Shown here: one piece after another, positions 1-64,000 of the stretch | Layout: every line of letters begins with the position of its first letter | How positions within the stretch are numbered: the stretch's first letter is position 1 | Source: Escherichia phage kaset | Reading direction: 5' to 3' (one strand) | Length of the DNA stretch: 64,000 nucleotides | Sequence record: PV245935.1 | The notes under the pieces: generated by a model | Told to the model about the DNA's origin: nothing | The model's database searches: none | The model's input: only the letters and a program-made list of their open reading frames with translations | Made by a program: the position numbers and the translations under genes

Positions 1-596
1 AAGGTCTGGAGGGTATTGCGGATTACTACCTGAAAGAAGGTCAGGATGTGGATTTTGACCCTCAAAAAGATTCACGGTCGGTGCAACCGTCTACCCTTCC
101 AAGCGTCAAAGGTAATGTCGTTAACTTACGACACAACGTTGGAAAGATGGACGCAGCATCGTTACCTAAGATGAAGTTGCACGGGCTGATTCTTGGGATT
201 GAGAATCCTCGCAACAGCATCCGTAGAGGGAACAGCCTTGACGGTGAATGGGCAGTCAAGATGCCGCATCACTACGGATTCATCAAGGGCACTAAGGGCG
301 CGGACGGCGATGAAGTCGACTGCTTTGTTGGTCCAAATATGAAGTCGCCGAAGGTCTTTATCGTTAACCAGAACGATAATTACTCTGGCGAGTTTGATGA
401 ACACAAGTGTATGCTTGGATTCGATTCAGCAGAAGAAGCGAAAGAAGCTTATCAAGCATCATTTGGTAACGGTTGGAATGGATTCGACTCAATCCACGAA
501 TTAGATGTGAACTCATTCAAGGAGTGGTTGAAGGGTGATTGCTCTCAAGCATACGGAGCACTCAATAATCCTACTAATTCACCGAAGCAAGGTTGA
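1..596 (+). CDS. Partial CDS (5' end outside window); C-terminal region carries an inorganic-pyrophosphatase-like signature
   Basis: Frame is open from window start into track ORF 48..596; motif YGFIKGT...DGDEVDC fits the family I pyrophosphatase pattern D-[SGDN]-D-[PE]-[LIVMF]-D as I recall it. Confidence 0.5.
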   Translation, partial: GLEGIADYYLKEGQDVDFDPQKDSRSVQPSTLPSVKGNVVNLRHNVGKMDAASLPKMKLHGLILGIENPRNSIRRGNSLDGEWAVKMPHHYGFIKGTKGADGDEVDCFVGPNMKSPKVFIVNQNDNYSGEFDEHKCMLGFDSAEEAKEAYQASFGNGWNGFDSIHELDVNSFKEWLKGDCSQAYGALNNPTNSPKQG

Positions 597-597
597 T

Positions 598-1449
598 ATG
601 GCTTTTAAAGCTTCGAAAAAACGTGAGCGCCGCTCACCCGATAGAATCGGGCGCGGCAGTCCGATAATCCCATCAAACGCTATTGCGATGGCCTACCGTC
701 GTGAGATGAAAGGTCTTTGCTATGCGATGATTGATGACTATCAGGAAGGCATTTCAGAATGGCTTGACAAGAAGCAGGTGCAGAAGTTTTTTGCGCAAGA
801 CTCTGCTGATTCGACATTCCAGACCCTTATGAAACGGCTGCAGCTGAAATGGGCAAAGGCGTTTGCACGTGTTGGGTCGAAGATTGCTGCTGATTTTGTC
901 AAATCGGTCGAAAAGGGTGCCACTTCTGCTACATTCGCCAGCCTTAAGTCCGCAGGCATAGAAGCGCCAAAGGCCACGTACAACAAATTCGTTGAGAACA
1001 CTCTTAGAACAAGCGAGACATTTAACACGACTCTAGTGACCAAGGTCGGCGAGGATATTCACAACAGAGTGTACGAAGCAGTAATGCTTTCACTGACTTC
1101 GCCCGACCCAGCCAAACAAGGCACGTCAGGCATTCAGGCGGCGCTGCGAAACGTCAAACACTTTTCTGCAAAGAGAGTCGATTTAATCGCTAAAGATCAA
1201 ACAAGTAAATTGTATTGCGTTCTAAGCGATGAAAGAATGCGCCAGAATGGAGTTGAAGAATTTGAGTGGGCGCACTCAGGAGCAGGAAAGGAGCCGCGAA
1301 TCTCTCATGAACACGTCGACGGAATGAGATTCAAACTTGATGACAAGCGTCTATGGGAAGTTGGCGGAGAATTGAAGTTCAAAAAGGGCGACATCGGTCC
1401 TCCTGGATGGGCGATACACTGCAAGTGCAGGAAAATACCAATCATTTGA
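598..1449 (+). CDS. Head morphogenesis protein, Mu F / SPP1 gp7-like
   Basis: ATG at 598 overlaps upstream stop (TGATATG); C-terminal R-x-S-H-x-H-x-DG motif (PRISHEHVDGMRF) typical of MuF-like minor head proteins. Confidence 0.7.
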   Translation: MAFKASKKRERRSPDRIGRGSPIIPSNAIAMAYRREMKGLCYAMIDDYQEGISEWLDKKQVQKFFAQDSADSTFQTLMKRLQLKWAKAFARVGSKIAADFVKSVEKGATSATFASLKSAGIEAPKATYNKFVENTLRTSETFNTTLVTKVGEDIHNRVYEAVMLSLTSPDPAKQGTSGIQAALRNVKHFSAKRVDLIAKDQTSKLYCVLSDERMRQNGVEEFEWAHSGAGKEPRISHEHVDGMRFKLDDKRLWEVGGELKFKKGDIGPPGWAIHCKCRKIPII

Positions 1450-1456
1450 GGTCATT

Positions 1457-2377
1457 ATGACGATACCAATCAGCACGTTTCCTCTATCTGGACAAACGCC
1501 AGTATTACCTGCTGTATATGCGAACGGTTTGGCGATTGTTTCAGAATTTACATCCGATAAAAATTTGATTGTTCCATTGAGTCCGCCATTGGCATCTGGA
1601 TACAATTCAGTCGGACAATTCTTTATGATCGGTAATGATGGAGATTCTACCAGCAAACCGAATCTGACCCTTTCAGTCCCCAAAATGAACATAACAGACG
1701 TGCAGACTGGTTTGACTGCATCTACAATCACCATCGCTTTTGGAGAAGCAGTGATTATAGGCATGGAGTCTGGAGGGTCCAAGAATGCTGTCGCCGTTAA
1801 AGTAGTCAAATCCAGCGGCAACCAATACACATTACCAGCAGCAACGGCTTCTGTTCTTGGCGGAGTCAAAATAGGGAGTGGCATAAGCGTTGCAGGTGAC
1901 GGTACAATTAGCGTGACTCAATACTCATTACCGATTGCATCAGCATCAACCTTGGGTGGCATAAAGGTAGGTACGACACTATCAATTGATGGTTCTGGAG
2001 TTCTCAATGCTGCTGCAAGCACTGTGCAGAACGCAAGCAACAGCGTAAGCAATCCTCCGACAACTCTGGTGAATCTGGCAACCTTAAACCTGCCTGCAGG
2101 GAAATGGCTTGTGACAGCAAGTCAGTTGACTGTTGCGACAGAAGGAGTTCAAGCGAATACCGGAATTACAGTCAAACTGTCAACAAGTAATTCAGATATT
2201 ACGGATGATGCATTTACGATGTCAGCTGGCATTCGGGCTGCAGGTCGTTTCGGCGGCAATATTCCAACAAAAATAATTACTCTTGCCGCGCCTGGCAACG
2301 TGTATCTAAACTATCAATGCACAGACGCATTGACATCTACCGTTTACGGACAGATCACCGCAATTAAGTTGAACTAA
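1457..2377 (+). CDS. Structural protein with internal Gly/Ser-rich repeats (decoration or fiber-like)
   Basis: RBS GAGG before ATG; repeated segments LGGVKIGSGISVAGDGTISV / LGGIKVGTTLSIDGSGVL. Confidence 0.6.
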   Translation: MTIPISTFPLSGQTPVLPAVYANGLAIVSEFTSDKNLIVPLSPPLASGYNSVGQFFMIGNDGDSTSKPNLTLSVPKMNITDVQTGLTASTITIAFGEAVIIGMESGGSKNAVAVKVVKSSGNQYTLPAATASVLGGVKIGSGISVAGDGTISVTQYSLPIASASTLGGIKVGTTLSIDGSGVLNAAASTVQNASNSVSNPPTTLVNLATLNLPAGKWLVTASQLTVATEGVQANTGITVKLSTSNSDITDDAFTMSAGIRAAGRFGGNIPTKIITLAAPGNVYLNYQCTDALTSTVYGQITAIKLN

Positions 2378-2387
2378 AGAGGAAGTT

Positions 2388-2525
2388 ATGCAAAAGATTA
2401 TTCAGTCACGTTACGTTAAAGTGCGAAATATTAATTGCAACTCTTTGCTTTCTTGGAAATGGGCTGTTTACGACTCGATGCTGATTGGCGTTTTAGTTGC
2501 TGGAGTGCTTTTTAATATTCACTGA
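2388..2525 (+). CDS. Small hydrophobic protein (45 aa), hypothetical
   Basis: Strong RBS AAGAGGAAG 4-11 nt before ATG; C-terminal hydrophobic stretch MLIGVLVAGVLF; below the ORF-track size cutoff. Confidence 0.4.
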   Translation: MQKIIQSRYVKVRNINCNSLLSWKWAVYDSMLIGVLVAGVLFNIH

Positions 2526-2539
2526 ATCGCCTGGCAGTG

Positions 2540-2835
2540 GATTGCCGCAGGATTTTACGCGTATAATGACGTATCATCCGTATCAAGTAAGTAGTTGTTT
2601 TCAAAAGAATCTTACGGATGATACGGATGATACGCGTTGCCGCGATACTTTATAGGAATTCAAATAAATTAATTTAAAATTATATATCTAATTTAATTTT
2701 ATTTTTTTATAAACTCTTATATATGAAAAGTATCCGTATCATCCGTATCATCCGTAGCACACCAGTGATAGCGCGGCTTATACACCGATACGGATAAAAA
2801 TACGCCTCATTTTATCCGTATCATCCGTATCACAC
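2540..2835. repeat. Iteron-like module A: 9-mer ATCCGTATC arrays in direct and inverted orientation around an AT-rich core
   Basis: Direct copies at 2576-2584, 2732-2756, 2814-2831; inverted TACGGATGA x2 at 2613-2630; AT-rich 2646-2730; homologous to 54601-54890. Confidence 0.7.
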
Positions 2836-2889
2836 TAATTAAGGCGCGGCTATATCGGTTGTTATACATATTCAAACCATAATTATTGT

Positions 2890-2918
2890 TTGCCTAAGTT
2901 TTTTTCATTAGATATAAT
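2890..2918 (+). promoter_or_regulatory. Sigma70-like promoter candidate upstream of the scaffold/capsid genes
   Basis: -35 TTGCCT (2890-2895), 17 bp spacer, -10 TATAAT (2913-2918); ATG at 2942. Confidence 0.4.
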
Positions 2919-2941
2919 ACACAATACTTATTTGAGGGTGG

Positions 2942-4363
2942 ATGCGAATGCAAACGGCACGCGAAATTGACAAAAATGGATTCTTGACGATTGTGGGTTG
3001 TCCCATTTCGTCATTTGGCATTTTTGATTATTCTGCAGGTCAGGTTGGACTTGATGGTGATCCGAATCGCATCGTAAAAGTTTATCGCCCAGAGTCAGCG
3101 GTGAAAGACCCCGAAGCGATAGATTCATTCAAAAATATCCCTTTCATCGACAATCACGAAATGCTTTCTGGATTCGAAGGTGATGAGGATAACACGGCAC
3201 CCGAAGAGTATGGCGTTGATGGAGTTCTAACTGGCAATGTTTATTATGACAAGCCATGGATGCGCGGCGACCTTAAAGTTTTTAGCCGTCGTCTGAAGAA
3301 AGCCATCGATTCTGGAAAGGTTGACTTGTCTTTGGGCTATGACTGTGAATTCATCATACAGTCTGGAGAGTTTGACGGGCAGCCGTATGAAGTGGTACAG
3401 ACAACTCTTCGCGGCAACCACATTGCTCTCGTGGACGTTGGTCGAGTACCAGGTGCACGGGTGCTGGATGGTCGTTGCTTTGACCATCTTTGTTTGACGA
3501 CTGTAACACCATCCAACGAGGATTTAGATATGCCAAAACCGTTAAAAGGTAAAGCGCGTGATAATGCTGTTGAACAGCTGAAATCACTGATCCCTGCGCT
3601 CGAACAATTTCTGAATGAAGAGAGCACCGAAGCTGCTCATCAGGATGAAGTTGAAGTGAAAGCAGAAGAGAAGGATTCAACCGAAGAACGTGAAGAAGTG
3701 ATGGTTGATCCAGAAGTCAAAGCAGAAGCTGAAGAGACTCCAGAAGGTGAAGAGAAGTTTGAAGTTGAAACTGAATCTCACGCTGGTGGCGAGCTTCCGC
3801 AACTGATCAGCCAAATCGAAGCACTTATTGCAAAACTGAAAGGTGGCGCGGTAGGTGATGAAGAAGAAGTTGAAGCCGAAGTCAAAGACGAAGAAGAAGT
3901 TGAAGTCAAGGCTGAAGATGTATCACCTTGCGACAAAGCTGAAGATGTGGTTAGCGGCCTGCAAAACAGCAACGTAAAGGGGGCTTCGGTCGAAAAAGAT
4001 GACAAACCGACAAAAGCGGCGAAAGCGTCGCCAGGTCCAGCAAAAGGGGAACACTCAATGGCATCTGATTCAGCAGTTGCTGCTTTCTACGCTGATTCTG
4101 CTCGTAAGAATAGCCTCTACCAGCGCCTGTCTAAAGTTGTTGGTGCCTTTGATCATGCAACTATGGACTCCAAGTCCGTAGCGAAATATGGCGCTAAAAA
4201 GTTAGGCTTGAAGTGCGTTGATGGCGCTGAGTTTGACGTTGTGGATAACTATCTGCGCGGCGTTGAACACGGTCAAAAACAGCGTGTAGTCGCAAAACAA
4301 AAGGCCGCTGCGGATTCTGCAGCAACTGACGAAGCATTTGAAGCTTGGTTGAAAGGGGAATAA
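2942..4363 (+). CDS. Putative scaffolding / prohead assembly protein with acidic repeat region
   Basis: Lies immediately upstream of the capsid candidate; long E/V/K-rich acidic repeats (EEVEAEVKDEEEVEVKAED); RBS GAGGG. Confidence 0.55.
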   Translation: MRMQTAREIDKNGFLTIVGCPISSFGIFDYSAGQVGLDGDPNRIVKVYRPESAVKDPEAIDSFKNIPFIDNHEMLSGFEGDEDNTAPEEYGVDGVLTGNVYYDKPWMRGDLKVFSRRLKKAIDSGKVDLSLGYDCEFIIQSGEFDGQPYEVVQTTLRGNHIALVDVGRVPGARVLDGRCFDHLCLTTVTPSNEDLDMPKPLKGKARDNAVEQLKSLIPALEQFLNEESTEAAHQDEVEVKAEEKDSTEEREEVMVDPEVKAEAEETPEGEEKFEVETESHAGGELPQLISQIEALIAKLKGGAVGDEEEVEAEVKDEEEVEVKAEDVSPCDKAEDVVSGLQNSNVKGASVEKDDKPTKAAKASPGPAKGEHSMASDSAVAAFYADSARKNSLYQRLSKVVGAFDHATMDSKSVAKYGAKKLGLKCVDGAEFDVVDNYLRGVEHGQKQRVVAKQKAAADSAATDEAFEAWLKGE

Positions 4364-4365
4364 AC

Positions 4366-4983
4366 ATGACTTTCCAAACTAGTGTAGGCCGTCAATATAC
4401 AACTGGCTTTCCTGGCGACATCGTTCGCGACGGCCCACAGCGTGGGAAGCCAGGCCGAATTGCCAACGCTAACGAAGGCGCAAACGTAAACGCCATCAGC
4501 CGTGTGTTCGGTTTTAAGACTGACGTATCCTTAATGGGTACTGGTCAAACCAAAACTTTGGGCGCGCAGGACTTTGAAGTTGAGCTGGGCGGCACTAACT
4601 ACTACGGCATCCTCGGTAATAGCAAGCGTTACGCGCTGTATGGCAACTCTACTGGTCCTTTAGGTGCCAGCATGGTTCTGCCTCAATATAGCGAAGGCGA
4701 GTTTTACGATATGTGCACGGGCCTTGTAGTTGAAGTATTCAACCCAAGCACCAGCCCGCAGACGCTTAACTATGGCGACCTGCTCGCTTATGTACCTAAA
4801 GGCATTTCCGGCGCGAACAACCCGAACAACTTGCCTATTGGCGCAATTATCGCCTATACTGGCTCACTGCCAACTGGCATGGTTGCCATCCCAGGCGGTA
4901 TTGTGATTGACCCGACTGCTATTGCCCTTTCCGGTCCAAGCGTCCAGTCTTCCACTTATACCATTGTACAATTGACTCGTTAA
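4366..4983 (+). CDS. Head-associated structural protein, hypothetical
   Basis: ATG 4366 with RBS GAAAGGGG; sits between scaffold-like and capsid candidate genes. Confidence 0.55.
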   Translation: MTFQTSVGRQYTTGFPGDIVRDGPQRGKPGRIANANEGANVNAISRVFGFKTDVSLMGTGQTKTLGAQDFEVELGGTNYYGILGNSKRYALYGNSTGPLGASMVLPQYSEGEFYDMCTGLVVEVFNPSTSPQTLNYGDLLAYVPKGISGANNPNNLPIGAIIAYTGSLPTGMVAIPGGIVIDPTAIALSGPSVQSSTYTIVQLTR

Positions 4984-4997
4984 TAGGCAGGTGAATA

Positions 4998-6137
4998 ATG
5001 ACTCGCATTAGCCAAACACACTCTCGCCTCCCAGCGAGCAAGGTGCGCCCTTTTGATATGCAATCCGTTACCGACGCGGCTGTTTCCCAGCTTGCTCGTA
5101 TCGGTATTGTGTTTGATTCCGCGATTGTGCGTGATCAGATTGAGCACTTAAACCGTGCAGGCGCTTTCCGCGTAGGTGACGCCGCGTTTACTGCACCGCA
5201 GACCACGCCATCAATCCCGACCCCGCTGCAGTTCCTGCAACAGTGGCTGCCTGGCTTCGTCAAAATCATGACCGCTGCTCGTAAAATTGACGAGCTGGTT
5301 GGTATTGACACCGTTGGCCAGTGGGAAGATGCAGAAATCGTTCAGGGCATTGTTGAACCAGCTGGCACCGCAGTTGAATATGGTGATTTCACCGCCATTC
5401 CTCTGGCAAGCTGGAACGTAAACTTTGAACGCCGTTCCATCGTTCGCGGTGAAATGGGCATGGCAGTCGGCATGCTGGAAGAAGGTCGCGCGTCTGCGAT
5501 GCGTCTGAACTCCGCAGAAACCAAGCGCCAGCAGGCTGCTGTATCTCTGGAAATCATGCGTAACGCAATCGGCTTCTATGGTTGGTACAACGGGAACAAC
5601 CGCACGTTCGGCTTCCTGAATGATCCAAACCTGCCAGCGGCGATGACTTCAAACACCACTTCCGGCTGGGCTACTGCGACCTTCCAACAGGTGACTGCAG
5701 ACATCCGTTTGATGGTTCGTCAAATTCGTGTAAACTCTCAGGACCAGATTGATCCAGAGAAGGTTGACATGACTCTGGCGCTGCCGACCAACTCTATTGA
5801 TTGGCTGTCAAACACCACCGACTTCGGTATTTCTGTACGTGACTGGATCACCCAGACTTATCCGAAGATGAAGATCAAATCTGCACCGGAACTCAACGGC
5901 GCACTTGGCAGTGACCCGACTTTCCTGAACGTGGCATATCTGTACGCTGATCACATCGATTCCTCAATTGATGGCTCAAGCGATGATGGTTCCGTATTCA
6001 GTCAGCTGGTCCAGACTAAGTTTATGACTCTGGGCGTTGAGAAACGTGCTAAGAGCTACGTTGAAGACTACGCAAACGCAACAGCAGGCGTTCTGCTCAA
6101 GCGTCCTTTCGCAGTCGTCCGTATGACTGGTATCTAA
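4998..6137 (+). CDS. Major capsid protein candidate
   Basis: 379 aa ORF following the scaffold-like gene; position and size typical of a major capsid protein; stem-loop follows the stop. Confidence 0.55.
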
Positions 6138-6162
6138 TTGCTGTGATTACACAGTAAAACAC

Positions 6163-6192
6163 ATGGGGCGTGGTCGAAAGGCTTCGCCCCAT
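6163..6192 (+). terminator. GC-rich stem-loop after capsid gene (possible terminator or mRNA stability element)
   Basis: GGGGCG ... CGCCCC inverted repeat; no clear U-tract. Confidence 0.3.
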
Positions 6193-6252
6193 ATCAATAG
6201 ACCTCAAGGGCTGTAGGGGCTTATCTGAGGCTTATATAAATAGGACTACAAA

Positions 6253-6717
6253 ATGCCAAAATATATCGTTTCAACTATGTCTATGTCAGTCAACTACACT
6301 TTCTATACTGAAGTGAAAGAAAACCCGAACGCAAAAGCTGGTTCAGGCGCTCTTCCAAATATTCGCAAACAGATTCTGATTAAGGGCGGCGCTGGCCTTA
6401 CTTCGGCAACCTCCGGCTTTGGTGAAATGGCAAAAGGCGCTGATGGTGCACCTTTGTGGACTCCTGAAGGAATCGTCACCGTTGTAAGCGATGCTGATTT
6501 TGAACATCTAAAAGATCATCACGTATTCAAGCAACACCTTGAAAAAGGTCTGGTTAAAGTCGTAAATCACGACATTGTTGGCAATCACAAAGCTGTCGCT
6601 AAAGAAGTGCGCGGCATGTCAGATGACCCGTTCGCACCTATGACGCGTGAGACGGCTGACAAGCGCATCAAGGTTAAATTGAGCGGCGACCAAGAAGATG
6701 ATTTGTTCCGCGTTTAA
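6253..6717 (+). CDS. Hypothetical structural protein
   Basis: ORF with ATG start in head-tail joining region. Confidence 0.5.
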   Translation: MPKYIVSTMSMSVNYTFYTEVKENPNAKAGSGALPNIRKQILIKGGAGLTSATSGFGEMAKGADGAPLWTPEGIVTVVSDADFEHLKDHHVFKQHLEKGLVKVVNHDIVGNHKAVAKEVRGMSDDPFAPMTRETADKRIKVKLSGDQEDDLFRV

Positions 6718-6731
6718 ATAAGGTGAATGCC

Positions 6732-7187
6732 ATGTCATTAGATTACGAAAAGTTCAGAATAAAATTTCCACAGTTTGCTGATCAGGTCAAATTCCCTGAC
6801 ACAACGCTTCAAGTATTCTATGACATGGCATGTGAATTTATTGAATCACAAGACAGTCCTTGTCGTGTTTTAAATGGCAGTAAATTGGAGCTGGCATTGG
6901 AATATATGACGGCTCATCTTTTATGCATAGCCGCAGACCAACAGGTGTCTGTGTCTTCTGGTGACGGAGTTGAACAAGGCGGTTTCGTGACTGGTGCAAC
7001 AATCGGTGACATCACCGTGAATAAAGTAGCGCCGCCTGCGAGTGATGGTTGGGAATACTGGCTGTCAAGCACTCCTTATGGCATGGCGTTGTGGGCGCTT
7101 CTTCAAGCACTGGCCGTTGGCGGCTTGTCATTCGGTGGGCTTCCAGAGCGCGAAGGATTTCGTAAAATTGGTGGGGTATTCTGGTGA
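6732..7187 (+). CDS. Hypothetical structural protein (head-tail connector region)
   Basis: In-frame ATG at 6732 preceded by AAGGTG RBS. Confidence 0.5.
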   Translation: MSLDYEKFRIKFPQFADQVKFPDTTLQVFYDMACEFIESQDSPCRVLNGSKLELALEYMTAHLLCIAADQQVSVSSGDGVEQGGFVTGATIGDITVNKVAPPASDGWEYWLSSTPYGMALWALLQALAVGGLSFGGLPEREGFRKIGGVFW

Positions 7188-7570
7188 GGATTCCTGGCGT
7201 AAACTTATATCGAGTTGCGACAAAGGTCATCGGTCGCCAACCGATTCAATATTACATGTACAAGGGGCGCACTCTTGATAAAATGCGCAACTACGTTACA
7301 ACTTATGAAGAACCAATCACGCTACTTGCTTCGGTGCAGGCTGTTCTTCGAAATCAATACGTCGAGCTTGGATTAGAGCTTCAAAAGAACTATGTCAAAA
7401 TCTGGGTAGACAAAGACATTGTTGACCTTGACCGCGATGCTTCCGGCGACTATTTTGTGTTTGGTGGGAAAAAGTATAAAATGGAAGATGAAACGACATG
7501 GTTTGACCAAGATGGTTGGACGTCTTGCCTTGCCGTGGAAGTAAAACAAAGCTTTCCAGTGTCTACTTGA
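7184..7570 (+). CDS. Hypothetical structural protein
   Basis: Track ORF with GTG start overlapping upstream stop; start uncertain. Confidence 0.45.
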   Translation: MRIPGVNLYRVATKVIGRQPIQYYMYKGRTLDKMRNYVTTYEEPITLLASVQAVLRNQYVELGLELQKNYVKIWVDKDIVDLDRDASGDYFVFGGKKYKMEDETTWFDQDGWTSCLAVEVKQSFPVST

Positions 7571-7577
7571 GGTGTAT

Positions 7578-8153
7578 ATGACAGATGTCGACCTGATTGA
7601 CATGCTGGCAACGCGAATTGAAGAAGGTCTGGCGGCGTATAGTCGTGCAGACCTTTCTGCTGTTCCGGTCCAGAAAAAGTATCAACCGACTCAACAGGGC
7701 ATTCCGACTGGTGATCAAATTTGGTTTAACCTTTTATTCTCAGTTCCTTTTGGATGGTCCATGAGGAAAAGTGAATTTGCCAATGATGAGTCTCAATTCG
7801 TAAACGGCAAATTTAAAGATATTGAAGATCAGATATACGCAACACGTTTTCAAATCAGCGGCTTATTTCCAGAAGTTCCTGGCAATCCAGAAAAGCCTAC
7901 TGCTAATGACGTGTTGACTTATTTGGCAAGATTCATAACTCATAAAGCTAATCTGAGAGATTGGTTCAAAAAGCATCAGGCATCAGTATATCGAATCGAC
8001 ATGAATAATAATGAAAAGTTTTATGATGACATGTCACAATTCGAATCATTCCCTTCTTTTGATTTAGTAATACTTCACAGAAACGCAATTTCAATTGATA
8101 CTCCTGCAGTGGCAAGAGCTGTTAATAATGATTTGGGTGACGTTCCGGTGTAA
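7578..8153 (+). CDS. Hypothetical structural protein
   Basis: ATG 7578 after GAGGTG RBS. Confidence 0.5.
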   Translation: MTDVDLIDMLATRIEEGLAAYSRADLSAVPVQKKYQPTQQGIPTGDQIWFNLLFSVPFGWSMRKSEFANDESQFVNGKFKDIEDQIYATRFQISGLFPEVPGNPEKPTANDVLTYLARFITHKANLRDWFKKHQASVYRIDMNNNEKFYDDMSQFESFPSFDLVILHRNAISIDTPAVARAVNNDLGDVPV

Positions 8154-8154
8154 T

Positions 8155-8640
8155 ATGACAAAATCAAAAATGATAGAAAAACAGATTAAGGCACTTCAAT
8201 CTATGAAGGGTCTTACTGTTGAGGCAGGATGGTTTGATTCTACCAGATACCCTTCAGAAACTGGTGGAGAAGGCATGCTGGTGTCAGAAGTCGCGCGGCT
8301 TAACGAGTTTGGTCACATAGCCGTTTTGAACTTTGGACAAGGCCCAGTCAGGGTAGAAGTGCCACCCAGACCATTCATGAGATATGCCTATGAATTATTC
8401 GTTAGTGAGCGCAGTGAAATAGAGAATAAAATTGCTAAAAAGATTTTTTCCGGTAAAATAGACGCTAGACAGGCATTGGGTCAAATTGGGCTTGCGATGG
8501 AAGCAAAGATTGTCGAATCAATTAAAAACGGACCGTGGCAACCAAACGCCAGATATACTGTACGTGTGAAGGGATTCGACAAGCCTTTGATTCACACTAG
8601 CCTCATGTGGCAATCTGTCAGCAGCCAAGTCATTAAATAA
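8155..8640 (+). CDS. Hypothetical structural protein
   Basis: ATG at 8155 immediately after upstream stop. Confidence 0.5.
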   Translation: MTKSKMIEKQIKALQSMKGLTVEAGWFDSTRYPSETGGEGMLVSEVARLNEFGHIAVLNFGQGPVRVEVPPRPFMRYAYELFVSERSEIENKIAKKIFSGKIDARQALGQIGLAMEAKIVESIKNGPWQPNARYTVRVKGFDKPLIHTSLMWQSVSSQVIK

Positions 8641-8652
8641 GAGGACACCGAC

Positions 8653-10191
8653 GTGATCAGTCAATCTCGTTATATTAAAATTGTATCAGGGGTCGGAGCA
8701 GGCGCGGCTGTTGCAGTTCGCAAACTGTCGCTTCGCGTCATGACTTCTAATACAGTTCTGCCGCCAGGCATTGTAGCAGAATTTTCAACGGCTGATGCTG
8801 TTGGATCATATTTCGGTTATTCTTCCGAAGAATATAAGCGCGCAGCATTATATTTTGGATTCATCAGCAAGCAAATTAACTCGCCTGATTCAATCAGCTT
8901 CTCGCGTATTGTTTCAACTGCGATCCCAGCAATGGTCATCGGTGATACTGAGCCTAAAGTGCTTGCTACGTTTCAAGCATTCACTGGCGCTATCTTAAGC
9001 ATCACTTATGATGGCACAGACTACCTGACTGACGCAATTAACCTTTCAGCGGCAACAAGCCTGGCAAATGTGGCTGAACTTCTGGAAACGGCAATCAATA
9101 CTAAATTTGCAGCAGAAGGTGGCACGTCGGTGCCTGCACTTGCTGATGCAGAAGTGTATTGGAACGCTAATACTCAGCAGTTCACGCTGGAAGCAGCGCC
9201 GTCGACCGCTGGTGCAGGCAATCTGTCTATCAACGTCACAGGCCAACCGACCGACCCGTCTCAGGCATTGGGTTGGACCACCACTGGCACCGTAACCGTT
9301 GCAGGCCAGGGCGTTTCAAGTCCGGTAGAAGCCATCGCGGCATCTGTGGAAATCTCCAACAACTTTGGCTCATTCCTTTTTGCTGGGGCTGACCGAACTC
9401 TGGAAGAAATTACCGCTGTGGCAGCGTGGACTCATTCGCAGAATAATATGTACATGTATTTATTCTCGACTTCGTTCGCTAATATCGGGTCATACTACAC
9501 CGCTCTGAAAGGGTACTCAGGCGTTGGCATGATGATTCGCGCAACTAACCTTGCCAACGATTACATCGACCAAGCACCTGCTGAAATCCTCGCGGCAACA
9601 AACTATAATACTGTGAATGCGACTCAAAACTACATGTATTATCAGTTTGATACTCGCAACGTGACTGTTTCAACTGACTCTCGCGCAGATACTGCTGATC
9701 AAAACCGTGCGAACTACATCGGTGCTACTCAGCAGGCCGGACAAACCTTGGCATTCTTCCAGCGCGGCGTATTGATGGGCGGGTCAACAGCAGCAGTTGA
9801 TATGAACACTTATGCCAACGAAATGTGGCTCAAGTCTGCTATTACATCTCAGCTGTTCAGCATGTTCTTGAATCTTGGTCGCGTCCCTGCTAACGAAGAA
9901 GGGAAAGCGACTGTGCAAGCCATGATTCAGGTTGCTGTGGATAACGCAAAAGTGAACGGCACCATCTCTGTTGGCAAGGCGCTGACTGAGATTCAGAAAC
10001 AATACATCACGCAAACTTCCGGTGACAACACTGCTTGGCGGCAGGTTGAAACTATCGGTTACTGGCTGACTGTAGATTTTGATACTGAAACCACTTCCGA
10101 TGGGCGCACCGAATACTATGCAACATACACGCTAATCTACTCTAAAGATGATGCTGTGCGTCGCGTTGAAGGTCGTGACGTTCTTATCTAA
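8653..10191 (+). CDS. Tail sheath-like / major tail structural protein candidate
   Basis: 512 aa ORF directly upstream of tube-like genes; GTG start with AAGAGGA RBS; assignment by size and synteny only. Confidence 0.45.
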   Translation: MISQSRYIKIVSGVGAGAAVAVRKLSLRVMTSNTVLPPGIVAEFSTADAVGSYFGYSSEEYKRAALYFGFISKQINSPDSISFSRIVSTAIPAMVIGDTEPKVLATFQAFTGAILSITYDGTDYLTDAINLSAATSLANVAELLETAINTKFAAEGGTSVPALADAEVYWNANTQQFTLEAAPSTAGAGNLSINVTGQPTDPSQALGWTTTGTVTVAGQGVSSPVEAIAASVEISNNFGSFLFAGADRTLEEITAVAAWTHSQNNMYMYLFSTSFANIGSYYTALKGYSGVGMMIRATNLANDYIDQAPAEILAATNYNTVNATQNYMYYQFDTRNVTVSTDSRADTADQNRANYIGATQQAGQTLAFFQRGVLMGGSTAAVDMNTYANEMWLKSAITSQLFSMFLNLGRVPANEEGKATVQAMIQVAVDNAKVNGTISVGKALTEIQKQYITQTSGDNTAWRQVETIGYWLTVDFDTETTSDGRTEYYATYTLIYSKDDAVRRVEGRDVLI

Positions 10192-10196
10192 ATAAT

Positions 10197-10217
10197 TGCC
10201 GCCGTAACTGGCGGCCA
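10197..10217 (+). terminator. Stem-loop after sheath-like gene
   Basis: GCCGCC-GTAACT-GGCGGC hairpin immediately after stop; weak U-tract. Confidence 0.3.
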
Positions 10218-10238
10218 TCTCTCTGAGAGGAATCTGTA

Positions 10239-10706
10239 ATGATTAACGTTTCCGGTTTTGGCGCTTCGATTCGTTTAGTGGCATCAAACACTTTTCCAAA
10301 TGGTGTAACTCTTTCTGATTTCGCAGATGATGCTGATCCGATTGACGCGCCTGATCTTCAAATCTCTGAAGCAGCAATGGGATTGAACGGTGACCTGGTA
10401 GTATGGAACCGTGCCAACCCTCTTGAAGTAGGCGTCAACATCATCCCTACTTCTGAAAGCGATGTGAACTTAGATGTTCTGGCAGCGGCTAACCGTGTAG
10501 GCAAGCGAAAGAACTCTGCGAAAGACGTGATCACCCTTATTCTGACCTACCCTTCTGGCATGGTCATTACACTGAACAAGGGCACTTTGACGACTGGCTC
10601 AGTAATTCCTGGCATCCAGTCTCAGGGTCGTGTAAAAACACGTCAATATCGCTTTAAGTTTGAGAACGTAGTCAAAACTGGCGTGAGCAACCAAGAGATT
10701 TTATAA
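10239..10706 (+). CDS. Tail tube-like protein, paralog 1
   Basis: RBS GAGAGG; N-terminus MINVSGFGASIRLVA matches paralog at 11657. Confidence 0.55.
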   Translation: MINVSGFGASIRLVASNTFPNGVTLSDFADDADPIDAPDLQISEAAMGLNGDLVVWNRANPLEVGVNIIPTSESDVNLDVLAAANRVGKRKNSAKDVITLILTYPSGMVITLNKGTLTTGSVIPGIQSQGRVKTRQYRFKFENVVKTGVSNQEIL

Positions 10707-11035
10707 TGTATCAAATACCACTTGACAGCGTACCTAACCAGAATATCAGCTTTAACGTTGACGGTGCTTATTGGCAGCTGCACATATTCGCCGCAATTGA
10801 GCACATGTGCGCAGATGTTTACCGCAATGGCGAATTGTTGATTCAGGGGGTACGTTGTTTTGGTGGTATACCAATGGTGCCTTATAAATATCTCATGATT
10901 GGGTACGGCAATTTTATTTTTGACAGCACACCCGATTATGAGAATTTTAACTCTGGCGGCTGTAATTTATATTACATGTCAGAATCTGAGTTGGCTGAAT
11001 TCCAGAAAACTGCTGAAGCGGAGTTTGCAATTTGA
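10706..11035 (+). CDS. Hypothetical tail protein
   Basis: ATG overlapping upstream stop (TAATG). Confidence 0.5.
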   Translation: MYQIPLDSVPNQNISFNVDGAYWQLHIFAAIEHMCADVYRNGELLIQGVRCFGGIPMVPYKYLMIGYGNFIFDSTPDYENFNSGGCNLYYMSESELAEFQKTAEAEFAI

Positions 11036-11388
11036 CAACTCTAACGATTGAAGTTAATGATAACAACGACCTGTTTCTGCCTGATGGAAGAAATTTGAAT
11101 ATTCTGTCAGGAGAAAAGGCCATGGTACAAGTTATCAAGGCGGCGCATCAAATGCGACTTGGTGAAGACTTGTACGATGTTGAAAACGGAGTCGATTATT
11201 TAGGCACTGTTTTCAAATCGCCCGTTGATGAAGACGGTGCGAGAAAGTCGATTGCAGATGCTATTCTGAAGAAAGCAGACGTTGCCGGAATCGACTCATT
11301 GACTGTCACCATCCAAAACGGTATTCTTGGATTCACCGCTGAAGTGGTGACTATTTATGGCGAACGTATAAAGGTGAGTAATCAATAA
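11032..11388 (+). CDS. Hypothetical tail protein
   Basis: Track ORF, TTG start overlapping upstream gene. Confidence 0.45.
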   Translation: MTTLTIEVNDNNDLFLPDGRNLNILSGEKAMVQVIKAAHQMRLGEDLYDVENGVDYLGTVFKSPVDEDGARKSIADAILKKADVAGIDSLTVTIQNGILGFTAEVVTIYGERIKVSNQ

Positions 11389-11654
11389 TGGCACAAGTAA
11401 TTCATTTTGCTAATGGCGTCATGAAATTTGGCGAAAAATTTGAAGACGCATCTGAATTATTTAACAAGACTTCAAAGCCTGTTGCGGAGAAGAAAGAACA
11501 GGTCGAAGAGAAGACATTAGAGTCGAAAGTTGATTTTGATTCAATGAGTGTCTCTGAATTGAAGGCTTATGCAAAGGAACATGAGATTGACATCAAAGGT
11601 CTTTCTTATAAGGATGAAATTCTTGCGGCAGTTAAATCTGCATCTGCGGAGTAA
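11388..11654 (+). CDS. Hypothetical acidic protein
   Basis: ATG overlapping upstream stop (TAATG). Confidence 0.5.
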   Translation: MAQVIHFANGVMKFGEKFEDASELFNKTSKPVAEKKEQVEEKTLESKVDFDSMSVSELKAYAKEHEIDIKGLSYKDEILAAVKSASAE

Positions 11655-11656
11655 AC

Positions 11657-12154
11657 ATGGTCAATATTAGTGGATTTGGCACAAGCATTAGAATTGTCGC
11701 TCTCCAATCTTTTCCTGTTGGGCTGAACATCAGTTCTTTGTCTGATGACCAGGATTCGCTAATTATTGAGGAAGTTGAATCAGTAGGCTATCAACTTACT
11801 TATGACGGCGGCATTTGTATTTACGACAAGGCCGCCGTCGTTCGCGTATCCATTTCGGTGATCCCAAACACTGAAGACGACATAAACCTAAAGCTTTTGC
11901 TTTCCGCTCGTAAAGGCGGATTCAAGTGGCTTCCTATACAGGATGTCACGTCAATGCTTATTACATATCCTGATGGCGGCAGAGTGGCATTTTCAAACGG
12001 AACCATCATCAGCGGTCCGCTTGGCGACTCCATTGAGCAATCCGGTCGTCGTAAGACAAACAGATACACATTCGTGTTTGCCAGCTACGGCGGCGCACAG
12101 AGCACATCGCAAATTGCAAAAGGCGTGGTGCAGAGCATATTGGGGTCAATTTAA
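11657..12154 (+). CDS. Tail tube-like protein, paralog 2
   Basis: N-terminus MVNISGFGTSIRIVA and C-terminal GRRKTNRYTFVF match 10239..10706 (SQGRVKTRQYRFKF). Confidence 0.55.
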   Translation: MVNISGFGTSIRIVALQSFPVGLNISSLSDDQDSLIIEEVESVGYQLTYDGGICIYDKAAVVRVSISVIPNTEDDINLKLLLSARKGGFKWLPIQDVTSMLITYPDGGRVAFSNGTIISGPLGDSIEQSGRRKTNRYTFVFASYGGAQSTSQIAKGVVQSILGSI

Positions 12155-12687
12155 TGGCTATCGATTTATTGTCATATAGTCTTTCCAACAGAAGCTTCAC
12201 AATAAGAAGCTTCAACCTTGGGGAAGTGTCAACGCTTGGTTGGGCAATTGTTAACGTTAAAATAAGACTCCAAGCAAAGATATTCAAGAACCAAAGGGAA
12301 GATGGAAGCTATATTGTCGATGGCAGAGTCAAAATGCCTAGAATATTGACTGTGACTGTAATAGCACAGACAAAAAGCGCATCCGACGCAATCGCAAAGA
12401 TGTTGCAGAACAGGTCCACGATATACACAATAAATTCTCGTGGGCTAATATTTGAACGTATGGTGCTGCAAAATAACAATTTCAGCCAAGACGCTGACAA
12501 TATAACTTCACAACCCATACAACTGGTCTTCCATGAGATATTAACACAGCAGGACGTGTCTATTCAAACAGCGCAAGCAGCCGACTCCACTGTCATTGAG
12601 CGCGGCATCGCTTATATAAAAGAGACTACTGCCAGCGTCACTGGCGTTGCAACAAAGGTGATGAATGGCATCAAGGGGATGTTCTGA
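12154..12687 (+). CDS. Hypothetical tail protein
   Basis: ORF overlapping upstream stop. Confidence 0.5.
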   Translation: MAIDLLSYSLSNRSFTIRSFNLGEVSTLGWAIVNVKIRLQAKIFKNQREDGSYIVDGRVKMPRILTVTVIAQTKSASDAIAKMLQNRSTIYTINSRGLIFERMVLQNNNFSQDADNITSQPIQLVFHEILTQQDVSIQTAQAADSTVIERGIAYIKETTASVTGVATKVMNGIKGMF

Positions 12688-13247
12688 TGGACTTTGTTTC
12701 GATTCTGCTTTCTGGTCAATCTCTGACCATAACGAATGAGTCGACAGGGCTTCCTGTCTGGACAAGGCTTTCTCCAGTGTCTGCAGAAATAACATCACCA
12801 GCAGAAACTACTCAATTTCCACTTGCTGGAACGGCGATGCAGGTGGTGGAAGTATCAAGCACATCCTCAGTAAGCAATTTACAGGCGGCAAAAGTAATAA
12901 TGCCAGCGCACATGGCGCTAAACGTAATTTGCAACGACCAATCGACTATTGAAAACATAATTAATACATTCGACAATGATGAAGTCACATTTTCGATAAC
13001 TTCTCGAAGCATAATTGCAAGCAAAATGTCGATGTCTGATGTCGAAATAACTCAGTCAGAAGAAAACCTGAATGGAGTCTCAATTGTAATAACATTTGAA
13101 CAGACGTCATTTAGTATTCAAGGAAGCTTTGACCCTAAACAGTCCGCAGATGAATCGTCAAATGGCGTGGCTATTAAAGAGCCAGTCAGTTTGACTACAA
13201 CTGTGAGTTCGTTATATAATAAAATAAAATCAACAGTAGGAATATAA
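12687..13247 (+). CDS. Hypothetical tail protein (possible tail assembly chaperone)
   Basis: Position just upstream of tape measure gene. Confidence 0.45.
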   Translation: MDFVSILLSGQSLTITNESTGLPVWTRLSPVSAEITSPAETTQFPLAGTAMQVVEVSSTSSVSNLQAAKVIMPAHMALNVICNDQSTIENIINTFDNDEVTFSITSRSIIASKMSMSDVEITQSEENLNGVSIVITFEQTSFSIQGSFDPKQSADESSNGVAIKEPVSLTTTVSSLYNKIKSTVGI

Positions 13248-13248
13248 A

Positions 13249-13665
13249 ATGAAGATCACCAATAAACAAACTGGTCGCAAAGTAGAAATTAAAATCAGCA
13301 AAATGACTGCGATGGAAGGTTGGAACATACAGCGACGATTCATCGAATTTGCGATGTCAAAAGACCCTGCCTTTCGTTCAGAATATACAATGGAAGTATT
13401 AAGCTTTGCGAAGGTTGAACTTGATGTCGGGCAAGAAATTCCTCTGAGCACTGGCGCACTTATTGACAACCATCTTGGCGACTGGGAAAACTTGAAATTG
13501 GTTTTCGAAGCGGTGTTGATGGAAAACGGAATCAACCCAGAGACTCACGCTGAACGTGAAGGATACTGGGAACAAGCTGGCGGCGAAATGGCTGCAGCAT
13601 TTATTGGCGAATCGATGCGATTAATCGCGCCATTCCTCAGCGGCGAGACTCCAAACAAGGGGTAA
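13249..13665 (+). CDS. Hypothetical tail protein (possible tail assembly chaperone)
   Basis: Position just upstream of tape measure gene. Confidence 0.45.
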   Translation: MKITNKQTGRKVEIKISKMTAMEGWNIQRRFIEFAMSKDPAFRSEYTMEVLSFAKVELDVGQEIPLSTGALIDNHLGDWENLKLVFEAVLMENGINPETHAEREGYWEQAGGEMAAAFIGESMRLIAPFLSGETPNKG

Positions 13666-13668
13666 ACT

Positions 13669-15849
13669 GTGTCTGACTCATTAGAAAAATTTGTTCTTCA
13701 ATATACGGTGGACTTGAAAGAGTCCATCAATCGTCTTGAGCAATTGCAAGATAAGGTTGATCAGACAAACAAAAAGGCAAAGTCCGCTGGTAAAGACTTC
13801 ACCGGAGCATTCAAAGATGTATTTGGTGAGTTGAAGCCTCTCACAGCTGAACTGGGGTCTATTGACGGAATCCTTGCGCGGCTTACTTATCGCTTTGCCG
13901 CGCTCGTTCCTGTTGTCGCAGGATTGGCTGTTGTAGTTAAATCAATCGTTGATGTTCGAAAAGAATATGAAGCGCAAAGGAAGCTTGGATTTGAAGCAGG
14001 ACTTTCACCAATCGGAGTGGAGCAACTACAGCGACAATTGAATGAAAGTTCAGGCGGCATCCTTGGTGCGCAGGGATCAAGGGATTTGATCAGCAAGGCT
14101 TCTAATCTCGCATTCAACGCATACACCAACCCCGATGTGATGAACAAGGACAACTTGCTGCTGAACAAGATGGGGACCAGTCCTTTCAACAGTAACGGCG
14201 GCATCAAAGACACAAACCAGCTGCTTGATGAAATTGGCACAAAGCTGAGAAGTGTGAATGAGCAGACCGCTCGTGCTATTGGTGCTCTGGCAGGTTTTAC
14301 CGCCGATGAAGTCCGTGCGCTTCGTGAGCGAAATCAATCAGTCAAAGAAAGTACCCGTATAAGCGACGAAGAAACCGCGAAGCTGCAAAGACAGCAGGCC
14401 GCGCTTGAAACGATACGAAACAGCATGGGCCAAATTCAAGAAGACTGGCGACGCATTGAACTGGTAATCGGTGAAAACGTGATGCCTGCATTCTCGACGC
14501 TTGTCAGCAAAACCGCCGATACAGTCGAAGGATTCCAGATGATGTTCCAAAGAATGTCTGATGGATGGTCCGAATTTGTCGACAATTTCATTGCTGACTT
14601 GAAGCACCCGTTTGATAAACAGGCGGCTGTCAACGAGCGCCACGAGCGTGCCGTTGATAGATGGATCACACAGATGGCAGACGGTGATGTGAAACGTCAG
14701 AGGAACCAGGAGCAAAACGCGGCTGAACAACGTTCTGCGCAAGCACTTTTCACTCGCGATATAAACCTGTTTTCAAGCGCCGTTTCAACCTTTGCTGGTG
14801 TTATTGATGAGCGACAAGCGTGGGCTGCATGGGCTGGTGAGATAGGACGAAGCGCAGGTCAATCCGCAATGCCTGGCACGCCAGCACTAAGCACTGGTGC
14901 GACCGTAGGCAACAACTTGGGGTCAGGCAATCCGACTGCATATGACTCAATCTATGAGGAAGCCTCCAAGCGTTATGGAATCCCTGTTGCGATGATGAAG
15001 GCCGTCACAGAAGTTGAATCCGGATTCAACCCTAATGCTGTGAGCGGAGCAGGCGCAACCGGATTGATGCAAATAATGCCTTCCAACTTCAAAGGTCTTG
15101 GAATCACGGACGGTAACGACCCAAGACAAAACATTATGGGAGGCGCTCAACTTCTCAAGGAATATTTAACTGCTGCCAATGGCGATTGGAATCTTGCTCT
15201 GACGATGTATCACGGCGGATACGACCGCAGCGGATGGGGGAAGAACACACGTGCATATCCTGGCAAGGTCATGGCTGCTCTCGACCGACAGGCGAATGGA
15301 GAATACGCCACAGGAGCGCCGCAAGGTGCACCAGTAACTCCAGTCCTTAGCGGTAGCGGAGCAGAAGCGCCGAAAGGCAGTTACGCACCAGTACAAGGCC
15401 AATCCCGCCAAACGGTGCAATACAGACAGTTGCAAGAAGCCATTGCAGGATACCTAAATGTGCCAGTTGAGCAGTTGATGCAAGGGCAAGTTAACAAAGG
15501 CGATATTGACTTTGCTCAAACTTACCTTAAACTTGGAACGCAAAGGGATTATATTAAAAACATGCAGCTGGCTTCAACTCCAGGCGTAAGACCGAACATT
15601 CAGGCCGAAGCGATGAAGAATGCTCGTCTTGCGGCATTCCAGCTTGAGGCATTCCAGAAATACGGCAGCGACCTTTCCGCTAATAGTCGACCTGGTGGGC
15701 GTGATATTACTATGGGTCAGAAAAACGTTGTCATCAACGTCAACGGCGCTCAAGACCCAAGAAGCACGGCATTCGAAACAAAACGAGTGCTTGAACAAGA
15801 TGATATCAATGACATAAACAACCTTACTGCTACACCTTTGAAGTGGTGA
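13669..15849 (+). CDS. Tail tape measure protein with lytic transglycosylase (SLT) domain
   Basis: 726 aa, N-terminal coiled-coil and TM segment; SLT motif EVESGFNPNAVSGAGATGLMQIMPSNF. Confidence 0.7.
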   Translation: MSDSLEKFVLQYTVDLKESINRLEQLQDKVDQTNKKAKSAGKDFTGAFKDVFGELKPLTAELGSIDGILARLTYRFAALVPVVAGLAVVVKSIVDVRKEYEAQRKLGFEAGLSPIGVEQLQRQLNESSGGILGAQGSRDLISKASNLAFNAYTNPDVMNKDNLLLNKMGTSPFNSNGGIKDTNQLLDEIGTKLRSVNEQTARAIGALAGFTADEVRALRERNQSVKESTRISDEETAKLQRQQAALETIRNSMGQIQEDWRRIELVIGENVMPAFSTLVSKTADTVEGFQMMFQRMSDGWSEFVDNFIADLKHPFDKQAAVNERHERAVDRWITQMADGDVKRQRNQEQNAAEQRSAQALFTRDINLFSSAVSTFAGVIDERQAWAAWAGEIGRSAGQSAMPGTPALSTGATVGNNLGSGNPTAYDSIYEEASKRYGIPVAMMKAVTEVESGFNPNAVSGAGATGLMQIMPSNFKGLGITDGNDPRQNIMGGAQLLKEYLTAANGDWNLALTMYHGGYDRSGWGKNTRAYPGKVMAALDRQANGEYATGAPQGAPVTPVLSGSGAEAPKGSYAPVQGQSRQTVQYRQLQEAIAGYLNVPVEQLMQGQVNKGDIDFAQTYLKLGTQRDYIKNMQLASTPGVRPNIQAEAMKNARLAAFQLEAFQKYGSDLSANSRPGGRDITMGQKNVVINVNGAQDPRSTAFETKRVLEQDDINDINNLTATPLKW

Positions 15850-15853
15850 TAAT

Positions 15854-16726
15854 TTGAAAAAGAGAATCCTTAAAGTCACCTTATCCATGCCGGATGGCAC
15901 AAGCCAAGTGCTTGATGAAGGGTTGATGCTTAGATGCCGAATCAAAAAGGCAGCACTTTCCGTTCAGAATAAGGCCACGATTGAAGTTGCAGGATTGACA
16001 GGGTACTTGAGAGAGTACCTGCTTTCTAACTTCACGGCATTCAACAAACGTCTGCGCGACCAAGGCCAGCTGGCGGCGAACTACGTCAACGTGACTATTG
16101 AAGCTGGATACAGAGAGGGGAGCGTAATCAGCAGCAACTTGGTATACAAGGGACAGGTGACGACGGTGGAGATAACAGCGCCGCCGCCGAATATCGTCAT
16201 CAGAATCACGTGTTATACAAACCAAATAAACAGAACTAAGTTCATAACTCAAGCCGCGCCATCCAACCCGACTTTCAAAGAGTTTGTGGAATGGTCTGCA
16301 AAACAAATGGACATCGACACTGTTATTTGCGACACGTCGATTAATAATCAGCGCCTTGTGAATCCAGGAAGAACGACATATGTTGCTGCTGCGCTGCTGC
16401 TTGAGATCCAGAACTATCAACGCAACTCAATCGCGGCATACATTGATGACGATACGTTAATTGTTAAGGATAAAGACAAAATTCTAAATCCAGACCAGAT
16501 TACAGTCATTGAGGAATTTGTCGGAATACCGATGTGGAACGAGTGGGGTGCAGACTTCACTTGTATGTATAACGCAGATTTGAAGCTTGCACAAGGTGTT
16601 AAATTCAAATCAGTCTTAAACCCAAGCTTGAACGACACCACATTTGTCATCATGCAACTTGAATATGATTTAGCGAGTCGTGATGATATATTTACGGTGA
16701 CGGGCGGCGTTGCACCATCGGCATAA
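15854..16726 (+). CDS. Tail/baseplate protein, hypothetical
   Basis: ORF following tape measure gene; TTG start in track. Confidence 0.5.
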   Translation: MKKRILKVTLSMPDGTSQVLDEGLMLRCRIKKAALSVQNKATIEVAGLTGYLREYLLSNFTAFNKRLRDQGQLAANYVNVTIEAGYREGSVISSNLVYKGQVTTVEITAPPPNIVIRITCYTNQINRTKFITQAAPSNPTFKEFVEWSAKQMDIDTVICDTSINNQRLVNPGRTTYVAAALLLEIQNYQRNSIAAYIDDDTLIVKDKDKILNPDQITVIEEFVGIPMWNEWGADFTCMYNADLKLAQGVKFKSVLNPSLNDTTFVIMQLEYDLASRDDIFTVTGGVAPSA

Positions 16727-16728
16727 AT

Positions 16729-17250
16729 ATGAGAAAGAATAAAATAATCGACTTGTTTGGCGTAACTTATGAAATTCATCAATTCAGCGCAATAGATGCA
16801 TTTGAAATGGTCGATGACATAAGTATATTAACCCCACTTGAATTATTGAGTGAATGTTATGTAATCAAATACGACGGGTCCAAAGTAAGGCTTAATTCTG
16901 AAAAAGTAATTAGCGAGGAAGTGAAAAGTATTCCTAATCACTTGCCGCCTAATCTTGTGTTGAAAGTATTGATGGAAGCCGTTAAAAAGCACAACTTTGG
17001 ATTCCTTAGCGATTGGAAAAGCACCAAAATTCCAAATAGATTCTTGGCTGATGCACCGACAGTAGAGCCTAATTATCTTGAGCCAATGGTTGCAAGTCTA
17101 ATAAATAACGGCCTTGCATCTTTAAAGGAGTTGGAAGAATACTATTCACTGCGTGATGCATTTGCCATGTTTGATGGTTTAATAGCAAAATCACTTAATG
17201 AAGCCTACTCAAACGAAGCTGCCATTAAAGAATCAAAGTCAAATCGCTAA
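16729..17250 (+). CDS. Tail/baseplate protein, hypothetical
   Basis: ATG start; in baseplate block. Confidence 0.5.
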   Translation: MRKNKIIDLFGVTYEIHQFSAIDAFEMVDDISILTPLELLSECYVIKYDGSKVRLNSEKVISEEVKSIPNHLPPNLVLKVLMEAVKKHNFGFLSDWKSTKIPNRFLADAPTVEPNYLEPMVASLINNGLASLKELEEYYSLRDAFAMFDGLIAKSLNEAYSNEAAIKESKSNR

Positions 17251-17307
17251 AATATTGCTTATAGACTCCTTATAGATTATAATTTGTTGATCAGATATAA
17301 GGAGTCT

Positions 17308-18036
17308 ATGATGGCAGAAAAGTTAACCCAACTTACAAGCCCCAACCAAACTGACAAATCAAGTATGTTTGCCGCGCTTCAGGGAATGCTGGACCGTGGC
17401 AAGTATACCACTGACGGCATGATTCCTGCGCAAGTAATATCTTATGACCGCGCTAAAAATTTAGCAGTCATAAAACCTGTAATTCATTTCGTAAGTCTTG
17501 ATGATAAACCAGTGGAGCGTCAACCTTTGGTGTCAATTCCGGTATTGGCAATCGGCGGCGGCGGCTTCGTGATTAACTTCCCTTTGAAGGAAGGGGACTT
17601 GGGCTGGATATTCGCTGGCGACCGCGAGTTGTCGACATTCCTTGAAGAATTGAAGCCGACTGCGCCTACCAATGGCCGTGTAAAAACTTTCGCTGATGGA
17701 CTGTTCATACCGGATGTATTCCGAAAATACACCATAAGCGGAGAGGATGCAGGGTCAATGGTAATTCAATCCCTCAGCGGCGCTGTGAGAATTGCACTAA
17801 GCGATGACTCAATAAACATAACTGCGTCTGCTGGAGTAAACGTCAAGACCCCGATAACCACTATCGATCAACAATTGATAGTAAATGGAAAGGCAACATT
17901 CAATGGTGGGATAGAAGGCAAAGAAGGAACGACGGCAACGCTTCCGACTGGCACAACGGTCGGCGGCATTGATGTATCCACTCACGGGCATATCGGTAAC
18001 GGGCCTGGAAACAGAACTGGGAATATGATAGAATGA
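17308..18036 (+). CDS. Putative baseplate spike/hub protein
   Basis: ATG 17308 preceded by AAGGAG; Gly-rich C-terminal beta-like repeats ending in HGH. Confidence 0.45.
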   Translation: MMAEKLTQLTSPNQTDKSSMFAALQGMLDRGKYTTDGMIPAQVISYDRAKNLAVIKPVIHFVSLDDKPVERQPLVSIPVLAIGGGGFVINFPLKEGDLGWIFAGDRELSTFLEELKPTAPTNGRVKTFADGLFIPDVFRKYTISGEDAGSMVIQSLSGAVRIALSDDSINITASAGVNVKTPITTIDQQLIVNGKATFNGGIEGKEGTTATLPTGTTVGGIDVSTHGHIGNGPGNRTGNMIE

Positions 18037-19304
18037 GTGCACAATATTCTTACATAGTAAGCACTGGTGTGATCACCATTGACACGGCAGATTTATTGGC
18101 TGATGTTCAAGGTGAATGGATTGAGTCTTTAGGGGTCGGGCTTGATGTTGATGCTTCGACGCCGCAAGGCACGCTAATCGCAACAGAGACATTGGCAAGA
18201 ACTTCAGTGATGAAGAACAATGCCGAATTGGGAAGTCTCATCAACCCTAACTACTCATATGGAGTATATCTTGATGCAATCGCGGCGCTTCTTGGTATCG
18301 AGCGAACAAAGAACGTAAGCACGATGTTGAAAGGTGTGACTGCAGAGGGAACGCCGCTGCTGGAAATTCCTGCTGGAAGTCTTCTTACTGATTCAAATGG
18401 TACATACTGGTATGTTCTGGAAGACGTTCAAATCACTTCGACTGGCAAGACAAGCAATATGACTCTTGCGTCAAAAGATTATGGATCATTCACTGTTGCG
18501 CCTGATGAAGAGTTTACAGTGGTGCAAGGTTATGACGTCATCGGATGGTCAAGAACTTATTCAACGTCGGCAACAACGACCGTGCCAGGAACACAATACA
18601 TGAGCGACGGAGCATTAAAGGCCGCTCGTGTTAAGCGTCTTTACCAGCAGGGCATTGCATCGCTTGGTGCCATTCGCGCTCGCGCCATGTCGGTCGACGG
18701 TGTAGAATCTGTGATGGTCGTGGAGAACGACACAGGAGCGCCTGGAACGGTGCGCGGCATCACCTTCTCAACGCCTAACGGTGTTTGGGTGTGCGCAAGC
18801 GGAACATTTGACAAGCAAGTGTTTGCGGAGACGATATTCAAGGCGAAGATGGGCGGTCAACCTTGGGACTTTGGCGCTGCTAATCAAGGTGATCCGGTAA
18901 ACTCGCCTGATGGAATCGAAGTGGTCGATGCAGAATCACAGCTGTCTTATTTCGTCAAATTCAACACTGCAGTGATATATGATTTGTATGTTGATATAAC
19001 CGTTTCAAGAGGAACGGCTACCGCTGATGCTGAGTCTATCATTGCCGCTGTGCTGAATTACGGCAATGGCAATTTTAACGGTGAGCAGGGATATACAGTA
19101 GGCCAATCTCAATCTTCTTTTGAAATTGCTTCAGCAGTATCCTGTGAATATCCAGGACTTTATATCAAAGATTGCAAAATTGCAGCAGTCAAAAGCGGAC
19201 AGGCAGCGCCAACTTATCCTTCCGATTATGGCAGCGAGTGGATTGCCAATCCATGGGATAAGGCCAATACTATGCGCGGCTTCATCAACGTTAAATTTGT
19301 GTGA
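18033..19304 (+). CDS. Baseplate protein (J-like by position)
   Basis: 423 aa; ATGA overlap with upstream gene; position in baseplate block. Confidence 0.45.
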   Translation: MSAQYSYIVSTGVITIDTADLLADVQGEWIESLGVGLDVDASTPQGTLIATETLARTSVMKNNAELGSLINPNYSYGVYLDAIAALLGIERTKNVSTMLKGVTAEGTPLLEIPAGSLLTDSNGTYWYVLEDVQITSTGKTSNMTLASKDYGSFTVAPDEEFTVVQGYDVIGWSRTYSTSATTTVPGTQYMSDGALKAARVKRLYQQGIASLGAIRARAMSVDGVESVMVVENDTGAPGTVRGITFSTPNGVWVCASGTFDKQVFAETIFKAKMGGQPWDFGAANQGDPVNSPDGIEVVDAESQLSYFVKFNTAVIYDLYVDITVSRGTATADAESIIAAVLNYGNGNFNGEQGYTVGQSQSSFEIASAVSCEYPGLYIKDCKIAAVKSGQAAPTYPSDYGSEWIANPWDKANTMRGFINVKFV

Positions 19305-19310
19305 GGAACT

Positions 19311-22049
19311 ATGCAAAAGTTTGACACAAACCTGTTGCAAAACCTTAAGTGGATGCAGAACAACGCGCCAAACATCACATCTTTGGTTCAGAAGAAGAGT
19401 GACTGGTATGAGCGATATCAAGATCAGTTTTGGATTGACTGGTACAAGAACATATTCAACATTGATACTTGTGATGCAATGGGCATCTATATTTGGTGTG
19501 ACATCCTATGCATACCAAGGGATTTTGTTGACTTAAGCAACTATGAGCACAACTGGGCGTTTGGACCCACACGCGACAACTTCGAAGGGCCGGACAATAT
19601 CGGCGGCAACTTCTTTGGTGCTGGCGGAAAGGTTGTGAAAAACATCGAAGAAGCCCGCATCCTTCTGAAGCTTCGTTATCTGACGCTTACAAGTGATGGC
19701 CGCATAGAAAGCATCAACCGTATGCTTAAGTGGATTTTCAACCGTGGAGAAGATTGGGATTACTCTTCATCGCGCTACGCATATGTGACAGATAATACTC
19801 AAGGCGCGGTGTCTTCTTCTGAAGCAACAAACGGCTCATTCCTTCTGTACGACTGGCAGGGGTCAACTGAGATTCAGCACGATTATAAACAAGTCCTTTT
19901 GAGCCACGGCAACAACGCAGGACTTACCATAAGTGGGGTGGCAGGGACCGTTTCGCGAATGGCACACCCAGACTGGTATTCATGGGGTAATGGTTCCGGC
20001 GCTGGTATTGTCGGCGGCGATACACGACAATATGGCGGCCCTGACTATTACGGCCAACTGTGCGGTGACTACCCAGGAGAGGCCATAGAGAATTTCGCCA
20101 ACGCAGTACGGGTCATCAAGACCGCTTCCAGCGGCGAGCCTGTGTATTCTTTGGCCAATAATCCAAGCGCCCAATCTATTGCGCTTCCTTCTCAGGCTGG
20201 TGTCAACGTTTGCTATAGCTTCTACATAAAAGTGCTTTCTGAAAACGTGGCTTCTGTTTCCGTAACAGAGAACAGTGATGCATCGAGTAATGGAAAACTT
20301 TTCGACCCAGTGACTGGTCAGTTCAATCTTGACTCTTCTTTGAGTTATTTCATCACAGGCAAGTTCGATGGTGTGAGAAGGGAATCAAACCGTGGTGGCA
20401 TCAAGGCAATCGGCGGCGATTGGTACAGAATCTGGATTGTAGAGCAAACTGCAAACGCGACGGCTGGGGTGAAAACAAGCTTTTCAATTGAGTTGAAAGC
20501 AACTGCCGCTGGATCAACCCAGACTCGCGAATTGCCTGAAGGGTCTGATGCGCTTCTTTTTGGATACTCCATTTGCGTTTGCGACCCTGTTCAAAATCCT
20601 AATGGGCCTGAGCCTTATTTCTATGGGACTCAAAATCCTCCTGCAGATGGAACGGCAATCCTGTCTGTTACGGCAGGAACGCTCAACAACATATCTTGCG
20701 CAAACGGTCCGTTGACCACAAGGGATGGCGTGGTAGGTGAATCATTCATGCAGCCTGGTTCATCGCTTGCATACTCTGGTTCAATCGGCGGCTACCCGTA
20801 CCCAGGAAACGCAACATTGATTGCAGAGACAGATGGAATCAGACGCTCATGGAACGTTAGCCGACTGGACGGAGTACCGCCGCCGCCGACCGCTGACTAT
20901 TACATGGAATATGTCATCGGACCTTATTTCGCCAACAACTTGTCTGATAACTTTAAGACGCTAGTTGGCGACAGGAATGAAGGATTCTTGCCAGCAAATG
21001 CCGGAATACGTTGGCAGCTTTACCAAGAAGTCGCAGACTTATCTGATATTGATTTGACTGTCAGCAACATAACAGACACGCGAGTAGGATTTGAAACGGA
21101 AGGTGTCGCATGGATTAACACTGACGGCATCATCAGAGTTGGCGGCATAAACGAGTGGCCGTTGAACAACTTCAAAGGTGTTATACGACAGCTTGAATCT
21201 TTGAAAGGTGTGAACCAAGTTATCGACGGCGCACTTGTCAACGACTATTCAATCTCAAAAGCATCAAGAGATGACTTTGGTCGTGAAATCCCACGTGCCG
21301 CGATCACAAACTACTGGCGATACACACAACCCAATGACGGCACATCTTTTGGAAATATCGTCAAGGACGGAGATAACACGGTAACGGCGACGCCAATCAG
21401 CGGTGTTCCCAACCAGTTCCCATCATTCAAGCTTTCCGCTACAATAGGGACTGTGCCAGCGTCCGGCTATGCACGTGCTGTACTTGCTACTAAATACACT
21501 GGCAACCTGACTGGTCCTTTGTCATTTATCGCAATAGTTAAAAACAACACGGCAAACGGTCAAAAACTTTTCGTAACCGTACCGGATGGTATGGGCGGCT
21601 ATATCCCTAAATTCTACAGCATAGGCGCAGGTGATTTGCAACGCATCGAAATTGACCTTGCCGCTGAGATTGTTGCAGGAACGACTTGGGATGGTTCGAC
21701 AGGTGGAATCAGCATTGGTTTGATATCAGGGAAAGACTTGCCGACCGAAGTCGGTACGACTCTTGAACTTGATATTTTAAGCTTGATGCTTGTTTCTGGT
21801 AATACGATGAATGCGCTTGCGATTTCAACAAGCGAAGACTTTGCAAAGAAAACTGCAACTTCCATATACATCAAAAACCCAGGGTCACTGGCGACTGGAG
21901 TTCAATTGATAGCTTCGAATGGGGATGTTGTAGCGACAGTAAACTTTCCAAGAAGTGCTGCTGGCGGTTATGTTTCAAGCATGAATATAACTGACTTAAC
22001 TGGTGATTGGGCATCGACCCTTTTATCAAAAATTAAATACATCGTGTAG
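19311..22049 (+). CDS. Large baseplate wedge / fiber-associated structural protein
   Basis: 912 aa ORF upstream of tail fiber gene. Confidence 0.5.
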   Translation: MQKFDTNLLQNLKWMQNNAPNITSLVQKKSDWYERYQDQFWIDWYKNIFNIDTCDAMGIYIWCDILCIPRDFVDLSNYEHNWAFGPTRDNFEGPDNIGGNFFGAGGKVVKNIEEARILLKLRYLTLTSDGRIESINRMLKWIFNRGEDWDYSSSRYAYVTDNTQGAVSSSEATNGSFLLYDWQGSTEIQHDYKQVLLSHGNNAGLTISGVAGTVSRMAHPDWYSWGNGSGAGIVGGDTRQYGGPDYYGQLCGDYPGEAIENFANAVRVIKTASSGEPVYSLANNPSAQSIALPSQAGVNVCYSFYIKVLSENVASVSVTENSDASSNGKLFDPVTGQFNLDSSLSYFITGKFDGVRRESNRGGIKAIGGDWYRIWIVEQTANATAGVKTSFSIELKATAAGSTQTRELPEGSDALLFGYSICVCDPVQNPNGPEPYFYGTQNPPADGTAILSVTAGTLNNISCANGPLTTRDGVVGESFMQPGSSLAYSGSIGGYPYPGNATLIAETDGIRRSWNVSRLDGVPPPPTADYYMEYVIGPYFANNLSDNFKTLVGDRNEGFLPANAGIRWQLYQEVADLSDIDLTVSNITDTRVGFETEGVAWINTDGIIRVGGINEWPLNNFKGVIRQLESLKGVNQVIDGALVNDYSISKASRDDFGREIPRAAITNYWRYTQPNDGTSFGNIVKDGDNTVTATPISGVPNQFPSFKLSATIGTVPASGYARAVLATKYTGNLTGPLSFIAIVKNNTANGQKLFVTVPDGMGGYIPKFYSIGAGDLQRIEIDLAAEIVAGTTWDGSTGGISIGLISGKDLPTEVGTTLELDILSLMLVSGNTMNALAISTSEDFAKKTATSIYIKNPGSLATGVQLIASNGDVVATVNFPRSAAGGYVSSMNITDLTGDWASTLLSKIKYIV

Positions 22050-22059
22050 AGGAACGGCA

Positions 22060-23847
22060 ATGCCAACACTTATTAACAGACCTTTCGCGCAAAGCGGTGA
22101 TGTATCCGTGGTGCCGGATGCAAGCCCAAGCGGTTATGTGAACTTCCAGCGCGGCTACACTCCTGACTATGCGCTTGCGCTGGAGGCCGGAAACGTCGCC
22201 GCGAAAGCTGTTGAGCGCGAATCGATGAACTGGTTGCTGAATTTGATTACAGACAACCTTATGTTTATTCAAGATCATGGCGCTCAACAATATTTCTCTT
22301 CTGACTTGAAGCCGGATGGATACCCGAAAAACGCCATTGTTGTCAGCAACTCTGGAACGCCTTCAGCACCTGAGTGGCGCATCTTTCAAAGTGTGGTTGA
22401 CGGCAACACAAGCGCAGTACCAGCTAACGGAGAAACGGAATCTTGGCAGGAATTAACACTGCCCAGCGAAGCGCGAAAATACATTCCTATGCCTGCTGGC
22501 GGCGATGCGCAAAACCCGTATTTTGTTCGCGGATTGATTTCAAGCGTTGTCGACTTTGACAATATTACGACTTCCACAACTATTGTCATCCAATCCGATG
22601 CCGTTGCCGCTCTGTGCTCTAATATTCCGAATGCTGTTGGCGCGACGAAGGTTGCAGGTCGCCTTCAGGTTTGCGCTTGGCAGGTCGATGCGCAAACGTT
22701 TGCGCTGCAACAATACACGTCAATGAACGGATATGTTTTTACCCGCTCTTATACGTCTGGTGCTTGGAGTGCTTGGATTCAAAATGCCACCGTTCAAGAT
22801 GTGCAAATTGGAACGCCGAATCTTGCATCAGGTAAAGGCGCGCAAGATATAATCCTCACCGTTCCAGCAGGGTATTCATGGCCTCCGTCAGCAGGTAGTC
22901 GTTTGACAATCGTCAATGATGTAACGACTACCGGACCTGTCACCGTGACCATTGGTGTAAACAAAGTTGCCGTTCTTGGATTCGACGGCGGCGAGCTGCC
23001 AGCTGGCGCTATCGTAGGCTTGTTGCCATTCACCATAATTTATGACGGCACTGTTTGGCGTCTCCTTCAGGCGTTTGGCGCGGCGCAAATCGGCGTTGAT
23101 GCTACTGAGCCGCAACAGTTTGTTACAAAGCGCCAACTCGATGCTTTGGCTGCGAAATTGATCACTATGGGCGACGTATTCGAAGTCGGTGAGACTCGAT
23201 TCCTCACCAACGGAACAGACCCGAATACTAAACTGGGCGCTTACGGCCAGGTATGGACACGACTTCCTGATAACATGGTCATCAGAACATCTGGCACGGC
23301 GCGAAACGGTCTTGCCACTGGCGGCGCGGACTCTGTTACTCTCACCGCTGCAATGCTTCCTCTCCACAATCACAGCGTGAACATTACCACGCGACAAAGT
23401 GGTCCATGGTCTAATACCACTGGAGATGCTGGAAATCACAACCACACAGGTGATACAAGTCAAAACGGTGCTCACGTGCATGGAATGGATACGGCAGGCA
23501 ACCATCACCATGACAGCAGCTGGGGTGAAGCCAATACTAGCGATGCGCGGTACGGCGTTTATGATGGGACACACAACAACTTCGGAAGTCGCAAAGGCGG
23601 CGACTGGGATAACTACAAATACAACACTTCGACTAACGGCAACCACGTCCATAATATTCAATCTTCTGGATCACACACCCATGGATTGAATATAAATTAC
23701 GCTGGCAATCACAGCCACAGTTATACCCTTCCCGCTCACACTCACGATGTGGTCGGTAACACTGGCAACGCAGGGCAGTCGGTGCCAACGGCTGTTGCGA
23801 CTTTGCCGCGATACGTTGTCTTGAATGGCTGGTACAGAAGCGCATAA
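22060..23847 (+). CDS. Tail fiber protein with His-rich C-terminal tip
   Basis: ATG 22060 after GAGGA RBS; C-terminal region has seven HxH motifs (NHNH, HVH, HHH, HVH, HTH, HSH, HTH) as in metal-binding fiber tips. Confidence 0.65.
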   Translation: MPTLINRPFAQSGDVSVVPDASPSGYVNFQRGYTPDYALALEAGNVAAKAVERESMNWLLNLITDNLMFIQDHGAQQYFSSDLKPDGYPKNAIVVSNSGTPSAPEWRIFQSVVDGNTSAVPANGETESWQELTLPSEARKYIPMPAGGDAQNPYFVRGLISSVVDFDNITTSTTIVIQSDAVAALCSNIPNAVGATKVAGRLQVCAWQVDAQTFALQQYTSMNGYVFTRSYTSGAWSAWIQNATVQDVQIGTPNLASGKGAQDIILTVPAGYSWPPSAGSRLTIVNDVTTTGPVTVTIGVNKVAVLGFDGGELPAGAIVGLLPFTIIYDGTVWRLLQAFGAAQIGVDATEPQQFVTKRQLDALAAKLITMGDVFEVGETRFLTNGTDPNTKLGAYGQVWTRLPDNMVIRTSGTARNGLATGGADSVTLTAAMLPLHNHSVNITTRQSGPWSNTTGDAGNHNHTGDTSQNGAHVHGMDTAGNHHHDSSWGEANTSDARYGVYDGTHNNFGSRKGGDWDNYKYNTSTNGNHVHNIQSSGSHTHGLNINYAGNHSHSYTLPAHTHDVVGNTGNAGQSVPTAVATLPRYVVLNGWYRSA

Positions 23848-23855
23848 GGTGATTT

Positions 23856-24500
23856 ATGATTAATGCAAACGTAATATCTAAAGGGACCGGATGCAGCATG
23901 GATGTTGCAGAGAAATGGGTGGACCCTTTCAAGCAGGCTTGTGAGCACTACGGAATCAAAAGCAAGAATGCCATCGCGGCATTCCTTGCAAACGTAGGAG
24001 TAGAGACGGGCAGCTTGAAAACCTTTGTGGAAAATCTCAACTACTCTGCTCAAGGTCTTGCCAATACATGGCCTAGTCGTTACAGCGTCAACGGTCGTTT
24101 CGGCGGCGCACCCAACTCCTTGGCATTGTCGATTGCCCGTAAACCAATGGAAATCGCCAATAATACATACGCAAACCGCATGGGCAACGGTTCAGTATCA
24201 TCTGGCGACGGTTGGAAGTACCGTGGCCGTGGTGCCATTCAGCTAACCGGAAAGGCTAACTATGCTGAATATACGCGTCAATCAGGCTATGATGCATTGA
24301 ACAATCCTGATATTCTGACTGAACCAAAATACATTGCTGACAGCGCGGCGTGGTTCTTCAAGAACAGCGGTTGCATTCCACTTGCTGATGCAGGCGCATT
24401 TGATTCGACTGTGAAGAGGATTAACGGGGCCGCGCCGAATACGGCTAACCATGGGGATTTGCGACGGAAGCGTTACAAGGATGCACTAGCAGTTATGTAA
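23856..24500 (+). CDS. Endolysin, glycoside hydrolase family 19 (chitinase-like) type
   Basis: Motifs AAFLANVGVETGSLKTFVENLNYSA and KYRGRGAIQLTGKANY typical of GH19 endolysins; RBS AAGGTGA. Confidence 0.75.
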   Translation: MINANVISKGTGCSMDVAEKWVDPFKQACEHYGIKSKNAIAAFLANVGVETGSLKTFVENLNYSAQGLANTWPSRYSVNGRFGGAPNSLALSIARKPMEIANNTYANRMGNGSVSSGDGWKYRGRGAIQLTGKANYAEYTRQSGYDALNNPDILTEPKYIADSAAWFFKNSGCIPLADAGAFDSTVKRINGAAPNTANHGDLRRKRYKDALAVM

Positions 24501-24501
24501 G

Positions 24502-24532
24502 AAAAAGGCCCATATGGGCCTTTGTTTATTTT
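24502..24532. terminator. Bidirectional rho-independent terminator between convergent genes
   Basis: Palindrome AAAGGCCCATATGGGCCTTT with T-runs on both strands. Confidence 0.6.
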
Positions 24533-24738
24533 ACGGCTTCAACTTGGACGGGCGGAGCGGAACTTGTATCAATGTCTGGCAAGTCGAAGTAATACCCCGC
24601 CATACCAATCACACCTACAATCGCGGCCCGTGCCACCTTGTTGCTAATTGACTCCCCAATAAGCTTTACCAACAGGGATAAGATTTGAGACGTCAAAGCC
24701 TTTTTCAGCCTTTTGTTTTCTTCCAAATCTTTCTGCAT
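24526..24738 (-). CDS. Small membrane protein (possible holin-like), hypothetical
   Basis: ATG at 24738 with GGTGG RBS; single hydrophobic segment AAIVGVIGMAGYYF; function unverified. Confidence 0.4.
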   Translation of the reverse strand: MQKDLEENKRLKKALTSQILSLLVKLIGESISNKVARAAIVGVIGMAGYYFDLPDIDTSSAPPVQVEAVK

Positions 24739-24752
24739 AACTACCACCCATG

Positions 24753-25295
24753 TCAACGCACTTCCTGTGTCTTAACATTACCTGAAGCATCTCTCAAGGG
24801 CAGTGGATAGTAGGCCATTTGGTAGTCTGATACGCCTTCAATGTGATAAAACACGATTACGTCTTTGCTGTTGATGAGCATGTTAACGACATCTGATTTA
24901 TCTTCTGGAGTGAGTATTAGTGCGCCGCCTGTCCTGCTGTCTACTGCAACAGGGTATGTCTTGTCGACAAGGCCGCTGTCCAATGTATTATACCTGACAA
25001 CGATTTCAGGGGCATCAACTTTTGCCATCGACATTCCGAACACAAACGACACGACCTGCCGACCGCGATCATTCATTACGCACATCTTTTCTTTGTCAAA
25101 TCTTTCTTTTATTACGTCGTATTTATTCCAGCAAAACTCAAATGACTGCCCATTGTTGAAATATCTTGTCAAAACTTTTGCACTTCCATTCGGCGGCGTA
25201 AACATATTTTCAGCCGATGCAGTCTTGGTGAAGAATATAACTGTCAGCATAGCCATGATGATGATCAAAACAATCTTTAATTTGTTCGCTTTCAT
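24753..25295 (-). CDS. Secreted/periplasmic protein with signal peptide, hypothetical
   Basis: N-terminus MKANKLKIVLIIIMAMLTVIFFTKTASA resembles a Sec signal peptide; RBS AAAGGTGA. Confidence 0.55.
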   Translation of the reverse strand: MKANKLKIVLIIIMAMLTVIFFTKTASAENMFTPPNGSAKVLTRYFNNGQSFEFCWNKYDVIKERFDKEKMCVMNDRGRQVVSFVFGMSMAKVDAPEIVVRYNTLDSGLVDKTYPVAVDSRTGGALILTPEDKSDVVNMLINSKDVIVFYHIEGVSDYQMAYYPLPLRDASGNVKTQEVR

Positions 25296-25365
25296 TATAA
25301 TTCACCTTTTGATTATGAATATTAATAGTATAGGCTCAAGGTTTTGAAAGTAAATACGCCGAAAG

Positions 25366-25396
25366 TAAATAAAAGAAAAGCCGGAAATTTCCGGCT
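25366..25396 (-). terminator. Rho-independent terminator on - strand
   Basis: Palindrome GCCGGAAATTTCCGGC followed by T-run on - strand. Confidence 0.55.
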
Positions 25397-25470
25397 TTAT
25401 GTATACACTGTATATTAAATTCTAGAAAACGGCGCGATAGATTATACGCACCAATTATTTATCCAGTGTG

Positions 25471-26445
25471 TTAAAAATACTCCATATCGGTAATATCACG
25501 GAAGCATTTATACAAGGCAGAGCGCGGCACGTCAACGATGCCAAAGTTGAAGAATTTATATGTCAGATACTTGTTGCGATAATTCTCGCGATTCTCCCAA
25601 AGCATTTTTCTCTCTGCCATAGGCATTGAACCAGCGGAGACGCGGAAAGGAATCATTTCACCTTTCTCATCAACATATTTTGGATTGACAACCACAAATG
25701 ATCCAAGGTATCCTTTTGCAACTAAGCCTTCAGCCTCTTTCGAACGCTTAGTGCGACCCAACTCATCAATGAATGCTTCGTTGTTGTTCTCCATCATCTC
25801 AACGAAGTCTATGATCAGTCCTTCTTCATCGGTCCACGGCTTGTCCTTCCACACATCACGTGACTTTGGCGTCGCGCGACCATGCTTGTATTTGCCCGTC
25901 CAAGACTTGCCATACAAGCCTTCATAGCCAAGTTGGTCTGCTTCGATTTGCATTGCCGCGTACTGTTCCATATTTTCGATGTTGCGATATTCGAGAGCGC
26001 GAAGGAATGGACGTCGGCCATGGTCAATGAGATATTGATTGACCTCAGCAACGCGTCGATTATACTGCTCATAACGTGCCGAGAAAGGCAAATCAGGTTC
26101 GCTAAAGTCATCAAACACCCACCATGTGAAGTTTGTTATAGCATCGGTATTCATGCAGGCGGTATAGGCTTGCTGCATTACGTTCTTATCATTCGGATTG
26201 CCGTCAATAAGCTCTCCATCAAGGCCGTGAATCAATTCACCCAAAAAGAGGAACTCTTTTTTAATCTGGACGTTTCGAAGCGCCATGCCGGACGTACCCA
26301 TTGGCAAGTTGTCATACGCCATCGCGCGTATGCCATCGACCTTGAAGGACAACCCGCAAGGCAGCGGCACATCTTCGCCACGCTCGATAATTTGTTTACG
26401 CTGGCAACCTTTCATTGGTTTTAATGCTTTGATTTCCCCTGCCAT
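25471..26445 (-). CDS. ATP-dependent ligase-like nucleotidyltransferase (DNA or RNA ligase)
   Basis: Motif I KVDGIRA (KxDGxR); EGLYGKS resembles motif IV. Confidence 0.55.
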   Translation of the reverse strand: MAGEIKALKPMKGCQRKQIIERGEDVPLPCGLSFKVDGIRAMAYDNLPMGTSGMALRNVQIKKEFLFLGELIHGLDGELIDGNPNDKNVMQQAYTACMNTDAITNFTWWVFDDFSEPDLPFSARYEQYNRRVAEVNQYLIDHGRRPFLRALEYRNIENMEQYAAMQIEADQLGYEGLYGKSWTGKYKHGRATPKSRDVWKDKPWTDEEGLIIDFVEMMENNNEAFIDELGRTKRSKEAEGLVAKGYLGSFVVVNPKYVDEKGEMIPFRVSAGSMPMAERKMLWENRENYRNKYLTYKFFNFGIVDVPRSALYKCFRDITDMEYF

Positions 26446-27038
26446 TACTCGCGACCCTCATTCATTACTTGTTCCATTGCGTAGGCATAAGCCTGATCAG
26501 TCGATTTGATAAACGTGCCGTTGTACATCACCCCTTTACGGTCCTTGATGTCTTCATAGGCGGCTTGAGCGCAATCAGACAGTCGAAGTCCATAATCATG
26601 CGCTACGCCGGAAAGATAATCGACTGCGGCCATGATAGTGACATCAATATCCATGCTTTGATTTTTAGCAATGGCGTCACCAAGCCGTCCGAGAGTCTTC
26701 GCCAAGCGAAGGATAAAGGAATGAGGGTGAGCGCCTTTGTCAGCGCAACCGCCGCCGATGATGTCTTCGATTTTTGCACCATTTTGCGCGGCAAGAATAG
26801 TTAACACAACAAGGCAATCACCGATGTCGTCCTTGATTGCGGCTTGCAAATCACAAATGGCCTGCTCTGTATATCCGATTTCAGGGTCAAAGAACACAAG
26901 GTCATGGAGTTGATCCACGTGGTCGGTCAACTCCCCAAACTCGCTAATAAGCTTCGGGTATTGGTCTTTAAGGTCGCAACCTTTGATGATGTTACGGTCA
27001 GAAGCCCATTGGCGAATGTTTGCATAAATCTGGTTCAT
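26445..27038 (-). CDS. MazG-like nucleotide pyrophosphohydrolase candidate
   Basis: EFGEL and IGDCLVVL segments resemble MazG EExGE / GDxL helices. Confidence 0.45.
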   Translation of the reverse strand: MNQIYANIRQWASDRNIIKGCDLKDQYPKLISEFGELTDHVDQLHDLVFFDPEIGYTEQAICDLQAAIKDDIGDCLVVLTILAAQNGAKIEDIIGGGCADKGAHPHSFILRLAKTLGRLGDAIAKNQSMDIDVTIMAAVDYLSGVAHDYGLRLSDCAQAAYEDIKDRKGVMYNGTFIKSTDQAYAYAMEQVMNEGRE

Positions 27039-27553
27039 TTATTTTCCTTTGATGCGTTGAATTGGTCGATTTTAATTTTAGCCTGATTATAAGTATCAAT
27101 CAAGCTATTAACTTTCTCTTTTAATCGGTTCGTTTCTGCGGCGAACTGAACAAGAAATCGGACATCCTCTTCTGATAGTCCACAGTTTCCTTCTGGGATA
27201 GAGAGGCGTCCAGTGGTCGCAGAGTAGGGCACACTCCTGAGTAATTCACGGGAACAGCTGAGTTGCTCGCGCAGCTTGATATTCCCAGACTTGTAACGAG
27301 CAATAGTGTCATCAGCAACCAGTTGCGCTTCCTGGCGACCCTTCTCATATGCCGATGCCGATTCAACCTGTAAAGATGCAATTTGCTCTTCGAGTGCATT
27401 TATCTTGTCCTTACGCTCATTAAGCGATGTCAGATATTGATTGTCCTTGGCCAGTGATGCGTTGGTTTGCTGAAGGTCTTCAACGTATGATCCAGCGGCG
27501 AACGCGCCAACAAGGGCCAGAATCTTCAGTAGCGGTACAATTCTTTCTATCAT
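27035..27553 (-). CDS. Rz-like inner-membrane spanin (i-spanin)
   Basis: N-terminal TM segment LLKILALVGAFAAG followed by long coiled-coil-type sequence; embedded lipoprotein ORF in +1 frame. Confidence 0.6.
   Translation of the reverse strand: MIERIVPLLKILALVGAFAAGSYVEDLQQTNASLAKDNQYLTSLNERKDKINALEEQIASLQVESASAYEKGRQEAQLVADDTIARYKSGNIKLREQLSCSRELLRSVPYSATTGRLSIPEGNCGLSEEDVRFLVQFAAETNRLKEKVNSLIDTYNQAKIKIDQFNASKENK
27121..27399 (-). CDS. Rz1-like outer-membrane lipoprotein spanin (o-spanin), embedded in Rz-like gene
   Basis: Signal-peptide-like region with lipobox-like ISSC (LLLVTSLGISSC); out of frame within 27035..27553; AAGGA RBS before 27399; alternative internal starts at 27348 or 27312. 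Confidence 0.5.
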   Translation of the reverse strand: MHSKSKLHLYRLNRHRHMRRVARKRNWLLMTLLLVTSLGISSCASNSAVPVNYSGVCPTLRPLDASLSQKETVDYQKRMSDFLFSSPQKRTD

Positions 27554-27610
27554 GATGCACCAGATAAATAAAAGGCCGCCAATCGGCAGCCTTGTTGATT
27601 TGATTGTCGA

Positions 27611-28471
27611 TTAAAACTCTTCTGCGTCGGTCGGAGTTTCATTGACAGGACCAGCGGCACCACTTGCTTCTTCCTGCTTGCTGCGGTCAATGTTAACGTT
27701 GCCGCCAACTACGTCGTTGTGGAACGCTTTGGCGACTTCGTACAGGCCTTTGTCCTGCACCAGACCTTCCAGCTCAAACTTCAGGACGGACCAGGTGTTG
27801 CCGTCTTTGGACTGAGACGCAGTACCCATGCGAACGATGTTCATGAAGGTCGGCGGCATTTTCAGGCCCTGCGGAGTCTGAACTTTCTTCTGCTGCAGCG
27901 CGGTCATCAGCATGCGAGACGGCTTGATCATGGAAGAAGTCAGAGACAGCATTGCGCTACCAAATTCACCAGTTTCTTCGTTCAACAGGATCACAAAGTG
28001 GTTACGTGTATCTGCGTAGTAAGGTGATTTCTTCTCGTGCACCTTGCCGTTTTCGTCTGGAACAAACACCTTACCGTTGATCTCAACAGCGCGGCCTGCC
28101 GCGACTTCTGCATCAACGTGCTCTTTGGTAAATTCACCTTTAAAGCCTTTATCGTCGGACTCGCGACCGCCCCAAAGGATGAAGGTGCGTTTGAATGCAC
28201 AAGGGATGATCTGCACGCCTTTCTTGCCGTCATACAATTCACCAGTAACGGTATTGTACAACATACCAGCTTTTGCGCCAGGAACGTGTTTTGGATCATC
28301 TTCGTCGACCATCGGAGACATCTTTTGCAGTACGACGATAAAAGGAATGGCATAAGCGTCGGCATCGGCACCTTCAAAACCAGCGCCAAAATCGGTCATA
28401 TCGACAAAATCAGCCATAGCGGACATCTGGGTGTTTTTCACTGCAACTTCGGTAGTTTCTTTCTTAGACAT
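27611..28471 (-). CDS. Putative ssDNA-binding protein (T7 gp2.5-like by C-terminal acidic tail)
   Basis: Acidic C-terminus ending ...TDAEEF; location within replication module; similarity judged by eye. Confidence 0.4.
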   Translation of the reverse strand: MSKKETTEVAVKNTQMSAMADFVDMTDFGAGFEGADADAYAIPFIVVLQKMSPMVDEDDPKHVPGAKAGMLYNTVTGELYDGKKGVQIIPCAFKRTFILWGGRESDDKGFKGEFTKEHVDAEVAAGRAVEINGKVFVPDENGKVHEKKSPYYADTRNHFVILLNEETGEFGSAMLSLTSSMIKPSRMLMTALQQKKVQTPQGLKMPPTFMNIVRMGTASQSKDGNTWSVLKFELEGLVQDKGLYEVAKAFHNDVVGGNVNIDRSKQEEASGAAGPVNETPTDAEEF

Positions 28472-28530
28472 TTGATGTTTTCCTATAGTATCAAGTTTCG
28501 TGGCAACCTGATTTCAAGATAAAGGTTAAA

Positions 28531-29088
28531 TTACTTTTTGCTTTTAGGCAAGGTTATTTTAGCTTCTTTATACTCAAAGACGCTAATATCTTCACTGACT
28601 GGATTACCCGCTTCCAGCTGTTCTTTTACGAATGACTTCAGTGTAGCAGAATGAACGCCTTGTTTCAACGTGGCTTCAATACCGTCTTCACGCAGCGCGG
28701 CAACAATCTCTTGCGCTTGCTCGATTTCTTCGCGACCGAACTCAGCCGTGACGCTGGACTTGATCAAGCCGCCGTAACCGTTGTTGACAAGCCAATCGAA
28801 TACTTTCAATTCATTTTCTTTCTTAATTGAAGCATTGACTTTTGACTCGACCTTGATTTTGGTCTTGTCTTCAAGCTTGATTTCGGACACGCCAAGCTCA
28901 TCCATAACGCCAGGAAGCAGAACAGTTTTGATTTCACTGATGCGCTGCTTTTGCATATCAGCTTCATCTTCAAGCTCTGTCAAAGCTTCTTGGCGTTCTG
29001 CCAATTCCGATACTAAGCGCGCAAGGCGCTCTTGGATGCTCTCAGGAGCGACCTGCGGCAAATCATCTTCCCAATTAATATTGCTCAT
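28531..29088 (-). CDS. Hypothetical protein
   Basis: ATG with RBS AAGAAGGT; start codon lies in first copy of a 52-bp tandem repeat. Confidence 0.5.
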   Translation of the reverse strand: MSNINWEDDLPQVAPESIQERLARLVSELAERQEALTELEDEADMQKQRISEIKTVLLPGVMDELGVSEIKLEDKTKIKVESKVNASIKKENELKVFDWLVNNGYGGLIKSSVTAEFGREEIEQAQEIVAALREDGIEATLKQGVHSATLKSFVKEQLEAGNPVSEDISVFEYKEAKITLPKSKK

Positions 29089-29184
29089 ATTTTACCTTCT
29101 TGCATTAGCCCTTCAACACGGGTCATTTGATATTGCTCATATTTTACCTTCTTGCATTAGCCCTTCAACACGGGTCATTTGATA
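29081..29184. repeat. Perfect 52-bp tandem duplication (2 copies) spanning a gene junction
   Basis: TTGCTCATATTTTACCTTCTTGCATTAGCCCTTCAACACGGGTCATTTGATA at 29081-29132 and 29133-29184. Confidence 0.85.
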
Positions 29185-29400
29185 ACGTTCAGGTTTCCAA
29201 GCCGCCAAAGCCTTCTCAGCGCCTTTTAAAGTTTTATATGCCTTGATGCCAGGCATAATGACGGTATTCACCCCAGCACCGTTGCCATAATCAAACTCTT
29301 TTACAACGCGGAACATGCCGTCAATTTCTTTGACCAAAAGACGTTTGAACGCGATTGCGCCAGTAGCTTCATTTTTGTAACGTTCAAGGATGCGTACCAT
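29137..29400 (-). CDS. Hypothetical protein
   Basis: 87 aa ORF; C-terminal codons lie within second copy of the 52-bp repeat. Confidence 0.5.
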   Translation of the reverse strand: MVRILERYKNEATGAIAFKRLLVKEIDGMFRVVKEFDYGNGAGVNTVIMPGIKAYKTLKGAEKALAAWKPERYQMTRVEGLMQEGKI

Positions 29401-29474
29401 TTTGTATTCTTCTATTTCGTTTCGATGAAGTAATTATGACTCATCTTCCGTGACAAGTCAAATTATTTTTGATA

Positions 29475-30998
29475 TTAATTCATCTTTTTGCCGTCGAGGA
29501 TGTGATCAGCAAGCATAGACTTCATACTTAGTGAACGCTGAATTTCTTCATCGATGGTGTCAACACCAATAAAATCAACATACAACACGCTTGATTTGGT
29601 GCCGATGCGGTGATTTCGGTCTTCGGATTGCTTGCGCAACTCGTTGTCGTAGTTGCAAGAATAATAAATTGCCAAGTCAGCGGCTGTAAGCGTGATGCCG
29701 ATGCCTGCCGCAGCAGCGTGGCAGACCAATACTTGTGTTCCACCATTCTCGACTGTGTTTTTCTGGAAGTCATCAATCAAGAACTCACGCTGCTCTTTTG
29801 ACGTTTCACCGTTGTATACACCCGTGACCACGCCTTCAGACTCAAGCCAATCCTTAATCTGGTTCATCTCTTCCTTAAAGATGGCCCAAACAATGAACTT
29901 GCGCTCTGGGTCGTCTTCCAGCACCCCTTCCACATAATCCTTAAAGGCCGTGAATCGTGGGTTGTCTTCCATGTAGACCATCTCATCATACACCTTAACA
30001 AAACCGGATGTCACCTGCTTCATCTTAGTGCGCGACGCGATCATCTCAAACTTGACGTTTTCTTCTTCGCCCTTGTATTCCATCAAATAGTTGTACTCAT
30101 TCTTGAGTTCATCGTAAACATCGCGTTGTTTAGGCGACAACTCGAAGTCAATAAACTTGTACACCTTCTCTGGAAGGTCAGGCAAGTATTCTGCTTTTGT
30201 TGCACGAAAATAGTGCGGTTCCATCAGCCGGATAAGCTTGTCAAGGTTCTTGTACATCGGTCGGCCAAACTGGTCTTTGCGCGGCACTTGCGGAATCCCA
30301 TAGCCATTGCCGCCGATTTTCTTGAGGATGGCTTGCATCTCTGGGTCGTGCGCTTCAAGCAGCACAGTGAATTCAGAGTTGAAGGCGCGGAAAGATTTGG
30401 TGCCGAGCAATCCTGCTTCAAGGAAGTGATATTGCATGTAAATATCAGCAGGCGAGCGCGGCAACGGCGTGCCAGAAAGGATTCGACGGGCCTTTGCCAG
30501 CCGTCCCAATTCCACAACCTTGATGGAGCGTTTGGCTGTGTTATTCTTGATGCGCGTTGATTCGTCGATGATCATCAGGCAGCGGTACTTCTTCAAGACC
30601 GACTCGATGTGTTGATAACCGACTGGTGTGTTGACAGTATCGATGTTGAATGAGAAGATGCGCGCAGGCACTTCGCCTTCGGGGTAGTGATCAGCAAACA
30701 TCTTCTCCCAAAGCGCCTTGCCCTTTTTAGTTTTCATCTTATCATTGCCGCGCCAGTAGTGCCCAATCCACTTGATGGAAAGGTGTTCTGGTGCTTCACG
30801 ACGAATCCAGTTTGAGTGGACGCCGTTTGGAGCGATGACGACCATGGCATCGAACGCGCCAGCGGTGAAGTGCTTTTCAAACTCTGCCAAAGCGGTCCAA
30901 GTTTTACCAAGACCCTGTTCCATAAAATAGGCAAAGTATTTTCTGCGGCCTGCTTTATCAAGCGCCAATAGTTGGTGGCGCATTCCTTGTGTTTTCAT
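29475..30998 (-). CDS. SNF2-family helicase
   Basis: Motif I GLGKT, motif II DESTRIKN (DExx box), LSGTPL motif. Confidence 0.75.
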   Translation of the reverse strand: MKTQGMRHQLLALDKAGRRKYFAYFMEQGLGKTWTALAEFEKHFTAGAFDAMVVIAPNGVHSNWIRREAPEHLSIKWIGHYWRGNDKMKTKKGKALWEKMFADHYPEGEVPARIFSFNIDTVNTPVGYQHIESVLKKYRCLMIIDESTRIKNNTAKRSIKVVELGRLAKARRILSGTPLPRSPADIYMQYHFLEAGLLGTKSFRAFNSEFTVLLEAHDPEMQAILKKIGGNGYGIPQVPRKDQFGRPMYKNLDKLIRLMEPHYFRATKAEYLPDLPEKVYKFIDFELSPKQRDVYDELKNEYNYLMEYKGEEENVKFEMIASRTKMKQVTSGFVKVYDEMVYMEDNPRFTAFKDYVEGVLEDDPERKFIVWAIFKEEMNQIKDWLESEGVVTGVYNGETSKEQREFLIDDFQKNTVENGGTQVLVCHAAAAGIGITLTAADLAIYYSCNYDNELRKQSEDRNHRIGTKSSVLYVDFIGVDTIDEEIQRSLSMKSMLADHILDGKKMN

Positions 30999-31417
30999 GA
31001 CAATTCCTCTAAATACTTAATGATGTGATGAATAGTTCCCTTCACGATTATCTCACGTTGAACGTCTGCAATATTATAACGCTTTAATTCAATCGAAGGG
31101 TGGACTAAATAAAACATCTTCTCAGAATCGACTTTAAGCAAAACAAATGATGGGTATTTCCAATCATTCCACGAAGAAAGAAAGCTGCACTGACCTTTCT
31201 CAAATGCATTTCTGAAAGGTGCAGTGGTAGCCCTTGCAGGCCACGATTCAAAGAACTTCATTTCAAGCCAAAAGCCGCGCCCTTTCCGGTTGGTGCCGAT
31301 TACATCCGGCACACCATCACCCGTCATGGATTCGATTCTTTGAAGCTTCAATACTGATTCCGAATGCTTCTTCAAAGGTACGAATATGTATTTCTGTTCA
31401 CGGTTGTTTGTTGCCAT
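30995..31417 (-). CDS. VRR-NUC / PD-(D/E)xK nuclease
   Basis: GVPDVIG ... FWLEMK motif; AGGTG RBS before ATG 31417; adjacent to SNF2 helicase. Confidence 0.6.
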   Translation of the reverse strand: MATNNREQKYIFVPLKKHSESVLKLQRIESMTGDGVPDVIGTNRKGRGFWLEMKFFESWPARATTAPFRNAFEKGQCSFLSSWNDWKYPSFVLLKVDSEKMFYLVHPSIELKRYNIADVQREIIVKGTIHHIIKYLEELS

Positions 31418-34301
31418 CTGGATACACCTGTTTGATAACGTCGACGATGAACATGTCAATGCCTTCAAGTTTGCGACCTTTCATCAGGAAGAATGCACCG
31501 TTCCCGACGTTCTCTGCAATGTACTTCCCGTACTTCTGGAACTTCTCTGGGCGAATCCTGAAACGCATTGGCGAATCGGTCGAATCGTCTTTGCACATAA
31601 GGTCGATGAACTGAGTTTCAAGCTTGTTTCCATACTGGTCAAACTCTGCGTAGCGGCCATCGGCCTGAAGACCCTTTTTAAGTTTGCCGTGCTTTGTATA
31701 AATGCCGCGCTCAAGACGTTTACGGATTCGTGTTGCTTCGTTCTCGTCTGCCAGCACTTTCTTGGTCAACTTGCCGATTACTATTGCACGCTCATCATCG
31801 CCTACTTCCTTCATCTGGCGTATTGAAGCACCGGAAGTAACGCCAATCAGATAGGGGTCATTATACGCCCAGCCGAACTTGGTGTGCATCTCTGTAAGGT
31901 CGCCGTATTTGACTTCAGCATTGGCCAATGCATCCTTTTGCTTTTGCGTTAAGGTTCCGGCTTCACGTGCTTCGATATACTTCATCGCCTTCACCATTCC
32001 GTACCCTTTAGCGTTCATGATGCCGCCGATTAGCTTTCCGTTAGCGATGGTCCAGTTCATTGAAGAGTGATCAGGGTCGATTGGCACATAATCCACGCCT
32101 TCCTTCGCAAGTTCACGTAATATCGCAATCGTCTGGTCTTCGTCCTTAGCAGCGCGTAAGCAGGCAGCGGCAAATTCCAACGGGTAGTGTCGTTTAAGCC
32201 ACAAGGTCCAGTAGGTCACGACCGCGTATGATACGGAGTGTGACTTGTTAAAGCCCCATGACCCGAACGTCGCCATCGCTTGCCAAAGCTTTCTTGCATC
32301 CGCTTCCGGTACGCCGTTATTTATTGCGCCTGCAACGAAGTCTTCGCCAAGCTTGTTAAAGTATTCCTCACCCTTACGGCCTGACATCGCCTTACGTACA
32401 GCGGATGTCTTCGCCCAGTCAAATGAACCAATCTCTTTCACCACGGCCATGATTTGCTCTTGGTAAAGAAACACGCCGTAAGTCTCTTTTAAGTACGGCT
32501 CAAGCTGCGGCACGTCGTACTCAATCGGCGCACGTCCTGCCGCGCGTTCAATGTATTTCTGGGCCATACCGGATGACAACGGGCCAGGTCGACCAAGTGC
32601 TGTCAGGTTATCGATTTTGTTAAAGTTATCAACGTGCACAAAGTTGGTTACTGAGCGTACAGCATCGCCTTCGAACTGGAAGATGCCTGACATCTTATTT
32701 TCGTTAAGGATGTCAAGGACGCTTTGATCATTGAGCTTGATTCCGTACAGCGTTTCAGCATCTATCACGCCAGTATCGGAAATTATTCCGAGTGTGCGGA
32801 GGCCCAGCGCATCAAGCTTCAAAAGGTTAAGGTATTCGCTGTCAGGCTTATCAATTTGCGCAATCCCTTCCGCCGTTACCGTACAGTAATCAGAGATTGG
32901 ATCATTACACACGATGATTCCCGCTGCGTGAACGCCAGTGTGGGAAGGGTGAATCTCAAGGTCACCCATGCATCGCGCGGCGTCAGGATATTTCGCCACG
33001 AACTCTTGGCCCGTGGTCGTGGTTGCAAAGGTATCCTCCAGGCCGTGACCATAACGGGCGTCACCGGATGAGTATTCAAGCAATGCGTTTTTAATGTTGG
33101 CCGTTTCGTGATAGCCGATGTTGAACTTCTTACCAACCTGAGCCATTACTGAGTTGGCCTTAAGCGTGTTGATGTTGCCAAGTTTTGCAACGTTCATTTC
33201 GCCGTATTTTTCTTTAAGGTAATCAAACACCATATAGCGTTTGGTATCCTCAAAGTCAATATCAATATCAGGAAGGTCGGCGCGGCTTACGTCGATGAAT
33301 CGGGCAAACAACAGCTTATACGGGATTGGGTCAACTTCCGTGATGCCGAGACAATAGCAAACCAGTGAACCAGCCGATGAGCCGCGAGCGGGTCCGACGA
33401 GCATTTTTGTCTTTGCGAATCGTACAAGGTCTGCTACCACCAGAAAGTATGAGTCGAAATCTTTCAGCTGAATCTGGTGAATCTCTTCGTTGAATCGGTC
33501 CTCATATTCCTGAGTCCATTCTTTGATGTGGCCTGCCTTGAGGCGGTACTCCATCCCCTCACGAGCAAGTTTAACCATGTCACCAGCAAGGTGAATAATC
33601 GGTGCCTTGCGCAACTTCAGGCCAAGCCCCACGATTCCGTTTGCGATATCAACAGCATTGGACGTTGCTTGATTCAACTCATCTTCGGTAAGGATTCCTT
33701 CAAGCTGTTTTCGCAAGTCTTCCGCGTCAACGATGCAATGCGGCTTAACTGTGTCGCGAACTTCCCACGCATAAGCAAAGTCGACGTGCTCAGGTGAAGG
33801 CATATGGTTGTATCCGGTTAAAACCAGCGGCCTTCCGTTGCTGCGGTGAGCCAATGCCTGGCGCTTAGCCAAAAGGAACGATGATGGGTTGACGTCTATA
33901 TAATCGTAGTCCTCTGGCAGCAGCAACTCCACGGCACCGCCACAGAATTTAACGACTCCATCGAGCGCCCCGAACTCTGCACGGGTCAGTCCGCCGCGCT
34001 GTGTTGCAAGTGTCGTAGCGTTGTAAAAAGATTTCAGGTCAAGGGCCAATATCCAAGCCTTCGGTTTGAATCCCTTTTTCGGGTCCGCATCAGGGTCAAT
34101 GATTGGAATCTCCATGCCGAACATAGGCTTGATATCATTCTTCTGACATTCCTTTTCCCAGCGAACGTGACCCCATGTATTGTTGTCAACTAATGCCGCG
34201 ACTTCGCAGCCCAACTCTTTGAGCCGTGCTATAATTTCAGGATGCCGTCCATATACTTCTTTGAACGTGTAACCGCTGCGAACTCTCAATTGTGGAAACA
34301 T
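31398..34301 (-). CDS. DNA polymerase III alpha-like (DnaE-type) replicative polymerase
   Basis: 967 aa; motif NKSHSVSYAVVTYWTLWLKRHYPLEFAAA characteristic of DnaE family. Confidence 0.8.
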   Translation of the reverse strand: MFPQLRVRSGYTFKEVYGRHPEIIARLKELGCEVAALVDNNTWGHVRWEKECQKNDIKPMFGMEIPIIDPDADPKKGFKPKAWILALDLKSFYNATTLATQRGGLTRAEFGALDGVVKFCGGAVELLLPEDYDYIDVNPSSFLLAKRQALAHRSNGRPLVLTGYNHMPSPEHVDFAYAWEVRDTVKPHCIVDAEDLRKQLEGILTEDELNQATSNAVDIANGIVGLGLKLRKAPIIHLAGDMVKLAREGMEYRLKAGHIKEWTQEYEDRFNEEIHQIQLKDFDSYFLVVADLVRFAKTKMLVGPARGSSAGSLVCYCLGITEVDPIPYKLLFARFIDVSRADLPDIDIDFEDTKRYMVFDYLKEKYGEMNVAKLGNINTLKANSVMAQVGKKFNIGYHETANIKNALLEYSSGDARYGHGLEDTFATTTTGQEFVAKYPDAARCMGDLEIHPSHTGVHAAGIIVCNDPISDYCTVTAEGIAQIDKPDSEYLNLLKLDALGLRTLGIISDTGVIDAETLYGIKLNDQSVLDILNENKMSGIFQFEGDAVRSVTNFVHVDNFNKIDNLTALGRPGPLSSGMAQKYIERAAGRAPIEYDVPQLEPYLKETYGVFLYQEQIMAVVKEIGSFDWAKTSAVRKAMSGRKGEEYFNKLGEDFVAGAINNGVPEADARKLWQAMATFGSWGFNKSHSVSYAVVTYWTLWLKRHYPLEFAAACLRAAKDEDQTIAILRELAKEGVDYVPIDPDHSSMNWTIANGKLIGGIMNAKGYGMVKAMKYIEAREAGTLTQKQKDALANAEVKYGDLTEMHTKFGWAYNDPYLIGVTSGASIRQMKEVGDDERAIVIGKLTKKVLADENEATRIRKRLERGIYTKHGKLKKGLQADGRYAEFDQYGNKLETQFIDLMCKDDSTDSPMRFRIRPEKFQKYGKYIAENVGNGAFFLMKGRKLEGIDMFIVDVIKQVYPDGNKQP

Positions 34302-34843
34302 TATTTACTCCATATGTCATATACGCCAATTTGTTGGCAGACTTTGTGCAGTAATATTACGTCGTCTAATGCACGGTGCTTCTGTTCATATTTTCCGAAA
34401 TATAATTCATACAACTCTTGAAGCTTAACTCTTCGGCCAAAAATAGGCAAGGTTTGCTCGACTGTACAAATGTTTATTTCTGGAAAATTAACATCACCAA
34501 GTGTAAGACCTTCGCGCTGTAATGCATAGTCAAGAATGTTTTTATCAAACGCATGGTTGTGCGCGATAGTTGCATCCGTCTTCTTGAATATTTCTTTTAG
34601 CTGCGGAACGAAATGAATAAATGGTGGATTGCACTCAAGGTCTTCGTTGGTTAATCCGGTAATCTTCGTGATGATTTCTTCAATCACAATTTCAGGATTA
34701 ATTATGAACTCGAACGTTTCAAGAATCTCTTTGCCGTCCGTCAACAGGCCTGCAAATTCAATAGGGCGCGGCTGCATTCCAAGCGGCGCTTTCGGGTGCA
34801 CGGTTAATCCGGTTGTTTCGAAGTCATAAGGGAGAAATAACAC
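34301..34843 (-). CDS. DnaQ-like 3'-5' exonuclease (proofreading)
   Basis: Exo motifs DFETTGL, HNHAFD, HRALDDV; immediately upstream of polymerase gene. Confidence 0.75.
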   Translation of the reverse strand: MLFLPYDFETTGLTVHPKAPLGMQPRPIEFAGLLTDGKEILETFEFIINPEIVIEEIITKITGLTNEDLECNPPFIHFVPQLKEIFKKTDATIAHNHAFDKNILDYALQREGLTLGDVNFPEINICTVEQTLPIFGRRVKLQELYELYFGKYEQKHRALDDVILLHKVCQQIGVYDIWSK

Positions 34844-34897
34844 ATTGGCCTCCTACAAAAAGGCCGCCCATTAGGACGGCCACAGATTCAAGATTCG

Positions 34898-35449
34898 TTA
34901 TGCAGTGTACGGAGTGCCGTCTTGATTCAACCGCACGATGAATTTAAGGTCTACACCGATGATTTCACGCGTATCAAAGATCACATAGTTGTAACGACGC
35001 TGACCAGCAATATTTGGGTTGGTGTGAGAGTCAGTTACGACTTCCTGCGCAACCTGAATGCCTTCTTCTTTAAAGAACTTACGCCATTCAGCAAGTTCAG
35101 CGACAGTCACGTGCATACCAAGATGGCTGACCTGATTATCGTGCGCATCGAGCATGTCGATGTTTTCGTTGATCCAGTTGCAACCTTTTGTGTAGTCAAG
35201 AATTTCAAGTTCAAGAGGCTTGCCAGCGCCGCCATCGGTGCCGTTGCCAGCCTGATAGTTGAAGCGCAAGTCAGCTTCATTGGTGCAATCGTCGCGACGA
35301 CCTTTAAATTCATCAGCTTCAAATACGCGACCAGTAGCAACAACATGATCATGGAACCATTCTGTCAGGCCGATTTTGGCCAGAAAATCCTGTGCACGCT
35401 GAGCATCTGGAATTGACAGGGCGATTTGTTCAATTTTAAAGTGTGGCAT
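34898..35449 (-). CDS. VOC (glyoxalase/dioxygenase)-like fold protein, hypothetical
   Basis: Two beta-alpha-beta-like modules (IEQIALSIPDAQRAQDFLAKIGL; HLGMHVTVAEL) judged by eye. Confidence 0.45.
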   Translation of the reverse strand: MPHFKIEQIALSIPDAQRAQDFLAKIGLTEWFHDHVVATGRVFEADEFKGRRDDCTNEADLRFNYQAGNGTDGGAGKPLELEILDYTKGCNWINENIDMLDAHDNQVSHLGMHVTVAELAEWRKFFKEEGIQVAQEVVTDSHTNPNIAGQRRYNYVIFDTREIIGVDLKFIVRLNQDGTPYTA

Positions 35450-35469
35450 TTTGTTTCCTTAATTAAATA

Positions 35470-35685
35470 TTATTGATTAATTACTGTGTTGTCTTCGTCC
35501 TGTTTCTTTTCAGGAGCGGGTGTGACAACTTCAAATTTAGGTTTGGGCAATTCACCTTTAGCACCTGGGACTTCAACGACAATCTTTTTGTCAGGCTCAA
35601 CAGGATTTGGAACTTCAAATTTGATCGTGTATCCTAATACAACAAGAAGCACTAAACCGATTACCGCTACCCAGGCTTTGTTCAT
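35470..35685 (-). CDS. Small membrane-anchored protein, hypothetical
   Basis: N-terminal TM segment AWVAVIGLVLLVVLG, Pro/Lys-rich tail. Confidence 0.5.
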   Translation of the reverse strand: MNKAWVAVIGLVLLVVLGYTIKFEVPNPVEPDKKIVVEVPGAKGELPKPKFEVVTPAPEKKQDEDNTVINQ

Positions 35686-35688
35686 GAT

Positions 35689-36372
35689 TTATTTCCCAAA
35701 TGGAATATCAGTACCAGACATAAAGCGCCATGCGCCCGTAATTAAGATATGGCGAATGAAGTCAGCAATTACTTGCGGCTCAGTCTCCAATCCATTCATC
35801 AACGCCTTTTTCTGGTATTCAGCAGCATACTCAGGAGTCCAGCCGCGAGTCGCGCAAACAGCATCTTCAATCTGTTTAGACATACCAGTGCCGCGCAACT
35901 TGTTAGGACTAATAGAGAATACCGTGATCCCGTATTTAGGCGTAAGTTCGTGGGCCATCTGCTTACTGATCATAAGCGCAGCGGCCTTGGAAGCATTATA
36001 ACACAAGCTGGACGTCATAGGAATATGCGCAGCGTTGGAAACGATATTGATCACAAAACCTTTGTTGTCGATAAGACTTTTCAGTGTCGCCTGAGTCGTG
36101 TTAACGAAAGAGAAAGCGTTGGTATGCATAACGCGGTTAAATTCTTCGTAGTTGACATCTTCAAACCAGTTGTTGGAGTTTACGCCAGCACAGTTGATCA
36201 AGCCTTCTACATCATATGGGCTTAAAATTTCTTTCATCTGTTTAGCGTCGCGGACGTCATATCCGTATGCTGAATCGATGCCAAGCACGTTATGACCGTA
36301 AGCGCCAAGGGTGTCAAAAATAGATTTACCAAGACCAGAATTGGAACCTGTTACAACAATTACTTTTTTCAT
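35689..36372 (-). CDS. Short-chain dehydrogenase/reductase (SDR) family oxidoreductase
   Basis: Rossmann motif VTGSNSGLG and catalytic YNASKAA (YxxxK). Confidence 0.7.
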   Translation of the reverse strand: MKKVIVVTGSNSGLGKSIFDTLGAYGHNVLGIDSAYGYDVRDAKQMKEILSPYDVEGLINCAGVNSNNWFEDVNYEEFNRVMHTNAFSFVNTTQATLKSLIDNKGFVINIVSNAAHIPMTSSLCYNASKAAALMISKQMAHELTPKYGITVFSISPNKLRGTGMSKQIEDAVCATRGWTPEYAAEYQKKALMNGLETEPQVIADFIRHILITGAWRFMSGTDIPFGK

Positions 36373-36437
36373 TTATTTATCCTTTTTGGACTTCGTTTCG
36401 ATGAGATAAATATAACTCATCGAAACGCACAAGTAAA

Positions 36438-37310
36438 CTATTTATTGAAATTAATATTGTGGGTGTTGACGAGACGTTCACACATGGCGCTGTAAACACC
36501 ATCATCGTGTATAGAGTCTTCGTGCTTCAGGCCGCTGATTGCGAAGCGTGTAAGCTTGACAATCTTAAGCTCGAACAGATGCCACATGTGGTAGTCTTCC
36601 GGCGTTTTCAACGTTACGCCATTAGGGAAAAGCACCTGCATAACCTGGCCAACCATCACGGCGTTATCGCCATAGACAGCGTTGCGCTCACGGAAGGTTG
36701 CCGCCATTGCATCAAGAATATCGGCGGCAGTGGCCGGAGATTGTTCAATTTCCACAGCCTTAGTCTCTTCTTGCCCTGTTGCGCTTGGATCAATTGCTAA
36801 TTGTTGCACCACTTCACCTGCCTTGCAAAGATTAAATGTAAAAGCGATTTTATTTTGAGCAACGGAATTATAATACAATGCTTCATCTTGCATCCGCGCG
36901 AGCACGTCTTGTCGGTCGTCGAATACATTGATGATTCGATAATCGCCGTGCCGCAATGCGTGCGATAGCCATGCAGATTTCATAATAGTTGATGGACGTT
37001 TGTCGCCATAGTCTCTCATCTTGATTGTAAATTCATCAAAAGGAAAAACATTGTCCAGACGTTCAAAAGTCACTTGTCTGTATTTTTCTGGCCTTGCAGT
37101 CCAATATTCAACCGCCTCACCGCGAAGAGATGCCGACTCTACTGCTGATGCAATGTGAGGATAGAACTGATCATAACCAATACCGCTGTGATAGTCATCA
37201 TAGTCTGACAACGGACCTGCCACCTTGATGCGGTCTAAGCGCCAACGGTCATCAAACAGCGTTCCGTCAAGGTCGAATACGTTTAAGATTTCGCTGTTTT
37301 TAATGCTCAT
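36438..37310 (-). CDS. HAD-superfamily hydrolase domain protein with extra C-terminal domain
   Basis: Motif I VFDLDGTLFD (DxDGT); later VFDDRQD. Confidence 0.6.
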   Translation of the reverse strand: MSIKNSEILNVFDLDGTLFDDRWRLDRIKVAGPLSDYDDYHSGIGYDQFYPHIASAVESASLRGEAVEYWTARPEKYRQVTFERLDNVFPFDEFTIKMRDYGDKRPSTIMKSAWLSHALRHGDYRIINVFDDRQDVLARMQDEALYYNSVAQNKIAFTFNLCKAGEVVQQLAIDPSATGQEETKAVEIEQSPATAADILDAMAATFRERNAVYGDNAVMVGQVMQVLFPNGVTLKTPEDYHMWHLFELKIVKLTRFAISGLKHEDSIHDDGVYSAMCERLVNTHNINFNK

Positions 37311-38152
37311 CCTTTTGATACTCCATCTTTAGCGACTGGATTGTTGGTGATTGGCATCGCACTCCAAAACTGGATGCGCAACTCTTCTTGCTGTGCCGTG
37401 GTATCCATCCAATCACGATACCAAGGGCAATGTGCTTTACCGTGACGGGGAAATGCGCACTTACCCATACCGATGCATTGCGGCTGTAGTAAAGGATTAG
37501 CCCAAGGGTGCACCTTGAGGACTTCCGCAACCATTGCACGAAATACTTCTTGATACTCGCCTTGAGTGCGCGTGCACAAGCGGTTTGACGCCATCTGCTG
37601 CAGCGTGCGCAAGTTGAACTTTGCCATGATATGCGTTTGCATATTAGAAGGCAACACGGCACGTGCATCCTGAATCTCTGCGCCAGCCGCGCGAAGTTCT
37701 TGGTATAGGGCGTCAATGGTTGCCATTGCATCATCCCACTTCTCTGCCAGCACACTTCTTTTTTCAGAGTCCCAGTATCCTTCTTCATCCTGGTCGAAAA
37801 AGTCTTTTTTACCAAGATCATCTAAACTATCAAAATCACCATCCCTTTCAAATGCCTTCGGACGAATTGCATCAAACGCAGACGACTCCTGAGCGCGGCT
37901 AGTGCGTTCTTGATATGCGCCTGTGCGTGTGCGCACCATCTGATGGGTCATGTTCTTTGAAACATCAGTGATGTCAAAGATATAGTCCACAAAGTCAAAG
38001 GGCGACTTGATTGTATCAAGCATGTAGCGCCAGTGCTCTTGCTTCTCTGATTCTGTCATCTCAGAGACAGGCTTGCCAGTCATGCGCGTGTTCTTTGTTT
38101 CCAGCAAAAGGTCAAGTGCATCTTGGGTGTATCGAATTAATTCAACTTTCAT
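37307..38152 (-). CDS. ThyX-like flavin-dependent thymidylate synthase homolog (divergent)
   Basis: ARAVLPSNMQTHIMAKFNLRTLQQM resembles ThyX ARxVLPxN...NxRSL block; RHR-like motif present as RTRTGAYQERTSR. Confidence 0.55.
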   Translation of the reverse strand: MKVELIRYTQDALDLLLETKNTRMTGKPVSEMTESEKQEHWRYMLDTIKSPFDFVDYIFDITDVSKNMTHQMVRTRTGAYQERTSRAQESSAFDAIRPKAFERDGDFDSLDDLGKKDFFDQDEEGYWDSEKRSVLAEKWDDAMATIDALYQELRAAGAEIQDARAVLPSNMQTHIMAKFNLRTLQQMASNRLCTRTQGEYQEVFRAMVAEVLKVHPWANPLLQPQCIGMGKCAFPRHGKAHCPWYRDWMDTTAQQEELRIQFWSAMPITNNPVAKDGVSKG

Positions 38153-38166
38153 TTTAATTATTCCTA

Positions 38167-38613
38167 TTAACGGTAATTCACTAATTGCTGATCACCAGAG
38201 AAGGTGCAATGATAAACGAATTGTGCGTTGTAAAGCAACTGAAAACTTTTCTTTGGTTCACTATTAGCACTCATCGATGTGAATACTTCTGCACCGGAAC
38301 GGTTTTCACCAATCAGATTGATAAAGCCGCCAGTTGAACGAGGTTGAACGAAAGTGAAACGTTGCATCCACGGAGTCCGGTTGGCACCTTTACCCGTGAA
38401 TCCTTGAATCTGAATATTCAGACCTTCTTGCTCATTCACACCGATGTAAGTGGTAATCTTCGCACCAGTCGTTGCTGCGGTCTTGCCGTCCATCGCTTCG
38501 CAATCGTAAACAGCGATTGAATCGGAAGTACGGATGGCAGCTTCAGTCGCTTCCATATACATGGTGCCGAGAATAGCAGTTGCGGCAAGCGCGATTCCAG
38601 TGATTCGTTTCAT
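38167..38613 (-). CDS. Secreted protein with signal peptide, hypothetical
   Basis: N-terminus MKRITGIALAATAILGTMYMEA; two Cys residues. Confidence 0.5.
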   Translation of the reverse strand: MKRITGIALAATAILGTMYMEATEAAIRTSDSIAVYDCEAMDGKTAATTGAKITTYIGVNEQEGLNIQIQGFTGKGANRTPWMQRFTFVQPRSTGGFINLIGENRSGAEVFTSMSANSEPKKSFQLLYNAQFVYHCTFSGDQQLVNYR

Positions 38614-38677
38614 TTCGTTTCCTCTATGAGTTCTGCTTCAATGATTAAAGTATACGCCCATTGAAGCAGAAAGCAAA

Positions 38678-39673
38678 TTATTTATTGGCAATATAAGCAA
38701 ATTTTTGATAGTTATTTGCTTTGATGAGTTTTTCAACTTCAACAAGGTCATGAGCGACGTCATCAAGCAAAATGTTGCGCCAGGTAGCGAATCGACCAAC
38801 ACTAAACACGTTCAAATCCATAGTCAGCTGCAGGAGTAGGGCGTGTCGCAAGTCTTTCGGAATGTCGACAATCTTGCCATATTTCTGGTCGACCTTTTCA
38901 ACTTCTTCAAGAGCAATGTCACTCCATGAAAGGCCAAAGGCCGTCAACACTTCGTCGACTTCTGCGCGAAGCTTTATGTCACGGTAACGAGTGATGCCGC
39001 CAGCGGCTTCAACTGCAGCTTCACTTACGCTGACCAAAGGAATTGTTTCAATGATAAGCGTGTCACCAGTAATTGATGCGCGGTAAGTTCTGACTGAGTA
39101 GTCAGGGAAGTAAATTGTTTGATACAACTCACACTTACGTTTAATCTTAAAGCGGTAAACACGAATGTTTGCTTTATCAAATGAGAAATCAAGCTTTTGA
39201 TCAATCCCAGCAAGCTTCAGCATGACTGGCAGCGGCGATGTGTTGATGATTGGCGTCTCGCTATAGCCGCAAAGAGTATCAACCGGAGTATTAAAGAATA
39301 TGCGGTCACCCAGTTTGTCGACAAGCTGATCATAAAAGTCATCAGGCGCAATATAACGCGTTGCAGTTTTAAGCTTCATGATTGAACGGCTGCCAAACTG
39401 ATTGGTGACCTTCATGGAATACATATTGGCAAGGTTAATTGGGCAATGGTCGTGGTAGTAGTTGCCGCGAAAATACACAGCCTTGTCAACTGTCACGGCC
39501 TTAAAGGGGATTCCGGTAATACGGCTTACTTCTTCGCCACGGAAGCGTAGCAACGCCTTGTGCTGTTGCGCCCGTTCCCCTGCTTCGTACACAATAGAGT
39601 TCGGGAAGTGACACGCTGTGATAAGTCCTGCCAGTCCGCCGCCGATAATCATTACAGGTTGTTTCATGTTCAT
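38678..39673 (-). CDS. FAD/NAD(P)-binding oxidoreductase
   Basis: N-terminal dinucleotide-binding motif VMIIGGGLAGL (GxGxxG). Confidence 0.6.
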   Translation of the reverse strand: MNMKQPVMIIGGGLAGLITACHFPNSIVYEAGERAQQHKALLRFRGEEVSRITGIPFKAVTVDKAVYFRGNYYHDHCPINLANMYSMKVTNQFGSRSIMKLKTATRYIAPDDFYDQLVDKLGDRIFFNTPVDTLCGYSETPIINTSPLPVMLKLAGIDQKLDFSFDKANIRVYRFKIKRKCELYQTIYFPDYSVRTYRASITGDTLIIETIPLVSVSEAAVEAAGGITRYRDIKLRAEVDEVLTAFGLSWSDIALEEVEKVDQKYGKIVDIPKDLRHALLLQLTMDLNVFSVGRFATWRNILLDDVAHDLVEVEKLIKANNYQKFAYIANK

Positions 39674-39805
39674 TTGTCCTTTGTGGGTGATATGAGAAGT
39701 ATAATAGCTAAATTATTTTACAGCAACAAGTCATTTTATTTAGTACAGATGAAAAAAGACCCACAACAAGTGTGGGTCAATTACCGCTGCATAACCGTCC
39801 TAAGG

Positions 39806-40651
39806 TTATTCCGCTTGATCACCGTCTTCGGCATCGTCGTTGGATTCAACATCGACAAACTCGATGTGGCCCATCTCTTCCAGCTTGCTCAGGTAGGAGC
39901 GAACGGAAGCGCCAAACAGTTGATCTTTAACTTTTTCGCCCAGCTCATCGATAGACTGCGCCACGCCAACTTCGCCTTCTTTGATCGCCGCTAGAACGCG
40001 TCCACGGGTGGAATGCTCTTGCGGCTGGCTCAGGCCATTGCCAGTGTAGATGAAGTGGGTTGCTTTTGCACGACGCTGACCGTTTGCCTTTTTAGCAGCC
40101 TTACGTTCTGCGATGGCTTTGCGACGTTCTTCAGCTTCTTGCTTACGCTGTTCTTTCTGCTGTTCTGCAGCTTCTTTTGCCGCAATCTTAGCAGCTTCAC
40201 GCTCTGCCTTGCGTTTCGCTTTAGCTTCTTCTTTGGCCTTCTCTTTTTCGGCCTTCGCTGCAGCACGGGCTTGATCACGCTCTGCTTTCTTAGCAGCAGC
40301 TTGTTCAGCTTTCAGGCGCTTGGCTTCTTCTTTAGCCTTTGCCTTTTCGATTTCTTTCGCTGCTTTAGCGGCTTCACGCTCTGCTTTCTTAGCAGCAGCC
40401 TTTTCTGCGCGCTCTTTGGCCTTCTTAGCTGCTTCTTCAGCACGCTTCTGAGCCTTCTCATCAGCAGCCTGCTTGCGTTTCAGTGCAGCTTCTTCACGCT
40501 TGGCTTGTTTTTCCTGCTCACGCTTCTGGCGTTTTTCTTCGGCTTCTTTCTTTTTAGCCAGGCGTTTTTCTTCAGCCACGCGACGACGTTCTGCTGCAGC
40601 TGCTTGTTTTTCTTCTTTAGATAATACTTTGATTGCTTCGGCCATGTTCAC
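39806..40651 (-). CDS. Highly charged Lys/Ala/Glu-repeat protein with globular C-terminal domain
   Basis: About 200 aa of KAE-rich low-complexity repeats (AEEKR, KAKEEAK) then acidic tail; nucleotide-level repeats gcttctttagc. Confidence 0.5.
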   Translation of the reverse strand: MNMAEAIKVLSKEEKQAAAAERRRVAEEKRLAKKKEAEEKRQKREQEKQAKREEAALKRKQAADEKAQKRAEEAAKKAKERAEKAAAKKAEREAAKAAKEIEKAKAKEEAKRLKAEQAAAKKAERDQARAAAKAEKEKAKEEAKAKRKAEREAAKIAAKEAAEQQKEQRKQEAEERRKAIAERKAAKKANGQRRAKATHFIYTGNGLSQPQEHSTRGRVLAAIKEGEVGVAQSIDELGEKVKDQLFGASVRSYLSKLEEMGHIEFVDVESNDDAEDGDQAE

Positions 40652-40804
40652 AGTCCTTAAATAAATTAGTTTATTTTATATTCCCCGTTTGGGATAACTT
40701 AATTATGCCTTCAGTCGCCGCCAGTAGCAACTAAAAACTCTGGCGGCAATGCCACTTTAATTAAACTGATTTTCAGTTTTATTTTTCGTAAATTTACGTC
40801 AACA

Positions 40805-41989
40805 TTAACGCGCTTTCAAATCACGGTACACGGTCAGATTCTTTTTAGCGCGGGTGATGGCGGTGTACATCATCTTGGAGTACGGAACGCCGCGCAAGAT
40901 TTCTTCCAGCACGCACACATTGTCCCACTCGCTGCCTTGCGATTTGTGCACCGTTATGACATAGCCATAGTCCATGCCTCCAACAGCGCGTTGGGCCTCT
41001 TTGCGCACTTCCTGATCAGTAGAGAAGGAAAGAGGATTTATCTTCACCTTTATATCTTTGCCATCGGTAAGCGAGCGCAAATTGACATACATTATTTCAT
41101 TGGACTCGTCTTCATCCCTTTCAAAGTCCGGTACTGGCTCATAACTAATAACAATCCCTTGCTCGCCATTACAGAATCCTGGACCGTGTTGGTTGAATGT
41201 GCAAATAACTTTCTCGCCGATTCCTGGCATTGGCGTTATACGTCCGCTCACTTGGCGCAATAATGAATTCCATTTATCTTTGGTGCTATTATATGAGCAA
41301 ATAATTTGATCATCTTCGCCCATGAATTTCTTCAACGCAGTAACGCGCGGCGATTCAGCCAAAACCTTGACGTCATCGTATTCACGCGGAGGAAGTCGGT
41401 TGCCCTGTCGCACGAAGAAGGAAGCGCGGATTATGTTTGACTCTTTTCCTTGCCGCATGATTTCGGTTAACAGTACGTCAACGGCATCTTCAGTAAAGTA
41501 GGCGGCGGCTTTTACCGGAGGGACTTGTCCAATGTCGCCTAATGCCAGAACAGGGATGCGGTGATCAAGAAGGCGCTCTGTGTCCCACTCGCCAACCATT
41601 GAAGCTTCATCAAGGACGACAAGATGCGGCCTTTCATCAAGCGTTGACTTCCTTGCAAAGATTGGTTCATTGTCATCGTTAACGCCGCGCACGTTATAGA
41701 TGAACTGATGAAGGGTCTTAGCGCCACGACACCCTTTCTGCTTCAATCGGCTGGCGGCCTTTCCGGTCGGCGCAATATAAATGGCACCGTACTCACCGAC
41801 ACAACGGCGCACAATCTCACGCGCAATAGATGTTTTACCTGTTCCTGCATAGCCAGCGATGAAAAACACGCGCTTCGTTGTTTTACCGTCCTGCAATCGC
41901 TTGTACCATGCAACGGCCTTTTCGATGGCATCAATTTGTTGCGCGTTGAACTGAATCACTGGCTCATTATTAAATTCTGGAATGTTCAT
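40805..41989 (-). CDS. SF1B helicase, Dda/RecD-like
   Basis: Walker A AGYAGTGKT; VLDEASM (motif II); VHKSQGSEWDNV and TAITRAK (motifs V/VI). Confidence 0.7.
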   Translation of the reverse strand: MNIPEFNNEPVIQFNAQQIDAIEKAVAWYKRLQDGKTTKRVFFIAGYAGTGKTSIAREIVRRCVGEYGAIYIAPTGKAASRLKQKGCRGAKTLHQFIYNVRGVNDDNEPIFARKSTLDERPHLVVLDEASMVGEWDTERLLDHRIPVLALGDIGQVPPVKAAAYFTEDAVDVLLTEIMRQGKESNIIRASFFVRQGNRLPPREYDDVKVLAESPRVTALKKFMGEDDQIICSYNSTKDKWNSLLRQVSGRITPMPGIGEKVICTFNQHGPGFCNGEQGIVISYEPVPDFERDEDESNEIMYVNLRSLTDGKDIKVKINPLSFSTDQEVRKEAQRAVGGMDYGYVITVHKSQGSEWDNVCVLEEILRGVPYSKMMYTAITRAKKNLTVYRDLKAR

Positions 41990-42315
41990 TATAACTCCAC
42001 TACGCTTTCAAGGTCCAGATATACTGGAATAAAATGGCAATCTTCTTTTCGTTCAAACATCTCGCCGTCAACGTGACTGAAGAAGACAGTTGTGTTTGGT
42101 ATCTTCCACCCTTTCTCGTCGCGCACCAGGTACGCCATGGATTCAACAGGGATGTAAAGCGATACCGGATTCGCGGCAAAGATGAATTTGATTCTGTCTG
42201 GTTGACCCAGGAATCGCATAATTGTAAGACTTGAATTCAGTCTTGTATTAAGGAAGGACTCAACAATGCCGACGTGTGTTGCACGTTCGCGTTGCTTCGT
42301 ATCTTTTTCGTTCAT
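41989..42315 (-). CDS. Hypothetical protein
   Basis: 108 aa ORF, ATGA overlap with helicase gene. Confidence 0.5.
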   Translation of the reverse strand: MNEKDTKQRERATHVGIVESFLNTRLNSSLTIMRFLGQPDRIKFIFAANPVSLYIPVESMAYLVRDEKGWKIPNTTVFFSHVDGEMFERKEDCHFIPVYLDLESVVEL

Positions 42316-42418
42316 TTCAGGCGACCTTTGTTAGTGCGGAAATATTTTCTGATAGTATAATTGCAGATATAGTATAAAGCAAAGTAAATCGAAATTGTGA
42401 ACTAAATGGTAAATATTG

Positions 42419-42446
42419 TTGACTTTGTATCACTCAATATTATACT
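42419..42446 (+). promoter_or_regulatory. Sigma70-like promoter upstream of PrimPol gene
   Basis: -35 TTGACT (42419-42424), 16 bp spacer, -10 TATACT (42441-42446). Confidence 0.45.
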
Positions 42447-42475
42447 GCAGGTATTGATCACCGAAGGAAAGAAAG

Positions 42476-43558
42476 ATGGCTAGTTTAAGAGAAGAAGCAA
42501 AAATAATCGAAGAGTTTTTGACGGAACTCCAAAGAGGCATTCCAGAAGATGAACGCGTCATGACTGTGTTTGCGCCTGAAGCAACGGTGCAGACCGACGA
42601 GCGCGGCAAAAAGATTAACAGCAGCTTCTGGCCTAAGCCTTGGAAGCTTGGCAAGCCGCTGATGCAACATCAGAACGGTTACGCCTGCATAAGTTCAATG
42701 CGCAAGTCTCCCAACCCAAAGACAGGCGAGATGCGATACTGGCGCACGGAATCGGCTTTCGGTCATGGCATGGCAATGATGGTCGACGACATCGGACACG
42801 GTAAAGGGTCAAAGGGCGATTTAGATTTGGAGTTCTTTTTCGAGCGTCTGAAGCCAACCGTTATCGTTGAGACTTCACCGAACAACCATCAGCTGTGGTA
42901 CTTCTTTAAAGAACCGATTGACCATCTTATTCAGTTCAAAGCATTCCTTGGGTCTTTCGTAAACATGGTACTCAAGAAGGGCGGCGACAACACGATTAAA
43001 GACGTGACGCGCGTGGGCCGTGTTCCTGGGTGCATCAACAATAAGCGTGTGACTCACGACGGCCCCTATAAATATGTCGATGAGAACGGCGACCCGTTCC
43101 GCTGCCGACTTGTTCATGCAGACTATTCTTTGCGCTACACAATCGAAGAGATTTGCCAAGCATTCGGTTTCCACGTCGTTATGCCGCAAAAGCGTGAAAT
43201 TCAAATCGACGTTGACGAATACAAATATGACGCTGTTTGGTATAAGATAGCCCAGCAAATCCTTGCGCGCAATAAGATGGGCGAAGGGTCCGATGGCGAT
43301 GTGGTTGAAAACATGTCAGGTAAATGCCGCATCATCTGTCCTTGGGGTGAAGAGCACACCAACGGCGACCCATACGGCGCTTATTTTCGCGGCCCAATCC
43401 CTGGCGCTGAACATGAATTCGTTTTCGGTTGCGCTCACGACTGTCACCGGAAAGGGGAAGGCAAGAAAGGCTGGACCGCTTTTGTTGAAGCAGTAGTCAT
43501 GCCTTATATTGAGAATCAACTTGATATGATAAATCGTCGCGCAGGTGGCATAAAATAG
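42476..43558 (+). CDS. Primase-polymerase (AEP/PrimPol-like) with C-terminal Cys/His cluster
   Basis: AEP-like motifs MMVDDIGHG, SPNNHQLWYFF, RVGRVPGCINNK; CPWGEEH...CAHDCH. Confidence 0.65.
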   Translation: MASLREEAKIIEEFLTELQRGIPEDERVMTVFAPEATVQTDERGKKINSSFWPKPWKLGKPLMQHQNGYACISSMRKSPNPKTGEMRYWRTESAFGHGMAMMVDDIGHGKGSKGDLDLEFFFERLKPTVIVETSPNNHQLWYFFKEPIDHLIQFKAFLGSFVNMVLKKGGDNTIKDVTRVGRVPGCINNKRVTHDGPYKYVDENGDPFRCRLVHADYSLRYTIEEICQAFGFHVVMPQKREIQIDVDEYKYDAVWYKIAQQILARNKMGEGSDGDVVENMSGKCRIICPWGEEHTNGDPYGAYFRGPIPGAEHEFVFGCAHDCHRKGEGKKGWTAFVEAVVMPYIENQLDMINRRAGGIK

Positions 43559-43616
43559 TTTGCTTTTATTTTTCTAGCAACTATAATCATTTTATGAACT
43601 GAAGCAGAGGTGATTT

Positions 43617-43763
43617 ATGAAAAGCGAAGAATTGAATATCGAGCTTGAAGGTCTGTTAAAGTCGTTAGAACCTAAGCCCGTAGAGCTTCCCACCCTTGAA
43701 GGTGTCATGGCTCACCACCAATCGGCTGCGGCCAAACACTACTATGAATTTGTTAAGGAATAA
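43617..43763 (+). CDS. Small hypothetical protein (48 aa)
   Basis: RBS GAGGTG before ATG; stop adjoins next ATG; below ORF-track cutoff. Confidence 0.4.
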   Translation: MKSEELNIELEGLLKSLEPKPVELPTLEGVMAHHQSAAAKHYYEFVKE

Positions 43764-43765
43764 AA

Positions 43766-44056
43766 ATGAACGAACCAAAAATGATGACTCCTGAAGAAGC
43801 GCAAAAACTTCGCGTGGAGAACGAGCTTAAGCTTGTCAATGAAATCCTTCCTCTGTTTAAAGGCTATGCGGTTGAAGAAGTCGTTGGCGCAATCCTTAAT
43901 GTGTCGACGCACGTGGCGATGAATCTGAATGCAGAGCGTTTCAATACTTTGCTGACGATTAACAACTTTACTGTCAGTGCAACGTTTACCGTTGAGCCAG
44001 TGAATTTTGAAGAAGCTGCAGCCGCGATTCAACAACAGCGAGATCAAGAGGTGTAG
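43766..44056 (+). CDS. Hypothetical protein
   Basis: Track ORF with ATG. Confidence 0.5.
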   Translation: MNEPKMMTPEEAQKLRVENELKLVNEILPLFKGYAVEEVVGAILNVSTHVAMNLNAERFNTLLTINNFTVSATFTVEPVNFEEAAAAIQQQRDQEV

Positions 44057-44057
44057 C

Positions 44058-44321
44058 ATGGGTGCTTTCCGCAACGAGTTCGTTTGGAACGTCACAAGCA
44101 GTCTTTCGACTTGTCCTAACTGTGCAAGTGATGTGATCAAGGTGCGGCAGCATCGCAATGCAGAGGAAGGTGCCTGGGAGGACGGCGACCTTGTAGAGTG
44201 CCAGTGTTGCTCTCACGAAGGCGTGGTGGAGCTTTACGCCGGAGAAGGTTGTCCACCAGCAGAACGTACAGCACGCGTTGAATGGGATGCGACAGACTCC
44301 ATTGGTGATCCTCAACAGTAA
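44058..44321 (+). CDS. Zn-ribbon-like small protein
   Basis: CPNC ... CQCC cysteine pairs; RBS GAGGTG. Confidence 0.5.
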   Translation: MGAFRNEFVWNVTSSLSTCPNCASDVIKVRQHRNAEEGAWEDGDLVECQCCSHEGVVELYAGEGCPPAERTARVEWDATDSIGDPQQ

Positions 44322-44339
44322 ATTTAGGTATAGATACAT

Positions 44340-44444
44340 ATGAAAGCCGTAAAGAAATACACATTAATCATTTCCCTTGTTATCATCCTGGGGCTATTAT
44401 ATGTATTGGATATGGCATATTATTTGGCAGGGGTGAGTAAATGA
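44340..44444 (+). CDS. Small hydrophobic peptide (34 aa), hypothetical
   Basis: ORF MKAVKKYTLIISLVIILGLLYVLDMAYYLAGVSK; stop overlaps next ATG (ATGA); weak RBS. Confidence 0.35.
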   Translation: MKAVKKYTLIISLVIILGLLYVLDMAYYLAGVSK

Positions 44445-44731
44445 ATATTGTAATTCTTTATGGTGAGAATATCAGCGATGACGACATCGAAGTTGCCGTT
44501 GATGTTTACGGTATCGATGAGGTGAAACGTGTTGAAGAAATTAATGGCGCAAATCTTAACGAGATTGTCAAAGAAGCTGGTTGCCCTTCGGAAGAGATTC
44601 TGGTGGTTACTAACGATGACCTGTCTTCTATGGATTGTTTGCGCCGCATCTTCACCGATTGCCAATACCTTCATGCTGTTCAGTCAGTAAACAAATTGAG
44701 AAAGACATACGCTGACCAATTTCCTTGCTGA
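44441..44731 (+). CDS. Hypothetical acidic protein
   Basis: Track ORF with ATG. Confidence 0.5.
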   Translation: MNIVILYGENISDDDIEVAVDVYGIDEVKRVEEINGANLNEIVKEAGCPSEEILVVTNDDLSSMDCLRRIFTDCQYLHAVQSVNKLRKTYADQFPC

Positions 44732-44780
44732 TAGTTCACCAGTTATATTGCTTTAAACTGAGTTTTACTATATTAATATA

Positions 44781-44806
44781 CAACGCCAGATTTCTGGCGT
44801 TTATTT
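44781..44806 (+). terminator. Rho-independent terminator candidate
   Basis: AACGCCAG-ATTT-CTGGCGTT hairpin then TATTTA. Confidence 0.5.
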
Positions 44807-44867
44807 ACCGCACCCTGAAAGGATATATCCATGCAACAATATAACAAAGCCGTATCAGGAGGATTAA

Positions 44868-46538
44868 ATGTCAATTGAACATGACAATCTTCCAGAGGAT
44901 ACAGGTGATGAATTTGGTGCAATCTTTGACGAAATTCAAGATGCTGGTGTTTCAGAAGAAATGCAAGCGGCAGAGCAGCAAGGCACCAGAGCTAAAATAA
45001 GCCTTCAGCACAAGGCTGTTGAGAAAGATGCAGAGCGCATGGAATGCTACGGTGAAGAAGACTTGGTTGAAAGAGCACGTTTGCTCGCCTCACTTCAGGT
45101 AATCAAGTTCCCTCACTACAAACCGACGAAAGATGATTTTGTTCTTCAGGCGGACCGGACGAGTGACATGAACCGTTATGCGGTTTTCGACGCGTTGTTT
45201 GATAAGGGAAGCGGCATCGTCCCATTCCCTCACAAAGATACTTTTCGTGGACGCTTAGTCGACCATCGCGGCGAAACATTCACCGACCGGACATTGGAAG
45301 TCACAGAGATAGTTGCCGCTGTCGACGCAGCAGGTCTGTCCAACCCAAACTCACGTCAGGTCGCTCAATCCTATAAGGAATGGGCCATGCGTTATCAGCG
45401 CGACGACCTGATGGACTTCTTCTACAAGAAGCTGCCTGAATGGGACGGTACTGCGCGCATTGAAAAATACCTTATCGAGCTATTCCGACCGTTCGATACA
45501 GAGTTAAACCGACAAATCGGTGTGTATTTTTGGCTATCGCTCTATAACCGCCTGACCAATCCTGGCTGTCAAGCGCCAATCTCCATTGCGCTCATCGGCG
45601 GCCAGAACGCAGGGAAGAGTTATTTTAGTAAGCTGCTTTGCGAAGCTATTATGAACGACCGCCACGCAACACCGATTCCGTTGAACTTGGCCGCGCAAAA
45701 CTTCAACCCGTTCTTGCGAGCTATTACGGGTCGCTCAATTATCGCGAACGTTGGCGAGATGACAGGCTTTAAAAAGGCTGACATCGAAAACATGAAAGCA
45801 TTCCTGACTAAGACGGAAGATGACCTGGACTTCAAATTTGAAGATACGCAGGTTAAACCACGCCAGTGGATTGCTATCATGGACGGCAACGAATACGCAG
45901 GCATGCAGCGTGACGATACGGGCAACCGTCGTGTGTATCCTATCTTTGTTGGCCAACTCGCCGACAAGGACGGGCAACCGAACTGGTCTAAAGACTTCCA
46001 AGCTGACCTTTCCACTTTGAAAGAAGACGTTTGGCAGCTGATGGCTGAGTGCGCTGCGTGGATGGAGAAGCACGGCGAAGCAGGTTACAACGCCTTTGTT
46101 GGTGAAACATCTCGTATGCTTACTGAGTTCAGTAAGAACGAAATGGAACGTGCGCGCGGCGTTATCCGTGATGAGATGGTCGACAACGACCTTGTTGAAG
46201 TCATCATCACCGCGCCTTATGACCGACATCACAGCGGACGCTGGCACATCACCAGTGGGGCAATCGCTATGGGATTCAGAGCTAAGTGCGGCAAGTCGCC
46301 TTTCTCACGTACCCTTGCGCCGCACATGTCGAAGCTTGGATTTGAGCCTGCAACCTATCGCAACCAGCGTGGCTACTTTACGCCGCTGATTAAGAATGAA
46401 GCAGGGGAATACATTTCTGACTTGATGACCATCTTAGCGTATCTTATTCGCGACGAGTCTGACCCTGAAGATATTGAATTCTTGAAGAAGGTTATTGAAC
46501 GCAAACGTTCTTTAGGAAGAGATAAGGATGAATTCTGA
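44868..46538 (+). CDS. P-loop NTPase, primase-associated (VirE/D5-like helicase candidate)
   Basis: Walker A IGGQNAGKS; 556 aa; downstream of PrimPol gene. Confidence 0.6.
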   Translation: MSIEHDNLPEDTGDEFGAIFDEIQDAGVSEEMQAAEQQGTRAKISLQHKAVEKDAERMECYGEEDLVERARLLASLQVIKFPHYKPTKDDFVLQADRTSDMNRYAVFDALFDKGSGIVPFPHKDTFRGRLVDHRGETFTDRTLEVTEIVAAVDAAGLSNPNSRQVAQSYKEWAMRYQRDDLMDFFYKKLPEWDGTARIEKYLIELFRPFDTELNRQIGVYFWLSLYNRLTNPGCQAPISIALIGGQNAGKSYFSKLLCEAIMNDRHATPIPLNLAAQNFNPFLRAITGRSIIANVGEMTGFKKADIENMKAFLTKTEDDLDFKFEDTQVKPRQWIAIMDGNEYAGMQRDDTGNRRVYPIFVGQLADKDGQPNWSKDFQADLSTLKEDVWQLMAECAAWMEKHGEAGYNAFVGETSRMLTEFSKNEMERARGVIRDEMVDNDLVEVIITAPYDRHHSGRWHITSGAIAMGFRAKCGKSPFSRTLAPHMSKLGFEPATYRNQRGYFTPLIKNEAGEYISDLMTILAYLIRDESDPEDIEFLKKVIERKRSLGRDKDEF

Positions 46539-47185
46539 TGAATAAAGCAATCAACATCGCTAAATTCTTTCAACATCTCGGTGAACTGAACAAAGAGAGT
46601 GACGTTCACGGAGAAGAAATGAACCGGATGATTTCAACCGTGTTGCGTGGTTTTGGGTACGATAAGGACTCCATCACCTGTAAACGCACGAAGCTTGTCG
46701 ATGAGACATACCTTTACTACGTTGAATTGCGCGTAGGCAAGGATTTGATGATCATCGACCCTAAATTGGAAGGGGCGCACTGTTTTGGCGCTCACCCTCG
46801 TGCGAGTGAATTCAAGGGGCGCGGTCGCAACCGACTCCAGAAGCTTGATGATGCAGGCGACCTGAACATCTCGATGTTCCTCAAAGAGTTCCTTGCTCTG
46901 CCGAAGGTTGCATCCTCAACAGGTCGTGATGACCTGTGCAAGATTGGATTCAGAACTAAAGATTTGCGCAATGCGCTACGCAAGAAGGGATTTGTGCCTT
47001 CTTATGATAACGTCGCCGCGCTGATGGCTTCCATGGAGGAAGCTGAAGCAATGGATAAAGTGCGCGGCTATTTCCTGAATACAGGCTACACAATGTATGA
47101 GTGGCACACCAAAGGATTGACTGTCGCCGACTTCATCTATTCATTAGAGCAGAAGTATGTACGCAATATGCAGGCCACAGGATAA
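46538..47185 (+). CDS. Hypothetical protein
   Basis: 215 aa ORF, ATGA overlap with upstream gene. Confidence 0.5.
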   Translation: MNKAINIAKFFQHLGELNKESDVHGEEMNRMISTVLRGFGYDKDSITCKRTKLVDETYLYYVELRVGKDLMIIDPKLEGAHCFGAHPRASEFKGRGRNRLQKLDDAGDLNISMFLKEFLALPKVASSTGRDDLCKIGFRTKDLRNALRKKGFVPSYDNVAALMASMEEAEAMDKVRGYFLNTGYTMYEWHTKGLTVADFIYSLEQKYVRNMQATG

Positions 47186-47224
47186 TTATCATCAAAATAT
47201 TTGCTTTTCTGACGAGGTGATATT

Positions 47225-47449
47225 ATGATTAATTTAGACAGGATTGAGTTAGCACTTAGTACCTTAATCAAATATTACCAGTTTGCTTTTAAGGCTAGTT
47301 TGTTTGGCTTGTTCAATCCTCATCAAGCAGCAAAGGCTCGAAGCAATGCCAACCGCCTGCGCTGCACTGGTATAGTCATCCACGACCGGATATTGACAGA
47401 GGGTAGATTCAGCCATGAATACACAAGGGAGAATAACAAAGCAACGTAG
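47225..47449 (+). CDS. Hypothetical small protein
   Basis: RBS GAGGTG before ATG. Confidence 0.45.
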   Translation: MINLDRIELALSTLIKYYQFAFKASLFGLFNPHQAAKARSNANRLRCTGIVIHDRILTEGRFSHEYTRENNKAT

Positions 47450-47620
47450 GGCTTTACAAGTCCTCATCTACTACCTGACACGCCTTTATCCAACGGCGCA
47501 CGAGCAGAATCCATCAACGGGTCACCTGTTTAAGCGCCGTAACCTTTCGTTGAAAACATTCGCTTTAATCCAATACGACCGCTACCTGGACGGGCGCTAC
47601 TGCGGCCCGAAGGACTCACT

Positions 47621-47899
47621 ATGATTACTACATACAAAGTATTCTTTGTCAAATGCACATCATCGATTGATGACCAGTTTACTGCTGGAAAGAATTATCC
47701 CGTGATTTCTGAGTCAATACTAGATATAATCTTGAACGATCATGAAATCTATGAGCCGATGCCAGCGACTGCGTTTGATGTTATCGGTCACGTTCGGATT
47801 AAGACGAATGTTGAAACGATGCATGACCCGTTGTTCAAGAAGCAAATTAAGAATGCCATGCAAGACTTTTGCGCGGCTATGTTCAAATACTATAAGTGA
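47621..47899 (+). CDS. Hypothetical small protein
   Basis: Track ORF. Confidence 0.45.
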   Translation: MITTYKVFFVKCTSSIDDQFTAGKNYPVISESILDIILNDHEIYEPMPATAFDVIGHVRIKTNVETMHDPLFKKQIKNAMQDFCAAMFKYYK

Positions 47900-47906
47900 G
47901 TTGAAG

Positions 47907-48128
47907 ATGAGCAAGAAAACTCTTAAGGCTGGCGACCGTATCCGTTGGATGTCAGGGCAGAATATGCGCGCAGGCACCATCCTTGAGCTGGACCAATACC
48001 TTACTGATTCACGCGGTCGCAATCATTACCGCGTTCGAATCGATACGGTAAAAGAAGATGACAAGTCACTTGTTGGTGAAGTGGTCATCGTTACTCCACG
48101 TCAAATTAAGGCGGCTTGTGAAGCATGA
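47907..48128 (+). CDS. Hypothetical small protein
   Basis: In-frame ATG 47907 within track ORF 47742..48128. Confidence 0.45.
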   Translation: MSKKTLKAGDRIRWMSGQNMRAGTILELDQYLTDSRGRNHYRVRIDTVKEDDKSLVGEVVIVTPRQIKAACEA

Positions 48129-48280
48129 ATAAATTTCAGTTTAACGATAACAAGGTTAGTAAAGCAGACGCAATCAAGCAGCTTCGCCGCGTGCTTGAAG
48201 CCAGCGGCCACACGAAAGAGCGCGCACGCGTCTTAGCCAAAGAACATTATAAACGTTTCGTGTCACAAATCAGAGGTTGA
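48125..48280 (+). CDS. Hypothetical small basic protein (51 aa)
   Basis: ATGA overlap with upstream stop; below track cutoff. Confidence 0.35.
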   Translation: MNKFQFNDNKVSKADAIKQLRRVLEASGHTKERARVLAKEHYKRFVSQIRG

Positions 48281-48282
48281 CC

Positions 48283-48630
48283 ATGGCTCATGTTAAAGAC
48301 GAAGTGCTGTTTGGCGCAGAGATTAAGAAGCGTGTCAGAGAAATGGCAGGAGAAGAAAGAATGAAGCCACTGCGAAAAGGTTTTGATCACATCAATGGCG
48401 TATCCGGCACGAAGGAGATGGGTGTGTTGGTAAAAGACATTCGCGTTGGCGATGTCATGGTCATCGACCGACAAGCGCGAGTCGTTATCCAGGTGCAACC
48501 GAACGATGATGAAGGATGTGTCCTATTGAAGCTGAAGAAGCTTTCATCCAGCCCAGCAAAGGCCGTCATCAAGAAGGTCTGGCCAGAAGGATTACGCAAA
48601 CTCATTCGTCGACCCGTGGAGAATGTGTGA
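48283..48630 (+). CDS. Hypothetical protein
   Basis: ATG 48283 after AGAGG RBS. Confidence 0.5.
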   Translation: MAHVKDEVLFGAEIKKRVREMAGEERMKPLRKGFDHINGVSGTKEMGVLVKDIRVGDVMVIDRQARVVIQVQPNDDEGCVLLKLKKLSSSPAKAVIKKVWPEGLRKLIRRPVENV

Positions 48631-48866
48631 TGGAAGATTATATCAATTCTATGTACATGGCATTCTATGTCGTACAACTTCCCAATGGCGCGGTATTTTA
48701 TGGCGAGTATACCTTTGACGTTCAATATGACGTCTCAGAGCGTACAGTGTTAACAAGGGAGTTGATTGCGGACCTTAAGGACGACATCAAGCGCGTCGCG
48801 CGGCAGCAGTTCAATTTGGATGACACCGTCATCGTTCGAATTACCGGAATAACAGAGGTGCAGTGA
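48630..48866 (+). CDS. Hypothetical small protein
   Basis: Start overlaps upstream stop. Confidence 0.45.
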   Translation: MEDYINSMYMAFYVVQLPNGAVFYGEYTFDVQYDVSERTVLTRELIADLKDDIKRVARQQFNLDDTVIVRITGITEVQ

Positions 48867-49195
48867 TGACCCGTGATCAGATACTCGCCGCGCATGAGCG
48901 TGAAAAGGCGAAAGAAATCTGGAAAAGACACAACGCCTTTGCCGAGTCCTATTACTTCTTAAAGAGGTGCATAAAAGAGAATGTGAGGATGGGTGATACC
49001 GTTTTGACATTTAACATTTTGTCTTATGGTAATAAGCTTAATGCAATATATGCTTGTCGACTAGCCAACATGAAGTTCGATAGAGGAGGTGACGGAGAGT
49101 TGACCATCTATCGATTCTCTCACCGGACGGGTGATACAAAGATAACAAGGACACGTGAACAGATAGAGATTGACTTACTTCACTATGTAAAATGA
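48863..49195 (+). CDS. Hypothetical protein
   Basis: ATGA overlap; followed by terminator-promoter cassette. Confidence 0.5.
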   Translation: MMTRDQILAAHEREKAKEIWKRHNAFAESYYFLKRCIKENVRMGDTVLTFNILSYGNKLNAIYACRLANMKFDRGGDGELTIYRFSHRTGDTKITRTREQIEIDLLHYVK

Positions 49196-49200
49196 ATATC

Positions 49201-49249
49201 AAAAAGGTGAGCTAAATGCTTGCCTTTTCTTTTATCAATACTTATACTC
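49201..49249 (+). promoter_or_regulatory. Terminator-promoter cassette copy 1
   Basis: Hairpin AAAAAGGTGAGC-TAAAT-GCTTGCCTTTT with U-tract; -35 TTGCCT (49220-49225) overlapping 3' arm; -10 TATACT (49244-49249). Confidence 0.5.
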
Positions 49250-49280
49250 TTTTCATCAAGACTAACAAGCGAGGTGAATT

Positions 49281-49598
49281 ATGATTTACTTAGGCATCGA
49301 CCAGGAACAAGATGAGCAGTTAGGAAGCGTGTTAAACGTAGAATTAAACACAGCTGTACACGTCAAGCCTTGGCCAGAGGCGCACCCCGACGTAGTTGTA
49401 CCCGTTGCACCTTGGACGCGTTACGTTGCCATTGACGATAACGGCCTTGTCCATTGTTACTCAGAAAAGCCGACATACTTCGAAAAGTATCACCAATGGC
49501 TTATGACTGGTTGGGCAAAGGTGCGCTGTTGCGGCGAAGTCGGCCTGGAAGGATGGGGCTTCAAGGCTAGTGAATCATGCGTCGAGGTGCAATTATGA
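49281..49598 (+). CDS. Hypothetical protein
   Basis: RBS GAGGTG before ATG. Confidence 0.5.
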   Translation: MIYLGIDQEQDEQLGSVLNVELNTAVHVKPWPEAHPDVVVPVAPWTRYVAIDDNGLVHCYSEKPTYFEKYHQWLMTGWAKVRCCGEVGLEGWGFKASESCVEVQL

Positions 49599-49813
49599 AT
49601 GCCGCGCTGGGTAAGCTGTCTTTCAACAAACGCAATGAGCTGCGCATGGTATCGCTCTTTCAACAAACGCATTTATCACTAATCAAGATTGCAAACAAGG
49701 CCTACTCTCTAAATTGTCCTGAAGAAGAATGGAAAGAATTGAATGAGCGTCGTAAACAATTACAAAAGGCTGCATTCAAGCTGCAGCAATATGCCATGGA
49801 GTATGCAAAATGA
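49595..49813 (+). CDS. Hypothetical small protein
   Basis: ATG 49595 after GAGGTG; ATGA overlap. Confidence 0.45.
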   Translation: MNAALGKLSFNKRNELRMVSLFQQTHLSLIKIANKAYSLNCPEEEWKELNERRKQLQKAAFKLQQYAMEYAK

Positions 49814-50202
49814 GAATGAAACGTTGCCCGTATTGCCACGATGTGATGCATCTTCCACATGAAGAGTTTGTGCAGCACATGACTCATTGTGATAAGAATC
49901 CTAAAAGCGAGAGTCAACTTGAAGAAAGAATGTTTCTGGTTTCGTTCAAGTATTCAGCTTATGACGCGCAACTGGCTTACGGTGCGAGCGGTGCACCAAA
50001 TGCTATTTACCGACCAACAACATTGAGAAGCGACATAGACTCAATACAGCTTGTGGCCTGGATTAACGTTAAGGAAGGAATCACGGCGCACTTTATCGCG
50101 CGCATCCAATCCGAGATTCTACGAATCAAGCGCGAATACAACCGTGACATTACTGAAGTGAAGGTGCTGACCATCACACCGATGAATAAGGAGTTGCTGT
50201 GA
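49810..50202 (+). CDS. Zn-finger-like protein, hypothetical
   Basis: CPYCHD ... HMTHC motif. Confidence 0.5.
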   Translation: MRMKRCPYCHDVMHLPHEEFVQHMTHCDKNPKSESQLEERMFLVSFKYSAYDAQLAYGASGAPNAIYRPTTLRSDIDSIQLVAWINVKEGITAHFIARIQSEILRIKREYNRDITEVKVLTITPMNKELL

Positions 50203-50459
50203 ACAAGGGTCCGATGACTAAGCTGGCCGTTGCCGCGCGGAAGCTTCGACAAGCTGTTAATGGGTCGCGGCCCGTGGTGTTAACACTCGACGACGCGAAG
50301 GCGCTGGTAGAGCTGCTCGACGAGCACAACCGACGAAAGAATCTGGAGAACACATTACGCTGGCGCGTCACCCCAGCCGGGCGGGAGAGCGAGAAGAAAG
50401 CTTACTTGCGACGCAAACTAAGGTCAGTCGGCCTTCACGAAGAGGCGAAGAATATTTAA
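50199..50459 (+). CDS. Hypothetical basic protein
   Basis: GTG start after AAGGAG RBS. Confidence 0.45.
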   Translation: MNKGPMTKLAVAARKLRQAVNGSRPVVLTLDDAKALVELLDEHNRRKNLENTLRWRVTPAGRESEKKAYLRRKLRSVGLHEEAKNI

Positions 50460-50462
50460 TTC

Positions 50463-50509
50463 AAAAAGGTGAGCTAAATGCTTGCCTTTTTATTTGCCTG
50501 TATTATACT
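50463..50509 (+). promoter_or_regulatory. Terminator-promoter cassette copy 2
   Basis: Same hairpin AAAAAGGTGAGCTAAATGCTTGCCTTTTT; TTGCCT then -10 TATACT (50504-50509). Confidence 0.5.
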
Positions 50510-50537
50510 TAGTTCATCAAGCAAAGGAGAATTGATT

Positions 50538-50834
50538 ATGAGTTACGACGAAAGGTTTGGCAGAAGCGGGCTGTTTCATGATGCTGTATACAAAGACAGC
50601 CAAGATGTCGTCTGCGTATTGAGAAATGATTCTTACGGCGTGCTCAAGCCGTTTAAGGTCGGTGAGACATACGAATTGTTTCACGGATGGATTACGCAAC
50701 CAAACAACCTTCCTGATATGGAAGTCTGGTGGATAGAATACAAGGGCCAGGCGCATCGTTGCAAGGTCGTAGAAATACGCGGCGTGACACACTATCAATC
50801 TATTATCAGCGGATTTGTTTTTAAGGAGATTTGA
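50538..50834 (+). CDS. Hypothetical protein
   Basis: ATG 50538 after AAAGGAG RBS; track N-terminal extension runs through terminator and is rejected. Confidence 0.5.
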   Translation: MSYDERFGRSGLFHDAVYKDSQDVVCVLRNDSYGVLKPFKVGETYELFHGWITQPNNLPDMEVWWIEYKGQAHRCKVVEIRGVTHYQSIISGFVFKEI

Positions 50835-50836
50835 TT

Positions 50837-51139
50837 ATGAGTACCGAAGCGATGAAGAAAAAGGTTTTGAACGCTTTGCAAGAAGCCGTGAACTGTGGTG
50901 CCATTAAAGTATTTCATGAATTGCAATTTGGTGAAGGTGACGCGGTAGAATTTTACAGCAATAAAGACGGTCTTGCGACAATTTTCTTTTCAGAGCAAAG
51001 GGTTGGTGAGTGCATCCTGCAAATTGGTGGATATAGGCTTGTCGTCGACGATGCATTTATCACCTGCGCTGATGGCCTTAATCCGATGTTGACGTTTGAG
51101 CGTCGCGGCATCCGTGTTGCAACATTTGGAGGACAGTGA
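50837..51139 (+). CDS. Hypothetical protein
   Basis: ATG after AAGGAG RBS. Confidence 0.5.
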   Translation: MSTEAMKKKVLNALQEAVNCGAIKVFHELQFGEGDAVEFYSNKDGLATIFFSEQRVGECILQIGGYRLVVDDAFITCADGLNPMLTFERRGIRVATFGGQ

Positions 51140-51324
51140 TGAGCACCGAAGTACACAACGCATCAGCCTTGGTAAGCTTTTACCGTAACAAAGGCGTGTC
51201 GCTCGTTAAAACGCCGCAAGGGATGTTGTTCTTTGGCACGCGATTCCTTAAAGCATCGGAGCGTGAAACGCTGTCCAAGTTCGACCAGAAAACATTACAC
51301 GCAGTTTGGAGAAGACAACAATGA
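51139..51324 (+). CDS. Hypothetical small protein
   Basis: ATG overlapping upstream stop. Confidence 0.45.
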   Translation: MSTEVHNASALVSFYRNKGVSLVKTPQGMLFFGTRFLKASERETLSKFDQKTLHAVWRRQQ

Positions 51325-51614
51325 GACTAAGCCTAGCGCAAATTCAAACATTATACCGAATGGAAGACGGCACGCCATACATGCTGCGCGGCGACCGCAA
51401 GAAGGCTTATGAAAAGCGGCCATCACTATTTCACGACATCAATGCGCCATCAATACCTGTCTTATTCCGGCTTGGTCTTGTTGATTGGGCGGTGCCAGGA
51501 GAGAAAGACCCGACGCGTTATTCATCCGTGGTGATGACAAAAGCAGGTCGCGCGGCATTAAAAGAAATTAAAGAGAATATGGCTGGAGGTAAATATTATG
51601 ACATCAAATCTTAA
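51321..51614 (+). CDS. Hypothetical protein
   Basis: ATGA overlap. Confidence 0.45.
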   Translation: MRLSLAQIQTLYRMEDGTPYMLRGDRKKAYEKRPSLFHDINAPSIPVLFRLGLVDWAVPGEKDPTRYSSVVMTKAGRAALKEIKENMAGGKYYDIKS

Positions 51615-51780
51615 GGCCCGTTTATTATTCATCAATCCGCATGTGCCGTATAAGATTAGCAAGCGCACCTGGCTTAATATTTACAACCGCAGCGGCGACC
51701 GTTGCTTGTACAAGGCGAAGCGACGCAATAAAAGATACTTTCGTGTAGCGCAACCAAGTTTTCTCGGAGTAAAGAAATGA
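51598..51780 (+). CDS. Hypothetical small basic protein
   Basis: Track ORF overlapping neighbours; uncertain. Confidence 0.35.
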   Translation: MTSNLKARLLFINPHVPYKISKRTWLNIYNRSGDRCLYKAKRRNKRYFRVAQPSFLGVKK

Positions 51781-52286
51781 AAATCGAACAACTCGAAGCA
51801 GTACTGGAAATGGCTGTAAAGGCAGGCGCAATCAAAAGCTATCGTCGCGAGAAGTCTGAGGATTCTGCACACTTTTGTCGCAACTTCTATATCGTCGGCA
51901 ACCTTAACGACCACTACACCATCGAGTGGTATATTAACATAATGACCCTTAAGTCGCGCAGCATGGAGCTTTGGTGTGATGACATCTGTCTTTCGAATAC
52001 TCACCCAAGCTATGATGTCGCCCTGGCGTTCTATCACGGAAGCCGTCAACCTGTCGCCCACATCGGTGAGAAGCATGAGCAATTGAAGGAGAAACCAACG
52101 GCAGCTGACGGCTGGGTTGATTGGGACGGCGGCGACTTGAATCCAGTACCAGGAAAGAAGGTGCTTTACATTCTGCGCGACGGTGCTACAGCTACAAAGC
52201 CGATTGCATCAAATGAATTGCGCTGGGAAAAGATTGAGCGCCACCGCGATGGCGATGTCATCAAATACAAAGTCGTGGAGGAATAA
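51777..52286 (+). CDS. Hypothetical protein sharing a C-terminal domain with 53170..53838
   Basis: C-terminus WVDWDGGDLNPVPGKKV...YKVVEE parallels WTAWFGGENPVPGKMV...YRVVKEG. Confidence 0.5.
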   Translation: MKIEQLEAVLEMAVKAGAIKSYRREKSEDSAHFCRNFYIVGNLNDHYTIEWYINIMTLKSRSMELWCDDICLSNTHPSYDVALAFYHGSRQPVAHIGEKHEQLKEKPTAADGWVDWDGGDLNPVPGKKVLYILRDGATATKPIASNELRWEKIERHRDGDVIKYKVVEE

Positions 52287-52627
52287 TGGAAGAGCAAGAA
52301 GGCCGTGAGCTAACGTTCGACGAGCAAATGAAAGAGCTTCAGCGCACATCGCCGCTGCGCGGTAAGGTTGTTGACATTGAGGCGAGCGAATCCAATCTCA
52401 CCAAGTGGCGAATCAAGTGCACCAGCACAAGCAAGGATATGTTAAGCTTCAAAGTCGGTCAGACTTATTTGCTTTATGAGGCAAAAGGACTTATTATTGA
52501 TGGAAGGCAAATTGTCTTCACGGTAGTCAACGGCATGCGTTGGTTCGTGAAGCGTGATGTAGAGGGTCGTGACATGTTTGTCGCAGGCTTCCCAGAAACA
52601 AGATTCAAATTGGAGAAGGTTAAATGA
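52286..52627 (+). CDS. Hypothetical protein
   Basis: ATG overlapping upstream stop. Confidence 0.5.
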   Translation: MEEQEGRELTFDEQMKELQRTSPLRGKVVDIEASESNLTKWRIKCTSTSKDMLSFKVGQTYLLYEAKGLIIDGRQIVFTVVNGMRWFVKRDVEGRDMFVAGFPETRFKLEKVK

Positions 52628-52953
52628 AATTGAAATGGTACGTGGACCCTGAGCCAACAGGCCAATACAGGTCATTCCAACGTCGCGGCTGGCCGACTTG
52701 TTACAGCGGTAATCCCGATAAAGAAGATTGCGAGCTGCTTGCCGCTATCGTAAGCCTCGACCGTCACGGCTATGAAGGCCACTACGCGAGAGCAACCAAC
52801 CTTCGGCTTAAGGTGCGCATCCATTTCAAGGTCGCAGGCGAGGACCGCACCGGACTCTCCAAGGAAGAGTTCAGCAGCATCGCTGAAGCAAAGGCATGGC
52901 TCAAGGCGTTCTATAAGAACAACCCTAAATTCTATCCAACTAAGGATGCATAA
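52624..52953 (+). CDS. Hypothetical protein
   Basis: ATGA overlap. Confidence 0.5.
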   Translation: MKLKWYVDPEPTGQYRSFQRRGWPTCYSGNPDKEDCELLAAIVSLDRHGYEGHYARATNLRLKVRIHFKVAGEDRTGLSKEEFSSIAEAKAWLKAFYKNNPKFYPTKDA

Positions 52954-53186
52954 TGACCGATAAACAATACGCAGTCGGGCAACGTGACATCGAGCAACTC
53001 GACGAGGGCGGCTATTATACGCGCCACATCTATGCCATGACGCATGAAGGACTTTACAGCAAGTCGGACATCGCCGCTGAACTGGCCCATCGTGACTTGC
53101 AAATTGACGTGTTGCGTCTCGCGCTTGAGAAGCAAACGCAAATCGCTATTGAAATTTTGGAGAAGTTAAATGATACAACGTTATGA
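52953..53186 (+). CDS. Hypothetical small protein
   Basis: ATG overlapping upstream stop. Confidence 0.45.
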   Translation: MTDKQYAVGQRDIEQLDEGGYYTRHIYAMTHEGLYSKSDIAAELAHRDLQIDVLRLALEKQTQIAIEILEKLNDTTL

Positions 53187-53838
53187 TGTTGATTATTGCA
53201 CGCAGCACGCTTGTACATGCGAAGTTGTAAAGGATGATGAAGGCGGCTACGTTGAATATGAGGACTATGCCGCGCTGGAAGCGAAATATAGTTCTCTTAC
53301 GTACATTGACAGCGAACCGTTTGCATACATCATTCAGGACAAGTATGAAAGGGAGAAAGGATTAGATGGTCATCTCAGTCGCAGTCATGTATCCAAATAT
53401 GTTAGCCAGGAAGACATCAACGAGCATGAAATAACTTGCATCCCGCTCTATCGCCAAGCACAGTTGGCGATAGCAATAAAACCGTTGGCAAAAACCGATG
53501 ATGAGGACTACGCCGCGCTGGAAGCGAAATATGGTGAAGCGCAACGCGAGTTGGTTGCATTACGCTCACAGGTCCGTGATGCGTCGGCGCTCGTTAAGCA
53601 GTTGCACGACGTTGTTGCTACTATAGGCGTGGATGTTGATGCTTGCGAAAAGCAGGAAGAAGCGTGGACCGCGTGGTTTGGTGGAGAGAATCCGGTGCCT
53701 GGGAAGATGGTTGTGTTTGAGTTGTTAAACGGTTACAAATCAAAAGAGGCTGTGCCTTCGGATAATTTGAACTGGGGTGCAGTGGCAAGCCCTTTTGGCG
53801 AAGACATTGTTGCTTATCGGGTCGTTAAGGAGGGGTGA
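53170..53838 (+). CDS. Hypothetical protein with internal duplicated segment and shared C-terminal domain
   Basis: EDYAALEAKY occurs twice; C-terminal domain paralogous to 51777..52286. Confidence 0.5.
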   Translation: MIQRYDVDYCTQHACTCEVVKDDEGGYVEYEDYAALEAKYSSLTYIDSEPFAYIIQDKYEREKGLDGHLSRSHVSKYVSQEDINEHEITCIPLYRQAQLAIAIKPLAKTDDEDYAALEAKYGEAQRELVALRSQVRDASALVKQLHDVVATIGVDVDACEKQEEAWTAWFGGENPVPGKMVVFELLNGYKSKEAVPSDNLNWGAVASPFGEDIVAYRVVKEG

Positions 53839-54287
53839 TGAGTAAACGGCTTATCGCCGCTGGCTGGGCCATACCGAAGTGGGGCCATCGTGCGCATTAC
53901 TTTGACGAAGGAGAAGTGCAAAGCCTTTGTGGTCGCGCAACGTATTTCGGTGATGAGCGCGTCAGCGGCGATTACATCGACTCGCTTTTAGGTAAAGGTG
54001 ATTGCAAGAAGTGCCAGAATATATTAAGAGATATTCTTACGCAAAAAGGATTGCTTGAGCTTGATGAATCGGAAGAAGTGATTGAGCTTAAGCTGGAAGC
54101 AAATTACCTTATTTATACGTTCAAGAACTATTACGCAACTAATATGCGCTCAAAAATGAGCGAGGAAGTAATAGAAAAGGTGTTCACCTACAATCCGCTA
54201 AGGATGAATAAAACTAAATTGAAGAAGTTTAATATAATGTTAAGGAAAGAATTTAAAAGGCTAGGAGTGAAGAATTTTATATTTTAA
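53835..54287 (+). CDS. Hypothetical protein with Cys cluster
   Basis: CGRATYF...CKKCQ motif; last gene before terminator. Confidence 0.5.
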   Translation: MMSKRLIAAGWAIPKWGHRAHYFDEGEVQSLCGRATYFGDERVSGDYIDSLLGKGDCKKCQNILRDILTQKGLLELDESEEVIELKLEANYLIYTFKNYYATNMRSKMSEEVIEKVFTYNPLRMNKTKLKKFNIMLRKEFKRLGVKNFIF

Positions 54288-54303
54288 TAGTGATTAATGT
54301 TAA

Positions 54304-54328
54304 GAGGGCCAATCGGCCCTTTTTGTTT
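54304..54328 (+). terminator. Rho-independent terminator ending the + strand early gene block
   Basis: AGGGCCAATCGGCCCT hairpin followed by TTTTGTTTG. Confidence 0.6.
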
Positions 54329-54600
54329 GCCTGTTGTTTGTGAGTTTTTATTATCGGATAAAGCGATTGATTTGTGTAAATCTATTAGAGGATGGTGGGC
54401 CGTGAGGATTGTGACGTGAATTTTGTGTCTTGAATATGTGTTCGAATTTGGAAGAATATTGTACTGTGGTGCTGTGGGATTGGAGAGGGAATCACTAGGT
54501 TTTGGGGCGTGTACCGTGGTGTGTGGGCCTGTAGGCTGCGCCGTGTCTGGGATTGCCGCTTGAAATTAAAAAGGAGATATAGTTAGCTGGCTAACCTTAC

Positions 54601-54890
54601 GTATAGAATTTAAGCGTATAATGACGTAAGATTTGGACCTATCCGTAGTTCACTCCACACACTTCTATGGTGCGCCGCGACTGGGTTCAATGGTACATCT
54701 TACGGATGATACGGATGATACGCGTCGCCGCTATACTTTATACAACTTTGAAAAAAACAATTAACTCCATTTTGAATTAATTTAAATTAATTTTTTTCTA
54801 CATCCTCATACTTATACTAAAATTATATTTATACGTATTATCCGTAAGATATAAATAAAAACAAAGACTTGCGGCAATACGGATGATACG
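54601..54890. repeat. Iteron-like module B, homologous to 2540-2835
   Basis: Shared GCGTATAATGACGTA; inverted TACGGATGA x2 at 54689-54706; CGCTATACTTTATA; AT-rich core 54721-54850; further copies at 54826-54834 and 54864-54887. Confidence 0.7.
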
Positions 54891-55047
54891 CCATGATACG
54901 CTTCAGCCAGCCAGCAGCGGCTAAGTCATTGATTTGCATAACAAGCGGCGAAAGGGATGGATTTCTTTTATACGTATCAAACAGTACACCACGCACCACG
55001 GTCCATTATTCATTCAGCACTATGATTTATGTACTTTTACAGCCAAT

Positions 55048-55094
55048 TTGAACATCAATCTGCACTTGAATATAATGTTCATTCATTGTATAAT
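55048..55094 (+). promoter_or_regulatory. Tandem sigma70-like promoter candidates upstream of 55129 gene
   Basis: TTGAAC-17 bp-TATAAT (55071-55076) and TGTATAAT (55086-55093). Confidence 0.4.
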
Positions 55095-55104
55095 TCACAC
55101 TATT

Positions 55105-56584
55105 AATTTGCACTATGGGATTTGCACTATGAGTCAAGATTATGTAGCAATGCCTGAAGACTTTGAAGACCCGCGATTTGCAGAGCATAATCAGGCATTA
55201 TTCGATGAGTTCATTGACCTTGTTATTCAGGGCCATGACATGCGCGCAGCTTTTGCACTAGTATTTGGCATGGAGGTTGCGACCGATAACTACACTGGCC
55301 AGCGAATCCTGTGCACGCAACGCAATCCGTACTACAAGATGCGCTACAAAAAGCGTATGGAAGAGATGCCATTGAAGGAATTGTGGAGCGTAAAGAGTTC
55401 CATCCACAATTTAGTGAAGCTTGTGCGTGATCCAGAAGTCGCGGCATCAGCCAAGCTTAATGCCATTCGTGAACTGAATATCATCTACGGCATCACGATG
55501 ATTGATGAAAACGGCAATAGTAAAATGGGCCGTTCCATGGACGATTTCTACAAGGATTTTGGAGAGGCAGCCAAAGAGGGTGAGCAATTCTCCCGCCACT
55601 AGCCAATTTGCACTATAAAACGGCCCTAGAACACATTTTCTCCACTTCTAGGGCCATCGGTAATACGACGGTGAATGCTGCAACCATAAACGCGTTAGAA
55701 AGTGTATTATTATAAGTCATCTTTTAGTCACTTTACGTAACAATTTACGACCTTCCGCCGTCCAGTCGAACGACTCCACCAGCAGATTTGCACTATAACC
55801 TAAGACGATGCGCCCTTTCTCGTTATCGACCCGCCAACAAGTCTCGAATAGCATTCGATTTGCACTATTAACTATCACCGCAACGCGCGTTGGGTAAGCG
55901 CAATTTGCACTATGGTCGTAAAGGGATAAGGTGCGACCACTTCCGATGGACAACGTAGCGATGAGAATGAGTGTGTTCATAAGCCACCAATTTGCACTAT
56001 GAAAAGCGACCCCGAAGGGCCGCCATTCGATTAGATGATCTGGAAGGTGTAGGATTTGTTGCCGAACTCAAAGTTCAAGCGCCCAGCTTCCTTAAGCTTC
56101 ATACGGAAGCGAATGTGCTTGCTATCCGGTAAGCCCAGCGCGGCGAACGCTACGCGGACCGATTTGAACTCGCCTACACCCTCGACCATAACGCCGTTGC
56201 GCGTAAGACGCTTTTGCGCTACTTCCTTGTTGTCCCAACTTTTTGCAATACCTTCGCTATTCGAACGGCGATGGGAAGGAGTTCCATTTTGCACTACGCA
56301 ATTTGCACTATCGTTTAGGCCGCTCTTAACGAAGGCTTCATACTCTTCGTCGGTCATCGCGTCGAGTTCTTCCTGGGTCGGCTCGGCCTTTTTAACGACC
56401 GCACGCGCCTTATGCGTTTTTACATCGCTGGACACTTCCTCGCGCGGCTTCGCGTCGGGGATGGGCGATTCGTTGGACGGCTCATCGAGCGCGTTTAAGG
56501 ACTCGATTAACGCGATTACGCGAGTCTCGGCGGTACGGCGGTCCGCGAACTTTTTAATCGGCTTCGAACCGGAATTTGCATTAT
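55105..56584 (+). repeat. Dispersed same-strand array of ATTTGCACTAT motifs
   Basis: Copies at 55105, 55120, 55605, 55786, 55858, 55902, 55989, 56300; variants at 56286 and 56573; related AATTTGCAGTACACT at 58462 and 58559. Confidence 0.7.
55129..55602 (+). CDS. Hypothetical protein (candidate regulator; ATTTGCACTAT motifs overlap its start)
   Basis: ATG 55129; track N-terminal extension runs through promoter region and is rejected. Confidence 0.5.
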   Translation: MSQDYVAMPEDFEDPRFAEHNQALFDEFIDLVIQGHDMRAAFALVFGMEVATDNYTGQRILCTQRNPYYKMRYKKRMEEMPLKELWSVKSSIHNLVKLVRDPEVAASAKLNAIRELNIIYGITMIDENGNSKMGRSMDDFYKDFGEAAKEGEQFSRH

Positions 56585-56657
56585 AAAATGCAACGAGGTC
56601 GGCGGTCTTAGTTGCGATAACGTCGCCGCTAGTCGAGAAGCGATTTAAGCTAACCAT
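56031..56657 (-). CDS. Hypothetical protein in CpG-rich block
   Basis: 208 aa ORF; CG-rich codon usage distinct from rest of window. Confidence 0.5.
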   Translation of the reverse strand: MVSLNRFSTSGDVIATKTADLVAFYNANSGSKPIKKFADRRTAETRVIALIESLNALDEPSNESPIPDAKPREEVSSDVKTHKARAVVKKAEPTQEELDAMTDEEYEAFVKSGLNDSANCVVQNGTPSHRRSNSEGIAKSWDNKEVAQKRLTRNGVMVEGVGEFKSVRVAFAALGLPDSKHIRFRMKLKEAGRLNFEFGNKSYTFQII

Positions 56658-56737
56658 AATAAACTCCTATTTGTTAGGGCGCTAGGCGCGAAAGAATTTT
56701 ATTAAAGCGCCGCGCACGACGCTCTAAAAATCCTCTC

Positions 56738-57022
56738 TTACGCTTCGACGAGGGAGAAGGTCTCAAATTCTTCTTCGCCCATAACGAGTAAAATATTACC
56801 GATTTCGACCGCTTCGAAGAAGTATCCGTTAACGTTTACTTCGAAGGCTTCGCGGTCCGATTCCGGTAACGCCGCGTAAAGTTTAAAAGCTTCGGCGACC
56901 GTTACCCCACCCGCTTCGATAGTTTGGTCTACGTTCGCGGCGTAGACTTCGGATAAATTTTGTTTTACGCCGTAGTTCTCGACGATAGCGTTACGGATAG
57001 AAGAAACGTTAAGAATAGCCAT
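56738..57022 (-). CDS. Small protein, member of paralog family (with 57655..57945)
   Basis: Shared pattern SEVYAANVDQTIE / ESVYLSNVDAIIE and VNGYF..EIG / INGFV..EIG. Confidence 0.55.
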   Translation of the reverse strand: MAILNVSSIRNAIVENYGVKQNLSEVYAANVDQTIEAGGVTVAEAFKLYAALPESDREAFEVNVNGYFFEAVEIGNILLVMGEEEFETFSLVEA

Positions 57023-57245
57023 TTTAAACTCCTAGTTGGGAGAGGCGTTAACGACCTATTCGTTAACTCATCCCGTCCCGATATGAGTACATTATAATAT
57101 AGTGTAGAAAAAAGTAAAGCACTTTTTCGATAAAAATGCGATAAATTATTTTATCTTTTTTCTTTACTTCTTCGTACACTCGCGTATACTTGTTTATATC
57201 GAGACGGGCGATGGCCTTTCTTCTACTATCATCGGGAGCTTTATT

Positions 57246-57548
57246 ATGACTACTTTAATCTCTTCCATCCTTACTTACGACGAAGACCGTTTAACCGTTC
57301 GCTCTCTTATCGCCGCCGTTAACGCGGAACTAGAATCTAGCGCCATTAAGGTCCGCGCTTTCGTCTTCGCTAGTCTTTCCTTCGACGAAATTAAATACGC
57401 CGAACGTAGCGCCATCCGCTTCGCGAAGACCGACGACGAAGCCGTTACCCTTATCGAGACGGTTACGCCGCGCGGCGAAGCGTTAATTATCGTCGAGTAT
57501 ATCGACGTAGAAGGCGATAAATCTTATAAATATTTTATCGCAGAATAA
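57246..57548 (+). CDS. Small protein, possible distant paralog; flanked by 16-bp inverted repeats
   Basis: Preceded by promoter-like module; inverted repeats GTAAAGCACTTTTTCG (57114-57129) and CGAAAAAGTGCTTTAC (57549-57564). Confidence 0.5.
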   Translation: MTTLISSILTYDEDRLTVRSLIAAVNAELESSAIKVRAFVFASLSFDEIKYAERSAIRFAKTDDEAVTLIETVTPRGEALIIVEYIDVEGDKSYKYFIAE

Positions 57549-57654
57549 CGAAAAAGTGCTTTACTTCTTCGTACACTAAGACTATACTTATTTATATCGA
57601 GAGGGGAGAGGAAGCGAATAGGTCGCTACCCTCCCGACTAACTAGGAGAATATT

Positions 57655-57945
57655 ATGATCACTTTATCCGCTATCCGTTCCGCTCGCGTCGAAACTTCCG
57701 AAAACTCTAACATATTTGGCGAAACCTTAGAGAGCGTTTATCTCTCTAACGTCGACGCGATTATCGAGTCTATTTATGAGCCGATCAACTTCCTCGACCT
57801 TTACAAGTATCGCGACGAGGACATCGTATCCTGCCGCGTAACGATTAACGGCTTCGTCTATACGATTACCGAAATCGGCGGCGAATATATCGCTGTACCG
57901 CAACTCGGCGGAGAAGTGACTTATTTTAAAATCGTCTCCTTATAA
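57655..57945 (+). CDS. Small protein, member of paralog family (with 56738..57022)
   Basis: RBS AGGAGA; preceded by duplicated promoter-like module. Confidence 0.55.
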   Translation: MITLSAIRSARVETSENSNIFGETLESVYLSNVDAIIESIYEPINFLDLYKYRDEDIVSCRVTINGFVYTITEIGGEYIAVPQLGGEVTYFKIVSL

Positions 57946-57963
57946 TACCCTTCCGTTACTAAT

Positions 57964-57990
57964 AGGCCGCGCTTAGTCGCGGCTTTTCTT
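57964..57990 (+). terminator. Rho-independent terminator candidate
   Basis: GGCCGCG-CTTAGT-CGCGGC hairpin followed by TTTTCTTCG. Confidence 0.5.
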
Positions 57991-58642
57991 CGTCCCTATC
58001 TCGATGCGCTTCTCCGCGAAAACTCCTTTATTCTTCCCTTCGTCGTCTCATAATCTTCTTCGAGATGCTCCTTAGTTCGCATAACGGGTATTACGTTAAA
58101 TGGAGAACATCGCGTAAGTCCTTGTTTTATATAGACACCTATATCGGACCGTTAAGGCGGGTCGCGTAAGTCGTTGTTTTATAAAGGCGCAAAACTTTCC
58201 CTTCGTTCCGAACTAAAACGAGAAATATGCGGACCCTTCGCCCGAAAATAGTACGCATACGAAATTACCGACATCTAAAATAATCCCCGCCTATATTATC
58301 CTACACGCAATCATTAGCCTTCGAATCATTATGCTTCATATTATTATGCATCGAATCATTCGCTTTCGAATTGTAACGCTGGAAACTGTAACGGCGATTG
58401 ATTATTGCGTTCGTGTGGTTTTTAGGGCATGGGTCTTTTGGTGCGTTTTGGTACTTGATGAAATTTGCAGTACACTAATCAAAATATGACACATTTGGTC
58501 CACTAACTTTTCAAAGAAAAAGTCCTAGACAGTACCGTACTATTTTGTGCCCACAGTAAATTTGCAGTACACTCCTGCGCGGCAGGCAAAATAAAGGGCC
58601 GCCACAGCGACCCACGATTCACGGTTAAATCAGCAACACCCA

Positions 58643-59023
58643 CTATTCACTCTTATGGGCATCACCAAAGCCATCCGCAATCTGGCTGATCAATGATTCA
58701 ATGGACACAGTTTTACCAATTGATCGAGCGGTAATAGCAAGCATATTATCAATCAAACCATGATTGGCTGCATATGGTCCAGGTTGTGAATCATCTTCAG
58801 AACAACCAAAAAGCTGATCGCGAAGACTTTCAAGAGAACGCTCAATATTTTCCAGCTTCTCTTCTAAATCGGATTGGCGACGTAAAACCCATGTTAAGTC
58901 TCGGTTGCCGACTTCCAACCCATCAGAATCGCAAGCTGGAACGTCAATTTTGATACTGCCACCAAAGGCCATTCCGCTGCCTTTAGTATACGCGTGGTGA
59001 ATAGAATCATTTTTATTCGACAT
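58643..59023 (-). CDS. Hypothetical protein
   Basis: ATG 59023 preceded by AAAGGT; upstream in-frame ATG at 59038 lacks RBS. Confidence 0.45.
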   Translation of the reverse strand: MSNKNDSIHHAYTKGSGMAFGGSIKIDVPACDSDGLEVGNRDLTWVLRRQSDLEEKLENIERSLESLRDQLFGCSEDDSQPGPYAANHGLIDNMLAITARSIGKTVSIESLISQIADGFGDAHKSE

Positions 59024-59096
59024 ATCATTACCTTTCATGAGGGTGATTAACTTAATTTATAATAAAGCCGCATTGCGCGGCATTCAAATCGGTTTA

Positions 59097-59345
59097 TTAA
59101 TTGTAACGATTGGATTCATCAATCGATACCAACTGTACTGGGTCGCCGGATACGGTCGCACCAATGATGCCCATCTGCTGAAAGAACTCTGAATAAACTT
59201 CCTTCCAGTACTTACGCGCTGCTTTCTGGGCTTGTCCTTTGCGCTTGAAGCTTTTACCTTGAAAGATGAAACGGTCGCTTGCCGCGCGATACTCCACCAC
59301 ACCTTCCAGCCATTGTAAGAATGCTACTGATTCATTTTGATTCAT
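59097..59345 (-). CDS. Hypothetical small protein
   Basis: Track ORF. Confidence 0.45.
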   Translation of the reverse strand: MNQNESVAFLQWLEGVVEYRAASDRFIFQGKSFKRKGQAQKAARKYWKEVYSEFFQQMGIIGATVSGDPVQLVSIDESNRYN

Positions 59346-59352
59346 GTTAACC

Positions 59353-59748
59353 TCAATATTTTAATAAGAAAGCACCCAACCAACTTTCCTCAACCTCGCG
59401 CCCAGTAGCCACACGGTCGGTCTTTGCTATGGGTCTGGATTCGCCGCAGGGCAATCCGTCTTGCAATTGTGTACTATTGCCAATTCTCACCATAACCTTT
59501 CCATCAGGGTCGATATAAGCACGGCAACCCATGATTTCGAGTCGTTGTAGACACTGGCGAATCGTTTTCAGCCTTTCACCGGACCGGATAGAGCGCAGTC
59601 GCGACCTCTGACCGTTCTTGTTCACTGTACGCTTAACAACCGGAATCTCATTGGTGCGTTGCGCTTTCGGTCGGTAGTATGCTTCTTCGCCAGGAGTCGC
59701 ACCTGGCGTCAATTCGCGCTTGAGCGCCTTTTCAATATCGATGATCAT
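59353..59748 (-). CDS. Hypothetical basic protein
   Basis: Track ORF, Arg/Lys-rich. Confidence 0.45.
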   Translation of the reverse strand: MIIDIEKALKRELTPGATPGEEAYYRPKAQRTNEIPVVKRTVNKNGQRSRLRSIRSGERLKTIRQCLQRLEIMGCRAYIDPDGKVMVRIGNSTQLQDGLPCGESRPIAKTDRVATGREVEESWLGAFLLKY

Positions 59749-59842
59749 GATTCATGCCGCTGCAGCGTGGATGATTACGTAAACGATGCCAAATAGTGCG
59801 GCAATACACACCGTGCCCCAAAATGCAAAGCGTCGTGACTCT

Positions 59843-60139
59843 TTATCCATTAGAACTTTCTCCGCATGACATGTAATTCACGATTAATGTCGCGATGTCA
59901 TCTTGTGAAACGACACTGTAGTGCTTAGGCAAATTTCCTTCTGACAATGCTTTCTGGGCTTTTTCTGCTGTCTCAAACAAAGGGATGCACCAATTAACTG
60001 CGTCGCCAGAATCATTGCTATCAACTTGTTTCAAGAAAACCAAGCGGTTGTCTTCAGGATCAATTCCGCAAATCAAGTATTTAGGCAACGCTTTTGCTTT
60101 TTGGGCCTTATCGATGTCTTCGAATTTCATTTCACTCAC
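59843..60139 (-). CDS. Hypothetical small protein
   Basis: Track ORF immediately downstream of fiber gene. Confidence 0.45.
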   Translation of the reverse strand: MSEMKFEDIDKAQKAKALPKYLICGIDPEDNRLVFLKQVDSNDSGDAVNWCIPLFETAEKAQKALSEGNLPKHYSVVSQDDIATLIVNYMSCGESSNG

Positions 60140-60213
60140 CTCACTTGTTAACGTATAATGAGTATAACTTAATAGCGCATAAAGTAAAGGCGCTTTTCAG
60201 CGCCTTGAGTGAA

Positions 60214-62586
60214 TTATTTTGCTGCTTTCAGCGCGGCTATCTCTGTCTCTAAAGATTCGACCTTCTTCATCAACTCCTGTACAACGTGCATCGTATCCAA
60301 AAGCATAGGTGTTGTGTCAAGTTGTTTTTGCTCAACTTCGACACCTTCACTCGGATAGAATTTAATCGTTTTAACATACAACGGGTCAATAGTCTCTGCC
60401 TGTTGAGCGATAATTCCCCTTCTCACCCTTTCCTTTTCATCATTGTTGTAGATGAACGTTACATACTCCAGAGATGAAAGGTTGCTCCATGCTTTTTCTA
60501 CCGTTCCTGGTTGTATGTCATGCTTCAAATTCTCATCAGAGATAGCATTCTTTTGAAGAGTGAAGAAGCTGTCAGAGCCTGGAACGGATACTGAAAAGAA
60601 TACGTCCTCTACGTTAGGCTGGATTTGCATCTTTGTTTGATACTTTGCATCATCATCACCAGAAGCAATCCACGTAGCTTGCGCAAAACTTCCATTGTTG
60701 TTGTGAATCATGCCATGGTGAACAGTAGTTGCGTATCCTGTATTAACAGATTGACTACCGCTGATAAGGCTGTTGAAACCATAGTTCTGACCAAGACCCT
60801 GACGAACCATCGAGAAGGTGCCTGACTTTGATCCTGTCTCAGCCCATGACATCAATGTTCCGTAACGTGCTGCAAATCGGTCAGACCATAATAGACCGTC
60901 ATCCGTCAAGCTGATGTCTTTTTCTTTACCTGCAGTGACATTTTTTACTGATAATTGAGTTGAATATGTACCGCCAATCGTTGCTGATGTGTAAACCGTT
61001 CCTTGCGCTTCGATGGAAGTTCCAATCTTGTATTCTGCGCTTACTTTTCCTGATTCAACTCTCGTACCGTCTATCGGTCTGGTGGCGTCACCGTTGATAA
61101 CACTCCAAGACGTTTTCGCGGCAACAAATCCACCCGATGCACGAATCACCCAAACGCCTGAGAAGTTGCGAGGCAGCACTTCATCCGTTGCAAGGTTATT
61201 ACGACCGTAAGCTGGACTTGAGTTTGAAGCTCTTAGTGTGATGCTGCCCAAAGAGTTTGCACCGGAACTTAAAAGTGATACCCCACGAACATATCGCGGA
61301 ATGGTGAATCCTTCTCCATTGACGAATGCACCGCCAGCACCTGCGACAACCGTTCCTGATGCTGGCTCACTGGCAGGGCCGGACCCGTGGAAGTTGATGT
61401 TGCCAGTAATGTTTGGTAGGAAGGATTCCATTATCATTCCGTCATTTGACGAGTTTCCGCCATCGCCACGGGCAAAAAGTGCACGAACACTTCCCGTTTG
61501 AACGCCGTTCCTGTCCGGTACGCGGAATGTTGTTGTGCCGTTGCCCAATGAATACTTGCCGCGCTTCAATGGGTCTGCAAGCCAGTCAGCGTCAGCAATA
61601 GGTGAAAGCATTTGCGCATACGCCCAAAGCTCAGGCCAGTCCGCACGGTTTAACAGTTGTCCATCGGCAACGACTTCATAAGGTTGAATATAAGCACGAC
61701 TATCACGTAAGTGGAAATCACCTACACCATAGTTCATGACTCCATTCATGCTTGGGCCAACGGTGCCTGTGTTTATCAAGTTCTCGACCCAACGCTTGGT
61801 AGTTGCATCATAATCGTTAACGGGGTCGCCTGCAAGTGGCGTTGATCCTTGAGGGCGTATGTTCAGCCATGCTTGCGCATTATCCCCTGAGCCTGTTCCG
61901 CCCATGGAAGTTGGAACAATGTTTTGATCAGCAACTTGACCAAATCCAAAAGCAGTCTTCATGCCTTGAATGGTGGTTTGACCCGTTCCACCGTTTGACA
62001 CTGGCACTATTCCGCCTGAGTTGAATTCACTGTACCAAGGTGACCATTCAACTCCATTATATGTCCTTCTGTATTCAGTTTTTGAACTGTATGGGTGATA
62101 CTTCTGAATACAATCACTTGCTGAATTGGCTGGAACTTGGAACACTTCAAGAACACCAGCTTGCTGAATGGGATAATTAAGCACTGGAGATGCTTGAGAA
62201 TCACTTCTTTGATAGTACTGACCGAACCAAGGACCAGTAAGCGCATCAAGATTAATTCCTGAAGGGATTGGACCGAAATTCCTGATTGTTCCTGCCAAAA
62301 GCGCGGCAGTGGTTCGAATGGAAAGAAGGTCACCAGCCGCCCATGCACGTGCCGCAGTCCCTTCCTGTGCACGCTGCACGGTTAGTACGTTGCCAACAAC
62401 GGCTGTTACTGTGACGATTTCGAATTGGAGGCCTGTTGCAGCGTCGACGATTGTCGCCACTACTTGCTCGTTTGCAGCCAAGGTCGGAAAGCCCGACCCT
62501 GAGCGGATTGTAATTGTGGTGTCTGAAGTCGTCGTTGGTTGAGCCAGCGCGACCTCAAAGTTGTTTTTGAATATTAGCCTTGGCAT
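60214..62586 (-). CDS. Tail fiber/tailspike protein with C-terminal intramolecular chaperone-like (S74-type) domain
   Basis: 790 aa; GAGGA RBS; SDENLK motif (Ser-Lys spacing as in self-cleaving fiber chaperone domains) about 108 aa from C-terminus, then coiled-coil tail. Confidence 0.6.
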   Translation of the reverse strand: MPRLIFKNNFEVALAQPTTTSDTTITIRSGSGFPTLAANEQVVATIVDAATGLQFEIVTVTAVVGNVLTVQRAQEGTAARAWAAGDLLSIRTTAALLAGTIRNFGPIPSGINLDALTGPWFGQYYQRSDSQASPVLNYPIQQAGVLEVFQVPANSASDCIQKYHPYSSKTEYRRTYNGVEWSPWYSEFNSGGIVPVSNGGTGQTTIQGMKTAFGFGQVADQNIVPTSMGGTGSGDNAQAWLNIRPQGSTPLAGDPVNDYDATTKRWVENLINTGTVGPSMNGVMNYGVGDFHLRDSRAYIQPYEVVADGQLLNRADWPELWAYAQMLSPIADADWLADPLKRGKYSLGNGTTTFRVPDRNGVQTGSVRALFARGDGGNSSNDGMIMESFLPNITGNINFHGSGPASEPASGTVVAGAGGAFVNGEGFTIPRYVRGVSLLSSGANSLGSITLRASNSSPAYGRNNLATDEVLPRNFSGVWVIRASGGFVAAKTSWSVINGDATRPIDGTRVESGKVSAEYKIGTSIEAQGTVYTSATIGGTYSTQLSVKNVTAGKEKDISLTDDGLLWSDRFAARYGTLMSWAETGSKSGTFSMVRQGLGQNYGFNSLISGSQSVNTGYATTVHHGMIHNNNGSFAQATWIASGDDDAKYQTKMQIQPNVEDVFFSVSVPGSDSFFTLQKNAISDENLKHDIQPGTVEKAWSNLSSLEYVTFIYNNDEKERVRRGIIAQQAETIDPLYVKTIKFYPSEGVEVEQKQLDTTPMLLDTMHVVQELMKKVESLETEIAALKAAK

Positions 62587-62624
62587 TTTACGGTCCTCGT
62601 TTTGTCGACAACCGTATTATAACC

Positions 62625-62966
62625 TTAATTTCTTTTGAGAGGAATATGACGGTTACTGTCATTATTTGGTTTAATAATGAGCATAAAAACGATTAGAAAG
62701 ATGATGGCTGATATACTTAATTCAATCAGCGCGGCCTGAGATATGGATTGATCTTCATGATATTGCTTTTGCATTTCCGCTTTCTTCTGAGCGCAAACTT
62801 CAGGTGATATATAATCGCCTTTTGAGTTGCCATAATAAATCTCGCCATTCTCAGAAATAAGTCTGCCGCAAATATCCGTATCGGCCTTTGCGCTTGACAT
62901 CATAATAACGGTGCCGATGATAGCAGCGATTGTCCAGATTAGCAGTTGTGATAAAGTGTTGTTCAT
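62625..62966 (-). CDS. Membrane protein, hypothetical
   Basis: N-terminal and C-terminal hydrophobic segments (LLIWTIAAIIGTVIMM; AIIFLIVFMLII). Confidence 0.5.
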   Translation of the reverse strand: MNNTLSQLLIWTIAAIIGTVIMMSSAKADTDICGRLISENGEIYYGNSKGDYISPEVCAQKKAEMQKQYHEDQSISQAALIELSISAIIFLIVFMLIIKPNNDSNRHIPLKRN

Positions 62967-63161
62967 GATAACCTCTTTAATTCCCTTCCCGATATGGGAA
63001 GGGTGAATATTATTTTACGCGAAAGAATAAGCGCGTGCCACACAGCGAGTCCCAACGGCCCTCACCGTCCCATATCGACCCAACACCAGCGGTGATTGGG
63101 CCAGCAGAATTGGCGGCATTGGCCCAGGCGAGTCGTTTCAGCTTCCAACTGCACCAACGAT

Positions 63162-63425
63162 TCACAGTTCACCTCCAGATTGCAAAACAAGTCCCGCATA
63201 GAGGATTGCTAGAGCTAAAGGCGTTCCGCTTCCATAATTTCTGTTTTCTTTGATCTGAATTGTGTCTTTTAAGAATTGCAACTGGACGTTGAATTCATTT
63301 TCAATTCCAAGAACTCCAGCCAATTCCTTCACAGAATCTGCATATGCCTTGTCTAGAACTGCTTTTGGTAATGTCAAAGTCAATTCACTTGCCATTTTCT
63401 TTCCACTCCACAAATGTGCTGCCAC
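63162..63425 (-). CDS. Hypothetical small protein
   Basis: Track ORF. Confidence 0.4.
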   Translation of the reverse strand: MAAHLWSGKKMASELTLTLPKAVLDKAYADSVKELAGVLGIENEFNVQLQFLKDTIQIKENRNYGSGTPLALAILYAGLVLQSGGEL

Positions 63426-63606
63426 TTGTTTCTCTGTTTAGCAGATACCTGCCGCGCATTCCGTGAAGGCTGAACTCAGCCGTCGATGGATTAGATTTTG
63501 AAAGCCACATCGCTTGACCGTCAAAAGGTCCGCCGATGCATATGTATTTGGCCTTTGGCTCACTCCTTTTGGGTCGCTTTGCCCGCTCTTTGATTGATAG
63601 TCTCAT
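63385..63606 (-). CDS. Hypothetical small protein
   Basis: Track ORF. Confidence 0.4.
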   Translation of the reverse strand: MRLSIKERAKRPKRSEPKAKYICIGGPFDGQAMWLSKSNPSTAEFSLHGMRGRYLLNRETSGSTFVEWKENGK

Positions 63607-63821
63607 CAGTCTTCACCTTGAGATTCCAGACAAGTAAGAACAAGCCATGTCATCGGAAGAATCAAAACCAGAGAAATAAGTGACCAAATGGACCAACATA
63701 AGATGACAGACTTGAATGTGTGAACGTTGCCAAACACAGCAGTGAAACAAAATCCCATCACGAAAGCAAGCGCGGTGGAGTGGTTATCAATGGCTTTGAT
63801 GGCGCGGTCGATAAGTTTCAT
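63606..63821 (-). CDS. Small membrane protein, hypothetical
   Basis: Two hydrophobic segments; ATGA overlap with downstream gene. Confidence 0.45.
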   Translation of the reverse strand: MKLIDRAIKAIDNHSTALAFVMGFCFTAVFGNVHTFKSVILCWSIWSLISLVLILPMTWLVLTCLESQGED

Positions 63822-63893
63822 ATTACCTCCGGTTTTGAGTTAATATGATTATAACGCAGAGTTTAAGAAAGGCAAACTTTTTGTGAATTTAAA

Positions 63894-63923
63894 TTAAAAA
63901 AAATGGCCAGAAAGAATCTGGCC
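63894..63923 (-). terminator. Rho-independent terminator on - strand
   Basis: GGCCAG-AAAGAAT-CTGGCC hairpin followed on - strand by T8. Confidence 0.5.
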
Positions 63924-64000
63924 GAAAAGATCACCCTTTATCCACTACTAAGCTGGAATCATAATTTTACTTGATATAGCTGTCGCAAGCAAACTATAAT

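What the first reader, a model, noticed from the sequence alone, without database searches (positions are those of the whole stretch)
54361..54540. C-poor, G/T-rich noncoding stretch with strong strand asymmetry
About 180 nt with no credible ORF has roughly 10 percent C by my count but abundant G and T (GTGGG, GTGTG, TTTGG runs). It follows the early-block terminator and precedes module B. Such compositional skew in a noncoding gap is unusual and could mark a structured noncoding RNA, a protein-binding tract or a packaging-related sequence.
Basis: seen in the sequence. Interest (0 to 1): 0.45.

Follow-up and report, generated by a model that had tools for sequence, protein, structure and literature searches.

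The report
G/T-rich flank of phage packaging cut
The odd C-poor, G/T-rich stretch is real and is the left flank of the site where this E. coli phage (a Wifcevirus) cuts its DNA for packaging; related phage genera keep the same lopsided base composition there, mirrored on the other side of the cut, although the sequence itself drifts freely.

Summary
Region 54361-54540 is A36 C18 G66 T60, and 54332-54511 is the most GC-skewed 180-nt window of the 64 kb (+0.64, next best +0.47).

It is not a structured RNA: there is no Rfam hit and the fold z-scores are +1.2 and +0.4. It is not a gene: the short ORFs are not conserved.

The window is a Wifcevirus. Its physical genome end, the left boundary of a ~3.7-kb direct terminal repeat (DTR), lies at 54768/54769. 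That is 209 nt right of the tract, and the small-terminase gene follows at 55129.

The tract's variable part evolves at the synonymous rate (0.089 vs 0.10). Yet a C-poor, G/T-rich tract sits left of the cut in other Wifcevirus subgroups, Serratia phage MTx, Pseudomonas phage JG024 and others. It is usually mirrored by a C/A-rich tract on the right. The DTR right boundary (58438) shows the same sign pattern.

Best reading: a composition-defined flank of the terminase cut. It makes the strand that ends 3' at the cut G/T-rich. It is either an adaptation for recombination or end protection, or a footprint of single-strandedness there.

The mechanism is inferred, not shown. The main rival is a Rho loading site for antisense RNA.

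The parts
54302..54333 (+). Intrinsic terminator of the rightward early operon: a hairpin at 54302-54323 followed by a T-run. It lies immediately left of the tract.
   Evidence: -14.1 kcal/mol, z -2.3. Annotated as a terminator in WFH. The same terminator-then-G/T-tract order is seen in MTx, JG024 and WFC.
54332..54560 (+). The G/T-rich, C-poor tract (A42 C25 G80 T82; TG 37, CA 1).
   Evidence: The composition, but not the sequence, is kept in WFC-type and Bas98/99-type Wifceviruses, MTx, JG024, Gekk3-15 and PCSE1.
54348..54377 (+). Conserved 30-nt island inside the tract (TTATTATCGGATAAAGCGATTGATTTGTGT). It holds a -10-like TATTAT and the 10-mer GCGATTGATT, whose only other exact copy is at 58394, 44 nt left of the DTR right boundary.
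   Evidence: Pairwise divergence is 0.011 against 0.155-0.169 in the flanking 30-nt blocks. (10-mer). (promoter-like TTGCCT-16-TATTAT at 54327-54354). D1 (related copy at 54923-54941).
54507..54560 (+). Genus-conserved right end of the tract. It contains ACCGTGGTGTGTGG (54512-54526) and GCGCCGTGTCTGGGATTGCCGC (54538-54559). The first has an inverted partner at 54986-55005. The second has a direct copy at 54672-54693 and a relative at 2520-2550.
   Evidence: Alignment A1, repeats D4 and I3-I5.
54561..54768 (.). Left half of the highly conserved core. It carries GATACG-type iterons (CGTATAATGACGTA, TACGGATGATACGGATGATACG) and top-strand GCCGC motifs at 54555, 54674 and 54727.
   Evidence: Pairwise divergence is 0.006..
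54768..54769 (.). Physical genome end, i.e. the left boundary of the direct terminal repeat (the terminase cut). It lies in a 60-nt G-free AT-rich segment.
   Evidence: WFH record base 1 maps to 54769 and the Mansfield record ends at 54768. Mansfield's DTR of 1-3673 was predicted by PhageTerm (PMC6753283). WFC record base 1 is also 360 nt upstream of terS. A 3.7-kb repeat is reported in PMC6563267.
54769..55128 (.). Right half of the core. It carries inverted iterons, bottom-strand GCCGC motifs (54871, 54917, 54945), the weak C/A-rich right arm with CCACGCACCACGGTCCA (54989-55005), and the terS promoters (55048-55094).
55129..55602 (+). Small terminase subunit (TerS) gene, the first gene inside the DTR.
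   Evidence: Match to PDB 7UXE, the small terminase of Pseudomonas phage E217, at E = 9e-33. Annotated as terminase small subunit in Mansfield.
58380..58460 (+). Short G/T-rich run that straddles the DTR right boundary (cut after 58438). A C-rich stretch follows at about 58560-58680, so the sign pattern is the same as at the left boundary.
   Evidence: The WFH record end maps to 58438. Mansfield's PhageTerm boundary of 3673 falls at the same sequence position (...GGGCATGGGTCTTT / TGGTGCG...).

Best explanation
The stretch is the left arm of the non-coding control region around the terminase cut that creates the left genome end (54768/54769), just upstream of the small-terminase gene. It acts, if it acts at all, at the DNA level and in a strand-specific way, not as an RNA gene or a protein gene.

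What is shown:
- In this phage family the strand that ends 3' at a terminase cut is C-poor and G/T-rich on both sides of the cut. There is a G/T-rich top strand on the left (this tract) and usually a C/A-rich top strand on the right.
- The same sign pattern recurs at the second cut, the DTR right boundary.
- Most of the tract's sequence drifts at the neutral rate, while its composition is held across genera.

What is inferred:
- When terminase cuts the concatemer and packages rightwards, the DNA left behind ends with this tract about 200-440 nt from the free end.
- After 5' resection, its 3' tail is the G/T-rich strand. That is the composition RecA-type recombinases prefer.
- The tract is also the densest one-strand cluster of TG in the genome. 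TG is the dinucleotide in which related Pbunaviruses carry a hypermodified thymine.
- I propose the tract makes that end recombination-proficient and/or nuclease-resistant, so that cut concatemers are salvaged by recombination-dependent replication.
- Alternatively it is the mutational footprint (C to T and A to G deamination) of repeatedly being that single-stranded tail.
- Its right end (54507-54560) is probably the outermost part of the sequence-specific recognition region.
For: - Terminus mapping: three independent records and one PhageTerm analysis place the cut at 54768/54769 (PMC6753283, PMC6563267).
- terS identity: E = 9e-33 to the E217 small terminase, 7UXE.
- Conserved architecture without sequence similarity, in the order terminator, G/T tract, core with genus-specific iterons and AT-rich segment, C/A tract, terS:
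  - WFC-type and Bas98/99-type Wifceviruses.
  - Serratia phage MTx, with a PhageTerm DTR boundary: left arm C 8%, skew +0.64; right arm skew -0.5 to -0.65.
  - Pbunavirus JG024: +0.6 and -0.74. Its experimentally suggested pac start at 59,376 falls between the arms.
  - Aeromonas phage Gekk3-15 and Salmonella phage PCSE1.
- The DTR right boundary at 58438 is G-rich on its left and C-rich on its right in the window, Mansfield and MTx. The T7 terminal-repeat right boundary shows the same sign.
- Neutral sequence, held composition: 0.089 pairwise divergence in 54332-54506 against 0.10 at third codon positions and 0.006 in the core.
- C (7-14%) is the most constant property in all arms.
- Synonymous-site C falls in the last ~400 nt of the upstream gene in the window, MTx and JG024.
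- RecBCD and recombination matter at these ends. 17 of 18 exact Chi sites in the fetched loci lie on the minus strand just inside the left end. The right arms hold 6 exact Chi against 0.096 expected, with 0 of 1000 shuffles reaching that.
- TG is at its maximum here and CA at zero: TG 37, CA 1; 31 TG per 180 nt against 12.8 +/- 3.8. TG-specific thymine hypermodification in Pbunaviruses is reported in bioRxiv 10.1101/2025.03.31.646159.
Against: - No experiment links the tract to packaging, recombination or end protection.
- The tract itself has no exact Chi and no significant excess of near-Chi sites (4 vs 1.9 expected).
- TG is not enriched beyond what G+T richness gives when all arms are pooled: the TG/GT ratio is 1.19 in the arms against 1.34 genome-wide.
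- Thymine modification has not been shown for any Wifcevirus.
- The right arm is weak in Wifcevirus, and both arms are weak in FoX7, BcepF1 and tabernarius.
- The synonymous-site signal is confined to about 400-800 nt, and similar values occur elsewhere in MTx.
- Two DTR genes left of the right boundary are C-rich at third positions, which is opposite to a simple deamination gradient.
- The DNA left of the first cut may simply be lost, so a mutational footprint there needs the salvage step to be real.
- E217 TerS showed no appreciable DNA binding in vitro (PMC9611059), so nothing is known about recognition sites in this family.
Confidence: 0.4

Rival explanations
1. Rho loading (rut) site for leftward, antisense transcription. 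RNA made from the bottom strand across the tract is C-rich, G-poor and unstructured. It is followed by the terminator hairpin, which could act as a pause. Rho would stop transcripts leaving the terminus/DTR region before they run antisense into the early or primase operon. The C/A-rich right arm would do the same for rightward transcripts ahead of terS.
For: The antisense RNA is about 35% C and 11% G over 229 nt, with an MFE of only -18.8 kcal/mol (z +0.42). A constraint on composition only, with neutral sequence drift, is what rut sites show. The tract sits directly against an intrinsic terminator hairpin in the window, WFC, MTx and JG024.
Against: The consensus scan found no leftward promoter between the tract and terS. 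The leftward DTR genes have their own annotated terminator. In Bas98/99 and WFC the top strand is only 21-27% G, so the antisense RNA is G-poor but not C-rich. The short G/T run at the DTR right boundary is not next to an operon end, and the pattern is centred on the two cuts rather than on transcription units. No antisense RNAs were reported for Pbunavirus 14-1 by ONT-cappable-seq (PMC10914365).
Confidence: 0.2
2. Functionless filler. The tract is unconstrained spacer DNA whose composition only records a local strand-biased mutation pressure, or the composition of whatever was recombined in.
For: Divergence equals the synonymous rate. Two 30-nt blocks are even faster, at 0.155-0.169. The sequence is unalignable between Wifcevirus subgroups. 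The shift is amino to keto (C and A down, T and G up, purine fraction unchanged), which is the deamination signature. The C loss extends into synonymous sites of the upstream gene.
Against: The same composition is found in non-homologous sequence across at least five genera, with mirror symmetry about mapped cuts, so a persistent cause tied to the cut is needed. Short words are shared between genera beyond dinucleotide expectation: TGGTG 20 vs 7.3, TGGATT 11 vs 2.3. There are also conserved islands.
Confidence: 0.2
3. Outer part of the terminase recognition site, analogous to pacL. TerS rings wrap several hundred bp on both sides of the cut, and the G/T tract supplies low-specificity or flexible (TG/CA-step-rich) DNA for wrapping.
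For: The tract adjoins the cut and terS. There are convergent motif arrays around the cut: GCCGC, 19 of 19 pointing at the mapped cuts in three genera, p = 4e-6. The inverted pair ACCGTGGTG/CACCACGGT lies 251 and 228 nt from the cut. SPP1 pacL/pacR is a precedent (PMC9611059).
Against: Duplex wrapping does not explain a strand asymmetry. Most of the tract is not sequence-conserved. GCCGC is 2.2-fold over-represented genome-wide, so it may not be a terminase motif. E217 TerS did not bind DNA appreciably in vitro.
Confidence: 0.1
4. Part of a replication origin. A promoter at 54327-54354 drives a G-rich transcript that forms an R-loop and primes DNA synthesis into the iteron-flanked AT-rich segment. 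Alternatively the G/T-rich strand is a primase initiation zone.
For: A promoter-like TTGCCT-16-TATTAT has its -10 box in a conserved island. A G-rich non-template strand is followed by iterons and a 60-nt G-free AT-rich segment. A primase gene lies directly upstream in MTx, JG024, Gekk3-15, tabernarius and BcepF1.
Against: MTx has no room for an equivalent promoter between its terminator and its tract. The skew sign (plus to minus) is that of a terminus, not an origin. An iteron/AT-rich paralog at 2520-2830 has no G/T tract.
Confidence: 0.06
5. A small structured regulatory RNA or a small hydrophobic peptide gene.
For: The region is a long non-coding gap. ORFs of 40-48 aa are open, and some BASEL phage records annotate them.
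Against: There is no Rfam hit. Fold z-scores are positive. ORFs overlap in several frames, use TTG/GTG starts, and are lost in AV128 and Bas101. A low A content alone explains the scarcity of stop codons.
Confidence: 0.04

Closest known systems
Phage T7 concatemer-junction elements: the G/T-rich right end of the 160-bp terminal repeat and the adjacent SRL array of CCTAAAG-type repeats
   Same: Both are strand-asymmetric non-coding DNA directly flanking a terminal-repeat boundary. In T7, positions 82-141 of the repeat have a keto fraction of 0.72 and skew of +0.35. SRL follows with skew -0.43 to -0.57. That gives the same G-rich-left, C-rich-right sign at a terminase cut.
   Different: T7's arrays are regular short repeats, whereas TRF finds no array in the tract. 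T7's left repeat boundary lacks the pattern. T7 uses its own RNA polymerase and a 160-bp repeat, not 3.7 kb. That these T7 elements are implicated in packaging is from my own knowledge of Dunn and Studier 1983 and later work. It was not checked here.
SPP1-type bipartite pac site (pacL - pacC - pacR)
   Same: Both are non-coding DNA next to the small-terminase gene in which the cut lies between two flanking recognition regions (PMC9611059). Here convergent motif arrays and inverted repeats flank the mapped cut.
   Different: SPP1 pacL and pacR are sequence-defined TerS-binding boxes. Most of this tract is defined by composition only and drifts neutrally. TerS binding is untested, and E217 TerS did not bind DNA in vitro.
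Rho utilisation (rut) sites
   Different: No transcript or promoter in that orientation is known. The symmetry about terminase cuts is not expected for rut sites.
Chi sites and GT-rich sequences preferred by RecA
   Same: Orientation is the same: the G/T-rich strand is the one ending 3' at the DNA end, as for an active Chi. The mirrored right side of the cut carries real, correctly oriented Chi clusters in the family. TGGTG is enriched in the left arms.
   Different: The tract has no exact Chi and only one 1-mismatch copy, GATGGTGG at 54391. RecA's GT preference is from my own knowledge (Tracy and Kowalczykowski 1996) and was not tested here.
Phage T5 injection-stop / repeat-boundary non-coding region
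   Same: Both are large non-coding regions with repeats and palindromes at the inner boundary of a long terminal repeat that carries small early genes.
   Different: Knowledge of T5 is from memory only. No two-step DNA entry is known for Wifcevirus. No sequence or compositional comparison was made.

Membership tests
Known RNA families (Rfam) / structured non-coding RNA | Match to a covariance model at or near its gathering score | tested here: not met
   within 53800-55400 the best hits score 14.7-19.4 bits against gathering scores of 47-120, and none lies in 54332-54560.
Known RNA families (Rfam) / structured non-coding RNA | Fold more stable than composition-matched shuffles, with conserved helices | tested here: not met
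   z +1.21 (plus strand) and +0.42 (minus strand). The sequence cannot be aligned across subgroups for covariation analysis.
Protein-coding gene (small peptide) | ORF with a conserved frame and start codon among relatives | tested here: not met
   the 46-aa ORF at 54423-54563 is absent in AV128 and Bas101. Start codons vary between TTG and GTG. Several overlapping frames are open. There is no counterpart in WFC-type phages.
Rho-dependent terminator (rut site), minus strand | At least ~80 nt of C-rich, G-poor, unstructured RNA | tested here: met
   the antisense RNA is about 35% C and 11% G over 229 nt, with an MFE of -18.8 kcal/mol.
Rho-dependent terminator (rut site), minus strand | A transcript that actually enters the site in that orientation | tested here: inconclusive
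   no leftward sigma-70-like promoter between 54560 and 55130. The scan is consensus-only, and no RNA data are available.
Rho-dependent terminator (rut site), minus strand | Termination that depends on Rho | not testable with these tools
   Needs Term-seq with and without bicyclomycin, or in vitro transcription with Rho.
Chi (RecBCD) site cluster | GCTGGTGG on the strand ending 3' toward the DNA end, in excess over chance | tested here: not met
   left arms have 0 exact copies, and 4 with at most 1 mismatch against 1.92 expected (135 of 1000 shuffles reach that). By contrast the right arms have 6 exact against 0.096 expected.
pac site / terminase recognition region | Lies at the mapped packaging cut, next to the terminase small-subunit gene | tested here: met
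   The cut is at 54768/54769 and terS is at 55129. The tract ends 209 nt left of the cut. The same layout is seen in MTx and JG024.
pac site / terminase recognition region | Sequence-specific, conserved recognition elements | tested here: inconclusive
   This is met only for 54348-54377 and 54507-54560. Blocks 54318-54347 and 54378-54407 evolve faster than synonymous sites.
pac site / terminase recognition region | Bound by TerS/TerL and required for packaging | not testable with these tools
   Needs EMSA, footprinting or ChIP, and deletion or plasmid-transduction assays.
T7-like terminal-repeat-adjacent repeat arrays (SRL/SRR) | Regular array of a short repeated unit next to the terminal repeat | tested here: not met
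   the only tandem repeat in the tract is a 14-nt unit at 1.9 copies (54409-54435); no repeat family lies inside the tract.
T7-like terminal-repeat-adjacent repeat arrays (SRL/SRR) | Strand-asymmetric composition flanking a repeat boundary | tested here: met
G-quadruplex-forming tract | High G4 propensity relative to the rest of the genome | tested here: not met
   the maximum G4Hunter (25-nt) score in the tract is 1.20. The window-wide maximum is 1.28 elsewhere, and 37 windows reach |score| of 1.2 or more.

The most novel reading that the evidence does not exclude
The phage family encodes strand-specific signals in the density of one dinucleotide, TG. This is the context in which Pbunaviruses carry a bulky hypermodified thymine. 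The tract is the genome's maximum of top-strand TG with no bottom-strand TG. The right half of the terminal repeat is almost free of TG on both strands. The second terminase cut falls exactly where top-strand TG reappears. If so, modified-thymine density on one strand would tell the packaging motor or nuclease, or host exonucleases, where genome ends are. That would be a modification-coded terminus signal and end cap not described for any phage.
Probability: 0.12. Interest if true: 0.85.

Novelty: new variant of a known kind. Interest (0 to 1): 0.55.

Why it matters
Packaging-site anatomy is unknown for the Pbunavirus/Wifcevirus group. This group includes some of the most used therapeutic Pseudomonas phages, and their TerS does not bind DNA in vitro. 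A composition-coded flank that is mirrored about the mapped cuts and conserved across genera gives three things. First, it is a cheap sequence signature for predicting genome ends in this group. Second, it points to strand-specific events at cut ends (recombination, nuclease protection, possibly base modification) as a selected or mutagenic force. Third, it defines concrete elements to delete or invert when engineering or rebooting these phages.

Tried and rejected
- **Rfam scan at permissive E-value:** nothing in the tract.
- **RNA folding of both strands:** no excess stability.
- **Small-ORF conservation:** rejected.
- **Tandem and dispersed repeats inside the tract:** none of note. The repeats lie to its right.
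- **Chi-cluster idea for the tract:** rejected, although Chi clusters exist on the other side of the cut.
- **G-quadruplex:** not exceptional.
- **CsrA-sponge idea (GGA motifs):** by hand count and a hand estimate with no tool call, about 8 GGA in about 250 nt. That is close to what the composition predicts (about 7), so the idea was dropped.
- **IHF-site reading of TTGATT:** by eye, with no tool call, it does not fit the consensus. Dropped.
- **The 14-1 'CTGGG' phage-promoter motif (PMC10914365) as an explanation for GCGCCGnnnCTGGG at 54538 and 54672:** no similar sites upstream of other operons in the window. Kept only as a lead.
- **Long-range synonymous-site gradient:** it first looked strong within the primase genes. 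With 10 kb of context only the nearest ~400-800 nt stand out.
- **TG-specific enrichment in the arms:** not beyond G+T richness.
- **Profile search for distant terS loci in IMG/VR:** failed because the alignment was too divergent. The single-protein search found only known Wifceviruses.
- **Supplementary TSS/TTS tables for phage 14-1:** not held.

Full report
**1. What the window is.**
The region 54200-55200 is 97% identical to Escherichia phage ECML-117, FEC19 and vB_EcoM_WFH, so the window is a Wifcevirus, an E. coli myovirus of about 68 kb. Genes run rightward at 1-22049 (structural), leftward at 22050-42315, and rightward again at 42476-54287 (small early genes). An 841-nt non-coding gap follows at 54288-55128.

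**2. The observation.**
Region 54361-54540 is A36 C18 G66 T60. The anomaly spans about 54332-54560 (A42 C25 G80 T82).
- 54332-54511 is the most GC-skewed 180-nt window of the 64 kb. Its skew is +0.644, the next best is +0.471, and z is 5.1.
- It is also the most keto-rich window, at 0.711 (z 5.5).
- It starts at the T-run of a terminator hairpin, which is annotated as a terminator in WFH.
- C depletion reaches back into the last 300 nt of the upstream gene.

**3. What it is not.**
- No Rfam family matches.
- The plus-strand RNA folds worse than shuffles (z +1.21). The minus-strand RNA is nearly unstructured (-18.8 kcal/mol for 249 nt).
- Short ORFs are open in several frames because A is scarce and so stop codons are scarce. 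They change start codon or disappear among 97%-identical phages.
- There is no tandem array, no G-quadruplex signal beyond background, and no Chi cluster.

**4. Where it sits.**
- WFH was deposited with its terminal repeat. Record base 1 aligns to window 54769 and its last base to 58438.
- The Mansfield record ends at 54768. Its DTR (1-3673) was predicted by PhageTerm, and its right boundary falls at the same sequence as the WFH end (PMC6753283).
- WFC base 1 is also 360 nt upstream of the next gene.
- A repeat of about 3.7 kb is reported in PMC6563267.
- That next gene (55129-55602) is the small terminase: E = 9e-33 to PDB 7UXE, the TerS of phage E217.
- So the tract lies 209-437 nt left of the terminase cut that makes the left genome end. 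It is on the unique side of the concatemer junction.

**5. Fine structure (six ECML-117-like phages).**

| Region | Pairwise divergence |
|---|---|
| Third codon positions, flanking genes | 0.10 |
| 54332-54506 | 0.089 |
| 54318-54347 | 0.169 |
| 54378-54407 | 0.155 |
| 54348-54377 (island) | 0.011 |
| 54507-54560 | 0.035 |
| 54561-54768 (core) | 0.006 |

- The island at 54348-54377 carries GCGATTGATT. The only other exact copy of that 10-mer is 44 nt left of the second cut.
- The core from 54598 to 54980 holds GATACG-type iterons in inverted arrangement around a G-free AT-rich segment that contains the cut.
- A paralog of this iteron/AT element, without a G/T tract, lies at 2520-2830, upstream of the head protease gene.

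**6. Comparison across the family.**
WFC-type Wifceviruses align only from 54674 rightwards. Even so, their equivalent gap begins with a C-poor, G/T-rich tract, and the same holds for Bas98/99 with a 167-nt longer gap. The pattern recurs outside the genus:
- **Serratia phage MTx** (TerS 35% identical, PhageTerm DTR of 3566 bp). The order is primase gene, terminator, a ~200-nt tract with 8% C and skew +0.64, then about 150 nt, the DTR boundary, an AT-rich segment, a C/A-rich tract with skew -0.5 to -0.65, and terS.
- **Pbunavirus JG024.** It has a +0.6 tract and a -0.74 tract. The long-read start pile-up at 59,376, proposed as the pac start (PMC10913387), falls between them.
- **Gekk3-15 and PCSE1** show both arms. 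PA1 shows mainly the right arm. FoX7, BcepF1 and tabernarius show the pattern only weakly.

Low C (7-14%) on the strand ending 3' at the cut is the most constant property. The second cut, at 58438, is again G-rich on its left and C-rich on its right in the window, Mansfield and MTx. T7's terminal-repeat right boundary has the same sign.

**7. Motifs.**
- Across seven left arms, TGGTG (20 vs 7.3), TGGATT (11 vs 2.3) and GCCGC (8 vs 1.1) exceed dinucleotide-shuffle expectation.
- GCCGC lies on the top strand left of the cut and on the bottom strand right of it. The switch falls exactly at the mapped cut in the window, MTx and JG024: 19 of 19, p = 4e-6. This orientation runs against the local G/C skew.
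- However, GCCGC is 2.2-fold over-represented throughout the window. Only its orientation at the cut is special.

**8. Weighing mechanisms.**
A constraint on composition alone fits four readings:
- a rut site for antisense RNA;
- a G-rich transcript forming an R-loop;
- a G/T-rich 3' tail favoured by recombinases or protected from nucleases;
- a deamination footprint of that tail.

The pattern is centred on both terminase cuts, including a short G/T run at 58380-58460 that is not at an operon end. The sign is the one expected for 3'-ending strands at a break, and it is opposite to a replication origin. Correctly oriented Chi sites cluster just inside the left end across the family.

For these reasons I rank the cut-centred, single-strand reading first (0.4). 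This reading covers both the adaptive form and the form in which the composition is a by-product of real tail formation. The rut reading follows at 0.2, pure footprint or filler at 0.2, TerS wrapping at 0.1, origin at 0.06, and RNA or peptide gene at 0.04. That the tract belongs to the terminus-flanking architecture and is neither an RNA gene nor a protein gene I hold at about 0.8.

**9. A link that may matter.**
A preprint reports that Pbunavirus DNA carries a hypermodified thymine in TG, about one quarter of all T (10.1101/2025.03.31.646159).
- The tract has TG 37 and CA 1. It holds the window-wide maximum of TG (31 per 180 nt against 12.8 +/- 3.8) and the minimum of CA.
- This follows from its G+T richness and is not a TG-specific enrichment.
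- Modification is unproven for Wifcevirus, although these phages resist restriction (PMC11990801).
- Even so, TG density is clearly under selection in this genome (see the side observations). The tract would therefore be a one-strand block of modified bases next to the cut.

**10. Verdict.**
The structured-RNA option is not.

The feature is a new variant of a known kind of element, namely pac or terminal-repeat flanking DNA. What distinguishes it is that it is defined by strand composition, mirrored about the cuts, and conserved across genera. Its function remains inferred.

Noticed in passing
window 56300-58300 (right half of the DTR); also WFH L001 DTR +1800..+3300 and MTx L021 about 1400-3400: A ~2-kb zone is almost free of both TG and CA. 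There are 70 in total against 247 +/- 13 in shuffles. Observed/expected is 0.26 for TG, 0.30 for CA and 2.15 for CG. The seven longest TG/CA-free runs of the window lie here. The three genes at 56738-57945 encode proteins with no Trp, no His and almost no Cys or Gln, and two of the three have Met only as the initiator. The zone is conserved in Serratia phage MTx and is weak or absent in the headful Pbunavirus JG024. Since Pbunaviruses hypermodify T in TG, this may be a modification-free zone near the genome end.
   Followed up: partly
window 55776-55783 (-); MTx L021/L022, PA1 L023, Gekk3-15 L029, JG024 L024, all right of the packaging cut: Exact Chi sites (GCTGGTGG) cluster on the minus strand within about 0.2-1.8 kb inside the left genome end: 17 of 18 in the fetched loci, including 7 in PA1 and 4 in MTx. 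The terS-upstream right arms hold 6 against 0.096 expected. This is the orientation that RecBCD would recognise when entering at the left end.
   Followed up: partly
window 54555, 54674, 54727 (+) and 54871, 54917, 54945 (-); whole window: GCCGC motifs converge on the mapped cut, 19 of 19 in three genera. The same 5-mer is also 2.2-fold over-represented genome-wide (284 vs 131 +/- 11.6, about 4.5 per kb). The cause is unknown.
   Followed up: partly
window 2520-2830: This is a paralog of the iteron/AT-rich core of the terminus region. It has nine GATACG copies around a 68-nt G-free segment and a GGATTGCCGC box. It lies upstream of the head maturation protease gene (2942-4363). It could be a shared regulatory, origin or protein-binding element rather than a terminase site.
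   Followed up: partly
window 54363-54372 and 58394-58403: The only two exact copies of GCGATTGATT in 64 kb lie left of the two terminase cuts, at 406 nt and 44 nt respectively. A related copy, GTCATTGATTTGCA, is at 54925.
   Followed up: no
window 54538-54559 and 54672-54693: Two copies of GCGCCGnnnCTGGG(A/T)T are conserved across the genus. They resemble the CTGGG-core phage-specific promoter motif reported about 5 bp upstream of the TSS in Pbunavirus 14-1 (PMC10914365). No similar sites were found upstream of other operons in the window.
   Followed up: partly
window 57246-57945 (+) and 56031-57022 (-): Genes inside the DTR are strongly C-rich and G-poor at third codon positions on their own coding strand (C3 0.36-0.45, G3 0.11-0.26), whichever way they point. 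The rest of the genome does not show this.
   Followed up: no
Mansfield L020 about 3853-3885, equivalent to window about 58620: Mansfield carries a tandem CCACGAC repeat (CCACGACCCACGACCCACGACCCACGACCCAC) just right of the DTR right boundary, where the window has a single copy. This is a length-variable C-rich array at the mirrored position.
   Followed up: no

Follow-up and report, generated by a model that had tools for sequence, protein, structure and literature searches.

The pac site of phage P1, like that of SPP1, has repeats around its cleavage region and lies near the small terminase gene. In lambda, cosB lies next to cosN and holds the R sites, repeats in mixed orientation to which the small terminase binds, together with an IHF site. 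On the side of replication, SPP1 carries oriL and oriR, two distant regions of iterons plus AT-rich sequence that are bound by G38P, and P4 has the two-site iteron origin ori/crr. In PMC9611059, the DNA contacts of the SPP1 small terminase (TerS) are described as flanking the cut, and PMC3012670 and PMC9611059 give the proposal that double rings of T4 gp16 synapse two pac DNAs. How TerS chooses viral DNA is nevertheless still poorly understood, and for the group of phages considered here no recognition site is known.

The DNA analysed here, called the window throughout, is a stretch of 64,000 nucleotides from Escherichia phage kaset (PV245935.1), a Wifcevirus that in the region of interest is 96-97% identical to Escherichia phages ECML-117, FEC19 and WFH. 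It holds two related modules, A and B. Our best explanation of the pair as a whole, to which we give a probability of roughly 0.45, is that packaging would initiate at B, that TerS would act on both modules and that A would be a second loading site.

Two modules built from the same sites

Modules A (~2539-2860) and B (~54551-54950) are colinear paralogs in which the clusters of sites follow one another in matching order and orientation. An earlier note had placed B at 54601-54890; related sites extend beyond these limits, from ~54551 to ~54950. The same note had proposed that the two elements are homologous, quoting shared blocks, further TATCCGTA-type copies and an AT-rich core, and all of these were found in both modules. 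The longest direct repeat between separate regions of the window pairs 2609-2674 with 54697-54762 (85% identity over 66 nt), and the block ATCTTACGGATGATACGGATGATACGCGT(T/C)GCCGC(G/T)ATACTTTATA at 2609-2654 and 54697-54742 is identical at 44 of its 46 positions (blastn against the whole window, E=3e-16). Two further blocks recur in the same way, GCGTATAATGACGTA at 2559-2573 in A and 54614-54628 in B, and AATTAATTTAAA at 2667-2678 and 54775-54786. When A (2539-2800) and B (54551-54905) were aligned globally, 77% of the ungapped columns were identical and the score stood ~14 SD above shuffles, which is more than chance. The proposed homology is further borne out by the iteron GATGATACG, an exact 9-mer found nine times in the 64 kb where ~0.5 copies are expected, six of them in A, three in B and none in the window outside the two modules; judged from phage Mansfield, the ~4 kb of genome beyond the window hold no more copies. 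Tandem iterons are spaced 9-10 bp apart and their orientation flips across a core that is 90% A+T in A and 84% in B, compared with 54% for the window. Pentamers keep a strict mirror orientation, GCCGC to the left of the core and GCGGC to the right. By a score for such mirrored pentamers B tops the window, while A is tied with other loci and not exceptional.

The left arm of module A (2539-2655) carries GCCGC at 2544 and 2639, GCGTATAATGACGTATCATCCGTATC at 2559-2584 and the double iteron TACGGATGATACGGATGATACG at 2613-2634. Its core (2656-2730) has a dyad axis at ~2684, and the right arm (2731-2860) holds an inverted triple iteron (2732-2758), forming a perfect 22-nt inverted repeat of 2613-2634, followed by GCGGC at 2773 and 2846, ATACGGAT at 2788-2795 and an inverted double iteron at 2814-2832. 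The left arm of module B (54551-54735) is likewise made up of iterons and pentamers together with GCGTATAATGACGTA, here a degenerate site: GCCGC occurs at 54555, 54674 and 54727, TATCCGTA at 54640-54647 and the same double iteron TACGGATGATACGGATGATACG at 54701-54722. The core of B (54736-54832), which contains the left genome end, leads into a right arm (54833-54950) with an inverted degenerate iteron, CGTATTATC, at 54834-54842, GCGGC at 54871, 54917 and 54945, and ATACGGATGATACGCCATGATACGC at 54877-54901. Folding of module A yields a long imperfect palindrome (z=-6.3); that of B is weaker (z=-3.3). A search of the whole window with Rfam covariance models gave no match at gathering thresholds.

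The earlier placement of A within the late head-gene region and of B behind a block of genes holds. Module A lies between a 45-aa ORF (2388-2525, + strand; annotated in Mansfield, WFC and Bas101), whose 3' end contains a terminator-like hairpin (2487-2509), and the gene for the head maturation protease (2942-4363, + strand; phrog_3778, 1e-171; Pfam DUF2213), the first gene 3' of the module. Module B follows the last gene of a rightward block, between the Rho-independent terminator that closes the block (54305-54320, + strand; GGGCC-AATC-GGCCC then a T run), annotated at the equivalent position in phage WFH, and a gene for a 157-aa protein (55129-55602). Small ORFs are annotated across B in Bas101 and Mansfield, and these gene calls may be spurious.

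Both modules are flanked by a terminator on one side and, on the other, by a sequence that matches the consensus of a sigma-70-like promoter: TTGCCT-17-TATAAT (2890-2918, + strand) before the protease gene, and TTGAAT-17-TATAAT (55066-55094, + strand) before the gene that follows B, identified below as that of TerS. Each module thus lies 130-300 nt 5' of a good promoter match into a late gene, and the two could be read as operator or enhancer arrays through which a phage transcription factor would control the TerS and protease/capsid promoters; promoters that require phage factors are described for Pbunavirus 14-1 (PMC10914365). We consider this very unlikely. The earlier note had named promoters of a common temporal class as one possible role, and this does not hold for promoters of the sigma-70 type, as the shared blocks contain no -35/-10 pair at a spacing of 16-18 nt. 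A single weak site (9/12) is found inside 2540-2860 and none inside 54551-54950, and the TATAAT within GCGTATAATGACGTA has no -35 partner. At least 7-9 sites over ~300 bp around an AT-rich core would be atypical for an operator, other late operons are without iterons, and transcriptional control would leave unexplained why a genome end falls in the core of B in three genera.

The genome end within module B

The GenBank records of Mansfield, WFH, WFC and Ro157lw, which come from different laboratories, all begin at the base equivalent to 54769. They open with ATTTT(G/A)AA, WFH matching the window at 40 of 40 positions, and the corresponding cut lies between 54768 and 54769, TAACTCC|ATTTT, inside the AT-rich core of B. 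This junction is invariant in five Wifceviruses, although the left arm of B cannot be aligned from one subgroup to another. The Mansfield record carries a repeat_region at 1-3673 described as 'direct terminal repeat predicted by PhageTerm', the genome announcement of that phage states that the genome was opened at the PhageTerm repeat boundary, and Korf et al. reported terminal repeats of ~3.7 kb in WFC and WFH. By the Mansfield annotation and the record ends, the direct terminal repeat found at both ends of the virion DNA corresponds to 54769-58438 (~3.67 kb), and its right end falls at 58438 whether taken from the record ends of WFH and Ro157lw or from Mansfield position 3673. It holds the gene for TerS, the 157-aa protein encoded at 55129-55602 (+ strand), which matches PDB 7uxe 'Small terminase' (phmmer E=9e-33) and phrog_4783, and whose equivalent is annotated in Mansfield as the terminase small subunit. 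The gene starts 360 nt to the right of the cut.

Because the records start within the core, at 54769, and the TerS gene follows directly, we read B as the packaging-initiation and terminus site. Transferred from relatives that are 96-97% identical in this region, the end itself can be placed with near certainty: B almost surely contains the terminus or pac cut, and the large terminase (TerL) would be the enzyme that cuts in its core. The earlier note had assigned the two modules a shared regulatory or replication role. A common DNA-binding factor is indeed very probable, but the genome end and packaging site in B had been missed. The position of the terminus is already present in GenBank annotations, and it is the iteron architecture and the conserved twin that appear to be newly described; a literature search found no paper describing modules A and B.

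The symmetry axis of B lies within ~±10 nt of the cut in the window phage. We considered whether the cut always falls on a dyad axis and dropped this idea, as dyad symmetry around the cut is not evident in two phages of other genera with mapped ends, MTx and JG024. At the other end of the repeat the WFC record runs to ~58519, that is 81 nt past 58438, and CCACTAACTTTTCAAAGAAA just before this end resembles the left cut site TTAACTCCATTTTGAA. Iterons are absent from the right boundary of the terminal repeat.

The region from the terminator to B includes a G+T-rich tract (54380-54560, + strand; G 0.38, T 0.33), and MTx has a similar tract to the left of its terminus. Aeromonas phage Gekk3-15 has a tandem pair of GTGGCTGGTGGA, making two Chi octamers, in the matching region 5' of TerS (22342-22365 of the compared locus). 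Exact Chi sites occur in the window at 3782 (+), 44253 (-) and 55776 (-), the last of them 1 kb inside the left end and in what we take to be the orientation that would stop RecBCD entering at that end. A possible role of such G+T-rich or Chi tracts is to protect the linear genome at its ends.

Several other repeats were noted. Inside the terminal repeat there is a family of repeats, 18-23 nt long, that contain TTTGCACTAT (55110, 55596, 55776, 55987, 56291 and 56571; window 55110-56590), and its members may be early promoters or operators. Also within the terminal repeat, a 27-nt repeat (57185-57211 and 57583-57609, 89%) precedes two small rightward ORFs, and two copies of a 25-nt repeat, TCGCGTAAGTC.TTGTTTTATA.AG, lie near the right end (58110-58186). 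Elsewhere in the window there is a 52-nt tandem duplication at 29072-29175 (96%) and a 35-nt terminator-like repeat at 49199-49233 and 50461-50495 (94%).

Conservation of the pair across genera

The A/B pairing is also present in Myosmarvirus MTx, Kylevirus PA1, Pbunavirus R12/JG024 and Salmonella phage PCSE1, and in MTx, PA1, R12, JG024 and PCSE1 TerS adjoins the B-type module as it does in the window. Comparison with related phages, suggested in the earlier note, thus shows the pair to be conserved in at least five genera. An unbiased approach gave the same picture. With the 1 kb 5' of TerS as blastn query against its own locus of 23 kb, or against all 64 kb of the window in the case of the Wifcevirus, all significant non-self matches fell in the gap before the protease gene (window, Pantoea phage PA1, R12, PCSE1). 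Serratia phage MTx, whose TerS is 35% identical to that of the window, has a 3,566-bp PhageTerm repeat whose left end carries TerS, and its head protease is preceded by a gap of 356 nt. Its terminus junction and its pre-protease gap are 78% identical over ~290 nt, covering both sides of the end, and its short motif, ACTTTTCG, differs from that of the window. Each genus has its own 8-mer confined to the modules, with counts inside and outside of 10/1 for ATGATACG, 5/0 for ACTTTTCG, 10/0 for AACGGTTA, 5/0 for CAAGTTAC and 10/0 for ATATAACG; in all five genera the 8-mers are spaced 9-10 bp apart in tandem and flip orientation across the core.

In JG024, position 59,376 is where 36 of 161 long reads begin, and the pac restriction fragment that was observed agrees with it (PMC10913387). 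This position falls between two blocks common to the B-type and A-type modules of that phage, and a mapped end therefore lies between A/B-shared blocks in three genera, represented by the window phage, MTx and JG024. The pentamers recur as well: counts to the left and right of the core are 3+3 in B, 2+2 in A, 3+4 in the B-type module of MTx and 2+4 in JG024, and the first right-hand GCGGC stands at +102, +103 and +111 from the mapped end in the three genera. A longer element common to the genera, GCGGCAA(Y), was tried as a recognition sequence and dropped, most of its copies being outside the modules; the mirrored pentamers are what is left of it, as a modest observation. Around the A-type core, long inverted arms are seen in four genera, matching at 22/22 positions in the window and 21/21 in MTx, over 22 nt at 95% in R12 and over 23 nt at 87% in PA1. 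In the Pbunaviruses the B-type module, pac position included, is overlapped by the ORF of a 193-aa 'phage protein' (R12 gp40, 1434-2015 of the compared locus; JG024 gp77, 906-1487), which may be a spurious call.

These data also bear on whether A might be a real, minor packaging start at which a second pac cut is made at low frequency. The 10-30 nt that follow the cut on its right are common to A in each of the three genera whose ends are mapped, namely AATTAATTTAAA in the window, ATAGT..TACACTA in MTx and CTAATAGAA..ATCTAT..GGAACGTTA in Pbunavirus, and the GenBank record of Pbunavirus E215 was opened inside an A-type core, ~20 nt from the dyad axis. We regard a minor start at A as very improbable nonetheless. 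Records opened at A number 1 of ~297 in Pbunavirus and 0 of 28 in Wifcevirus, and a chance opening is plausible, ~0.1-0.2 being expected if records were opened at random. The long reads of JG024 show a single pile-up of starts, at B (PMC10913387), A is without the invariant TAACTCC heptamer of the cut site, and starts at A would yield non-viable lengths in a phage with fixed repeat ends. The E215 opening (NC_042080.1, bases 1 and 66789) corresponds to 21041|21042 of the R12 locus, right before (C/T)AATAGAA, a sequence that in the B-type module lies 14 nt to the right of the JG024 pac position; it may have arisen by chance, or it may indicate that the A-type core occasionally serves as an end.

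Among the Wifceviruses the right arm of B is 94-100% conserved, and the left arm is unalignable in WFC-type relatives yet keeps its iteron copies there. The right arm of A is nearly invariant; its core and right arm together are 98% identical to Bas101, with ~5 variable columns among four phages, and the flanking genes are at 93-95%. Exactly one 9-nt unit is lost in Bas101. In WFC-type phages the similarity of A to B is reduced to the iteron arrays (16-24 nt), and the 46-nt identity described above is therefore lineage-specific; gene conversion may be its source. An A-type module is present in essentially all of the ~297 Pbunavirus records. It is absent from Aeromonas phage Gekk3-15 and Xanthomonas phage FoX7, whose TerS proteins belong to the same family; FoX7 lacks a gap in front of the protease. 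Taken together, we conclude firmly that A and B are homologs maintained by selection.

A scan of IMG/VR for the double iteron returned only Wifcevirus contigs and single chance matches. One metagenomic Wifcevirus contig of 68,520 bp (IMGVR_UViG_3300045988_152943) has both ends at iteron arrays, and these look most simply like assembly breaks at the A/B repeat.

A shared binding protein and the known systems

Because the short repeats co-vary within genomes across genera, a single sequence-specific phage protein very probably binds both modules. Which protein this would be is a more tentative matter, and at somewhat short of even odds we take it to be TerS. This identification is favoured over a replication initiator because in three genera the end occupies the centre of B and the TerS gene is always adjacent, because repeats that flank the cut are the SPP1 pattern, and because a spacing of 9-10 bp would, by our own reasoning, suit the successive subunits of a ring. 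In PMC9611059, the solved TerS of phage E217, a structural homolog, is given as a decamer and as showing no appreciable DNA binding in vitro. A 208-aa protein encoded in the terminal repeat was also considered as the binder and set aside; it is conserved in genera with and without module A and does not discriminate between them.

In the mechanism that we propose, B would be a ~400-bp element in which GATGATACG arrays (units 9-10 bp apart) and GCCGC/GCGGC pentamers surround the AT-rich core. The terminase would cut this core at TAACTCC|ATTTT, creating the left genome end, which is also the left boundary of the 3.67-kb repeat, and packaging would then proceed rightwards through the adjacent TerS gene. 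Module A would be recognised by the same iteron-binding protein, taken to be TerS, and would serve as a second terminase-loading site at which ends do not normally form. It may act as a synapsis partner of B, in the way put forward for the pair of pac-like sites in T4; alternatively, it may couple terminase occupancy to head-gene expression.

Some observations, the in vitro result for E217 among them, sit less easily with TerS as the binder. Module A has more perfect iterons than B (6 vs 3) and stronger inverted arms, and such a surplus is odd if the main job of the binder lies at B, where the dyad symmetry is weak. A second strong terminase site also looks risky for a phage with fixed ends. 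For Mansfield, MTx and JG024 no terminus at A is reported, and any packaging role of A would therefore be indirect; nor is A a general requirement of this terminase, since FoX7 and Gekk3-15 do without an A-type copy.

The same features lend themselves to a reading of A and B as two replication origins, in which the iterons would bind an initiator that opens the AT-rich core. Cutting by the terminase, specific to B, would on this reading be a separate function superimposed on the origin structure or making use of it. One candidate for such an alternative binder is a primase homolog encoded at 44868-46538 (+ strand; tblastn, 47% identical to the primase of MTx, 46% to that of R12), whose gene lies 8 kb 5' of B in the window and whose ortholog stands directly 5' of B in MTx, R12, JG024 and Gekk3-15. 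Short repeats set roughly a helical turn apart, in inverted arrays on the two sides of a core with 84-90% A+T, are the classical layout of an origin, and two-site iteron origins are known from SPP1 and P4. Module A, which has no mapped end, has the most and the best iterons and long inverted arms in four genera, and the terminator and promoter on either side would shield both modules from read-through transcription. The suggestion of two origins in the earlier note fits the iteron plus AT-rich architecture, but finds no echo in GC skew, which tracks gene orientation. Cumulative skew turns only where gene orientation turns, at ~24, 42 and 55 kb, and has no inflection at A, although skew is a weak test in phages. 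The window has its primase gene 8 kb from B and a long way from A, and in a literature search no origin was found to be mapped in any phage of the group. A pair of origins would moreover need coincidence, or some added coupling, to account for an end that is central between A/B-shared blocks in three genera. We hold two origins, the main rival reading, to be rather unlikely.

Returning to TerS as the binder, the proposal can be taken further in two ways, to which jointly we give little credence, though more than to promoter control or a minor start at A. PB1-like myoviruses may package from two sites, with TerS rings on the A and B arrays synapsing modules 16-20 kb apart before B is cut, a step that would be obligatory in Wifcevirus, Pbunavirus, Myosmarvirus and Kylevirus. 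Alternatively, A may be a head-gene switch, such that its occupancy by terminase would couple head-protein synthesis to packaging. If either is true, these phages would offer a natural, sequence-defined case of the long-debated idea of pac synapsis by twin rings.

Candidate recognition sequences are now explicit, as genus-specific iterons at 9-10 bp spacing around mapped ends in three genera, with a second, better-conserved copy before the head genes. At least five genera have such a copy, among them the Pbunaviruses employed in phage therapy. The identity of the iteron binder, the need for two sites and a role of the internal copy as an origin can all be tested with short DNA fragments and simple phage mutants. 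On the practical side, any rebuilding or engineering of these genomes has to leave the modules intact, and the A/B repeat can break assemblies.

Of the known systems, pac of SPP1 (pacL-pacC-pacR) and of P1 resemble B in having repeated elements around a central cleavage region beside the TerS gene. They differ in that the cut in the window phage is the fixed end of a 3.67-kb direct repeat and does not begin a headful series, even though headful packaging is found in its Pbunavirus relatives, and in that the unit here is a 9-bp iteron in inverted arrays with a full second copy 16 kb away. Lambda cosB shares the placing of several repeats beside a cut and the TerS gene, with TerS binding putative in the window phage; here, however, the ends are a terminal repeat and not cohesive, the cut has repeats to its left and to its right, and a second copy lies elsewhere in the genome. 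The pac-like sites in T4 genes 16 and 19 are alike in being two homologous sites per genome, one of them at TerS, and PMC3012670 and PMC9611059 give the proposal that TerS double rings join them. In T4 the homology is short and within genes and there are no fixed ends, whereas the modules of the window phage are large, noncoding and conserved across genera; TerS rings and recombination belong to the T4 proposal, and the likeness drawn here to twin-ring synapsis lies in the pair of homologous sites. With SPP1 oriL/oriR and P4 ori/crr the window phage has in common two distant noncoding elements that share iterons and an AT-rich segment, one in an early or replication region and the other in a late region. 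Unlike in those origins, one of the two elements of the window phage contains the genome end and abuts the gene for TerS.

Follow-up and report, generated by a model that had tools for sequence, protein, structure and literature searches.

In phages lambda, SPP1, P22, Sf6 and P1, the pac or cosB sites lie in or beside the small terminase gene (terS) and are often multipartite. Lambda cosB (R1-R3, bound by gpNu1) consists of several short sites beside the cut, directly 5' of the small-terminase gene at the left end, and these set packaging polarity; it holds 3-4 sites in ~150 bp in mixed orientation with an IHF bend, and the ends are cohesive. The pac region of SPP1/SF6 (pacL and pacR flanking pacC, bound by G1P) carries a bipartite set of short repeated boxes 5' of terS and inside its start, and its TerS is a ring with helix-turn-helix (HTH) domains; packaging is headful, the cut falls between the clusters, the boxes differ by side and the span is ~270 bp. 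The pac site of P1, which is 162 bp long, roughly symmetric and Dam-regulated, comprises seven TGATCA/G hexamers in two clusters. Recognition of viral DNA by TerS is a long-standing open point, and specific binding has been hard to show for most TerS rings. For the E217/Pbunavirus TerS family, a review (PMC9611059) gives no known DNA target and describes no appreciable DNA binding by E217 TerS in vitro.

We analysed a 64-kb stretch of DNA (the window) from a Wifcevirus, an E. coli myovirus resembling ECML-117, WFH and Mansfield, in which one short word is repeated around a gene at 55129-55602, assigned below to terS. The array shares with lambda cosB the placing of several short sites beside the cut and directly 5' of terS at the left end, but consists of ~11 co-oriented candidate sites over 1.2-1.5 kb that extend across terS into genes of the opposite strand, and this phage has an exact terminal repeat of 3.7 kb. 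As in SPP1, one cluster lies upstream and one downstream of terS; unlike SPP1, both clusters are built from one motif, and the cut falls 340 bp 5' of the first site. As in P1, many copies of one short word would form the signal, a packaging role being a candidate here, but the motif is 12 bp, asymmetric and dispersed. We know of no packaging signal proposed earlier for the long-exact-DTR (direct terminal repeat) myoviruses of this group. We give roughly even odds (about 0.5) to the reading that this polar array is a set of TerS recognition sites, pac/cosB-like, which would serve exact-end packaging and double as the terS operator.

Motif copies and their statistics

The earlier note had listed at least eight exact copies of ATTTGCACTAT and two one-mismatch variants. 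All eight exact copies were found (Table 1), although five start coordinates had been given 1 base low because the preceding A had been counted in. Together with five close variants they occupy 55093-56584 on the + strand only, and outside this interval the 64-kb window contained no exact or one-mismatch copy. Beyond the exact set, a single copy at ≤1 mismatch was detected, ATTTGCATTAT at 56574 (+), whose membership of the array is doubtful. The other supposed one-mismatch variant, placed at 56286, proved to be TTTTGCACTAC at 56287 (+), which differs from ATTTGCACTAT by 2 mismatches or a 1-nt insertion and fits the family consensus well. Further + strand variants start at 55093, 55251 and 55326, the last two being in-frame motif-like words inside terS (AFALV codons; TCCGTACTAC, NPYY codons). 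Shuffled sequence had on average 1.69 ± 1.23 matches with ≤1 mismatch, and none of 100 shuffles reached 9, in keeping with the claim that the copies exceed chance. The degenerate form [ATC]YYG[CT]ACTA had 11 matches in 55107-56302 (~0.1 expected), with 2 further + matches and 3 - matches in the remaining 63 kb. The spacings were 14, 131, 74, 281, 180, 72, 45, 87, 297 and 14 bp.

The position of two copies at the RBS and ATG of gene 55129, below tandem TATAAT boxes, and of others antisense to - strand ORFs was as previously described. The copies at 55786, 55858 and 55903 encode YSAN, NSAN and HSAN tetrapeptides of the ORF 55717-55980(-), and the 56287/56301 pair, which codes for VVQN and DSAN, falls in a variable linker of the 208-aa gene 56031-56657(-). 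A coding by-product was rejected, as copies occur in intergenic DNA and in two reading frames; an RNA-level element was likewise rejected, as copies fall in differently transcribed strands.

Table 1. Features of the array region and terminal repeat (positions in the window)
Feature	Coordinates	Strand	Remarks
Direct terminal repeat (DTR), 3,670 bp	54769..58438		left physical end = 54769
Tandem near-consensus sigma70 promoters of terS	55048..55094	+	TTGAAC-17-TATAAT 55048-55076; TTGAAT-17-TATAAT 55066-55094; 10/12 matches each
Upstream cluster	55093..55130	+	variant ATTCACACTAT 55093; exact 55106-55116, 55120-55130; terS ATG in last copy
terS, predicted small terminase subunit, 157 aa, E217 type	55129..55602	+	phmmer, profile, AlphaFold/Foldseek
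Exact copy	55606..55616	+	4 nt past terS stop codon
GC-rich hairpin GGCCCTAGAA...TTCTAGGGCC	55622..55655		between convergent terS and - strand genes; terminator in WFH record annotation
Single Chi site, GCTGGTGG	55776..55783	-	abuts motif copy at 55786
Three exact copies (55786, 55858, 55903)	55786..55913	+	antisense to ORF 55717-55980(-)
Exact copy	55990..56000	+	intergenic between two - strand genes
Pair 14 bp apart, TTTTGCACTAC 56287 + exact 56301	56287..56311	+	antisense to 56031-56657(-)
One-mismatch copy ATTTGCATTAT	56574..56584	+	antisense to conserved FYNAN codons of the 208-aa gene
Two AATTTGCAGTACACT 15-mers	58462-58476, 58559-58573	+	just beyond right DTR boundary

The co-orientation of all copies, together with a CACTAT(g/a) end and an ATTT start that resemble SP6/K11 promoters, would suit the phage-specific promoter family proposed in the earlier note, the motif resembling a shortened promoter of SP6/T7 type (...CACTATA). 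However, no single-subunit RNA polymerase was found (the ORFs >600 aa all encode structural proteins or DNA pol III alpha), and a Pfam search of 38 ORFs revealed no RNA polymerase or sigma factor. The motif contains no sigma70 -10/-35 and offers no -10 in register that has A at its second position, sequence 3' of it is not conserved, and the other 60 kb of genes lack it. Most copies face - strand genes, and eight promoters crowded into 1.2 kb would for the most part transcribe such genes antisense. We regard this explanation as extremely unlikely. In the promoter scan, sigma70-like sites occurred only 5' of terS and at 57091-57588. Several other identities were rejected: a sigma54 promoter (TTGCA is present, but without GG 10 bp upstream); DnaA, IHF, NtrC and TrpR sites (partial half-site likeness, dyad partner absent); a lambda-type integrase arm site, whose consensus we take to be C/AAGTCACTAT (only the CACTAT tail is shared, and no integrase occurs among the scanned ORFs); and the T5/tf-type nick-site consensus, which is genome-wide and not clustered.

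The array lies at the left end of the terminal repeat

The limits of the DTR were set by mapping the Mansfield record MK903282 (PhageTerm DTR 1-3673) onto the window (PMC6753283, PMC6563267). The WFH record ends at 58438, and the SP13 and Ro157lw records begin at the left DTR end. The array lies 0.34-1.8 kb inside that end, with its first copy 337 bp from the boundary, and in both Wifcevirus and Pantoea phage Kyle the array and terS stand within the DTR, ~340-360 bp from the left genome end as inferred from experiment. The distance of 0.3-1.8 kb between sites and cut is greater than in lambda or SPP1, which counts against recognition by TerS. The hairpin between the convergent genes is a probable bidirectional terminator. 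The terL gene is positioned outside the 64-kb window.

With ~ten 11-bp direct repeats around a promoter, the locus resembles parC of plasmid R1 (ten 11-bp direct iterons at the parMR promoter, bound by ParR), autoregulation being a candidate function here. The R1 iterons, however, are contiguous and phased and serve partition, whereas the copies here are dispersed and irregularly spaced. The centromere or iteron role suggested earlier is poorly supported: neither the DTR genes nor the other scanned ORFs encode ParA/ParM or ParB/ParR domains as expected beside parC, parS or sopC, and Wifceviruses are virulent (PMC11990801).

The gene at 55129-55602 encodes a small terminase

The product of 55129-55602 matched PDB 7UXE, the decameric TerS of Pseudomonas phage E217, over residues 3-147 in a phmmer search (E=9e-33), and matched the family profile with E=6e-60. 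Its AlphaFold model (pLDDT 72 overall, ~85 for residues 10-80) had 7uxe_A as its best PDB match in Foldseek (E=4.6e-6, prob 1.0), followed by the TerS of PaP3 and NV1. The model predicts helices at 22-33/38-46 and 88-100/106-119 and strands at 123-133, consistent with a TerS fold of an N-terminal helical/HTH part, two long oligomerisation helices and C-terminal beta strands. Judged by homology and predicted structure, the gene is a bona fide TerS and not a classical regulator, and its product would, as in its homologues, form a ring oligomer working with TerL in packaging. E217 TerS shares the family and fold, and its gene is likewise apart from terL; unlike the window, E217 has no motif array and has E-S where the window TerS has Q-R (residues 64-65).

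Since the gene is a small terminase and the array lies at the left DTR end, the locus points to DNA packaging or end biology. Position and comparative data suggest that the array sites bind a protein, probably the product of 55129-55602. The earlier idea of operators of an autoregulated regulator thus survives in part: the placement of the sites and the comparative data favour protein sites, two of them placed for autoregulation, but the gene encodes a terminase subunit and not a transcription regulator.

The sites may instead bind another clade-specific phage protein, for example an early regulator or one that organises or protects DNA ends, which would coat the left part of the DTR and repress terS and the convergent - strand genes; we consider this possible, though doubtful. 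Within the DTR the array covers four transcription units of early type with strong sigma70 promoters, and several small DTR proteins have no known function; Pfam and PHROGs searches of the DTR genes gave nothing informative, and the 208-aa neighbour product had no sequence relative in the PDB. Both the DNA-binding result for E217 TerS cited above and the predicted second HTH helix (38-46), which showed no special conservation among motif-bearing lineages although the DNA motif is conserved, favour this view and weigh against TerS. However, among the genes in and around the DTR we found no alternative binder with a DNA-binding domain, the ~200-aa neighbour gene occurs also in array-less E217, terS alone is embedded in the array in every bearing lineage, and array presence follows a TerS residue, as shown below.

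The array is conserved around terS in distant relatives

An extended motif, RATYYG[C/T]ACTAY, formed same-strand arrays of 8-17 copies over ~0.9-1.2 kb around terS at ten other loci (L003, L004, L005, L006, L009 (PA1), L030, L032 (Kyle), L033, L034 and L039). These represent about eight lineages further to the window, with TerS 41-70% identical and surrounding DNA that could not be aligned. Across the ten loci, 124 copies were on the + strand and 1 on the - strand. In Pantoea phage Kyle, terS is at 357 and 12 motif copies lie at 474-1475. The geometry expected of a pac/cosB site, in or beside terS and near a physical end, was found in the window and again in Kyle, and so was an asymmetry that could give polarity, copies being + only in the window and 124 versus 1 in the relatives. 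A word that surrounds terS at the left DTR end of this phage and is kept in distant relatives is therefore most likely a signal recognised by this terminase family.

Across lineages, terS was the only gene invariably embedded in the array. Motif copies turned over between orthologous positions, and both stop-free frames were used inside - strand genes, which indicates selection on DNA and not on protein. The flanking positions left unconstrained still carried information, with R at -2 and either A or T, but never C, at -1; nothing past them was informative. The resulting 12-bp site is compact and asymmetric, as expected of one HTH. A cluster of copies at the terS start, as in the window, was also present in L003, L005 and L006. 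No motif copy overlapped the terS start in PA1, L030 or Kyle, so autoregulation is not universal.

Other observations run against recognition by TerS. Spacing is irregular, from pairs at 12-15 bp up to 600 bp, and wrapping round one ring would predict otherwise. ECML-117 has lost two motif copies, and its segment corresponding to the 56287/56301 pair is replaced. In eight aligned Wifcevirus genomes (95-98% identity), 8 of 88 motif columns were variable compared with 164 of 1512 in the surroundings (p=0.38), a low-power comparison that supports neither side.

Array presence, TerS residue 64 and genome ends

The array was absent in 11 lineages with the same TerS family. All motif-bearing lineages have Q/K/R at TerS residue 64, followed by R65, whereas all 11 array-less lineages have E/D at residue 64, including three 'ER' lineages that are 44-49% identical to the window TerS and hence as close as bearers. 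In the 20 lineages with DNA, presence or absence of the array follows this residue; because the bearers form one clade, phylogeny confounds this covariation, and an altered TerS was not seen to be accompanied by an altered motif. At loci inspected once the rule had been set, all 3 with K/Q-R had the array and all 4 with E-x lacked it (7 of 7 predicted); L039, being near-identical to PA1, is not an independent test. From these alignments, residue 64 (E versus Q/K/R) is a candidate specificity switch.

Pbunaviruses lack the array, and their genomes are reported to be circularly permuted and not exact-ended (PMC12345254). Array-bearing genera whose ends are mapped have exact DTRs. In this comparison sequence-specific ends are found where there is a candidate recognition signal, in favour of TerS. 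Against it, Serratia phage MTx has an exact DTR and terS in the same place without the array.

From position and comparison, we infer TerS as the protein that binds the array and packaging as the purpose of the binding. In the mechanism we propose, TerS would form a ring of ~ten subunits with N-terminal HTH domains, as its homologue from E217 suggests. This ring would recognise the asymmetric 12-bp sites flanking its own gene in the left part of the DTR. About ten co-oriented sites over ~1 kb would mark the DNA as phage and set the polarity of the terminase complex, which would then cut at the exact repeat boundaries and package. In Wifceviruses, the two copies that overlap the RBS and ATG, at +5 to +29 counted from the terS promoter, may also let TerS limit its own synthesis.

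A replication origin would also present short direct repeats in a single orientation, as iterons or priming sites for the RepB-like primase (42476-43558) and VapE-like helicase (44868-46538). Such repeats would have a parallel in P4 ori/crr, where 8-bp iterons are dispersed; iterons of this type are short, with irregular spacing, and in several relatives terS lies just 3' of the primase/helicase genes. However, E217, L038 and tabernarius share this module without the array, and in the window 8.6 kb separate the array from the helicase gene, which is the closest replication gene. Neither an AT-rich unwinding element nor DnaA boxes accompany the copies, and the regular, helically phased spacing beside such a region and an initiator that marks origin iterons was not found. 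An origin, which would leave both the overlap with the terS start codon and the tracking of a TerS residue unexplained, is in our judgement very unlikely.

Interleaved Chi sites

In being a strand-pure set of short words gathered close to a genome end or terminal repeat, the array recalls the terminal Chi clusters of phages LLS and P1, a known phage strategy (PMC12315714). Unlike these, the motif is on the strand opposite to the Chi array, is restricted to one phage clade and is not dictated by the host. Chi itself was rejected as the identity of the motif, whose sequence is unrelated to 5'-GCTGGTGG-3'; a single genuine Chi site lies in the array here, and relatives have 5-9.

A Chi- or KOPS-like polar signal that would alter the behaviour or direction of a translocating enzyme (helicase-nuclease or packaging motor) in passing, paired with the opposite-strand host Chi array so that each genome end has the correct orientation, would account for the strand purity across lineages (124 versus 1). 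In most bearing lineages the 5-9 host Chi are interleaved with the motif, all on the opposite strand and active for RecBCD entering the left end, and some motif sites directly abut Chi. The motif strand is the 3'-ending strand in the right-end DTR copy, and the phage encodes RecD-like and SNF2 helicases. However, a host-enzyme reader predicts the motif in the enterobacterial relatives MTx and PCSE1, where it is absent, and known polar signals are spread over long distances and not packed into 1 kb around one gene. Wifcevirus and L003 retain the motif with almost all Chi lost; the two arrays are therefore separable. We know of no response of E. coli RecBCD to the motif sequence, and we hold such a signal to be quite unlikely. 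A broader, speculative version, which we also consider unlikely, is a two-strand 'polarity code' in the DTR, with host Chi on one strand and the phage word RATYYGCACTAY on the other. A moving machine (the TerS-guided terminase motor or a phage helicase-nuclease) would read it much as KOPS guide FtsK, and the oriented signal of each end would couple end protection, repeat-to-repeat recombination and packaging direction.

Recognition of the array by TerS would offer the E217/Pbunavirus TerS family a testable candidate target, with a 12-bp consensus and ~ten natural sites, together with a natural comparison set of array-bearing and array-free relatives and a candidate switch at residue 64. The BASEL phages Bas98-101 now grow on an E. 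coli K-12 derivative. If true, this reading would be useful for phage rebooting, engineering and transduction prediction; should the TerS reading fail, a clade-specific word confined to one strand and interleaved with Chi at a genome end would still be an interesting element in need of explanation.

Related words and wider searches

Both AATTTGCAGTACACT copies noted earlier at 58462 and 58559 are exact and are the only exact occurrences, 24 and 121 bp outside the right DTR end. The G[C/T]ACTA core is absent from them in register, and kinship with the main motif is unproven. The motif was not found in any phage context in the literature, and the Wifcevirus papers are silent on it. K-mer enrichment with a strand test revealed no convincing second polar motif in array-less relatives (E217, MTx, tabernarius, FoX7, BcepF1, PCSE1, Gekk3-15 and L035-L038), which tells against recognition by TerS. 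The output comprised Chi-like words in MTx, L037 and possibly L036, together with a handful of unrelated repeats, namely 2 x 39 bp in E217, 3 x 22 bp in MTx and AAATATCG on both strands in PCSE1. A scan of IMG/VR returned Wifceviruses only, and a metagenome scan added one new lineage, L030.

A strand-pure motif array near the left genome end

The window belongs to Wifcevirus, an ECML-117/WFH/Mansfield-like E. coli myovirus, and 28 phage records match its 54000-59000 region at 93-97% identity. We searched the 64-kb window for ATTTGCACTAT, allowing at most one mismatch. The search returned nine matches, eight of them exact, all on the + strand and all within 55106-56584, whereas dinucleotide-preserving shuffles gave 1.7 +/- 1.2 matches and 0 of 100 shuffles reached nine. 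These results bear out the earlier note, which had reported at least eight exact + strand copies, in excess of chance, and had proposed a count with a test of strand bias; five of its coordinates were one base low, but its description was otherwise accurate. Allowing two mismatches added + strand variants in the array zone at 55093, 55251 and 56287, and also returned both AATTTGCAGTACACT words, at 58462 and 58559. This pair, which had been called related to the motif, is present but lacks the main-motif core; we treat it as at most a possible relative.

PhageTerm had predicted a 3,673-bp direct terminal repeat in Mansfield, at which that record was opened (PMC6753283), and terminal repeats of ~3.7 kb were reported for WFC and WFH (PMC6563267). 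Mapping of these records placed the repeat at 54769-58438 of the window; the array therefore lies at +338 to +1,543 from the left physical end (to +1,816 including the variant at 56574), and it is duplicated at the right genome end. Of the AATTTGCAGTACACT pair, one word lies 24 bp and the other 121 bp beyond the right repeat boundary.

As previously described, tandem TATAAT boxes precede the gene at 55129 and two copies cover its RBS and ATG. The boxes are part of a pair of overlapping, near-consensus sigma70 promoters that drive this gene, TTGAAC-17-TATAAT and TTGAAT-17-TATAAT. Relative to the second promoter, the copies at 55106 and 55120, both exact, span about +5 to +29; the ATG lies inside the copy at 55120. 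Further copies were, as claimed, intergenic or antisense to - strand ORFs (see table). The 208-aa gene among these is genuine: its product is 36% identical to gp79 of Pseudomonas phage E217. The reverse complement of the motif has TAG in one frame and copies occupy both others, while orthologues of the 87-aa protein keep only the NSAN position, the remaining copies being placed differently by lineage. Given the use of both open frames and these shifting positions, selection acts on the DNA word and its number in the zone, not on the encoded peptides. Single copies are dispensable: ECML-117 lacks two, because a segment within the 208-aa gene's linker has been replaced there, and Mansfield has a point change in one. 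Spacing is irregular, and motif columns were not significantly protected in a within-genus alignment.

A phage-specific promoter family, also suggested earlier, is poorly supported. The motif holds no usable sigma70 elements, and most copies would direct antisense transcription. None of 38 scanned ORFs encodes an RNA polymerase or sigma factor, and every ORF longer than 600 aa is a structural protein or DNA polymerase III alpha.

The adjacent gene encodes a small terminase

ORF 55129-55602 had no match in a Pfam search. However, it matched the E217 small terminase, TerS (PDB 7UXE, ten chains), at E=9e-33, and a family profile of 70 members did so at E=6e-60. The sole significant PDB neighbour of its AlphaFold model was 7uxe_A, followed by the PaP3 and NV1 TerS. 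Sequence match, profile and model identify the ORF as a small terminase, the call that the Mansfield annotators had made from HHpred. The earlier proposal of operator sites for an autoregulated regulator is partly supported: two sites are placed where they could control the adjacent gene, but that gene is terS rather than a regulator. E217 TerS forms a decameric ring, is encoded far from terL, showed no appreciable DNA binding in vitro and has no known recognition site (review PMC9611059).

Conservation of the array in relatives

TerS homologues 41-70% identical were found in eight metagenomic loci and in the Pantoea phages PA1 and Kyle (Kylevirus). Scanning with [ATC]YYG[CT]ACTA revealed an array around terS, on the terS strand and spanning ~0.9-1.2 kb, in 10 of 10 loci, with 124 + strand copies against 1 on the opposite strand (L039 is essentially PA1, and both are counted). 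Kyle, whose record starts at the genome end and holds both repeat copies, has the geometry of the window (terS start 357, array 474-1475). The logo of 90 sites reads R-A-T-Y-Y-G-C/T-A-C-T-A-Y. Position -2 was a purine in 77 of 90 sites and position -1 comprised 69 A, 20 T and 0 C; both lie outside the search pattern, so their informativeness was not imposed. No conservation extended farther out, which makes the motif a compact asymmetric site of ~12 bp.

Coordinates and copy numbers of motif and Chi features (L-numbers without a name are metagenomic loci)
Feature	Location	Strand	Remark
Motif copy	4 nt after terS stop codon	+	exact match
Three motif copies	within 87-aa ORF 55717-55980(-)	+	antisense; encode YSAN, NSAN, HSAN
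Motif copy	55990	+	intergenic
Two motif copies, 14 bp apart	variable acidic linker of 208-aa gene 56031-56657(-)	+	antisense
Motif array	L003	+	10 copies
Motif array	L004	+	10 copies
Motif array	L005	+	11 copies
Motif array	L006	+	12 copies
Motif array	L009 (PA1)	+	17 copies
Motif array	L030	+	8 copies
Motif array	L032 (Kyle)	+	12 copies
Motif array	L033	+	15 copies
Motif array	L034	+	12 copies
Motif array	L039	+	17 copies
Chi	window 55776-55783	-	sole copy in window lineage
Chi array	L032 (Kyle) 255-1972	-	
Chi array	L009 (PA1) 3361-4933	-	
Chi array	L004 323-1824	-	
Chi array	L005 411-1836	-	
Chi array	L030 1625-3322	-	
Chi array	L033 2857-4060	-	
Chi array	L034 2890-4127	-	
Chi array	L008 (Serratia MTx) 179-1276	-	

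Array presence covaries with TerS residue 64

The array was absent from 11 further lineages of the same TerS family: E217 (Pbunavirus), Serratia MTx, tabernarius, FoX7, BcepF1, Salmonella PCSE1, Aeromonas Gekk3-15 and metagenomic loci L035, L036, L037 and L038. No convincing replacement motif was found in them. Repeats near terS were nevertheless seen in MTx (three 22-bp direct repeats AAAAAATAAGCATGCTTTGTA, 965-1090), E217 (39-bp direct repeat, two copies, within CA-rich sequence, 3190-3268 of L007) and PCSE1 (seven AAATATCG words on both strands, 360-720 of L013). Origin iterons and a partition centromere, both raised earlier, find poor support in view of spacing, gene content and the absence of the array from relatives with the same replication genes.

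Within the stretch A-[IL]-x-x-N-P-Y-Y, the TerS alignment split bearers from non-bearers cleanly: residue 64 (window-protein numbering) is Q, K or R and residue 65 is R in every bearer, whereas every non-bearer has E at 64 (D once) and one of S, A, F, H and R at 65. This rule was fixed before seven further loci were retrieved, among which the array occurred in 3 of 3 K/Q-R loci, only two being independent because L039 is near-identical to PA1, and in 0 of 4 E-x loci. Three lineages of the E-x set are E-R and match the window TerS as closely as bearers do. In the AlphaFold model, helix 56-65 ends with the switch, and basic helix 67-79 follows immediately. This covariation of a charge switch with the array is suggestive, though confounded by shared ancestry. 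Terminal redundancy with circular permutation is reported for Pbunaviruses (PMC12345254), whereas the terminal repeats of Wifcevirus and Kyle are exact; this fits a sequence-specific signal confined to phages whose ends are sequence-specific. MTx, with an exact 3,566-bp repeat, terS at 377 and no array, is an exception.

The NPYY codons of terS (55326-55335; same position in all relatives, e.g. 3693 in E217) form a full consensus site, AATCCGTACTAC, in bearers and a near-site, AACCCGTACTAC, in E217. The array may have been seeded by this site within terS, which recalls the pac sites that P22/Sf6 carry in their terS.

Candidate TerS recognition sites

The best-supported reading, to which we assign a probability of roughly 0.5, is that the motif copies are sites bound by TerS. 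Together they would constitute a polar, multi-site module, functionally resembling lambda cosB and SPP1 pacL/pacR, that marks the left portion of the terminal repeat to terminase and sets the orientation of the enzyme. Against the background of known pac/cos signals, such a module would stand out as dispersed, strand-pure and embedded in opposite-strand genes. Sites at the terS start could double as operator in Wifcevirus, L003, L005 and L006; PA1, L030 and Kyle have no copies there, and one Chi lies in the spacer of their terS promoter. Against TerS binding count the negative in vitro result for E217, the irregular spacing, the dispensability of single copies and an HTH helix that is not specially conserved. 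Binding by another clade-specific protein instead seems unlikely to us.

In most relatives the host Chi GCTGGTGG forms a strand-pure array of its own, on the - strand and over the same span as the motif array (5-9 copies per ~2 kb, 0 on the + strand there). The interleaving of the motif, in most bearers, with opposite-strand Chi copies oriented to act on RecBCD that enters at the left end (orientation logic from PMC12315714) led us to consider a more unusual role, a polar signal for a moving enzyme. Only one Chi (55776) remains in Wifcevirus and L003 has none, which shows that the two arrays can be separated. We regard this role as improbable, more so than another bound protein.

Prior records cover the terminal repeat itself, the annotation of TerS in one relative, the structure of E217 TerS and terminal Chi clusters in other phages. 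The literature searched contained no mention of the motif array, its cross-genus conservation or the TerS-residue link. If TerS is the binding protein, this would be the first proposed target for the E217-type family.

Other features of the repeat and window

GAATCATT-like, 15-bp-periodic repeats lie just inside the right boundary (window 58318-58400; nine copies at 3385-3605 of L006) and could be a boundary or injection/packaging-stop element. ACGGATGATACG/GATACG repeats flank the left boundary on both sides (window 54690-54905; L003 5480-5830). The boundary sequences, ATTAACTCCA|TTTTGAA (left) and CATGGGTCTTT|TGGTGCGTTTTGGTACTT (right), are conserved in the relative whose TerS is 70% identical. 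Small divergent genes of the repeat are driven by three strong, nearly identical promoter cassettes (57091-57118(-), 57163-57190(+), 57560-57588(+); TTTACT-16/17-TATAAT or TATACT); taken together with the promoters of terS, they make the whole repeat look like an immediate-early module read by host RNA polymerase. In its right half (56500-58500), CpG observed/expected is 1.9-2.3 against 1.13 for the whole window and TCGA is frequent, which suggests a different origin or constraint for its small early genes. ECML-117 has an extra 70-aa ORF after the repeat's second small + strand gene (3596-3805 of L031), annotated 'transcriptional regulator', with no window counterpart. Elsewhere, AT skew reaches -0.40 over 40.0-40.7 kb, owing to a K/A/E-rich low-complexity ORF, 39806-40651(-), that is probably a coiled-coil.
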